Below are positions 1 to 51,243 of a stretch of DNA of 51,243 bases, piece by piece. The position numbers and the translations under genes are program-made. Origin of the DNA: Girardia tigrina (taxonomy: Eukaryota). The stretch lies in the NCBI GenBank assembly GCA_001938485.1, contig MQRK01237970.1:38064-89306 (forward strand), given 5' to 3'. The notes beneath the pieces are model-generated. The model did not search any database. It worked only from the letters and a program-made list of their open reading frames with translations, and was not told where the DNA came from. Within the stretch, counting starts at the first letter, position 1. Every line of letters begins with the position of its first letter.

Positions 1-196
1 ATCTATTTGATTAATTGGAGTTTAACGGCAATGGATTTGATGAATGCGATCGATAAGTATCAAAAAAAAAGAAATTGTTGAGTTTGTAGTTAGTTGTCAT
101 GGAGAAGATGGTGGGTTTTTTCCGGCAGTTAATCATGACTCGCATATTTTATCCACATTAAGTGCCATTCAAATATTAACGATATTGGATGAGAGT
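1..196 (+). pseudogene. RABGGTB: Rab geranylgeranyltransferase beta subunit (RABGGTB) fragment, frameshifted
   Basis: Frame 1 reads IYLINWSLTAMDLMNAIDK, then +1 frame reads KKKEIVEFVVSCHGEDGGFFPAVNHDSHILSTLSAIQILTILDE. This matches the RABGGTB N-terminal prenyltransferase repeat (YWGLTxMDLM...GG..HDPHLLYTLSAVQIL). The frameshift is near the A-run at 62-70. I found no downstream exons in the window. Confidence 0.7.
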
Positions 197-783
197 GGCA
201 AATCAAAATTTTCTTTCAATCATCGCAAAACCATATGAACGCGATGACCATATATATATTTATTTATATACATATACTATATATTTTATTTAATTAATTT
301 AAATTTTTTTTTATTTTAATGATTTAATTTAATTTTTAATTTTATTTATAAAATGGGTTCAAAAAAATGGGTCCAAAGTAATCGCAGCGCGACCAACCAT
401 AACCATAACCCCTAAGCCTAACCCATAAAATGATTTTTGCTACAAAAAATTTAAATTAATTTAATTATCTTAAATATGTAAATAATATGAGCGTTACGCA
501 GATGAAACATTGGGCTATTATATACATAATTTATAATATGTATTGACAGATTCATTGATTTCTTATTTAAAAGTTTATATTTTACAATGAAATTTGTCAT
601 ACAATCTGGTGACATTTTTATTATTTAAATTTATTTTTCTGAATATCTGTTAAAATTTTGAAAATAATGCAATTGTCGAGGATTGATTGTTTCAAAATTT
701 AGTTTATTTTTTATTTCACTGAGGCAATTTGAGATTTGAAATAATTCACTAATAAAAGTAATAAATAAAATATATTTTAAGTA

Positions 784-982
784 CAGTAGAGTCCCGTATA
801 CTGAGATTAATATGATACCTGTTGTATGAAATCGAGTTATAGGAAATCGCGTAGAACGAAGAAAAACTTGTATAACGCGAATGATGTTTACATGTAAAAA
901 TGCATCGTATAAAATGAGATATTAGTATTATGAGATGTATGAAATTGCGTTGTATAAACTCTCGTTATACGGGAGTCTACTG
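784..982. mobile_element. 199-bp MITE, Tc1/mariner-pogo (Tigger-like) type
   Basis: About 22-bp TIRs CAGTAGAGTCCCGTATACTGAG / CTCGTTATACGGGAGTCTACTG, with TA on both sides. Confidence 0.85.
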
Positions 983-1829
983 TATTGTAAAAAATTTACA
1001 AAGCTTTAAATTACAAGTTTGAAAAAAATATCAAAATACTGAGCAAATACTATTTATTTTACTGAGCATTTATTAAAAAATACTGTGCAAAAAATTGTTG
1101 TCTAGTTTTATTAGTAAATTATAATTATAAAAATAACAAAAAAAAACATTATTTAAAATTATATTAGATTGGGCAACCTCACTCGAATTCTGGTTGCTTG
1201 AATTAAATTATTTTTTTCGTGTCATAAAAGTCATATTTTATTTAAATACTTGGTTTATTACAATCTAATGAATACAACAAATCCGTATACATTAAATATA
1301 AATAAAAATATTAATCTTAATATATACAATTAATTTATCGGATACAAAGAAATGATTTGAAACTTAAAATAAAAAAGGTGTTACATGTTACATTTATTTA
1401 TTAAATGAAATATTTAACATGAAAAAATATAGATAATTATTTTTTTAAATAATATCTATTTAAAAGTATTTGTTATTGAAAAATAAATTTTATAGATTTG
1501 TTATTCGTTGTTACAAAAGGAAAGTCTGTAATATCATGTTGCTTTACAAAGGATAAATTTGGAATAAAGAAGAATATCTAATTTGTAAATTCTAGATGTG
1601 GATGATTTAAAGGTTACATAAAGAAAAGATAACAAAATATTGTTGATTTTTTTCCCAATTTCATCTTATTTTCTCTCTCAGTTATAGAAATTCGGTATTG
1701 TGAGACTTTCAGGATGATGAAAACTATTTTCATCAAATTGTAATTATTAATAACACTAGTATGATTTCCAAAACTTTTATTGACGTCACAACTCTAATTG
1801 CCTCCAGGACGATTCTCCACAAAACTTTC

Positions 1830-1922
1830 AAATACACCTATTATTATATAAATAAATACACCTTTATTTATATAATAAATACACCTATTATTATTAATAA
1901 ATACACCTATTATTATATAAAT
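1830..1922. repeat. Minisatellite, ~23-bp unit (AAATACACCTATTATTATATAAAT) x ~4
   Basis: Unit is visibly repeated in tandem. Confidence 0.8.
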
Positions 1923-2344
1923 CTTTACGTTACAATACACTATTAAAACATTTTTATATATTTATTGATTAAAATATATGAATTTAATTTTAAAGGTGTT
2001 ATTTACATTTCAAAATTGTCCGAATAATGCGAAGGTTCAAAACATTCCAAATATCATCTACCAAATACAACACACAATAAACACCATTTGATAACATTCC
2101 TCAGAGTGATATTTTCCAATAGATAAAAATTTATTAAAAGTATCGGTTGTGGTTTCCTTTGTTAAGTAGCACTGTATTGGTTAATCAAGCGTTAGATGTC
2201 GGTAAATTAACAACAGACTTTTTTGTTTTAATTTTGTTGATTGTTTAAAATTGTTTTTAATTAAATATATAGAAAATTTTGTAGAGATCATTTATTATAA
2301 TTTTTTAAAAAACTATGTTAAATACATAAAATATTTTTATTCAG

Positions 2345-2686
2345 ATGGCATCTCAAGAAAGAAGACAAGAGATGAAACGACATGATTTATTACGTCAAAA
2401 GAATGATAAAATGTCTGACTTAGAAGAAGAAGCTTATCAAAAAGCCCAAACATTATTGAAGAAAGCCATGGAACAGCGACAAGAACAAGAAGATGAAATC
2501 AAAAAACTAAAAGAATTAATTTCTAATGCTAAAATACAAGCAATTCGAGACGCACAAATATTGGAAAAAGAAATTATTAAAAAAGAAAATTTAGAGGAAG
2601 ATCAAAGATTGGATAAAATGATGGAAATTGAAAGAATAAACGCCATTAAAATTCAAGAATTAATAGACATGAAACGTAAAGAAGAG
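2345..2686 (+). CDS. CFAP45: CFAP45 (CCDC19) internal coding exon
   Basis: ttcag acceptor and gtaatg donor. MSDLEEEAYQKAQTLL...NAKIQAIRDAQILEK..RLDKMMEIER matches CFAP45 (LSDLEE..AQNLL..NAKCHAIRDAQILEK..RLDQMMEVER). Confidence 0.93.
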
Positions 2687-2847
2687 GTAATGATAAAAGA
2701 AAGGTTTTAAGTTTTAATGTATTTCAGTTATGTGATTACTCAAATTATATATAAGTAACTTCTTAGTGGCATTTGAGTTTATCAGATTAAATGTATTAAA
2801 TAAACTCACTATAATATGTAATGTAATAATAATTGTATTTTTTTCAG

Positions 2848-3273
2848 GAACTTCTAGCGGCTTCGTCAATTATTCAACAAATTGAGGAGAATGAACAGGA
2901 AAGACTGATTGAATTGGAAAGAAAAGATCAAGAAAATAAATTAGAAAGAGAAAGAATTGCCGTATTAATGGAAGAAGAAATTGCGAAGCGAAAGAAAGTT
3001 AGGGAAAATCAAGAAAAATTGAGATCTGATTTAAATAAATCTAACGAAGAGATGTTGGAGAGAAAAATTAGAGAAAAGGAATTAGAACAACTGTTAGATT
3101 TGAGAGTGCTTGAAATACAAAAAGAAAAGGCATTAAGAGAAGCAGAATTTGAAGCAGAAAATATTAGAATAAAAGCTGAAAAAGAACGTGAAGTTGCTCG
3201 TTTAAGAGCGTTACAAGAGAGAGCTCGAGATGAACAATCCGAAAGAGACGAATTGCGAGCAAGAAGAGCAATG
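2848..3273 (+). CDS. CFAP45: CFAP45 coding exon
   Basis: tttcag acceptor and gtaaat donor. Contains REAEFEAENIRIKAEKEREVARLRALQERA. Phase 0 joins are consistent. Confidence 0.93.
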
Positions 3274-3315
3274 GTAAATCAAATTCAATTTATTTGATAT
3301 TTATTAATTCAATAG

Positions 3316-3482
3316 GAAGAGGCAGAAAGAGAATGGAGAAAAAAAGAAATCGAACAGGAAATCAAGAAAAAGCAAGTTGAAGATGATCTTAAAAGAGCTC
3401 GAGCCGAACAAGCTGAAATGAAAGAACACTTTCTAGCGATTCAAGCAGCCCGAGACAGAGCAGAATTCGAAAGAACGATAAG
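3316..3482 (+). CDS. CFAP45: CFAP45 coding exon (after a 42-nt intron)
   Basis: aatag acceptor and gtttat donor. EEAEREWRKKE...KEHFLAIQAARDRAEFERTI. Confidence 0.92.
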
Positions 3483-3929
3483 GTTTATTAAAATGACAAT
3501 TTTTGTTAAGTATTTATAAACCAAACAAAAAACTTAATTAAAAATAAGATCAATACTGAATTAAAAGTTCAAAATTAATATACTTTTTAATCCTTACTGA
3601 TATATCGTGTACTTTCGCATTTATTATTAATTTAAAAACAGTGTAATATAAATAATCAATCACGGATGAATTGTAATTTATGTATTGATGCCCCACGACA
3701 CAGGAACGAGATACAAATCAACTGGAAACTTAAAATAAACCCAGTCTCGAAAAATTATTATTTAGATGAGTATATTTGGTGAACGGTATTCAGTTTTGTG
3801 CTTAGAAAAGTTGTATCTAATGACATTGTTCGGAATTTAAATTTAAATATTTAAATTTTATTGGTGACACATGCTCGAAACATGTACCAGAAGATAAGTA
3901 ATGCTTTCTTTTTTTAGTCCAGCACCTGT

Positions 3930-4112
3930 CGTTCATTCCACATGTCAGGCAGCTAGGACTTGGTTCTGGCTTAATCCATTCATCCTTTTTCGTGTGCGCG
4001 AACAATACCAGGTGAACTTTTGAAGTTTTTATGCAAAGTTTTTCTTTTGAAAATTATAACCGGTCGCAACTTCGTTCCATTGGCAACAACTGTAAAATGA
4101 TTCTTCTCTAGA
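3930..4112 (-). mobile_element. pogo/Tc2-type (POGK-like DDE_1) transposase remnant
   Basis: Minus strand reads EKNHFTVVANGTKLRPVIIFKRKTL...VRAHEKG*MD, the pogo motif (FTVVL..ADGTKLPP.IIFKRK...GWMD), with stops. Confidence 0.75.
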
Positions 4113-6059
4113 ACGTATATAATTTCTCTATAGCCCTCAGATAAACCCAACTCGTTTTTAAAGGTGGATTTTGAGAGAATGTGAGCTGGTACACTTCGAT
4201 CTATTTCCTCGATCTATATCTAAGTGTGAGACTTTTGAATGAGATTTCTGGTGGGCGACAGACAAGGAGCGTATATTAGTGGTAGGTTTCGTAGGGGTTG
4301 TAATACGGGCCGACTTTGTTGACGTAAAGAACGACCGGGTTATTGGGTTGATATGATTGGTATAGTTTCGTTGAACAAAAATTGATAAATATAACGATTA
4401 GAATGAGAAAATCGACGAAATAATTCATTGTTTTTTGTCTATAATTGATTGTTGACGATTTCCTTTCGTCAGAATAGAAATGTCCACAATTTTGACACTA
4501 ATTTATCGTGGGTAATAAACGGTTAATTATAATATGCAAGTGCCAATATGCAATATATATTTTTATTGATACTTCTGTTTATAAGAAAGTATATATGGTA
4601 TATTTAAAAATATTTTTATATTTTTATTAAATTCAATAAGTGTAATAACCTCACAGAACACATACCGTTTTTTACTACTTGTCAAATATTTAGTTACGTT
4701 AAAGTGCCCTGTCTTTTTGTGACATGTAATTTATTTTTATGTGTTCTGAAAATTTTACAAGTGTATTCGCGTCATGTTTTATTTTTGTCCAAAGCGTTAA
4801 AGAAATTGAAGACATAAATTTTTGAAAAAGAAGAAGATATAAAGATGATGTAAAGATAATAATTATTGTATTAAAGAATTATTATAATATTAAATAAAAA
4901 ATTAATCGATACGAAATTTGATTTCGGATTTTAAAAAGAAAAATAATATTTTACTTACCGAACGACGGATAATTTTATGATAATAATTATAATTTGACAA
5001 TCCCAGCCATAAAAGACATTCAATCAGTTTCAACTCAACTTCAATCCAGTCCAAGACGACGATATTATTGTACTCGAGTCAGTTATCATTAACATTACCA
5101 ATATTTATCTACATTTTATTTTTACTGTAAGTTTTTATTGTTTCAATTAAACATATCGCTGTTAATCGATTTGTTCTCGTTTCATACTATATTAAAATTA
5201 CATTCATAAGTAAAAATAACGGTATTATCTCTCATCTTAAAGCGGGGTTAATATTGTTGTTTTTACAATAAGGTCTCGAAACTCTAAAATTAATGTTCAA
5301 ACGATACTCTCAACCAATTTGTTGAGTTTTCGATTAATTTTACATAATCGATTACACAATCATCAATTTCATATGTATAAGCAATAAAAAAAGCTAAAAA
5401 TCAGTGAAGGTGACGGTAAAACCTACAAAATTTATCACAAAAAAATATATTTTGAAATGGCATATCTTTTATTTTTTTTATAAAAAACGGATATTTGCAA
5501 TATATTATTTTTTGGAATTTTTTACAAATATTAGACTGATTTATTTTTTGCATGAAAATATTTGTATTCTTTCTTGTGAAATTTGAATTCAAATAAAATT
5601 CTAAAAAAATAGTTATTATCCAATTTGTTATACTTTATAACATCTAAGATTAGTGAACATTTCATATTCCAACAAGATAATCTTTGATTCATTTTTCTCG
5701 TTTGACCAAAAATATTTTTCAAAAAAGTATTGAAGTAATAAAATTGCTTCCATGAAGTTTAGAATTGAATATTAAAGAAACTTTTTGGAAACAATTGGAA
5801 AAGAAGAGTACATGTGTACAAAAAATATTTATATTGCAATAGCAAATAATTATTTTTCTTAAATTTGAAAATCTGCCGTTTTAAAATATTTTCATATTAT
5901 TTAATTTTTGAATATTATTTAATTTAACTGAAGTTCTTTTAAGAAATTTTTAAACAATTTATAATTTTAACCGTGTTATAAATATAGATTCAATAAATAA
6001 ACTAATAATTTTTAATGCATATTTAACGTTTAAAATTAATCAAGATTAAAATATCATTC

Positions 6060-6430
6060 AAAAACTTATCATTCCTTACATCCCCAATTAAAAAAATGTT
6101 CATTTCTGCTGTATTACGCACCAATTCTTTGTCGTCTTTATCCATCAGTTTATTCGACCTACAAGGAATCTTATTTGTTTCTCTATTATATGTTGTGTCT
6201 TTTATTATTTATTATATCCTCTCTGTTTCTTCGAAACATCCGAACCTGTTTATTGACTTTCCGAAAACATTTTCTGAACTTACTCCTATTGACTTTTGTA
6301 CTGTTGGATTAAGGGTGAATTATATATCAGGTTGTAATCTTGCCCAATTTTTATAGTGTAATGTCGCATTATAATATTCTCTTATTGTCGGGAACATTGC
6401 TATGATATGGGCTCGACAATATTATATTAT
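6060..6430 (-). mobile_element. Gypsy LTR-retrotransposon integrase C-terminal remnant with PPT/LTR start
   Basis: Minus strand reads SSPYH..PTIREY..W..LQPDI*FTLNPTVQKSIGVS..VFG..INR and KLMDKDDKELVRN, homologous to the integrase at 45759-46490. It is followed by GGGGA|TGTAAGG. Confidence 0.65.
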
Positions 6431-8720
6431 AGGGTTTTTCGGGTTATTTAATAATTTTTGCAGGTAATTTAACAAAAAATTTAAACACAAAATGTATTAT
6501 TCATAAAATATATAAATACAAAAAAACATTGTGTAAAAAAGAAATAACTACATTTAAATATTTATCATGGAATTTCATCATTATTGTGGCTTAATGGATG
6601 ATATAGAAATTTGAAAAATGCCACTAATGTGTTTGCCACCTTATTCCCCTTTCTTAAATCTATTGAGAACATATTTTTATATAAATAAACTTATTCGACC
6701 TAAGCACAGTAGATAAATCTTTAAGAGAGTTTCACTACACTCTAAAATATGTTATGTTGGTGCCTGAGCGAAGAAACTGCACTAAAACAATTGGGATGAG
6801 AACAGTATACGCTGCAAACTTTCGAGCATTAGAAGTTATTAATGATGATAAAAACTTTATATTTTGGACAAAGTTAGCTTTACTGTTGTTACTCGTCCAG
6901 ATCGTAATAGATGTAGACGAGGAAAACCCGCTTTTTTGACTTTTCCGGTGGCTAGAAGTCGTAATATTTCAGTACTCACGCCGATGAACAAATATGGCAT
7001 GATTTATAATGCCACATTTGAAGGAGCAGTAAATGGAGAAAACTTTAAACAATGTCTTAAAGAAATTAAAGAGTGCTGCAATATCAAGGGTTTCGAAAAC
7101 CGAATATTTATCATGGAATTTCATCATTATTGTGGCTTAATGGATGATATAGAAATTTGAAAAATGCCACTAATGTGTTTGCCACCTTATTCCCCTTTCT
7201 TAAATCTATTGAGAACATATTTTCTGTATGGAAGAATAACGTTATTAGATGTTGTGCTCGAAATGAAGCAGAACTTCGAAGATTAATAGTTGATAACTTC
7301 AATGATATATCAACCGAAAATTGCGGCGCATTCTACCGAAAACTGCTTGGATATCTTCAAAGGGCTGAGATGGGACAAGTAATAAACGATTAAGTTTATT
7401 TATATGTAAAATATATACATGTAAAAATAAATTTAAAAATGTCGTTATTTCTTTTTTACAATGATTTTTGTATTAGGGTGAACCAAAAGTCTTTTCGTAT
7501 TTTCTACGTCTTTTTGTTCAATTGTTTCTTATTACCAAATAAAGATATTTTATATACATGTGTTATATGTTTTTAAAGCTCTTGAACTGCTCTATCACAA
7601 TATATATTAAAACTTCTAATTAGTCGTTAATATAATTTTGATGGTCTTTTAAAAAATCATGGAAAATTTTGAAATTCGTGTTATTTTACACCATTACTGG
7701 AAACATGGCTTAAACGCAACTGCAGCAACAAATAAGATATGCGAAGTTGAAGGCGATAATGTGGTCTCAATTCGTGAAGTCGTCGAGACAAATCCGTCAA
7801 TAAGTACTCGCAGATTGTCGGCCGAACTCGATATTCCTCAAACATCCATTGTACGACACCTTCACGCTCTTGGCAAGGTCAATAGACGATGTCGAGAAGT
7901 GCCTCATAAATTGACACAAATTTAAGCCGAAAAGTGTTTCGAAACTTGTCAAAAATTGCTTGAAAATCCGCGCAATGACCGTTTCATCCGTCGAATTGTA
8001 ATTTACAATGAAAAGTGGGTTTACTTCAGTAATCCAGACCAAAAAAATCAATGGTTGGACACCAGACAAATGGCGAAACCGGTAGCGAAACGAGATCGTT
8101 TCTCAAAGAAGGCATTTTTGTGTGTTTGGTGGAATTTCGAAAGCGTGATTCACTTCGAGCTAGTTCCAAATGGTCCTACCATCGACGCTGACCTTTACTG
8201 CGTCCAACTTGATCGAATGTATGCGGCACTTGGCGAGAAATACCCCGCTTTGATCAATCGAAAGCGAGTTCTTCTACAACAGGACATAGCAAAACCGCAC
8301 ACCACCAAACAAACAAAGGAAAAAATAAAAAATCTCGACACCTTTGAACTTCTTCCACACCCAGCATATAGCCCGGATCTAGCGCCATCCGACTATCACC
8401 TTTCCCGCTCTATGGCACACTTTCTTCGTGGTCGCAGCTTCAATAATCTGGCCGAGGTCGAAAAAGGGTGTCACCAATTCTTCGCTTCTAAGAGCAAGGA
8501 TTGGTACCGCAGCGGGATCGCACAACTTGCCCATAGATGGGTTCAAGCTATATATTCAAATGGCCTTTACTTTGAAACTTAAATGTTTTTTATTTGTAAA
8601 ATTATGTCTAAATTTTTAATAAAAAATACGAAAAGACTTTTGGTTCACCATAATATTTATATATTTTATGAATGATACATTTTGTGATTAAATTTGTTAC
8701 GAAATGTCCCGAAAAACCCC
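6431..8720 (+). mobile_element. Degenerate IS630/Tc1-type (DDE_3) transposon with long TIRs; right TIR interrupted by a mariner
   Basis: Frameshifted transposase pieces at 6690-7393 (VPERRN, KNFIFLDK, RSRNISV, LKSIENIFSVWKN). Left TIR ~6431-6560 matches 7432-7472 joined to 8656-8720. 6558-6678 duplicates 7105-7225. Confidence 0.75.
7473..8653 (+). mobile_element. mariner (DD34D) element, 1181 bp, defective
   Basis: 30-bp TIRs (TTAGGGTGAACCAAAAGTCTTTTCGTATTT, 1 mismatch) and TA TSD. Transposase 7659-8582 has EVPHKLT, NEKW, QQDIAKPH and YSPDLAPSDYHL, with an in-frame stop at 7923-7925 and an N-terminal deletion. Confidence 0.95.
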
Positions 8721-8935
8721 ATATCAAAGCATACAGATTGCGTGTTTCAAACAATTTATACGACGATAAAGTTTCACCATTACATTTTGCTTCTAATTTC
8801 AATCACTTTTTTAACGTATAAATATTTGTTTTTATTCAATAAGAATAATGATTCTCTGAAACAAAACATGTCGATAAAATATCAAAAAACATATTCATTC
8901 TCAGATACTCAAAAATAAAAAAATAATCATTTTAG

Positions 8936-9160
8936 AGCTCAAAAGGAACTTATAGCGCGTGAAAAACAGCTCGATGAGATAATGAAATCCAAGAACTCGG
9001 AATATTCGCGAGATTTGCGAAATCAAATAAGAAAAAATGAAGAAGTGAAAATTGCCGAAAGAAACGCATTCTTCAAAGAAGGTGAAAAACTCGAAGAAGA
9101 AAAAAGAATTCGAAGAATGCGACTCGATGAAGCAAAACAACGAAAGCTTGAAGAACTCAG
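8936..9160 (+). CDS. CFAP45: CFAP45 coding exon
   Basis: tttag acceptor with a phase-2 join restoring ERTIRAQKE. Reads ERNAFFKEGEKLEEE..LDEAKQRKLEELR, then a gtaaag donor. Confidence 0.92.
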
Positions 9161-9211
9161 GTAAAGTAATCACAACTTTCGAAATATCAACACGGATTTT
9201 AAACGTTTCAG

Positions 9212-9281
9212 AAATGCCGGGGTATCGGAGAAATTTCTTCAACAACTGGAAAGAAAAATACAACAAGTTCAAAATTCATGA
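9212..9281 (+). CDS. CFAP45: CFAP45 last coding exon
   Basis: After a 51-nt intron reads RNAGVSEKFLQQLERKIQQVQNS* (cf. RATGLPEKY..EAERK). Confidence 0.88.
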
Positions 9282-9538
9282 ATCAATATCGATCTGATCA
9301 ACGAATAATGATTATTAATCTGATTGATACTGATTTGTGATTTCTTTATTCTACATTTTTATAAACAACATGCTCTGAATTGTAAAAATAGATTTTGTCG
9401 AAATACTGACGATAGTGATAACGATACAAATAAAATGATATCAATCAATCAATATCAGCTCTTATTAACATCGAAGAGAATCTCATGAAAAACAACTTTT
9501 ACAAAAGCGAATAAAACCGGGAGATGACGAAAAAAATG

Positions 9539-9667
9539 TCAAATCATAAAATTGAGTCTTTTGATTTGTTCGTAAGTTAGAAAAAATATGATATTCCACG
9601 GTCCGATTCGATACCAGGTCGGCACCAGACCCTTCCACAGGGCCAAAGGAGATTCGTTATTGATCGT
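9539..9667 (-). CDS. SLC25A14: SLC25A14/30-type mitochondrial carrier, last coding exon
   Basis: ttcag acceptor. [42 protein letters not shown] (cf. UCP5 [30 protein letters not shown]). Confidence 0.93.
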
Positions 9668-9789
9668 CTGAATACAAATTTCCCAATAACTTTGTACTCT
9701 TATAGTTATAGAATATCACATAAAAATAAAAGAATAATGACACAAATACATTAAAGATTAAGCGAAAATTCACATTGTTGCAATATATA

Positions 9790-11459
9790 CAGTTGGAGAC
9801 AAATTATTACATACACGTTTATTTATAATGTTTTTCTTTCATAAATATTTTATTAAAATGAATATCTTTCTGATATTTTTATACAATATTCTTTATGATC
9901 ATAAACACATTTTCGCAAAATTTCGTATATATATGTTCATTTTAAAAAAAGTTATAACACTTTGAACATAAAATACGATGGACAAATTATTAAATACACA
10001 AAGACACGGTTATGCAATAAAGGTCGGAAAGGTGATTTACGATTTAAATTATGTAACTTAAGTTATTATGCAATGTTATTACATACTCTAGGTAATATAG
10101 TTGATGTGTAAATTTGTGTAATTACAATCATGGGAAGGTCTCAAGATATATCAAAAGAAAAGAAGGTGACAATATTGGTTTTGTTAAAAAAATACTGAAC
10201 TTTCAATGCGAGAAATAGCTAGAAGATGCGATGTTAGCGTGATGACAGTATCAAAATGCAAGAATGACCCTGTATACTCGACTAGCGATGCTATAAGAGT
10301 AGGAAAAAGTGGTCGCAAAAAGGCTTCTACAACAAGTGAGGATAGAATACTGGTTCGCAACCTCAGAAGAAATCCTTTAGCAACTGCAGCTCAACTTCAA
10401 AATGAATGGAATTCTTATGGAGTTCGTGTATCTACTCGCACCGTGTGTCGCCGTCTCAATCAATTTGGGTTGTTCAATCAAAATTGGGTTGTCGATCAGT
10501 TAAAGCAAGACGAGCACCAAAGCTGACTCCTGCAATGAAACGAAAACGTTTAGCTTTTGCTCTTCTGCATCGTGAATGGAGATCAATGGAACAAGGTATG
10601 TTTTAGTGACGAAAGCACTTTCAAATGCCATTATGCAGAGAGGCCTCGAATTTGGCAAACTATAGGTTCACCACCCCCGACCAGACCAAGAACTAAGCAT
10701 CCAACTAAGGCAATGGTGTGGGGGATGATCAGTTGCAAGGGCCCTAGTTCAATTTACGTCTGTGATGGCATTATGAATTCGGAAAAAATATTTAGATGTC
10801 ATACGTAATTCAGCAATTCCTCAAATAAAGAAATGGTTTCCAAGAAGTAAAGATTTCATATTCATGCAGGATGGGGCACCCTGCCATACAGCTAAGATTG
10901 TGAAGACATATTTAGAAACGAAAAAGGTTCCGATGTTGCCTTGGCCGGGTAACAGCCCTGACTTGAATCGCATCGAAAATATATGGGCGTTGGTCAAAGA
11001 CCGTCTATGACGACAAACTATAACTACAAAAGTCGCCGAACTTAATCGGGTTTGGCTTCAAGATTTCGGCCTTACTGTGACAAAAAAGAACGTTATTGAA
11101 AGCATGCCACGACGGATTGATGCAGTAATTAAAGCTAAAGGAGATAATATAAGATATTAGAAACATTAAGGTAAAGTTTTGTACCTTAAATATATGTGTT
11201 TTGTGTATTATTTGGCTTTTCCGTTCTTTAATGCGTAACCGTGTTTTTGTGTATTTAATAATTTGTCCATCGTATTTTATGTTCAAAGTGTTATAACTTT
11301 TTAAAAAAATGAACATATATATACTAAATTTTTCGAAAAAGTGTTCATGGTCATAAAGAATATTGTATAAAAATATCAGAAAGATATTCATTTTAATAAA
11401 ATATTTATAAAAGAAAAACATTAAAAATAGAGGTGTATGTAATAATTTGTCTCCTACTG
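9790..11459 (+). mobile_element. Tc1 (DD34E) element with ~240-bp TIRs, frameshifted transposase
   Basis: Ends CAGTTGGAGACAAATTATTACATAC... / ...GTATGTAATAATTTGTCTCCTACTG with TA TSD. ORF pieces at 10130-11160 contain MGRS, SGRKKAST, FSDES, FMQDGAPCH, WPGNSPDLNRIEN and SMPRRIDAVIKAKG. Confidence 0.95.
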
Positions 11460-11509
11460 TATATATAATATTTGACTAAAAACTGTTTGTTTGTCAAGCT
11501 ATTAAATTT

Positions 11510-11626
11510 GAAATTGCGGAGGAACCAGAGTGAATCCATTTAAGAACGTGGTCAATATGGATAGCCCGCATCGAGACAATTCTGTCGGTACAGCGAATTC
11601 ACTGAAAGACGCTGGGAAGCCGACGA
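11510..11626. repeat. Copy 1 of a ~110-bp GC-richer direct repeat (copy 2 at 12602-12711)
   Basis: AAATTGCGGAGGAACC..GAATCCAT..TGGTCAATATGGATAG.CCGCATCGAGA..TCTGTCGGT.CAGCG..GACGCTGGGAA is shared by both copies. Confidence 0.85.
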
Positions 11627-11649
11627 AAGCGATTGAAAACCGTGGTATT

Positions 11650-12374
11650 ACGACAAAACGCCGAATTTAATAATTAAATTTAGTAAAATTTTATTTAAGT
11701 AATATTAATAAAATGAATGTTATTAATTGTAATTTTTTTCAAGAATGGCTTAAATTAACCTATAAATAAGGTGAAAATGTCTGGAAGTCGCAAAAAATTT
11801 CAATGCATATTTGTGGTGAAAAACTAAATTATAGAAAAATTAAATGAAGCCCAGTCCGTTTTTTGTTGATAGAATGTTAATATTTTGTTTTTCAGAAAAT
11901 ATTTTACAAAAGTCAAAATATTTTTAAACAATAAAAAATCTTATTTTATTCTAAGTTTTGGAATTATTTATATAATAATATTGGAAAATATTTTTAATGT
12001 TTATTCAATTGATTACTATTTTTTTAATAATTTTGAGCATTAATTTATTTAGCATAAAGAAATAAAAATAAAGACAATATTTTTCAATATTATTTTAAAA
12101 ATAATTCTAAAACTTAAAATAATATATTTTAATATATAAAATAATATTTTTAATGATTTTTTATGATTTAAAAATATTTTCTTAAAAACAAAATATTAAC
12201 ATTCTATCAACAAAACGGATTGGGCTTGAAATTTTTTGCTTCTTCCAGACATTTTCAGCTTATTTATAGGTTAATCAAAGTCCTCTTTTGAAAAATTTTC
12301 AATTAATAATATTCATTTTAATAATATTAATTCAAGTATTAAATTCGACGTTTTTATTCGCTGCGTTTTGTCAT
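11650..12374. mobile_element. ~725-bp foldback/MITE-like inverted repeat
   Basis: 11650-11910 is the reverse complement of ~12170-12374 (e.g. GAAAATGTCTGGAAG/CTTCCAGACATTTTC, TTGTTGATAGAATGTTAATATTTTG). Confidence 0.8.
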
Positions 12375-12601
12375 AGATCCGAAAACCGTACAAGTCGTTA
12401 AATGGTTAAATTAACACCGATTTCGAATAATCCCGATTTGAATGATTCGTACAAGGATTTCATGAATTTTTTTTTAAAATACTAATAAATTTGATAAATG
12501 ACGATTTTTATCACTTATTTCCTAATTATTTTGCTAAAAATCAATTTTGTAGAAATTACAAATTTTCTTTATTAAAAAAGAATATAAACAAATAAAATGT
12601 A

Positions 12602-12915
12602 AAATTGCGGAGGAACCGGAATGAATCCATGAATGAATGGTCAATATGGATAGTCCGCATCGAGATATTTCTGTCGGTGCAGCGTCGTCACCCAATGACG
12701 CTGGGAACCGATTTAATTGACTGACTGTTAAATCAACACAGAATTCGAAGCAATAAATTATAATAATGACGTTTTAAAAATTAAAAGAGAAACTTTCAAA
12801 GACGAAAATTCAGATCACTCGTCATATATGACAGGTCTTTTTCTAGTAAAAATAAATTTCAGTCCTAAATACGCCAAGATGTGGTAATTGTAAACCCTTA
12901 TTACAGGGTTTACAA
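12602..12915. repeat. Copy 2 of the ~110-bp repeat plus downstream stem-loop; probable Helentron/DINE-like non-autonomous element
   Basis: Repeat copy at 12602-12711 and a perfect hairpin TTGTAAACCCT-tattac-AGGGTTTACAA at 12888-12915. The family assignment is inference. Confidence 0.5.
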
Positions 12916-13303
12916 ATTAATTTAATCCCGTGAAACTTTAACTTAATCCACCTTAAAATCAACTGATATTTTGAAAATACGAAAATTGTATTTTTGTATC
13001 AAAATTCTTCTCTTTGAATACCTTTAACAACAAATTGATTCATTTGCTAGAAATAATTTTTCATATCTTCTTCTTTTATCGTAAGAGCAGTGTGATTGAT
13101 TGCAAGCATCAATTCTTCACTGTTACTACAATTATGGTTTTTAATATTATTTTCCCATTTGGTAAAAATAACAGCTCATGTCCATACCCAGAAACCAAAT
13201 CCTTTTATAACATCTATATAACAGATGAAATAAAATTTATAGTGTCTTCAGTCATTATCAGTTACTTCACTTTGGGCATTATTGTGATATCAGTGCACGC
13301 TTG

Positions 13304-14490
13304 CTAGCTTGGGAAACGTTTTCGATTTTCTGCAACAACTTGCAATAGAAACTGCAAGTGATCTTCATCTTTAGTCAAGGATCCTGAATACTGTTGTATG
13401 AGAGATACACCTCCTTCAGCATGATCATTTGTAGCTGGTAAGTTAGAAATAGCTTTGACAGCTACCTGATAATCGATTTTCTCTACCCTCTGCGAGGCGG
13501 GTAATTTGAGAAATCCGTGTGGGAGGCTCAGTTTTGTAAAAAGTGAAATACTCTTCTTTGTTACAAAGTCAGCAATTGATTTCTTTTGAAGTTCATATGA
13601 GGAAACTATATCTAACTTAGCCGTTTTTTGTGGATCATCTTCAGGACCATCAACTTCAAATACAGCTCTTGCCATTTTATTTTAGATATCACAACCAAGA
13701 GATTTGTCAAAAAGGCCGCAACATTTTTCGGGATGTGGTACTTGATATAGCAGAATTTACTGATTTATAACTCAATATGCTAATAAGCAGCTGATGATCA
13801 TTATTAGGTGCTTCTGGCAAAAATATGCGTAGATCACATAGCCCTTTCTCCTCTCTTATTGCTATGTTAAATTGCAAACGAGACATCCATATAAAGAATG
13901 ATATAAAGAATGCTTTAAGATCTTGCATTACATCAGATAGAGCATCTCTTGCAACCTGATCTGTATTTGGGTCTTCATACTGACTTGTCTTCATTTTTTG
14001 CCAATGAGATTGAAATCTCTTAAATAAAAGAATATCTAGAGCTGATGATGAACACATCATTTCGTTAAATGCTGTAACAGCTACAAGTTCAAGGATATGA
14101 TGGCGACATGCCCCTCTACGTCCCTTTGTGTTCTTCTTAGAGAATATTTCTTTAATCATTGCCATACATGAAATAGTGCTTCCAATTTTTTAATAGAATC
14201 TTGTTTATGTCGCACTTGTATTGCAGCACGACTCCAGAATTCTTCAACATTTTCAACAACGCGAACGGATGATTCACGGACATTTTTTTCTTTTCTCGAT
14301 GCAGGTATAAGAAATATCCTAGAATTTGATGATTAGAATGAATCTTTAACCCTCTAATTTCTTTTGTATAACTTCCTAGCAGATACACAGACTTACTACG
14401 TTTCGTATTAATCGCTGTCATTAAATTGCAATTGAAATTATTGATTAAGATAATATATAAACAGATTTTAAACCTTTTAAAAATAGTCAA
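13304..14490 (-). mobile_element. Degenerate hAT-related (hATm-like) transposase
   Basis: Frameshifted ORFs with ACRHHILEL (CxxH) and a C-terminal TNDHAEGGVSLIQQY..LTKDEDHLQFLLQVVAENRKRFP motif. TIRs were not resolved. Confidence 0.7.
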
Positions 14491-15609
14491 TAATTTTTAC
14501 AATTTTGCAGCTCTTAAAATATTTTAGTATGATTGGAAGAATCACTATACAAACTTAAGTATGCTTAAAATGCTTAATTAATAAAGCTTCAGCTAACTTC
14601 CTTTCATAATACGTAAATTATTATTTTAATTAATATTTTTAGGAATTAAATCTTTTAAAAAGATTAAGAAAAATTGTTCGAATAATCATGTTTAAAAATA
14701 GAAATAACGAAACCAATTAGAGAGATGTCAAACGGTGAAAGATCTTTCGAGAGTTGTAATGACTCTAAATGTGATAATAATAAAAATTCAAATGAAAATG
14801 GTCTCAAATGTTCTTAACAGTAATTTTACTTGTATTATTATTTGTTTGTATAAGTTTCCAGGGCGACAAACAACGTGCTACGGAATTTATCATTTTAAAT
14901 CGTGGGCTCTAGTTATAAGCCTATTACGGACAGTTTTGTATACACATAGGCCAACACTGTTCTCTACGTGTTGCATAGAAATATTATTTCTAACATCGGT
15001 TTCATGGTATCGTTTCTCATAGAAACCATATTAGAAACCATAGAAACTTTTTATATTTCTTGTTCTAAAGTTTAATATTATTTTTATTGACGGCCATAGA
15101 ATGCTGATTTTCTAATTGAATACTTTAGTAAATTAAATTTTATTTAAAATTGTTTTAATAATTGTTAATTATCATAGAAATAATGTTTTGCGTTTTAATG
15201 AATTCTATTCTTGACCAAGAACCCACCAATTATAATTTTTTAGTGTTCAAAATATCTGAAAAAATATTTTTTTTAATTATAAATTTTGTATAAGTACCTA
15301 AAAATAATAATTTCTAAAATGTATTTTTTGAGTTTTGAGACAATTTTAGTAGTTTATAATATTTGAAATTAAAATGTTTGAAAGATTTAGAATTAAACGT
15401 TTTATTGATTTAAAAATAGTGTTTTTAGTAGTTTAAAACTAAATATTATTTTAGAAATAAATAATTTTTGATTGCGTTTCTACTTCCTACAAAACAAGAC
15501 AAAACTTTCAAAATTTATTTAAAAATTGACATAAAAACATTGTTTTTATTTTTAATTTTTAATATTTTTTAATTTTGATAGGATAAAAATTAAAATTGAA
15601 TTTAAAAAA

Positions 15610-16558
15610 TTCAAGATTATTTTACAAACTAGTAAATCAAAATATTTTTTTATATTCATTCTTAATGGTGGAAAAACTCTATTTGGCCAAGAGAATTTGT
15701 TTCTTTTGTAGATGGGAAAATTATTATTACATTTACTTTTTATGAGGGGTTAGCTTAAATTTGCATTTCGCCAAAATAGTTTATTATTTTTTTAATTTGA
15801 AAATTTAAAAAAAAGTAAATCAAAAATGAAAATGTAAAGTAATCAGAAAAATTAAATTAAAAAAAATTTAAAATATTCTTGCAGTCATAACAATTGATAT
15901 ATCTCAAAATTAATAAAATTTATGAAATAAGTTTAAATAAATTTTAAAATAGATAATTAACCGATTAATATTTTAAGAAATAATTTTGTAATAAAAGGCT
16001 TATAGTAAATTGAAATTAATTAGTTTTTAAGATAAATTGTAAAGTTTTGTAAAAATTTAAGAATTATTTTTAAGTTTAAATTTCGTAAAATTTTGTAAAA
16101 AATATAAAAATTATTTTAAAGTTTAAAATTTAGCAAATTTTCAAAATTTAATCGAAAAAAATTTAATAGATTAATTTTGGGTGAAATAATTGGATTAACA
16201 AGAAATTTGTTTAAATATGTGAATTGTTGATCTTAATAAAGATTGTGGTATTAAATTATGAGTTCAGAATTTGATAATAATGAAAGTGGAATAAACGCTA
16301 CTTACACTTTTTATCTTTACCTTTTTTGAGTAATATAAACTACTTAGAATTTATAAGTAGATCTTTTTATACTAATATTGTTCAGGAACTCCGATTTGGT
16401 CGTTTTTAACCATTTTTTGACCTTAAAAAGATTTTGTCTGATCAAATTTTTACATTATCATTTATTGTCATCGAAAATGAGTGTGCAAAGTTTGGAGAAA
16501 ATTCGTTGAGCAAAAAGCCTTCAAAAATAAGTTTCTAAATTCCATGGATATATATATG
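15610..16558 (+). mobile_element. Helitron-like non-autonomous repeat ending in (TA)n; inverted copy at 23974-25075
   Basis: 16330-16558 is the reverse complement of 23974-24200 (AAGTAGATCTTTTTATACTAATATTGTTCAGGAACTCCGAT; CATTTATTGTCATCGAAAATGAGT). 15610-15690 matches 24995-25075. Class is inferred. Confidence 0.6.
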
Positions 16559-16895
16559 TTTGAATTTTAAATAATTTTAATTGGAAAAAAAACGACAAGT
16601 ATTGAAAACTATTAAAAAATCGAAAAAGAAAGAAAGTTAAAAAATTATCGAAACGTTTCTCAAATTCGGCTTTTGTTATTTAATAATGAATTTAATTTTC
16701 AAGATCGGATAATTCGTTGCAATTTCAATATTAAAAAAAAACACTTATAAATAATAATATGACTTTTGTTGTCTTTGCTAAATGATTGCGCCCTTCATGA
16801 TGATGATTTCATTTGAAGTGTATTTAGCTGAATGAATAAAAATTTGTTTTCTCAGAATTTTTTTATTTAAACGAAAGAAATTTTTTCTGTTGAAA

Positions 16896-16961
16896 GAAAA
16901 ACATCATCAAATTTAAAAGGAAAATCTCTATTACTTTTGTGCTGAATAATAAATAAATATT
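16896..16961 (+). repeat. 66-bp direct repeat, left copy
   Basis: 64/66 identical to 18497-18562. Confidence 0.95.
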
Positions 16962-16978
16962 TTCCGGGTTTAATTCAA

Positions 16979-17391
16979 ATGGTGATATTCGGACAATCTA
17001 TAGACGTTGTGGATATGCTCCTAATCGGGGCATTAATCTGTGTTTTTGTATCGCTCATGTTCTATGTGATTAGTTTTGCGAGCCCATTTTGGTTAGTGTC
17101 ATTCGATACATCGTGAAACAGTTTCGTTAGAATGGGAATTTGGTCGGTGTGTTTCAATAATTTCATTCATCCAAGTGATTTAAAAAAACAATCGTTTTTC
17201 GGGTTGTTTTTTGGTTATATGCCGACGTTTTTTGGATTAAAGGGATGTGGATCTACATCAATCCGTATTGGTTGATTGCCGTGCAAGTTCTCATGAGTCT
17301 TGAACTGATCTTGCTGTGTGTCACTGTCATCTGCGTTATCCTCTACTTCATCCTTGTTGGCAATCCGATTGTCGAATCGAAAATTGCTCTC
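16979..17391 (+). pseudogene. Invertebrate claudin-like (PMP22/claudin; Sinuous/Kune/Mega-type) intronless gene fragment
   Basis: MVIFGQ..TM1..SFASPFWLVSFDTS*NSFVRMGIWSVCFNNF..(fs)CFWL..NPYWLIAVQ-TM2 carries the W-GLW-C-C signature. Stop at 17114, frameshift near 17204, truncated after TM2. Confidence 0.8.
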
Positions 17392-17922
17392 GAGTGTCAG
17401 ATGAATAACGACTATCGATTATCGCGGATTGAGAATAGAATCCAACATTTTTTGAAAATGAAAATCGATGAGTTAAAATCTGTTTTTAAAAAAAATGATC
17501 AATACATGAAAAAATTGAGATATTTTCTCAACGTGGCGCATTGTCAGCAGTTGTTTGTGTTCCACAACAATGACAGCCAACTGACTCTGTTGACAGAGTC
17601 ATGTTCACTACAGAGGAAAGGGCACAGAGATTGGGTCTCGGATCGCCGAAAAACAACGTGAGAGTCAAAATTTTTATTTGTCCCTCCAACCTGACGATCG
17701 CCCACCGCCGCCGGCGCGCCGCAATCACAAAACCGCTGCGCCCGCTCTTGCATCACCATTTTTGGTAGCAGAGTGTGGTTTCGGCGGTTTGGTGACGGCN
17801 NNNNNNGTCTTCGGAATTGGGGATTTGATTTTTTTTGTTGAAACATCCTCCCTCTGATGGAGGATAATCGAGTGGTTGTTGTTCTTTTTATGAATGATTT
17901 GTGTGGTGTTTTATAAAAATTT

Positions 17923-18411
17923 TTGAAGGAAGGGATTTCCCAAGGTTGGCACCAGGCGTGTGTTGAGTGTCAGCGAGAGTCGAGTGACATGCCGCCCCGT
18001 TTCAATAATGGGCCCAGCACCCGGGAGAGACTTGTACCTCGGCTCTCACTGAATGGTGATGTTGTGTTTGGTTTAGATGGTGGAGTGTTTGGTAAGTTTC
18101 CTAGCGCCGAGGACCATAATAAAATTATGAGTGGTTTGAAAAATTTAAACTTTCAACCACGGTCGAAGTGCCCCCTTACCCACTAGGTTTTCGTCAGGAC
18201 AATCTCCAGAAAGACGATCACGCTGGAGGTGAATTCCAACGATACTGTTGAGGAAGTCAAGGAGAAGATTCTGAGCAAGGAAAGCATTCCACCAATTCAA
18301 CAGCGTATTATATTTGTTGGGAAGCGGCTGATGGACGGCTGACTGGTGAAGGATTACGATATCCAGAATGGATCCACGCTCCATCTCCTTTTAAGATTGA
18401 GGAGTGAGTGA
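17923..18411 (+). pseudogene. Divergent ubiquitin-like domain (18187-18411) with in-frame N-terminal extension; two nonsense codons
   Basis: [76 protein letters not shown] at 18184 sits at ubiquitin Q2 and TGA at 18340 sits at R54. The upstream 87 codons are open in the same frame. Confidence 0.85.
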
Positions 18412-18496
18412 AAATAAAAAAAGAAATAATCAAGATCGATCAGAAACAACAATGGGAAGAGGGAAAGAAAAAGAAGGCGACTTGGAAAAGGGTCTT

Positions 18497-18562
18497 GAAA
18501 AACATCATCAAATTTAAAAGGAAAATCTCAATTACTTCTGTGCTGAATAATAAATAAATATT
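18497..18562 (+). repeat. 66-bp direct repeat, right copy
   Basis: 64/66 identical to 16896-16961. Confidence 0.95.
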
Positions 18563-19964
18563 ATAAAGATAACTAATAACCAAAATAAATATAACTAAAA
18601 TTATTTATAAAGCTAAATAACTTCTCAAAATAATAATAAAACGAAAATAAATCCTTCAAATTTTTAAAATATTTTAGTATATATTACTTACATTTATTCT
18701 TTTACACTAATGCATGACTTGTCCAAAGGTTCTAATGATGCCCCAGTTAATTTATGGTTATTGTGTACTTTTAAATTAATTAATAACAAAATGATAGACG
18801 GAATTCTGTGACTGATTAAATTTCGCCTAGTAATTAGTTTAGCAAATATCCAGAGAAGCAAGTCGCTCTATTGGGGAGTGAAGTGCTGGGTACCGATAAG
18901 TACACGTACTGCATGTCTGTTGCTGACATTTGTGAAAAGTGAGGTACTGGCAAATGAATATTGATCTTTTACTTTTCCTTAGCTAAAGAAAGCATCAAAA
19001 TTTTATTAGTATTAAAAAAAGGTTTCTGTTGTTTGCACTTTTTATTATCCTTAATTCCCCATTCCATCAAATACAAATAAACACCCGAGTAGGATTCTAA
19101 TATAATTTGCTCACTGAAAGAATTCCATTAAGAGAGCCATTGATCACTGAGATCCGCAGCAACCATCGACTACTCCGATTTTTGTTGAGATTTCAAAAAC
19201 GTGTCCTCTTAAGAATCAAATAAACATCCTATTATCATTCCTTGCCAATTCACCGCGGTCCTCAATTTCAATCGTAATATTTGATTAAAGTGTTATCAAA
19301 CTTTTAACTATCTTTTAATTTAGTAAAAAAGTCATTTCTCAACTTGCACATACAAATAGCAAACAGAGCAAAGGTGATCCAAAATATGTTAAATGCATTG
19401 CGAGACTAGCGAGTTCAGACATGTGAAGAAAGCACTTAACATCAATCAATATTCAACATCCATTTATTTATTAAAGTAGCGCACCGACACGAAGTAATGA
19501 AGAAGATATATTGTCGTAATTTAAAGATTTTAATTATTTTTATTTATACATTCCGACATAACTGCCGGTAACTGTACACGATTTCACTTCAGAAAAATAG
19601 ACTTTTATAAATTAAATTAATTTAAACAAAATAAATTTGCATGAAAATTTTTACATCCGTTAAATTTGCACATGAAATTCGAATATCAGTTCTATATTGT
19701 ACGTCAGCGTTAAAATATTTATGGCTCATCAGCTGCTAAAAAGTCGGCTTCTGCAAGCAATGATGATCATGTAATTGGTTACTTTTATCCACTGGAAGCA
19801 AATATGATGCTTGAAATAATGAGTGCAAACAATAAATACTAATACTGAAATTCCTTTCACCCTGTACGATTCGTGGAAGGCAAATTTAGAAAAAAAACGT
19901 CTTTTTATCATAAATATGACAGTTAACAGAACAAATAAAAGTTATATATATATATATATATATA

Positions 19965-21317
19965 CAGGGTGAGTCAGAAGTCACCGGGTAGTCAAAACGA
20001 TACAGGTTTTAAAAATTCAATTTATTATTACATTAAAATTGTGTACATAATCTTACGGAGTAAATGCTCAAAAGTAGATGCCGCCTTCTTCAATGCATTT
20101 TGCAGTCCTTCGAACGACAGAATAGCAAGCACTTAGGCATAAATCATCACTAATTTCTGTGCAAGAATTCATTATCATTGCCACAAGTTGATCTATTGTT
20201 CCCGGCTTTTTGACATACACTGAATTCTTTAACACACCCCAAAGAAAGAAATCGGGAGGAGTAAGGTCTGGAGAGCGAGGAGGATACTCGATGGAACCGC
20301 GGCGACCAATCCATCTGTTTGGAAAGTTGTCGTTCAGTCAGTTTCGCGCTACAATGATGTAATGGGGAGGTGCACCATCTTGTTGAAACCACATCTCCTA
20401 AAGCGGCCAGTTCTTCACACAGGGTATAAAATTATTGTTAAGCATTGACACGTAACTATCACCTGTCACAGAACCTTTAAAGAAAAACGGCCCTACCAGA
20501 CCGGAAGCAGTGATTGCAATCCAAACTGCGATACCAACTGCGTTGACTTCTTTTTGTAGGATTTCATGCGGATTTTCATGGGCCCAGTAAGCAGAATTGT
20601 GACGATTGACCTGTCCGTTAAGCTTGAGAGTTGCCTCATCACTCCAAATAATCGTCTCCGGAAATGTAGAGTCCTCATGGCAAAGTTGTTGAAAAATCTG
20701 AGAGAATTCAACTCTACGGTCATAATCATCTTCATTCAAGGACTGGAGTAAATGTGGACGGTAAGGTTTTAAATGAGCATCGTGCAGGACCCTGACAATG
20801 GAAGTTTGAGAAATGCTAAGCTCTTGTGATGCTCGTCTGGTGGATTTTCGAGGATTATTCGTACAACTATATGTAATAATTTTTCTGTTTTCAGAGTTGC
20901 AAACAGATTTAGGTCTACCACATCTAGGAAGATCTTCGCAGGAACCAGTTATTTCAAAGCGGTAAATTAGATTCGCTATTGTGTCTCTTTTAACCACCCT
21001 ACCAATTTTTTTCTTGGAATCATCTGCATATTTAACTTTTGTTGTCCGTTTTATAAAATGTATTTATGAGAAATACGCGTTCTTCAGTTATTAGTTTGGA
21101 ATTATTTTACTCTGCCATTTTTAAGGTTTGTTAAATGATGAAATTATCGACTATAAATATGAAATTATAGACTTAAATGGACTATTTGTACGATGTGTTC
21201 ACATGATCTTCTTAGTGAGTTTACACCAAGAAATCAACCGATTGATCGATGTAAACTCATTTTTGTACACTTGGATCACTAATATAATGACTGCCCGGTG
21301 ACTTCTGACTCACCCTG
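19965..21317 (-). mobile_element. rosa/DD41D Tc1-mariner element, 1353 bp, defective
   Basis: 30-bp TIRs CAGGGTGAGTCAGAAGTCACCGGG.AGTCA, TA TSD within a (TA)n run. Motifs WSDEA, FQQDGAPPH and RSPDLTPPDFFLWG, with 41 residues between D2 and D3 and in-frame stops. Confidence 0.93.
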
Positions 21318-21410
21318 TATATACCAGTTTTTACAGCAGCGAGTGACATGATGTGCATTTTCTATTTTATTCATCAATTTTTTAATGTGAAAAACATATT
21401 ATACTGTGAT

Positions 21411-22234
21411 TAACGGATAACATGAAATAGTAGGACACCTACTATTTTAATAGTAGGTGGAAAAAAAATTGAAAAGGCGCCCAATATTGGTTTACACCTA
21501 CTATTTGGTGCTTTTGTTTTGAACTNNNNNNNNNNNNNNNNNNNNNNNNNNNNNNNNNNNNNNNNNNNNNNNNNNNNNNNNNNNNNNNNNNNNNNNNNNN
21601 NNNNNNNNNNNNNNNNNNNNNNNNNNNNNNNNNNNNNNNNNNNNNNNNNNNNNNNNNNNNNNNNNNNNNNNNNNNNNNNNNNNNNNNNNNNNNNNNNNNN
21701 NNNNNNNNNNNNNNNNNNNNNNNNNNNNNNNNNNNNNNNNNNNNNNNNNNNNNNNNNNNNNNNNNNNNNNNNNNNNNNNNNNNNNNNNNNNNNNNNNNNN
21801 NNNNNNNNNNNNNNNNNNNNNNNNNNNNNNNNNNNNNNNNNNNNNNNNNNNNNNNNNNNNNNNNNNNNNNNNNNNNNNNNNNNNNNNNNNNNNNNNNNNN
21901 NNNNNNNNNNNNNNNNNNNNNNNNNNNNNNNNNNNNNNNNNNNNNNNNNNNNNNNNNNNNNNNNNNNNNNNNNNNNNNNNNNNNNNNNNNNNNNNNNNNN
22001 NNNNNNNNNNNNNNNNNNNNNNNNNNNNNNNNNNNNNNNNNNNNNNNNNNNNNNNNNNNNNNNNNNNNNNNNNNNNNNNNNNNNNNNNNNNNNNNNNNNN
22101 NNNNNNNNNNNNNNNNNNNNNNATACACCTACTATTTGATTCCACCTACTATTTTAATAGTAGGTGGAAAATTTTTTGAAAACTTCATTACACCTACTAT
22201 TTCATGTCCACCTACTATTTGATGTTATCCGTTA
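21411..22234. mobile_element. Unclassified MITE with TAACGGATAACAT termini and CACCTACTATTT subrepeats; spans an assembly gap
   Basis: Inverted termini TAACGGATAACATGAAATAGTAGG / CCTACTATTTGATGTTATCCGTTA, with an N-run at 21526-22122. Confidence 0.7.
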
Positions 22235-22569
22235 GTATGTTGTGCTGAGATTTAGCAATCAAATAGTGTTCAGTGAAATGAAAGCATCTGTATTTTACAC
22301 TGAACATTTTTTAGAAAATAAATCATATTTTCTTTGAATATTAAACCTAAAAAACCTTGAATTTTGAAATATCGACTATTGTCTAGAATGACCATGAAAG
22401 ATATTTGGCTAATATCATTACTATTATTAATATATGACTTATAATAAACTTTGACACGAAGCTCTCGATCGCCTAAGTTTTAATTGAAATCGTAAGAATT
22501 TGACCTTGAAAGACTTGAATCAATATATCGGGCCATATTAGGATTAATGATGTCTATCTAAAATATAAA

Positions 22570-23212
22570 CAGTGGGGGAAATTGAATTAAAGACACAATG
22601 TGTAAAATAAAATTTAAATAATATATTTATTCATTTTGTTTTGCCAGATAGAAATCACGCACATTTTCAGTTTACCTGTTTTCTGCATCATTGTAGAATG
22701 GGTAAAAAACATGATTTGGCTCTACAGATGAGAGAATGCATTTTAAAGCTGATGAAGGATGGAAAGTTCTTTCGTGAAATATCTATTATTTTAGGTGTAC
22801 CTAAAGGAGCTGTAGAAAGTACACTAAGGTTAAGTACAATTTAAATTAATTAATGGTTAGGCCTAAAAGTTATTAATTATTATTTTCAAATGTAGATGTT
22901 CAATAGAACAGGATCCTGCCATGGTACACTTGAAAATTGTCATGAGATGGTGAAGATTACACCAAGGACTGCAAGAAAACTGAAGTATACTGCCAGAGGA
23001 AAAAAATTTCTGTCATCAAAAGAACTGCTATATGAACATGTCACCTCAGGTGGTATTGCATTGACTAACAAGACTATAAGAAACTGCTTAAAATCCATGA
23101 AATTGAAATTTTTTTGTTGCAAAACAAAAGCCTTATGTGACTACCTTTCAAAGGGCTAGACGAGTGAATAGGTTTCCAAAATAGGTTTCTGTAGTGTGAA
23201 TTTCTCCCACTC
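22570..23212 (+). mobile_element. Internally deleted Tc1 element with a probable intron in the transposase HTH region
   Basis: CAGTGGGGGAAATT left end and AATTTCTCCCACTC right end. MGKKHDL..FREISIILGVPKGAVESTLR / MFNRTGS..KITPRTARKL is split by a 66-nt AT-rich segment ending TGTAG. Confidence 0.7.
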
Positions 23213-23973
23213 TTTCTTTCATTTATCCTTCATTTCTTTTATACTGCCTTCTTACGATATGTAATTTTATTTCTTATTTTTCGTATGGTCTCTGAGTCCA
23301 AAATTATTTATTTTATGTATGTTTATTTCTTTTTATTATTATTTTATTTTTTTATCATGTATGGTTATGATGATTTTTTTATTTTTTATGTCGAAATTTA
23401 TTTTTGGTGGAATTGGTGAATTAGTGAATTGTTGGTCTATTCGAGATTATAAAATCTTTAATAAAAATATCTCAATTCAAATAGCCCATAGCAATATGGG
23501 ATATTTGAATTTGAGATTTAAAATAGAATCAATAATGCATTGATTCACAAATCTGAAATTTAGAATTATTAATAACTGTCAAAAATTTATTATTTGGCGA
23601 ACCTGATATTTGCGGAACCAATTCTTATCATTTTTACGAAACTACTTTCAACATCGAAACATTCACGGTTTCGATTTACTACCGATTGTATATTTGACGA
23701 CCAACCTTTTGTAATTACGAGTGGTAACTATTTACATTGTGTTTCAGTGTTCTACTATTATTAGTGTTATTAGTAATTTTGATTATTTTTTGGAGTTATT
23801 TCTTTTTTGCAAAGTTACTAAACTTACCAAATAACTTTAACATTAGGTCAGTTTAGTACTTTAGTTCCTTTTATACATCATAATTAATTTATCTGATAAA
23901 ACCTCCAATTTCTTCTTTGTTTCGTTCGGAGGATAAATTTGGAGTTTTACAGTTTCCATGAATAAATAAATAA

Positions 23974-25075
23974 ATATATATATATATATCCGTGGAAACA
24001 TATTTTTGAAGGCCTTTTAATCAATCAATTTTTCAAAGTTTTGCAAACTTACTCATTTTCGATGACAATAAATGATTATGTGAACATTTGATCAAAAAAA
24101 CTTTTAAGATCTCAAAATTGGAACAAAACGATCTCATCGGAGTTCCTGAACAATATTAGTATAAAAAGATCTACTTATAAATTATAAGTAGTTTATAGTA
24201 CGCAAAAAATAAATTAAAAATTAAATAAGGTCCTATAAACCATTTTAAAGTCTAACTAGTTGTTGGGATCTTGATCAATAATTAATCAATAATTAAAGTC
24301 ATGAAAACGCAAAACTTTATTTAAAACTATTTTTGCTAAGAAATTTTTATTTTGTTTTCTTTTCCACTAGATTGATTATACGTAAAAATACTGAATTATA
24401 AATACTAATGTATTATTTATTAAAATTGTTGCTTTCGAATGGAATTTATTATTTTTTAATTACAATAATTTTAAAGAATTACATTTCAATATTTAATTAA
24501 ACACCATTTTTAACATCTATATAATTTAAATATAAAAAATTAATTTACAATATTTAATTTTATTATTATACTACTAGAATTTATAACTTAATTATAATAT
24601 TTTTAATGACTGTTTTTTATAAAAAAAATCAGCTGTTTAAAAAATTAATTATTTATCAAATTTTTTTCACAGAATTTTCAAATAACTTTAATATTTAAAA
24701 AATTATCTGGTTTAAAACTTACATTTTTATCAATTTAAATTTCGTTAATTTATTTTTGAGAATTACTTTGTGAAATTAATTAGAGATATTTTTAAAAATA
24801 TTTTTTTGCTTATTTTTATTTTTTAGCTTATATTTGCTTATTTTAAATATTCAAAAAATATAAGAGTGCGCCAGATCCTCACACTGGCAAATCAAAAAAA
24901 TATTTTTTATAATAAAAACTCTGCCTGACCAACAGAATTTTTTCAATTTTTATTGTGTTTTTTTAAAAATATTTTTTATTTAAAATTTTTTTGGGAAAGT
25001 AGAGTTTGTCTGCATAAAGAATGGATATAAAAAAATATTTTTTGATTTACTAGTTGTATGAGATAACAATTTAAG
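23974..25075 (-). mobile_element. Second (inverted) copy of the Helitron-like repeat at 15610-16558
   Basis: Reverse-complement identity blocks with 16330-16558 and 15610-15690. Ends in (TA)n. Confidence 0.6.
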
Positions 25076-25124
25076 AAATCAAATTACATTATTTAAATAT
25101 AAAATTTATAACTTAATTTAAATA

Positions 25125-25843
25125 ACGTATTTTCACACATATAAACCACAGGTTTTCACTATTTATGTAAGAAAGTTTTTATAAACCCCATAGAAAAAAA
25201 TTTTTTGTGTGATATTTGAAAAAAAATTTTATTTTTCAAAAAGTTGAAAATTGATGTTGATAAAAAATTTAAAAACAAAGAAATTTGTAAACAGTCTAGG
25301 GACTCATACTTTTATAGTGTCTGGTCGTTTGCGTCGTGCAACCCATGCAAATGCCTGCAGCTAAGTACTTAATGCGGGGAACAAAATTTCTCCTGTTACT
25401 ATCTGGAATGGATTTAAAAAAGGCAGGCATCATTGCTGACGAAAAAGAAGACGCTTCAAAGCTCAGTGGACACTCGACAAACGAAGGTGGCGATCTTCTA
25501 GAAGACGTTATAAGGGCCGAAAGACCAGAGGTCGTTTTATTGACATTTAATGATGATTCGGTCGACGATAATTTTGATGGATTTTCTTCAGCTATTGAAA
25601 AAGAGGAAAAATCAAATCTTAATAAATTTGTTAATACCGTTATTCTGATTTAAATATGATTATGATATCAACATGATTTCTAAATAAATGTTTTCTTTTT
25701 ATTGTTAATGTTTTCTTTTTATACTATATTTATTGTTGTGTAAAATATTTTCGGGATAACCCTCGACATAATATAACCTGCAAGGGACAAGCTTGGTAGG
25801 TAAAATCACACAATACCCGCGGGTTATATGTGTGAAATTGCGG
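25125..25843 (+). mobile_element. Tc2/pogo-type deletion derivative
   Basis: TIRs ACGTATTTTCACACATATAA.C / GGTTATATGTGTGAAATTGCGG with TA flanks. Residual transposase C-terminus KKAGII...DDNFDGFS. Confidence 0.7.
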
Positions 25844-25864
25844 TAATTGTATTTAAAAAAATAC

Positions 25865-25963
25865 TTGTTTCAAACAATCCAGTGCAGATTTATAATTGTA
25901 TCTAACAATTTTGGAAGGTAAAGTCGATGTAACGATTGAAGCTTTCTGATTCATAAGCCTAAT
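25865..25963 (-). CDS. SLC25A14: SLC25A14/30-type carrier exon
   Basis: tttag acceptor and gtattt donor. IRLMNQ...YKSALDCLKQ, 99 nt, phase 0. Confidence 0.9.
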
Positions 25964-26005
25964 CTAAATACGAATTAACTAAGAATGAGCAGTAATAAGG
26001 TCTAC

Positions 26006-26066
26006 TCGAATCACTTCGACCGGACAAGATACACAGGTGCCAAAGGTAGCAGCTATGAGACTAGAT
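26006..26066 (-). CDS. SLC25A14: SLC25A14/30-type carrier exon (third Px[DE]xx[KR] motif)
   Basis: tgtag acceptor and gtagac donor. SSLIAATFGTCVSCPVEVIR, followed by a 42-nt intron. Confidence 0.88.
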
Positions 26067-26647
26067 CTACAAATGGAGTAAATGTTTAATTAGTCTCCTT
26101 TAAAATATTTTAGGAAAACTTTAAAATAAATTCAGTATAACCTGTTAGAATCACAGTTCATAACTTTATAATGTAAATATATTTTCAGTAAAATTAATGC
26201 AAAACCAAATTTCTAAAATACAAAACGTATAACAATAATTGATTTTAATGCTTTACTATTCTTTTCACACCATATTGCCGTGGAACATGTTCCTCTATTA
26301 TCAGTTACATATCGGAATGCTTTAAGTAACCTCGAAACTACCAGGAATGGAATATATTCTATAAGTTGCTACGATCCTTTGCACAATTATTTTCTTGAGG
26401 CAGTTACTTTGTCCTGTTATTGTAATAAGAAACAGCAACTTTTACTATGAGTTTAACTTATATTTTACGATAAGAAATTAAATCGTATTTTCTTACTTGA
26501 TTATGGAGACAATACAATAATAAAATAACATGTCAATCTAAGCATCAAAAATCAAAATAATAAATAATTGATATACATCAAATCAAAATTATCATTAAAT
26601 GAATGAAATATATTGTACATAGCCTCTCAGCATTCAAATAAATATTT

Positions 26648-27472
26648 GAGCAGGACATCTCGACGCCAGCCGTTTTGACACCGAGACATCCTGACGCCAT
26701 TATTCGTTTACACATTTTTTATCAATTATTGATGTTTAAATTTATATATGAAATATATATATGTAATACATTTATATATATAGTACAATATTAATTGTAA
26801 AATAATATAAAAACAGTCCGTGTAAATATTCTAATATTTCTATATTTTCAAAGTAATTAACAACTGCCAAATTTCGTCAACTAAACACTACTTCTTCTCT
26901 TTTAGAGAAATTTGACATCATCGAATAAACTTTTCATGTAATTGATCAACTAATTTTTGAATTACACACATGAATGCCATTTTAAGCAATTTTATTTATT
27001 CTTCCTCTATCTCTTTTGTGTTTTCCAACTTTACATCACATCGCAATAATTTTGGGCTTTTAATGAAACATACCTATAAAAGACAAGAATTCCTCGTACT
27101 CATAGTTTTCTGTACTTCTCATTGAACGGATCATGATAAGTCAATATATATGTAAATAAAAGTATTGCAATATTAAAACAAAAAATATAAGTACAGGGGT
27201 GGCCATAAGTCGCTTTACCCAGTAAACTTGTGCGTGGTATATGCAACTGCAAACTTGCACTAACTACAGATGTTAAAGCGACTTATGGCCACTCCTGTAT
27301 AGAAAACAAAATATACAATAAATTGATAAATTTTTATATTAAATTGAAACTTTTTCATAGATTTTAAACCCTCATAATAAATTCAGAATTTTTCATAAAA
27401 AAATGAGAATAAAAAAATATTTAATTAAAATACTGGCGTCGAAAGGCCTGACATCGAGATATCCTGTACCCC
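26648..27472. mobile_element. MULE-like non-autonomous element
   Basis: Imperfect inverted ends CAGGACATCTCGACGCCAG.. / ..CTGGCGTCGAAAGGCCTGACATCGAGATATCCTG with short subrepeats. Superfamily is inferred. Confidence 0.55.
27194..27297. mobile_element. 104-bp Tc1/mariner-type MITE nested in the MULE-like element
   Basis: 24-bp TIRs CAGGGGTGGCCATAAGTCGCTTTA / TAAAGCGACTTATGGCCACTCCTG with TA TSD. Confidence 0.9.
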
Positions 27473-27699
27473 AGAAATAGGTGGTCAGAGTTAGATCATA
27501 TTAGTATCATGTTACATAAATCTTTTTTAAAAGGCAAACAAATAAGCGATTTTCTAGATAAACAACATGTTTTGAAAATGTTTCAGAAACAGATTCTACA
27601 ATTGAAAAATGATAATGTGAAAAAGATGCTTAAGAATATTAGGAAAATAAAAGAAAAAAACAAATTCGTAACACTTTATTTGCTACAAAGTGTAAAAGA

Positions 27700-28870
27700 C
27701 GGTATGATAAAATTTTAGCTTTCAGGTTCAATTTTAAGGTACCGATTGGAAGTCTACCATTCAAATGATCTGCAATGTGGTCCGAGGAGCAAGCACAAGA
27801 TCGAAGCGAACTCCTTCGAATCAAAAGTGACTACATGACCACCAAGAGGAGTTAAGACATTCATTGGAGAAAATTGACGAGACTCACTGAATTTGTGAGA
27901 AATAGAAACAACGACACTTTTTCTAGGTGGAAATCCAGCAGAATACTTTTCCAGAAGAATATCAGAAGATGGAAACGTAAAAGAGTCGAGACTAGAGGGA
28001 AGAAATACAGATGGGGAAAAAGATCAGTGGGAGAAAGAAGCAATCAATCTCAGAATGCCTTCGAGTGGACAAAGTGGCTATTTTTGGGATGATTCGGTCT
28101 ATGGAGATTTCATTAACCGCATCATTCACAGACTCTACTGTATCGAGAGAAACATACATAAACCCCTTAATTCGATCAGGAAGACTCAATAGGACAAGAA
28201 CAACTGTGCCGAAGCTGATCAACGAGAGAGAAAAACGTCACCAATATCTAGTAGAAAGATGCTACAAGGAGTTTGGCAAAAAAATTAACTGAATAGACAC
28301 ATCAAAAGGGACCATGCGGTGTTCGCTTCCGCTAATATTGATCAACCCAACGAAACACAACAACAGCAATTACGATTTCCATGTACACTATGTAAAATGT
28401 CATACAAATCGAAGAGGTAACTGACCGGGTATATCAACCAGTATCATAAATAGGAGGAAACCGAAGAAATTGGAAAACCGACAATGACACCACCGCAAAC
28501 CAGTACAACAAATAGCACAGAAGAAAGAGTCGTAGAAAACCTCAACATTCTAGTCAACCAGATTCAATCCGTGACTATCTCGACTGCGGTGAAGGAAGCG
28601 ATAGATATTGAAGAAACGCATCTGACTTTTAGGATTGCAGATCTAACTGCAAAGAGAAAGTTTAGATGACCCTTTCGTGGCTGTACGAATTCAACGAATA
28701 CATCCAAAGGTATGTAGAACCATGGATATACAGTGGTCGTTTCTTACAGAGAAGCAAGAAAAGATCTCGGAAACCTAAACTATCCGACCCCGTAGGAGGC
28801 CTACCGTGTGGGCTGCTAGTGATTCTTTAGTTTGGGTGCACCCTCTAAAGAGTCAGCCCACATGATAAAA
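27700..28870 (+). mobile_element. Decayed R2/NeSL-type non-LTR retrotransposon N-terminal (C2H2 finger) region with terminal hairpin
   Basis: FPCTLCKMSYKSKR*LTGYINQYH at ~28376-28448, a second degenerate finger near 28660-28723, and a strong stem-loop at 28806-28863. Family is inferred. Confidence 0.45.
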
Positions 28871-29879
28871 TTAATATTAATTTCAAGTAAAATAAATAAA
28901 ATTCGTCAAAACGTGTAAAGATATAATTTCAATTGAAACCATTTCACCATGCCATATATTTGATAATAATGAAAACACAGAAGTTAGGTTTCATTTAATG
29001 AGGAAGTAAATTTTCCAAAAAATAGATTGATTTGATTAAGTTATGGATAAATTGGTAGAAATTCCTCGTTTCTTAAACGATACTTTCGTGATGGTCTTCT
29101 CAATATGATAACAAATTTAAAGAATTGATTGAAAGTTGTCTGATATCATTCAGACGTCGAAAAAAGAATAGTACAATATAAAACGAAGACGATATTTTTT
29201 GTGAAAAATGTGACAATTTGAGAAGTAACATGATTAAAGAGGTATCACGGTTTTGGTTTTAAATATAGCATTCCTGGTAGCGATTATGTACATATGCATA
29301 CTTATCATCATTTTAAGTAGTATTTTTAGTAAATGGAAAATAAAAATACATCTAAATTTAAATGAATATGTATTTATTAAACAAAAACATACAAAAATAG
29401 ATTCACTTAAAATAAAAGAATTTCGCACGTTAAAATTTTAACAGTATGTTATAAAAAAATTAGTTAAACATGTTTGAATTTTCTTACGTTCTTGAAAAGT
29501 GTTATTTGTTTTCTGTAAGAAAAAGACGCGTCTCATGGGAAAGTTATTTTCTTCCAAAATTGTTGCAAATTTCGCGCAGAAATGGTGACTCTATTGATAG
29601 AAATTGTAAATGAAGGAATTTGATCAATGGAAGAGATTTCATCACCAAGTTCATCATTAGTCGGTGAAACCAGCTTATAAATTACCTGCTCATTAATTTC
29701 TGCATTAAAGGGTAAAGTAGCGTCAATTGCAAGTAACTCCTAAGACGATTTGTTTGTATCTTCGGAAGACTGAAATGGCTGATTAAAGGAGGCTTTATTG
29801 CAAGACTTGAAACAGACTATGGCTGATCAAGTACATTTTCTGGTGGTAAAATTCAAGTGTCTTCAACAGTTTATAATTG

Positions 29880-30900
29880 TTATAATCTTTACAGCTTTTC
29901 AAGCTTCTGCAATCATGTAAAATGATTCCTTGAATTTAATTTTTAAGGTTACTGCAATGCCTACAATATCTAAGCAGTGAATGTAATGTTTTATTTGTCT
30001 TTGGTGATAAATTGCTTAATAAATATAAAGCACAGGTCATTTTGGGAGGCAAGTATATAACAGTTATATTTGATAGATTTGATTTATCCCGTGACCGATT
30101 ATTTTGTGAGAAGTTGCATTATGAGGAGTTAGTTAATTTTCTTTTTCTAACAAATATTAATTTCTTTTAATATTTTAAAATAATTATTATTTGATAATAA
30201 ATAAGATTTAATTAAAATGGAATGAAATATTAATTTTAGGTTCATCAGTTTTGTTAAAATGCAATCAGAATTTGAAAATTAAGATAAATGTCGGTAAATC
30301 GATTATTAAAGAGAAATTGAAATTTTGTTTGTATTTAAAATTATTAATTTGTGATAATAAAAATAAATTCTATTTAGAATATCGAAAACGATAAAAAAGC
30401 AAATAACAATCTAAGAAGTGAATATGTTTTATTTGTCTTTGGTGATAGATGATTTATTATTCCGGTATCAAATGACTGCAAAACGCAGGTCATAGTGGGA
30501 GGTAAGTATATAAAGGTTATATTTCAGCGATCACGATTTTTCATGTGACCAATTGTTTTGTGAAAAGTAGCATTATCCAAAGGTATAGCAAACTTTGCAT
30601 TTAAATATCATTTTTCAAAAAATGCTATACACGAATTGAAAATTGTAGATGTCATCCAGCTATTCACAAACAATATTTCAGGGACTTCGACCTAAAGCTA
30701 TAATTTTGATCGATTACCATAGAAAAGAAACTTTAGGTTTGATCATTTTTTATTATGTATAAACTCACGATTTTCTAATAAACATAATAATCTGCTAGCC
30801 TATTGAACACTGATTAAATATGGCTTTCATCTTCTAAAAATTCATTTGAACTGTTATGATTTCTGATGCTTAGAAACTTGTTTCAGTATCTAACCAGCAA
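29880..30900 (-). mobile_element. Tigger/pogo DDE_1 transposase remnants with an internal duplication
   Basis: Minus strand reads LYLPPTMTCVLQSFDTGII (LPPNTTS.LQP.D.GII motif). 29990-30125 is duplicated at 30428-30578. Confidence 0.6.
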
Positions 30901-31712
30901 GAATTTTCTGTCACCTGAACATTATCAATAGAGAGGAATTGCATATTAACAAAGTTTCCAGGAATGCTTATCAGATCAGTCAGTCTAGTGAAAATGGTGT
31001 CTTCTGAGAGGGTTCAGAATCTGGTTCCTCTTAACCAGTTGGTGAAGCCGGTCTTGACATAATGCTTGATTTCACCAAGTCCCATGAATTTGAGTATTAT
31101 TATTGTATCCAGAAGATTTAAAGAGAAATCGAGGCGCTGTGAAGAATTCTTTCTAAGTTAAATTGATATAAGGTACGTGGTTGTGCACTATTGTATTTAC
31201 AAGGAAGACTTGAATATCTATGTACTTATATCCATAATTTTATGGTATGCAGGGTAATTGATAATAATTCTTGTGTAGCTGTCCATTGTTGAAGCCATTC
31301 TCGGAAGATTTTATCAAGTATTTGACTGATAAATGAACGACGCAAGGGCAACGAGGATGGTTACATTTATCAGAATTTTTGAATTTCGAAAAGTGGGAGC
31401 GTCTCTGTCATTGATAAATCTATGAGTACGATTTATAGAATATCAATAAACATTTCGTTTATATATCACTACTTCCTAATTATGATCTCTACAGGTCACT
31501 GGAAGAATCGCTATTTTCGTTAGAAATGGCGTCAATTAAATATCAAATAACCATCAGTTATTCGCAACCATGACATAGTCTTCAAGTTTAAAAACAAATT
31601 GATTAGTATTTAATAAAATAAAAATTATCATGAATAAATTAACAAAAGGATAAACCCAATTCCTTACTACATACAATGAACGAATGTGGATAAATGTACA
31701 AAAAGAACTCAC

Positions 31713-31837
31713 GCAAAGTGGCATGATATATCATCCAAAAGGATATTATTAGTGATTAAAGAACGTTTGGAGAAATCATACGTTGGCAATAATACACCGA
31801 CTAATAAAGCCGACCGGGCCGCTGTAGGGATTACAGC
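31713..31837 (-). CDS. SLC25A14: SLC25A14/30-type carrier exon
   Basis: tttag acceptor and gtgagt donor. AVIPTAARSALLVGVLLPTYDFSKRSLI..CHF (cf. [24 protein letters not shown]). Confidence 0.92.
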
Positions 31838-32360
31838 CTAAAATATTCACAAAAATATATTAGCAATAATAATTCACTAAATTAAATATAAACATATAAA
31901 AATTAAAGCGACTGTTAACAAATAATTTCTAGTTTATTGTTGAGAGCATTGCTTTCAGTGTCTCTGGCAAGTAATCTATTTATAGCTCCAAGACAAACAC
32001 GACTACCAGACTAAGTCTGCTATACAAAATATAAATTATTTGTCTACATTCTCCTGTCTCTTTAAGAATGCGCCTTCTTAGAATTTTTAGAGAGAGATTA
32101 ATCTGAAAATTAGATAAAAGATAATGTAAACACCATTAAATAGGAACATGTACGATAAAGTCCTTGCGCTATTCGGATCTTGTTTCCTATTTTATTGTCG
32201 TTATAATGAGACACAGCTTTAAGTTACAATAAGTAAAATGTTAAAAAAATTAATTCCTAATTTAAGTTCAACTATTCTAGAAAAGAACACTTTACTTTAT
32301 TACATAATTAAACATGCAATTAATAATTAATTAACAATTAATACTAATGAATCTCTATTA

Positions 32361-34175
32361 CACTCGGATCCCGGTTTAGGGAACCCTCGGTTTTCAGGAC
32401 ACCCCGTGTTTTGGACCAAAAATGAAAAAAAAGTTGATTTTTCTATTCTGTCAATTTGTTAAAGAATACCACTTTGGCGCATTTATTTTAAAAAATTAAT
32501 AATTATTTTAGTTTTTACTTATTTTTATTTGTTTAAATACTTTTTTTTTAAATTTTTTTATAACCATGAAGAAATTTATTTATGAAGATAGGTTTCAAAT
32601 TGCAAAATTCAATAAAAAAGAAAAGATTTTTGTTCCTCTGATGACGTGTTCTTGGTGCGGTCCTGCATTTGAATAAGACATGCCGGGACTTCCCTTAAAC
32701 GGATCGTGTTGATCTGCAAGTTTATTTTGAAAATATAAATACGTTGTTTCTTGTTAATGTCGAGTACCCTTGCTATACCAGGCACAATCTTGAGATGGCT
32801 GACATCAAAAATATAGATAAGTATTTCTATCTTCTCGAGACTATCACTGAAAATTGCGGAATTAAAGTTGTATTAAATTCTTTCATTGTTGGTGCATTAA
32901 GTGCATGGATCCCCAACAATGAAACTATCCTGAATAGTTTACATTTAGGTCATAGGATAAAATCAATCGCTAATACCTGCGTCGAATCGAACATACGGTG
33001 GTCCAAGTGACAGTAGGAGACATTCGAGGACCGACGGGAGAGACGAAACGTCGACAACTATGATGACGCGATCCCCGACCCAGAAGAAAAACATTCAGAC
33101 ACTACAAGAGGGGCCAATCTTTCATGATTGTGATTCCGACTATTGTCTGTTGTATTTTATAGGATTGTTTCCTTATACGACAGAGGCACTCAACTGAGAA
33201 TTACCGACCCCACTCTGATGTGTTCACCGAGATGATACCGTTATGTATGGCAGAAATAGGGACTTTTTTATGTATATTACATCTCACGTGTCATTACTAA
33301 ATACTCCTCGGCTTTATATTTGCTACTTTACCTGCTCAGTCCCAACTACTGAGGAGGTTGAACGATTACAGTCGTATGCCTTTCTTTGTACTGGCGTGAA
33401 TCCTGACGAACTAGTGCTCCCCGCTCAATTTCCCAAACGGTCAGACGTGCCCAAATGCACTAAAACTATTTCAAGAAGAACTTTGTTTTGTAATAAAATT
33501 TAGTTTATATTTATAGAAAGGAAGCTTTGTATTAAGTATCAAACTCGTACAGAACTATTTCAAGAATTCGAAATAGAAAATAACAGATAAATTGATATTC
33601 CTGATGAAGAATGTGAGGTAAATATTATTTCATAAAACAATTCAAGTGATTTAAATATATATAAAACTTTTTTAAAACTAAGATGATATTTGTGTAATTG
33701 GAACATTACTTAAAATGATTGAAAAAAGTGGCTTCGAAAATATTAATTAAGATTTTAGTGAATCTAACGGTTTGTTTGATCGATTTACCTCAAGACTCAA
33801 GTTGTTCATAAACATGTGGTGAAAGCCAATCTGCAGACAACTTCAGGTTTCAATGAATTTCGCTCTGCATATGATGAATACGTTTTACAACATGGGCAGC
33901 ATGACATATTTAATTGTGATAAAAGGGTGTTATTTATAAAAAATATTCCATCTAAATCCTTTCTTGGATATAGTAACAGTTGTAATGGAACTAAAAAATC
34001 AAAGATTAAAATTACTTTATTTATGTGTTGTGATTTAGAAGGCAAAAAACTAGAAACACTTATTATTTGAAAACATAAAAATCCCCAATGTATGAAACAC
34101 TTTAATCTTATAGATTTCAGAGTTTGATATTTTTCTTTAAAAAATGCCTGGTTGATTTCAGCTTGATAGAGAAAT
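32361..34175 (+). mobile_element. Tigger-like element remnant interrupted by a LINE fragment
   Basis: TIR-like start at 32361 and decayed transposase (SNGLFDRF, IFNCDKRVLF, KKSKIKITLFMCCDLEG, KHKNPQC). Confidence 0.6.
32636..33500 (+). mobile_element. NeSL/Utopia/R2-type LINE 3' fragment (restriction-like endonuclease C-terminus and 3' UTR)
   Basis: FLVNVEYP..NLEMADIKNIDKY..VVLNSFIVGALSAWIPNNETIL..NIRWSK matches the RLE-domain pattern D-V-x-x-P / KY / IVGxLGxW. Confidence 0.75.
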
Positions 34176-35105
34176 GAAAAGTGGTTCAAATTAAAAATGC
34201 ATTTTTGAGTCAGAGAGTTCGGAAGCCAAAATGAATTTTAATTCAATAAAAAATGATATTCATTCAATTTTGTATGAGTATGGATACCGAATGCATCTAT
34301 GTATCTCTTCAAACGATCGTGGTGCGACTATATCCTTTAAAGAGTTCCCGAGCACTGATATAATTTGTTGTCTCATAAGAAACCTTCAACTCACTTTCAC
34401 GTTAAATAAAATCATGAGAAGTGACTTGGTGTGAAAAGATGAATATTATAATATGGAATCATAATATTATAGTTTTAATTATTAACGATATTTATTTTAT
34501 CATAAATTTAATTTCTGTTGTAGAATTTCCTACCTAATTCCTGAATGGAATTAATGGCTTTTTGTAATCCACAGGAAGAACTTCGCCGTCAAATAACTGT
34601 CAAATTCAATTGAAGTCTTAAATAGCAATAGTAGAAATATTATTATTTGCTTGTGCTTTATTGTGACTTATCCTTTTATTTTCTGAGTTCTGAGAAACTA
34701 TTTGTGATTTCATCAAAAATCTTGTCAAAATATTTTATGCACCTCTTCTTTAATTTGATGTACCGTTTTATTGGATAAAGATATCAGATTCAATTTTGAG
34801 TCTCTTTCCAAGACGATTGCGCTATTTATATATGTTGCTTCTTTTCTCTGACAACTATAGCGAAATGCAGAAATAACTTTCCGGTTGTTTGATATTTTTT
34901 CAGCAAAAATTCTCTATAAGTGTCTTAGCATCACTGATTTACAATATTATATTTCATTCTTGATGTATTCAAGTTCTGGTCACTTATTTTGTCAATCCCA
35001 AATCATACATTTTATATTCTCAATATTGAAGACTGAAATAAAAAAGAACTTAGCTTTACAATAAATAGAACAAGGATAAGAAATATATAAGCTATTGCGT
35101 TGTGA

Positions 35106-35390
35106 ATGAGTATGTTACGAGAACTGCAGTCTGTGATTCAAAGTAAACGAGTTCCTATATCGCTGAAAAGAAGACTAATCGAATCAAGCATTTTTCGGGC
35201 AGTGTGTTATGGGAGTGAGTGCTGGACAAAACCTGAAAAAGAGGTAGCCCGGATACAAGCTTTTCATAATACCTACTCACGCACTACTCTTGGTAAAACT
35301 AAACTTGACATAATACGTAATACTGATGTGTCAATTGGTTTTGCCCGAGGCGTGTGTGGTACTGGTGAAACGGTGTATTGTATTCTTTGA
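35106..35390 (+). mobile_element. RTE-type LINE reverse-transcriptase C-terminal fragment
   Basis: ISLKRRLIESSIFRAVCYGSECWT..RIQAFH..LG.TKLDIIRN motif. Confidence 0.75.
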
Positions 35391-35659
35391 GTACAATAGA
35401 CGAAAAGGTGTACGTGAGGTAAAAAGAGAATTAAACTCTGAAATGGTATCAGGAAATAGAAAAGTCAGCGGCCTTAAAAAGCCGTTGATGAAAGAGCGTA
35501 TCGCCTGCTATATGATTTAGCTATTTACCGACTAAGAAGATCTGGTCGAGTACCAGGAATGTTTAAATGGGAGAGGAATTCTCGACATCTATTTTTTGTT
35601 AAAAGTAAGCTCATTGATCGCTCAATTACTGTTCATCTTTTAGCTTATCTTAACGAACA

Positions 35660-35852
35660 CTGCCGAGTGAAGCTCAAAAAACGCATGCAAGATATCAGAC
35701 CAACATCCCTTAACTATCTTAAACATAAAATCAAAGTAGTTTGGACGGAACAGATTTATCAGGAGCAGTGCAAGAATTTGGTGAATTCGATGCCTGACCG
35801 CATCCATGTGGTAATCGCTGTCGAGGTGGTTCAACTCTGTAGATATCTGTAA
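35660..35852 (+). mobile_element. Tc1 transposase C-terminal fragment
   Basis: LKKRM..PTSLNYLKHKIKVVW..CKNLVNSMPDRIHVVI. Confidence 0.75.
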
Positions 35853-36139
35853 TGTGGGAAAACCAGGAGCGATCGAGATCTTGTAAAATTTACCCCGATT
35901 GGATGACGCTCGGAAATTCAATGGGCCGCCATCATAATATTTATGTAAAAAATATGAAATTATATTCCTTACAAAAAACATTATAAAACATTGAAACAAA
36001 TGATGTTATCTGTGACTAGTAAATAGAATAATGTAAAGATTACATAAATATGAAATGAGAAAAATAACACTACAGTCATATATATTACGTAGAAACTATG
36101 ATTCTGAACCAGGATCAGAAGGATCATACCATTAATGAA

Positions 36140-36640
36140 AAGTTTAAACATTTCAGAAAATTAGCCACAAAGATTATGACAATGTTTGGTTCAACATACA
36201 TTTACGATCAGTTATTTTCTTTTCTGAAACAACCAAAATCTTCTTAGAGAATAAGGCTGACTGATCCACACTTATCACATTTCATCAAAGTAGGAACTAA
36301 GTTGTCGCTTTAGTCTGATATACCAACAATTTTTAACACAAAGAGTTGTCAAGTCTCGGGACAAAATACAAAAGTGGTTGAGTAAAATGGTAGTAAATAA
36401 ATTTTAACTTTGAAATGCCGTATTTTTTTAATGTATTAGTTTCTGTTGCACACTGTTCCTTTACACCTTTTACAATTACAGTGTTTATTGTTTAGAATTT
36501 TATTTTTTGCAAACTTCATATCTTATTTTCATGACTGCTGTTAAAATACAAATGGAAAATAAGTTGAAGTGTGTGGCCCTCGCAATCAACTCTTGTTACT
36601 CATGTTGCATTCGGGATGCCTGAGTTTTACATGCCTTATC
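36140..36640 (+). mobile_element. hAT-Charlie (GTF2IRD2/SPIN-like) 3' fragment
   Basis: FRKLATKIMTMFGSTYIYDQLFSFLK..KS..RIRLTDPHL dimerisation-domain motif, and a Charlie-like end GAGTTTTACATGCCT. Confidence 0.7.
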
Positions 36641-38297
36641 TAGGGGGTATATATAATAACGCCAAACCCTATGTTGCAGTAGCTCCATGTCCAGATGTGC
36701 ATTATTTATAAGTCGATTCATTCTGGTCAAGTAATTCTTTGTAGCAAGAATGAAATGTACAGCTTACTCTATTGATACACGACTGCAGTGTTAGCATTTT
36801 CGGATATTAAATTCCTTGTTCAAAAGTCTCTTTCAGTTTTTGGTTATAGTATTTTAAGCAGGATAACGCAGGAAATGTGGATTTTCTTTTTCGGAAATGA
36901 ACTGGCGGTATATATACGGAGAGTGCACGTAAATTCATAACGATCGGGGATCACAACAATATTTTAGCATGATTTTACAATAAAAATAACAAATAGAAGA
37001 AAAATAAAGAGGTTATTTGCCGATTTCAAACGATGACATTTATTTGCATTATTCAAACAAATTGTGAGTATTGTGTAATCAGTTTTCGTTGCTGTTTTTT
37101 ATGAATAATAATATTATATTTGACATAAATATATTTATAAGTATTAATATAATTTTTGGTCACTACAGTTTCTTGTCAAGTAATGATTTAATACACATTT
37201 ATTATACATTTAACTAAAACTTCGAAATTGTTTGTTATTTAACTATTTTTACAGCAATGTTAACCAAGTGTAAATTTGAATCTGAAAAGAAAGTTCCCTT
37301 AGGCAACATAATAAAATGCTGCATCAGATTTCAATGGTACTAAAGAATAGAAGGACAAAGTAATTAAGAGCTAAAGTTGAGCACATATTTTGATAGTTTC
37401 TAAGTAAATAACAAAAATGCTAAAAAAACAGATAGAGTAAATAGAATTTTAAAACATTTGAAAATATATTTGGCCACTTACACTGACAATTGATTCGAAT
37501 ACACAAGTGGTAAAGAGTAACACCTAATTGCATTTGTAAAATTATAAAAGCTATGATGCAGTGCAATATAATTTGAAAGAACTACCATCACATTTTAAAC
37601 AGAAACGTCAACACAAGTGCTCTTCACCTCGAATTAAGCTATAGGATATGTATCACTTTGTTGAACACTTTATTACACATTTACAGGAGATACTTTGAAT
37701 GGTGATATGACCTTTTTGGTATTGGTTCAGACTCTTCCCATTCACACTGGGTATTCCATTGTAGTGTTGGTTACTACTTTTATCTTCCTGGTTCTTTGTC
37801 GGAGGACAATTGATTTATTGCATAGTAGTCAATTTGTAGAACACATTTGGGAATATTGTAATTTTTTACGCTACTCTGAATACGTATCCTAACATCTCAT
37901 CAAGTACTACAATGTTTTAACGCATTATCGCTATTTCTAACAGAAATTATCTTTTCGTTGCATTTCTGGAAAAAATAAATGGTTTAAAAGTAAGTCAAGT
38001 CTGGTATTTGCAAGAAATGTCCAAGAATCTATCATGTCTGAAAAACAATAAATTGGCCACAAAGCTAAATAACTGTATTCGAAAATTTTGAAATAGTATT
38101 AATCAATAATTCTTCTTTCTTTTGCAAATATATGCAGGCAAATATAGTTCAATTATCCGGTTCCTTTAGTTCATTAAGGTTTTGTCTTTAAAAGTCATTA
38201 GCTTTAAACGAATTTAACGACACAAAATAAAAACAATCATTTATAGTATTCAAATTAAATAAAATATAATAAAATGAAAAAAAGTTGCTTATATTAC

Positions 38298-38399
38298 CTT
38301 ATACAGACCACGAAATCCTTCTTTAGAAATGGTTTGAGAAAGCTCTTTAAAGAAACTGGAATCTTTAGCGTTATAATTCGATTTAGTTTGCAAACGAAT
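38298..38399 (-). CDS. SLC25A14: SLC25A14/30-type carrier exon
   Basis: cttag acceptor and gtaata donor. IRLQTK...TISKEGFRGLYK, 102 nt, phase 0. Confidence 0.92.
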
Positions 38400-39749
38400 C
38401 TAAGTAGAAATTACAGAAATTACAAAAAATTGTAATTGTTAAAATATCTAGAAATGTTTATTTCAGCATTTGTTCTTAAATTATTATTCACTTAGAAACT
38501 TTGTTTAGAAACTTAGAAGGTTCTGGAATGCTGATAGTGCATTATTACTTCTCAACCCTCTGGAGATCTACACTATACTGCTCTGTCTGATAACAAGCAC
38601 CGTCGACACATTGCTCAATTCGATTGATTCATCGAATATCATAGCAATCATATCTTACCATCGACAGCGAGTTCATCATACTTCGCAACAGTAATACTGA
38701 TCAGCCCCACGGCCTTCACACCCAAAATAATAGATAAACCATAAAAATGGTTACAAATTACTACTGGCCATTCGAACAGCATTCGCCTAGCTTCGGACAC
38801 TTTAACCTAGATTTCTTTAGTTTACCAAGGACACCACTTGGAGGTGTCTGACTAGTTAAAGCATTGATCCCACAGATATTTGGGCCAAGAGATAAATGGT
38901 TTAAGAGACCTCTGAGTGATAGGGGTAGATACTTTGTAATTATATTAACGCATTATCGTCGGAAGACTCAAAACTGCGTAAAATAACAACTTATCGTATG
39001 TGACGTAAACACGCTAAACTGCAAATGAGTAACAAGCATTGAGTTTATATAAAATTATTAACTGTATTCACCAGTTCTCTGGGTTTCCTTTCGAGAATAC
39101 CTCAAATAAATGCTTGGTGATGGCCAGAGTACGCTGATCATTATTGTTAATGATAGGAATAAGTAACATAAAATATGAATATTTTAATGCATTTCTTCAC
39201 ATGAGTAGAGACAGAACATTATTTAAAACCAAGGCAAGAGGATCGATTAAGATTTGATAATGAAGACAAAAATAAAATATATTAGTTTAATCTTTCTATA
39301 TTTTATGTTAACAAAATACCAAATAAAATTCCAAAATATTAATAAACGGTAGTACATAATTCATTCATATACAAAAAACAATATTTTCTTTTGGAAACAA
39401 GAATAAGAAAATGTTTTTACTATTTTAAGAAATCAAAAGTTGTTTTCTTTTAGAGGAAATATTATTTTTATTTCTGGTGAGCATTAACGAAAATCAATAA
39501 ATTAGCTAGTTTCAATTACGTGAAGTAATTTGTTGGGCACTCTGTTTAACTGAACTCTCTTAGCACAAATTTTACTCGGCTTTGTCAGAGGAAGACAGGT
39601 CTTCTAAACGGTCACTTTTCATTTAAAAAAATTATTTAGGAAATGTTGGTTACTTTAAATAACGCATAAACCCGCCTTCTACGTATTATCAGAGATCACT
39701 GAGAATGATCATAAATTATTTTAATATTCTATCACATTTTTCAATACCA

Positions 39750-41062
39750 TACTGGCCAGTGAAATAGAATCATGATGTTAAAACTCTGAATTGTATGATA
39801 CCCATAAATAGAATCATGACGCAGTGCTGCACGATTCTGTAAGTATTGCGTAGGGTCTGACTCTGTATTTCAAACAATCAGAATGCGTTATGGAACTTAA
39901 GCATGCCATTCATATATATAAGTATTCGTTTTTGTCTGGATTCATTTGAAATCGCAATAGATTAACCACTAAAGTAGCCCAGATGGTGGCGCTGAGAAAC
40001 TAAGACTTATCACAAGGTGCGATTGCAACAAACCTTGATTTTAATTAGTCGGTAGTGTCCAAATGTCTCAACCGTTACGTTACAACATGGAGCTGCTCTG
40101 CTAGGCAATATCCTGGAAAGCACCAAGTGATGGTACCAAGAACGGACTATCAACTATATGAGTCATCGACCTATATTCGCTCACAGCTCCAATAAGATGT
40201 GGCTGTGATCACCGGAACAATTCGTCGGTGATTTTGGCTAGCGTGCGTATCGCCCTGTATGCACACCACGGATGTCGAGGAAGAATACTTCCTACAGATT
40301 AGTGTTTGCTAGGAAATGCCAGAATTGGACTACTGAACAATGGTGTACGGAAGTGTTTTCTGATATGACAATCGTCAAACAGCCCTATTATTTCAGCTCA
40401 CATGTCCACCCACTCAAGGAAAGACGTTATAATGCAAAGTACACTGTCCCAAAAATGAAGATATCGCTTTCAACCATGCTGTGGAGTTGTATTTCAACCA
40501 ATGGCATATGGTATACATGGTTCTTGCCACAAAATACAACGATAAACGCTGCTGTATTTTTCAATATATTGCAGGAAAATCTGCTGCACAGTCTACCAGC
40601 ACGACGAAGAACCTACTCTCACAGCTCAATGTGTGAAGTTTTGGCTAACTGAGAAGGACATTACTCAACTTTCACCATGGCGGAACAGTTCTCTGGATCT
40701 TAATCCGATCAAGGAATGTTGGGCAATCACTAAGAAAAAATTGCAGCCCTCAACTTCTTTGACAAAATAAAGTTTGTGTGATGCACAGAAATTACACCCG
40801 ATTACTGCTCCCGGCCGATTAATTCAATGCCTGACAGAATTGTCTCTTCCATTCAGACCAAGTATTAGTGTAACGATGATACGAACAACTCCTCTGTACG
40901 TGATACACGCATTTCTTGATTAATTAAAAAAGATAACAGCGTGGTACTTTGCTATATTTAGAAATTCCTATAGTGATTATATTTCAATGGTAAGCATGGT
41001 ATGTATTAAGATAACTTTTTCTGATTAAGGTTGTTTTAAAATCATCAGATTTATTTCTGATA
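39750..41062 (+). mobile_element. Highly degenerate Tc1 element
   Basis: RLVFARKCQNWTTEQW..VFSD, MLWSCIS, SLDLNPIKECW and NSMPDRI pieces, with weak inverted ends. Confidence 0.7.
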
Positions 41063-42499
41063 AAAAAAACATATGTTAATGCCAGTTTTTTATTTAATGA
41101 AGACTAAATCGTCGTTGAATGGTAACGAGAAGAATTTATCATTAAATCTCAGGATCCAAATATCGATGTAGAATTACCATAGCCAAGCCTATTACAATTG
41201 TATTCTAACGACTAAAAGATTGTATACATAACAAATAAGTGCGATCTTACCATAAGTGGTCTTCTAATAATGAACTGTTTCATTAAAATGAAATTCAAAA
41301 GAAATATTTTTCAAATAATATTATAATATTATTGTAAAGACAACTTTAAGTTAGATTACTATAAATTGCATTTACAATAGAATATATAACAAAAAAAAGA
41401 CGAAACAATAAAACAAAATGTTAATTAATTAACATTAACAGACGGAATAAAAAAAGACAATTAAATCAAATCACGAATAACAACAGAAACGAGGTCAATG
41501 GGAGAAAACAATGGAATAACAACAAAAAAAAGGTTACTTTAAATACTCTCTGAGTGAAAATAGATATATATTGAGATGCGACTGATTGAGGAAAACGACA
41601 GAGACAGGACGGTCACTTGAATTTCGATAACTTGAAATTGTCGTAGTTGAGAATGATCGTCAAAAATATTCGAGCTAAATCTGATAATTCGATGGATTTA
41701 AGAATGGATTTCAACCAGTTTATCGCGAGAGATTCTGCCGACGGAATTCGAAGAACCGACCGCGAAATATTGAAGATAGAGATGGAGAAATTCCCGAGAT
41801 CGAAACGGTTAGTCGGGAGAATGAATTGCCTCACGAAATGGTACGATTATATGCGTGAATTAATAGAGAGAAGATTCGGAATATTAATTCTTTTCAATCG
41901 ATTTTTATTTTATCAATATTTATTATTGATTTCATTTTTAATTTTTATATCGCAATTTTTAATTCAGCGTTGTCAAGCGCCAAAATCAGCCCTCCGCCGA
42001 GATCACAAAATGAGGACTGGATTCAGTCAATTACCAAAAANNNNNNNNNNNNNNNNNNNNNNNNNNNNNNNNNNNNNNAAAAAAAATGTCACACACAAAT
42101 CAAAAAATTCACATCACAGATTACTTTACAGATGATAGTAACACACCATCATAACAAAGTACAGAAATAAAAAAATCACTCGTACACAAACGTCCCACAA
42201 AAAAATCAACAAAATAAGTAGGGCACTACAATTATAATGCATATAATACTTTAATGTTTTAGAAAAGTCACTCTTTCTCAATTGCCATAAAATATTAATC
42301 AGTCTGATAAGAAATAAGATATGCCAAAGATTAAAGATTGTTGTATGTTTTAAGAACGTCAAATTTAGAACATACACATTAAATTGAACTGACATTTATA
42401 ACAGTGACAATTTTCAATTTTATTTCCTGAAATAAAATGGTTTGGATACAAAGATTTCGCTAAACCTTTTTATATGCATTTATTTTTTTATTGATTCAT

Positions 42500-43150
42500 A
42501 AACAATTATATGTAATATCTTTTAATTGTATATTTTCTTCATTTCAGAGATTCTATCGACATGTAAAGTTTCACAATTGATCATCAATAGACTTTCTCTT
42601 GTAAACAGTAACGTACTCTGTCAAAAGCCTTGCTTAAATACAGCTCACTCACTGTCACATCAAAAAAGCATTTGGAGAAGGCACATTTGGTTATCAAACA
42701 GATTAAGAAGTTTCAGTGTAACCATTTCGATCTCCAAGATTAGTGAAGGAATGGTCGGTATTTTCTTATTGAAAATCGCCGTTTGTGTCTGTGTGGAAGT
42801 TGATTCACACCTGACATTGCATAAGCTGACTGAGAAGTTCGGCGTAAGATATTTGGCATCCGTTGGAGGAAATGGACAAAATCAGTAAACTGACACATAG
42901 AACTCATTAACTAACCAACTTTGATCGTCAACGTCACATAACTGTCCCAGAATGGTACTTTGATCGGTTGAACAAAGTGGATACGGCATATGTGAATATG
43001 ATACTCAAATAAGCAAACCATGCAAAAACCTTGACAAGGTTAAAAGAAGTTCATGGTTTATCTTTTTTAGTGTGAAGGGAACGGTTAGTGTTGAACTCAA
43101 TCAGTCTATAAACGCCCATTTATAATGTCAACAACTGTAACGGATAGCAG
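42500..43150 (+). mobile_element. Highly degenerate mariner remnant
   Basis: KKFQCNHFDLQD**RNGR and LTLHKLTEKFGV (HTH-like) pieces only. Confidence 0.4.
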
Positions 43151-43873
43151 ATATGATTGCACAAACACAAAAAATTGATTCATGTAATTTTTTATAACAA
43201 TATTCGTCCACGTTACAAATCTCCCAACCGAATGAGCCTTACCTTGCACGAACAAACGACAAATGCAGATTTTCCAAACCAGCAAAATGTTCATAACTGA
43301 TTATTCGATTCACCCGCCGGAGGGAGAGATAATCCAGATGAAAACAAATGAGAGCATACGAGAATCCAAATAAGGATTATAATGTGCTTATAAATAATGG
43401 TCATGAAAACAAAGGATCTGGCGATTCTGAGAAGTAAAACTCAGTTTAAAGAGTGAAATTTTCAAATAGCAGTTCGTTTTAAACATGCAAAAATCGTCGA
43501 CTTTTTACTAAATATAAATGATAATCACATTATTTCTACAGAAATCGACGAGAAATAAGGATTTACTTGTCTTCATTGGGCGACCTTACAAATTAATAAA
43601 GTTCTTATAGAAAGAATTTTAAATAAAAAAATAATAAAAATCATCAAACAGTTCTTGAACATGTCAACATGAATGAAAGTCCGAGCAGTTCACAGAACAA
43701 TTTTATCAGCATTGCAACCCTTTTTTATACAATACGATGCTGACAATGATCTCGTTGAAAACCGCAAAGGATTAAAGAAATTTATAAAGAACATATTCAA
43801 GAATCAAGTCTTGGAAAATAAGTATAGGAAATCTTTGTATTAGTAAATAAGACAGAAAAAAAATATTTATTAT

Positions 43874-46713
43874 TGTGAGATATTATAGAATTAAATTTAA
43901 ATTAAAGGTTTGATAAGGCAATAAAACATTTTAATGTTGATTCAAAATCTGGGTTATATAAAGTAATGCAGAAGCACAAAAATGTTTTCATGGCACATCA
44001 ATGAGATATAGAATGCAAAAATATTATGAAACACAGGATATTAACTAATGGAGGACCTATAAATATCAAACCGAGACGTCAGCCCATAACTTTAGAGGAT
44101 AAAATTGATGAAGCCATAAGAAATTTAGAGAGGAATGGAATAATTCGGAAATGCAACTCTCCATGGAACACACCAATGCTTTGTGTCTGGAAAAAGGAAA
44201 AGAAAGACATATGTTTAGATTTTAGACAAGTTAATAAGATAACGGAAAGACCGGCCTTTCCAATGCCTCATATAGAAGAAATGATATATTTTCTAAATGG
44301 ATCTCGGTATTTCAGTACCATTGATTTAGGTAATGCTCATAATCAAGTGAAATTGGATGAAGAGTTACAAGAAAAGACGGCATTCTCAACAAAAACCGGA
44401 CAATTCTGCTTCAATCGGATGCCTTTTGGAATAGCAGCAGCACCTGCGACGTTCCAGAAACTGATGACAATAGTTCTTGGTGATATGCATTGGAAGGATG
44501 CAATTGTTTATCTAGATGATATTTTGATTTTTTCCAAAACTTTGGAGGAACATATTCAACGTTTAGATAAAATTTTTCAGAAAATAGGAAATGCGGGATT
44601 AAGAATAAATCCAGAAAAATGTCATTTTATTAAACAAGAAACAAAATTTCTTGAACATATTATAAGCTCAAAAGGTATAAAGGTAGATTGAATCAATAAT
44701 TAATTATGAGAAACCGAAATATTTAAAAAACTTAAGAAGTTTTCTAGGATTATGCAATTATTATCGTAAGTTTATCAAGGATTATTCAAAGAATTTAGAA
44801 AGTTTATGTGGGCTTAACAAGGACAAACTGATATGGTCAGAAACATGCAAAGATGCGTTTATGAAAATGAAATAAGCGTTATCAAAACCACCAGTCCTAG
44901 CTTATCCTAATTTCGAGAAGGAATTTATTTTAGATACTGATGAAAGTTTTGATTCAATTGCAGCTGTTCTATCACAAGAAGATGCTTTTGGAAATGAAAG
45001 AGTGATTGCCTATGGTTCACATTCAATAAGCAAACATGAGATAGGATACTGTGTAACTAGGAAAGAGTTATTGGCTATTTATTATTTTACTCAACATTTC
45101 AAGTACTATTTATATATGCTAAGAGATTTACTATTAGGATGGATCATAAAGCAATAACATTCATGCTTACAACAAAAAAAACCGATTTCATCTCAATTCC
45201 AAACATGGATCAATTATTTAAGCAGTTTGGACATCAATATGCAGTACAGAAAAGGAATTAATCATACCAATGCAGATTCTTTATCACGTAGCTAATGTGA
45301 AAATTGTTCGCAGTGCAAAAAGAATCATGAAGAAGCACAAAAAAGTAAGTTAAAGACAAAAATATTAGCTCTGATGACAGAATTCAATGGTGAGAAATGG
45401 CAAAGAAATGATGAAGAAATCGAAAAAAAATCAAAAAAGATGTGGAAAAACGAAATACGAGAAGTTTCCTGATAGAAAACGATGTTATTCTCACAACTGA
45501 GGGTAAAATATGGCTACGATATAACAAACAGAGTCAGTTCATTATTGAAACCCATAAATTAATATGCCATGCTAGATTTAAAAAAGTTTATGATTATATT
45601 CAACTTAATTTTGATATGATGAAAATATATGAATTTACAAAACAAATTGTAGAATCTTGTGAGGCTTGTCAAAAACGTAAAGTAATGACTATGAGATCAA
45701 AAGAAACTGTAATTAAGGAAAGCACTAAATTTCCATTTGAGTCAATATTTCTCGATTTTTGTGGACCATTCAAACAGATATTTCAAGGAAAAAGTATATT
45801 TTAGCTATTATAGATCAATTTAGTCGATATATTTCTTTAAATGTTGTGGCCAAACAAGATGAAAATACAACTGCTGATATACTTTTGAATCGATGGATAT
45901 TAAAATATGGTGCACCTCGAGTAATGTATTTATATTGTGGAAAATCGTTCCAATCCAAAGTTATGAAGGAGCTAGCAGAACGTTATAAAATTCAGATTCA
46001 ATATTCAAGCCCATATCATCACAACACCAATGGGCTAATCGAAAGACAATTTAGGACAATTCGAGATTTTATATCTTCTTTAAAAGATAAAAATGGAAAA
46101 ACTTGGGTCGACTTATTGCCAGAAGTTGAATATTCCTTAAATGCCACAACACAAAAGGCAATCGGAATGAGTGCAGCAGAAGTCGTATTTGGTTTCCCGA
46201 TAAATAGGCAATGGAAAAGTAATAAAGAGATAGGAAGAAATCGTGAAGATATTTTAAATACCGTTAGACAGAATCAAAGTAAAATTGCATATGATAATAG
46301 TAAACGGGAGAATAGAGAATTTAATGTGGGAGAACATGTTCTAGTAAAAGTTGAAATCAGAAGTAATAAAGATGATAACCGTTACGATGGGCCGATGAAA
46401 ATTCATAAAAAGCGACATGAGAGAAGCTATGAATTACAAGATAAAAACGGAAAATTATTCGTGAGGAATATAGTGGTTGAAACCTTTTAAAACAAGGGGA
46501 TTTGAGATATTATAGAATTAAATTTAAAGTCAAATAAAATATTATGCAATCAACAAATTTAGAATAATTCTAAATTTGTATTATATAACTATTACGGGGT
46601 CGAGAGCAGAGTTAACATTTGACTCTCCATTTATTATGTATATAACTGACGTATGTGTGCTTGTGATTTAGTTTATGTAAATATATTTTAGTACAGATCT
46701 TTTGTCTCTAACA
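43874..46713 (+). mobile_element. Ty3/Gypsy LTR retrotransposon, internally deleted (no gag/protease)
   Basis: RT 44026-44691 (SPWNTP, RMPFG, YLDD), broken RNase H, and integrase 45442-46490 (H..H..CEAC, IIDQFSRY, SPYHHNTNGLIER). PPT AAAACAAGGGGA is followed by a 3' LTR at 46501-46713 ending ACA. Only ~28 bp of the 5' LTR remains (TGTGAGATATTATAGAATTAAATTTAAA at 43874). Confidence 0.92.
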
Positions 46714-47226
46714 ATTTTACAACGTCAATCAATTTACTGTGAACTCTTTCATCAATCGATTAATTGAAGAAAAAATAGACATTATAATGATTTATTATTT
46801 TTATGAAATTTGATTGTAATTTTCGTTTCATTGTATTAAATCTCTTCATTCAAAAGAAAAATAAATATTATGTAAAAAATCAAATCAATAAAAAAATAAA
46901 TAAATAAAAAGGTTGCCAAAATGGCATATAAAAAAATATGGTGAAATTAAAAAACCACAACATGGTATTGGTTTAAAGCCCATTGATTGGCTAATTAAAA
47001 ATGAAATCTGGACGTGGATTCGTCCATTTGAATGTTGATAGAATTGATTTTTTGTGTGTGAACAGAATTCGTTTATGTTAACTTGAAATTGAGAAAAGGT
47101 TTCGTACTTGTCAGAAATTATTAATTTGGTGTTAAAAAAGGAGTGGTGGTTTTGATTTATGTAAACAATATATATATTATGTACTAATAGAATATTTATC
47201 GTAAGCATAACTGTAGTGAATAATAC

Positions 47227-47312
47227 CTTTATGACATCTGTAGGATTGGCGATGGTGCTCGAAGTAACCCCTGCAACCACAGCGCAAACCACGTTGCATG
47301 AAACTGACTCAT
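47227..47312 (-). CDS. SLC25A14: SLC25A14/30-type carrier exon (second signature motif)
   Basis: ttcag acceptor and gtatta donor. [29 protein letters not shown] (cf. [29 protein letters not shown]). Confidence 0.94.
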
Positions 47313-48296
47313 CTGAATTTTAAGATTCTCAATATTTTATTGTACCATAATTAATTGTATTTCAATCTTAAACGACACCCAGTAATAACAGTCATCACAA
47401 AATAATATCAATAATACTATTATTCTATCTGCTCGATTGACAGAAATAATTTTGCTGGAAATTTTATATCCCATAATTTCATATTCATTGAACAACCGGT
47501 TATAATTAATTTAATTTCTTTGCAAAATTTCAAAGGTAGCGGTGATTACAATTAATCAGGTTATTTTGCAAGTACACATTCTTTTGAGACAACCGATTCC
47601 GGGGGATCAAAACATCATCAATAATCTACTGCATTTTATTCTTTCTGATCCTGATTGATTCTTATGTAAGGTGTTACAAACTTTGTGAAGAAGGAGTCAT
47701 GAAATATTCTGGTGAACCTTGATTTCATTAATTTGCTGGAATTCTATGGTCAGATTTGTTTTATTATTAAAGTCGATGAGATTTATTACATATTTATACA
47801 ATATCTCTAATAACTCTTGCTCATTATCCCATATTATTATAAAAGGAACAACGTGTACAAACAAAACAAGTATTTATATCTAAAAAGTCGTATTATTATT
47901 CTTAAGAAAATACTTTCCATTTTAAATTTTTCAACAAATATCATTCTTCAGTTCGTGAAATATTTGTAAAAATAATGCAGATAGATCCCGAACTAACTCG
48001 ACGATGATCAGTGACCGGATCAATTTGCATGAAATAATAGCTCATCTTCTTTACTCAATGCATACTAGTCTACACTTGTGGCAATATAAAAATAATGTTA
48101 TCAAAAATAAATTATTATTCTGTTTCCCTGATAGAATACTTTAGCAAAAATCTATAAGAGATCCACCGTTGTCTCTGTTTAAAGACGCTTATCGCAGAAA
48201 TGATGTTTAGAAAATACTCTGATGCAAAACACTGATTTTTTGTATATAAAAATACTAAATATTTTTTAATAAATATCAATGCTGCCTAAGTTACAG

Positions 48297-48300
<4 letters not shown>

Positions 48301-48338
<38 letters not shown>
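48301..48338. repeat. (TA)n microsatellite
   Basis: About 19 TA units. Confidence 0.95.
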
Positions 48339-48343
<5 letters not shown>

Positions 48344-48564
48344 CTGAGTCGAAAAGTAGAGAAACCTTAAATCATATTGAGATTGACACAACCTTCGAAT
48401 CCCAGACTTTGTCAAATTTAACTCAACTGAAGTTAAACTGACAAAATTGGGTAAATAAAAATCTAGAATATTATGAATATGAAGAGGTAAATAAATAAAT
48501 CTACTATAAATAAGATGATCAATTTTATGAATGTCAGATCTAAAAATTATGTAACTAATATAAC

Positions 48565-48659
48565 CTCTGTATCTTTTGCCAGTGATTTGTTTCAATTTAT
48601 CATATAAACCCATTTTCATAGTGCCATAAGATGCTTGACGAATCACCCCAGCACTCAGA
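48565..48659 (-). CDS. SLC25A14: SLC25A14/30-type carrier exon (first one visible; earlier exons presumably beyond the window)
   Basis: actag acceptor and gttata donor. LSAGVIRQASYGTMKMGLYDKLK (RQASYGTIKIGIY motif). Confidence 0.93.
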
Positions 48660-49080
48660 CTAGTGGAAAAACAAATAATTTTAACATTGATACAATAAAT
48701 AGAATATCTGAATATTACTGAACAGATCCAAGGACAATTTTACATTCAAATCTTCATTTAAAAATACTTTCAAAATAAAATTATTATTTTTTTATGTTGT
48801 ATGTAATTTTACTTAATTTTCATTATGATAGTCAAAGTTAAAAAAATACGGTATAAATGATTCTAGCTTAAACACTTGACATTCTCTCGTAGCCAAAGTA
48901 AGATGCTTCCTACTACACCAGCTTCCTAAACTTATGCAACGACAACCTTATCCATAATATAAGTTTTTAACAAGTTACCTCAGAGGACTCAAAAATAAAT
49001 AGAGTTTAACTTTACTTTAAATTTAAAGGTAAAAAATTAACTTTTATTTAAAACGCATCGATATAAAATGTATTTTTAAT

Positions 49081-49420
49081 GACAATATATTTCAGCGATT
49101 CGACCGTCATTCACAGGTCCAAATGTTTATAAACTTGTATATAATTTATCCATGCTATTCAAAAACATCTCAATAAGCACTGATCGAGACTGGTGATTAA
49201 ACAGTGATTTTAGGAAAGCATTATCTCGTTCACAATTCTTCATACGACTCTCCCAAAAAATATCAGTTTTAATAGCAAATTTACATTTTTCCTCTGTTCA
49301 GTAATTTTACTTTTACCATCTTTCCCACTATTGTCTGGAAATTTTTTAAGATAACAGAAAGTAGTCTCTCCAATATATGTGACATCGCACCTATCAGATT
49401 TATATTTATAGAACCCATTG
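49081..49420 (-). mobile_element. Degenerate Penelope-like element 3' end (GIY-YIG remnant and hammerhead-like motif)
   Basis: Minus strand reads DRCDVTYIGET. A hammerhead-like GGAC-CTGTGAATGA-CGGTCGAATCG-CT-GAAA-TATATT-GTC lies at 49081-49120. Confidence 0.55.
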
Positions 49421-49959
49421 TTAAAGGTTTAACAGATATATTCCTTAAAATATTTAGAGTTAGAGAGATAAAAACTTCTCGATATAAGACAGCGAAATTT
49501 CTACATTCTAAATTGAAATCCTTTTTATTCTGAATTTATGTGTGTGAGGAATATTTTGAATGTTTGATGTTTTGTGTTTGAATGTGTATGTTGATTTGGA
49601 AATGTGTCTCTCCTACCCAGATGGATGATTAATGTTTGAATTCTTAATATCTAAAAATATGTAATGTTTAAATTTATGTTTAATTTCAAATAATTTTACA
49701 ATTTTTAATAAATAAATCAAATTAATATTTTTTAAATAATTAATATTTTTTTAATTTCTATCCAATAAGTTTTAGTAAATATTTTATTAAAATATTTATT
49801 TCTCCATTTGCTAAAAAAATAATAAGAATTAAGTTATTAATCAATTTAGTTTAAAATGCAATCGTACGAAAGCTTTGAAAAAGATTGTCTTAAAGACAAT
49901 CAAAATTGTTGTTTAAATAAAAATATGAAAAGTCAAATTGGTGTTCTTAATAATATGAC

Positions 49960-50245
49960 TTGATAGTTTTATAATTACTTATGTTATTTCTACTTCCGAA
50001 GCTGAAAACGTCAATACTTTTTGGTTTCTTTTGATATCTCTAGCTTATTCACAAATGTTCCTTTGGCTGGAACTTTGAATTCATGTGTCGATCTGTTGAA
50101 AAATAATGCATCAGAACATATTTAGGCAAGGTTAAGTTTAGTAAACTTAAAAGATTTGCAATATCTAATATTCATTTTCTTTCTATTAATCATTAGTATA
50201 AGGAAACTGATGGAGGTGTCATGGGTTTACCTTTAACGTCAATAT
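49960..50245 (+). mobile_element. Penelope-like reverse-transcriptase fragment
   Basis: FDISSLFTNVPLAGTLNSCVDLL and TDGGVMGLPL match PLE RT motifs (SFDV.SLFTNVP; DGVAMGSPL). Confidence 0.7.
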
Positions 50246-50943
50246 ATATGATCATAAAAATATTTTTAAATGGATTATTAAATAAAACGTGAGAGAAAAA
50301 TAAGGTAATTAGAACACTTTCAAATAACTAGTTTAAAAAAAGAGATATTTTCAATTGCAAATGTACATCCGAATGACATTGTCGAGGACACAGTCTGGAG
50401 GGCCCTTTTATATTCTTAATTAATATGCCACCAAACACGATGTGAAAAATCCAAATATGTAACGTAAAATCTTAATTTTACAGTCATTAAAGTAATAATA
50501 TAATGATACAGTAAATTCGTTCATAAATAATGAATGCGATTTCAGCTTCATCAATTATCTCTTCCTTTTTTAACTGAAAAATGCATTTTAAATTAAACGA
50601 CCAACAAACTTTAAAACTGTAGAAGAGAAAATATATTGTTAAAAAGTAAGCATAAATAGAAATTTTATTTTACTGAATTTAATGGTACTAAATATATTTT
50701 TTACACAAAATAATTAAATACTTAACTTTTCATTAAAATATTATTTACATTATTCCATTATAATTGCTTTGAAAAAAAATTTAATTGTTGTGTTCATATG
50801 ATGTATGTTGGTCCATCCGTATTCTGATGGCGGATATATTAGACATTCAAATTATTCAGGCAGAACTTTACATTCGAACAAGTAACATTTTTAAAATTAA
50901 ATTTTAATATTATTAAAAAGTGAACTCCATTTTTGAATATTTA

Positions 50944-50990
50944 TTTTTGTAATTAATTTCGGCGGATTATCCGCCATCTTCAGACTAAAT
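50944..50990 (-). ncRNA. Minimal type-I hammerhead ribozyme motif of a Penelope-like element
   Basis: Minus strand reads TTTAGT-CTGAAGA-T-GGCGG(ataat)CCGCC-GAAA-TTAAT-T-ACAAAA: catalytic boxes, a perfect 5-bp stem II and a palindromic stem III. It lies ~70 nt downstream of the GIY-YIG stop. Confidence 0.7.
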
Positions 50991-51057
50991 TAACACTGAC
51001 TTTTTGCAGCTTATATATGAGAAAGGTGATTATATAATCAATCGTATAATAAAGGCT

Positions 51058-51243
51058 CTATTTGAAAATGTTTAACGGAGAAGTTGAGTGTGAAGCTTGA
51101 ATATTAATTTTTGGATCCATGGACCTTATTAATAAGGCCTCACACGTTACTCTCTCCCAGTAATTTTTAAATCGATTACACAGAATTTTAAAATCATTTT
51201 CTCTGATTTTCTTTTTACATTTTAAATTATGTTCGGCAATATT
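51058..51243 (-). mobile_element. Penelope-like element GIY-YIG endonuclease C-terminus (runs off the window)
   Basis: Open frame NIAEHNLKC..DFKILC..NYWERVTCEALLIRSMDPKINIQ..PLNIFK* matches the PLE GIY-YIG tail (H..C..FKIL..EAL.I...P.LN.Q). Confidence 0.8.

Follow-up and report, generated by a model that had tools for sequence, protein, structure and literature searches.

How does a string of GC-rich pieces from several host genes, all in one orientation (+) and framed by two long direct repeats, come to lie within the intron of a mitochondrial carrier gene? The question is raised by a cassette of Girardia tigrina, which was analyzed within a stretch of 51,243 nucleotides, referred to below as the window (positions count from its first letter). 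Our preferred answer, to which we give a probability of roughly 45%, is that the cassette is a decayed, multi-copy and non-autonomous patchwork of gene starts of the Pack type, copied into a staggered break with duplication of about 66 bp of the target.

The window is eukaryotic DNA of 30% GC with three N gaps. Its + strand carries exons of CFAP45 (Pfam TPH; the best PDB matches are CFAP45), and its − strand a mitochondrial carrier gene (Pfam Mito_carr), presumably of the SLC25A14/30-like subfamily; the two genes lie tail to tail, their ends within about 400 bp of each other (9160-9550). The second-last exon of the carrier gene is at 25963-25865 and its last exon begins at 9667, which confirms the antisense position within a 16-kb intron that the earlier note on this DNA had given for the cassette (Table 1). 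Relics of Tc1/mariner and Gypsy elements are numerous across the window. Other elements occur at 7471-8655, 9783-11466, 11694-12335 and 19959-21323, and comprise a mariner that lies within a Tc1-like relic, a Tc1 whose TIRs measure 249 bp, a palindrome of foldback-like form and a further TIR element. Inside a Tc1-like relic there is also a 121-bp direct repeat with 100% identity (6557-6677 and 7103-7223), the first copy of which comes after the left end of the relic; it is either an internal duplication or an assembly effect. At 3860-4460 (−), within a CFAP45 intron, a broken gene start, presumably resembling TM9SF1 (Pfam and PDB gave no matching hit), is directly joined to a piece of a pogo-type DDE_1 transposase (E 0.0018); this second gene-start chimera within 51 kb has no long flanking repeat. 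A GIY-YIG motif at 49255-49560 (−) and an RT motif at 50018-50250 (+) are taken by us to be Penelope-like (Pfam gave no confirmation), and the stretches 27750-28700, 32699-33010 and 35106-35390 to be LINE-like relics of R2/NeSL and RTE type, judged by their motifs and with no Pfam hit. Finally, one repeat end of about 250 bp is present in two inverted copies (81%) that each adjoin a TA run and flank the cassette region, at 16308-16557 and 23980-24220; as TIRs of an enclosing element this pair was rejected, since its TA-bounded ends appear to face inward.

Table 1. Features of the cassette and of the intron that holds it, by position in the window
Feature	Position	Strand	Description or basis
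Host intron of the mitochondrial carrier gene, cassette inside	9668..25864	-	about 16.2 kb, from exon positions
Left 66-bp direct repeat	16896..16961	+	probable target duplication; reverse strand with weak mariner-TIR-like motif
Leader before the claudin-like ATG, 17 nt	16962..16978	+	sequence
Broken claudin/PMP22-like 5' piece	16979..17395	+	TM1, first loop with GIWxxC motif, TM2
AT-rich tail	17396..17540	+	about 29% GC, measured over 17381-17520; first 41 nt also read through in P0154
GC-rich block, 52% GC	17541..17799	+	no significant family match in frames tested
7-N scaffold gap	17800..17806	.	sequence
Block with no significant family match in frames tested	17807..18076	+	profile search
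15-nt ATG-led exon piece	18077..18091	+	in phase with ubiquitin-like exon once spliced
95-nt spliceosomal-type intron, phase 0	18092..18186	+	GTAAGT ... pyrimidine tract TAG; GC 0.42
Broken ubiquitin-like exon	18187..18411	+	internal TGA 18340-42; C-terminal GG lost; stop 18409-11
Purine-rich 3' block	18412..18496	+	no poly(A)
Right 66-bp direct repeat	18497..18562	+	TT directly before it, so that 6 nt (TTGAAA) match left flank

The outline of the cassette agrees with the earlier note, which had described a GC-rich insert encoding no transposase or RT, between two 66-bp direct copies that lack TG..CA ends and TIRs. The insert of 1535 bp has a GC content of 0.425, compared with 0.205 and 0.307 in its flanks, and no other 1.5 kb of the window is as rich in GC: the value is reached by none of 860 other 1535-nt windows (maximum 0.385). 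No transposase or RT match was obtained in the insert ORFs and frames tested. The cassette yields no intact protein, and the copy is dead. Its two halves on either side of the scaffold gap have nothing in common except the 66-mer. Searches of plasmids gave no match to the left half, and those of phages one 52-nt match (81%) to the right half, which was taken as chance; a bacterial promoter scan, not relevant here, stayed at chance level.

The two repeat copies share 64 of 66 positions and are not lengthened when gaps are allowed in the alignment. Their longest shared exact run is 33 nt, compared with at most 21 nt each time in 30 simulations by an order-4 Markov model of the window. A third copy does not occur within the window, and the first 33 nt have no exact match in bacterial or archaeal genomes. 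With a GC content of 0.20 the repeat resembles both flanks (0.22 and 0.15), unlike the ends of the insert (0.39 and 0.36). As to continuity with the flanks, the result is borderline on the right, where 6.3% of GC-matched windows score as high, and negative on the left (55%). The start of the repeat is ambiguous: allowing for a slip of 4 bp in the left copy, TTGAAA precedes both, which can be read as a 68-bp register of the repeat that begins with TTGAAA, or as 6 nt of microhomology that the cargo end has with the target. The repeat ends in AATATT, with no CA end, and a TG start is available only in the alternative 68-bp register. Inverted pairs between 16500 and 19950 do not exceed 81% or a length of 32 nt, and across the outer edges there is no exact match of 6-11 nt that would represent an outer TSD. 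No strong hairpin precedes any CTRR near either end (folds of -0.4 to -3.1 kcal/mol), the 66-mer contains no hammerhead core, and three weak Rfam matches all fall far below the gathering score. The sequence 3' of the left repeat does not begin with TGG, as a primer-binding site might, and the window has 0 tRNA genes.

The first piece of cargo had been called a claudin-like, intronless 5' fragment, and this identity is weakly supported by profile (Pfam Claudin_2, E 0.053; lens membrane protein MP20, E 0.031). It contains two strong hydrophobic helices (mean hydropathy 2.76 for TM1 and 3.12 for TM2), and is broken at 17114-16 by a stop and at 17195-17212 by two T-runs that shift the frame by a net +2. 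A homology search with its first part passed none of nine candidates, and bacterial and archaeal genomes held no relative among 112 pattern matches. The AT-rich tail behind it is intron-like or of other nature. As a decayed remainder of the claudin, the sequence at 17541-17700 was rejected: no frame has a hydrophobic helix (best mean hydropathy 0.28-1.39), and Pfam gave no hit. Beyond the gap, the block at 17807..18076 probably belongs to the ubiquitin-like gene, as its 5' part or as sequence upstream of it. At the far end of the insert, the block at 18412..18496 may hold another ATG-led gene start; 28 of 30 positions at 18451-18480 are purines, ending 16 nt before the right repeat, a count reached by nine 30-mers on the + strand of the window, this site included. 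The insert has no poly(A) or simple-repeat 3' tail.

The ubiquitin-like domain itself is clear (Pfam PF00240, 84.8 bits against a cut-off of 25.4). The earlier note had regarded it as part of a fusion ORF, which does not hold, as an in-frame TAG at 18184-86 precedes the ubiquitin-like codons and forms the end of a 95-nt intron. The only GTAAGT of the insert lies at 18092, with an in-phase ATG 15 nt upstream, and the strongest pyrimidine-rich acceptor ends at 18186, directly before the first ubiquitin-like codon; the donor alone would occur within 150 nt by chance in about 2.6% of cases. Because the GTAAGT...TAG intron sits exactly before its exon, at least this piece was copied unspliced, and not from mRNA. 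Template-switching retroposition of mRNA, one of the mechanisms that had been considered, is weakened by this canonical intron. The GC content of the intron, 42% compared with 16-20% for three small host intron stretches, leaves room for a source outside the ordinary host gene set. A viral source of the cargo is conceivable. Of 74 residues of the piece, 28 are not those of ubiquitin, corresponding to at least 35 base changes (at least 16%); compared with neutral decay, the changes are more conservative by a small margin only (P 0.025-0.075). Judged by its sequence, it is possibly the product of old decay or a diverged paralogue. Three of four candidates passed in a homology search, the best at 61% identity, none being a close parent. 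A deep library search that included the ubiquitin domain was uninformative on the upstream block, all of the 150 matches listed being multi-ubiquitin proteins.

The claudin-like piece was met again in a second, different setting. A search with its second part gave one candidate, which passed: P0154, of 167 residues, encoded on one contig of 862 bp. P0154 is identical at 70 of 76 residues to the translation of 17209-17436, including the tail beyond the claudin similarity, and has its own claudin profile match (E 0.079). Its N-terminus is ODR4-like (Pfam E 0.0014, profile positions 1-74, 18.1 bits against a cut-off of 24.5). The join lies at an MGIW motif that is also present in the claudin-like piece of the window, and about 18 residues have been lost after it, between two look-alike stretches. 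The reading frame of P0154 is open over all 167 residues despite the junction and the internal deletion. Each of the six differences from the window can be explained by a one-base change, P0154 being known as protein only; damaging-looking changes occur in both copies, and which copy changed can be assigned only provisionally. If neutral, the divergence would amount to about 3.6% at the DNA level (2.6-5.3%), similar to the ~3% between the repeat copies (95% CI 0.4-10.5%). Since the ubiquitin-like piece is at least 16% from ubiquitin and the repeats only about 3% from each other, the cargo would predate the insertion or derive from a diverged paralogue. Unless P0154 is an assembly chimera, the claudin-like piece with its tail would be part of two different chimeras, and it is the only cargo found in more than one copy. 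The proposal that pieces of host transcripts are captured and shuffled is in part strengthened, as P0154 joins the same piece to another 5' partner; its assumption of a transcript origin is weakened by the intron.

In the reading that we prefer, unspliced 5' ends of host genes would have been linked by template switching wherever short stretches look alike, and a small family of patchworks would have resulted. The claudin-like piece was copied repeatedly, together with its tail, and became attached to different partners, the ubiquitin-like piece downstream here and the ODR4-like piece upstream in P0154; for the other pieces such multiplication would have to be assumed. One patchwork copy would then have been copied into a staggered break in the intron, primed on the 6-nt TTGAAA microhomology, and fill-in would have duplicated about 66 bp of target on both sides. 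A long target duplication is the most likely reading of the repeat. The enzyme would have acted in trans, most plausibly that of a retroelement with widely spaced nicks that copied unspliced or antisense RNA; such a retroelement is the likeliest source because long LINE TSDs are on record, 126 bp for R9 and more than 50 bp for Dualen, as outlined in PMC9977147. These LINEs resemble the cassette in their unusually long flanking direct duplication, whereas the cassette has no LINE sequence or tail, and its cargo is unspliced and chimeric.

Several observations favor the staggered break: the flank-like GC content of the repeat, the absence of TIRs, a CA end, a hairpin with CTRR, a hammerhead core and an outer TSD of at least 6 nt, and, as far as the two sequences can tell, the sharing of the claudin-like piece with P0154 at a divergence similar to that of the repeats. 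Against it stand the missing poly(A) or simple-repeat tail, the retained intron, the borderline or absent continuity with the flanks, and the nature of P0154, which is a single 862-bp contig that may be an assembly chimera and whose ODR4 match is below the Pfam cut-off. The LINE relics of the window are candidates by motif, with no hit in Pfam. No parent gene, empty site or donor enzyme for the cassette was seen. The retained intron argues against ordinary mRNA retroposition, and as a LINE retrocopy the cassette fails on both tail and intron loss. TRIM- and LTR-mediated retrocopies share with it short direct repeats, and the purine tract near the right repeat may be a further likeness. A TG start is possible in the 68-bp register; unlike them, the cassette has no CA end, no evident primer-binding site and no outer TSD of at least 6 nt, and keeps its intron.

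Among the alternatives, which we take in descending order, it is unlikely that the 66-mer is the end of an element in its own right, namely a short pseudo-LTR (pLTR) of Penelope type, with Penelope enzymes mobilizing in trans the DNA in between, introns included. The window has the Penelope-like RT and GIY-YIG motifs mentioned above, for which Pfam gave no confirmation. The cargo keeps its intron, and the repeat is free of TG..CA. In reports outlined in PMC3846280 and PMC8557442, host genes with introns are framed by the direct pLTRs of Penelope elements, between which unrelated host DNA is captured. The system of Adineta vaga (PMC3846280) is similar in its direct terminal repeats without TG..CA, its intron-containing host DNA and its mobilization in trans. 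However, pLTRs are reported there to measure 181-218 bp, often with an inverted copy and with TSDs of 8-10 bp, and none of these was found here: the repeat has 66 bp and not about 200, shows no hammerhead core and no Rfam hit at the gathering level, and occurs just twice in 51 kb, and the cargo is a multi-gene patchwork.

More doubtful is the proposal that an undescribed family of elements with short direct repeats, in an animal lineage, has the 66-mer as its cis-acting end; such a family would collect unspliced gene starts, move them as cassettes and reshuffle them by microhomology switching. It would form a "Pack" class with direct instead of inverted ends, and some of its chimeras, such as the ODR4-claudin one, would be open and possibly transcribed. 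Pack-MULEs and Pack-TIRs, as characterized in outline in PMC8277862, are likewise non-autonomous, carry GC-rich host fragments with introns kept and microhomology joins, and have multi-copy cargo; they differ in their TIRs and short TSD, which the cassette lacks, its ends being the 66-bp direct repeat.

Repair by DNA synthesis is less probable again. A break at or near a mariner-like end, repaired by synthesis-dependent annealing or by fork stalling and template switching, would copy a pre-existing patchwork and re-copy 66 bp of the broken end. Tc1/mariner relics fill the window, the 121-bp repeat is a second long direct duplication, within a Tc1-like relic, and intron retention and microhomology fit models of gap filling and of FoSTeST as outlined in PMC8277862. 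The reverse strand of the repeat agrees with the core of the Hsmar1 TIR (PMC8327481) at 13 of 19 positions, a score equaled by 0.9% of AT-rich 66-mers, the motif having been picked after the repeat was seen. This score is reached at seven sites of the window, two of which are the repeats and five lie elsewhere, and the repeat shows no significant match (17% of the null) to the mariner TIR of the window itself. The partner inverted end was not found, and Pack-TIRs lie by definition between inverted ends. Background on RTE TSDs and mariner TIRs is outlined in PMC13295347 and PMC4678618.

It is distinctly improbable that the cargo comes from the interior of a gene-capturing Helitron, or of another Pack element, with the 66-bp repeat as an unrelated local duplication or a rolling-circle overshoot. 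Helitrons make no target duplication, and the cassette is flanked by a 66-bp duplication and has no Helitron termini. The repeats and the GC-rich cargo adjoin without a gap, an arrangement not expected from a separate event, and no strong hairpin precedes a CTRR. The type of cargo is alike, and the chimera at 3860-4460 provides a second gene start joined to transposase. Bat Helitrons prefer promoters, 5' UTRs, first exons and first introns, which are captured sequentially and give strings of 5' ends with partner variants (PMC4224331, in outline; the bias to gene starts and first introns also in PMC6431247). Just as improbable is an artefact in which two repeat-bearing contigs were joined across the 7-N gap: the halves share only the 66-mer, the cargo is multi-copy and the scaffold has two more gaps, but both repeat junctions fall within called sequence at a large distance from the gap, the copies have two differences and are thus not one collapsed read, and the carrier exons are in order on both sides.

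In its cargo the cassette works like a Pack element or gene-capturing Helitron, and in its ends like an insertion of long-TSD or pLTR type; for each family it fails one of the defining tests. In the titles and abstract openings searched, mostly outside subscription journals, this combination is undescribed. Capture of fragments from multiple genes is a familiar phenomenon in plants (Pack-MULE) and in bats (Helitrons), and a rare one in other animals; the cargo of the cassette behaves like those, whereas its ends, a long direct repeat without TIR, LTR or rolling-circle signature, do not. If the repeat is a target duplication, long-TSD insertion extends to unspliced chimeric passengers; if the repeat turns out to be dispersed, it would mark a new vehicle for exon shuffling. 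Being a dead copy, the cassette matters as a record of a mechanism and not as a gene.
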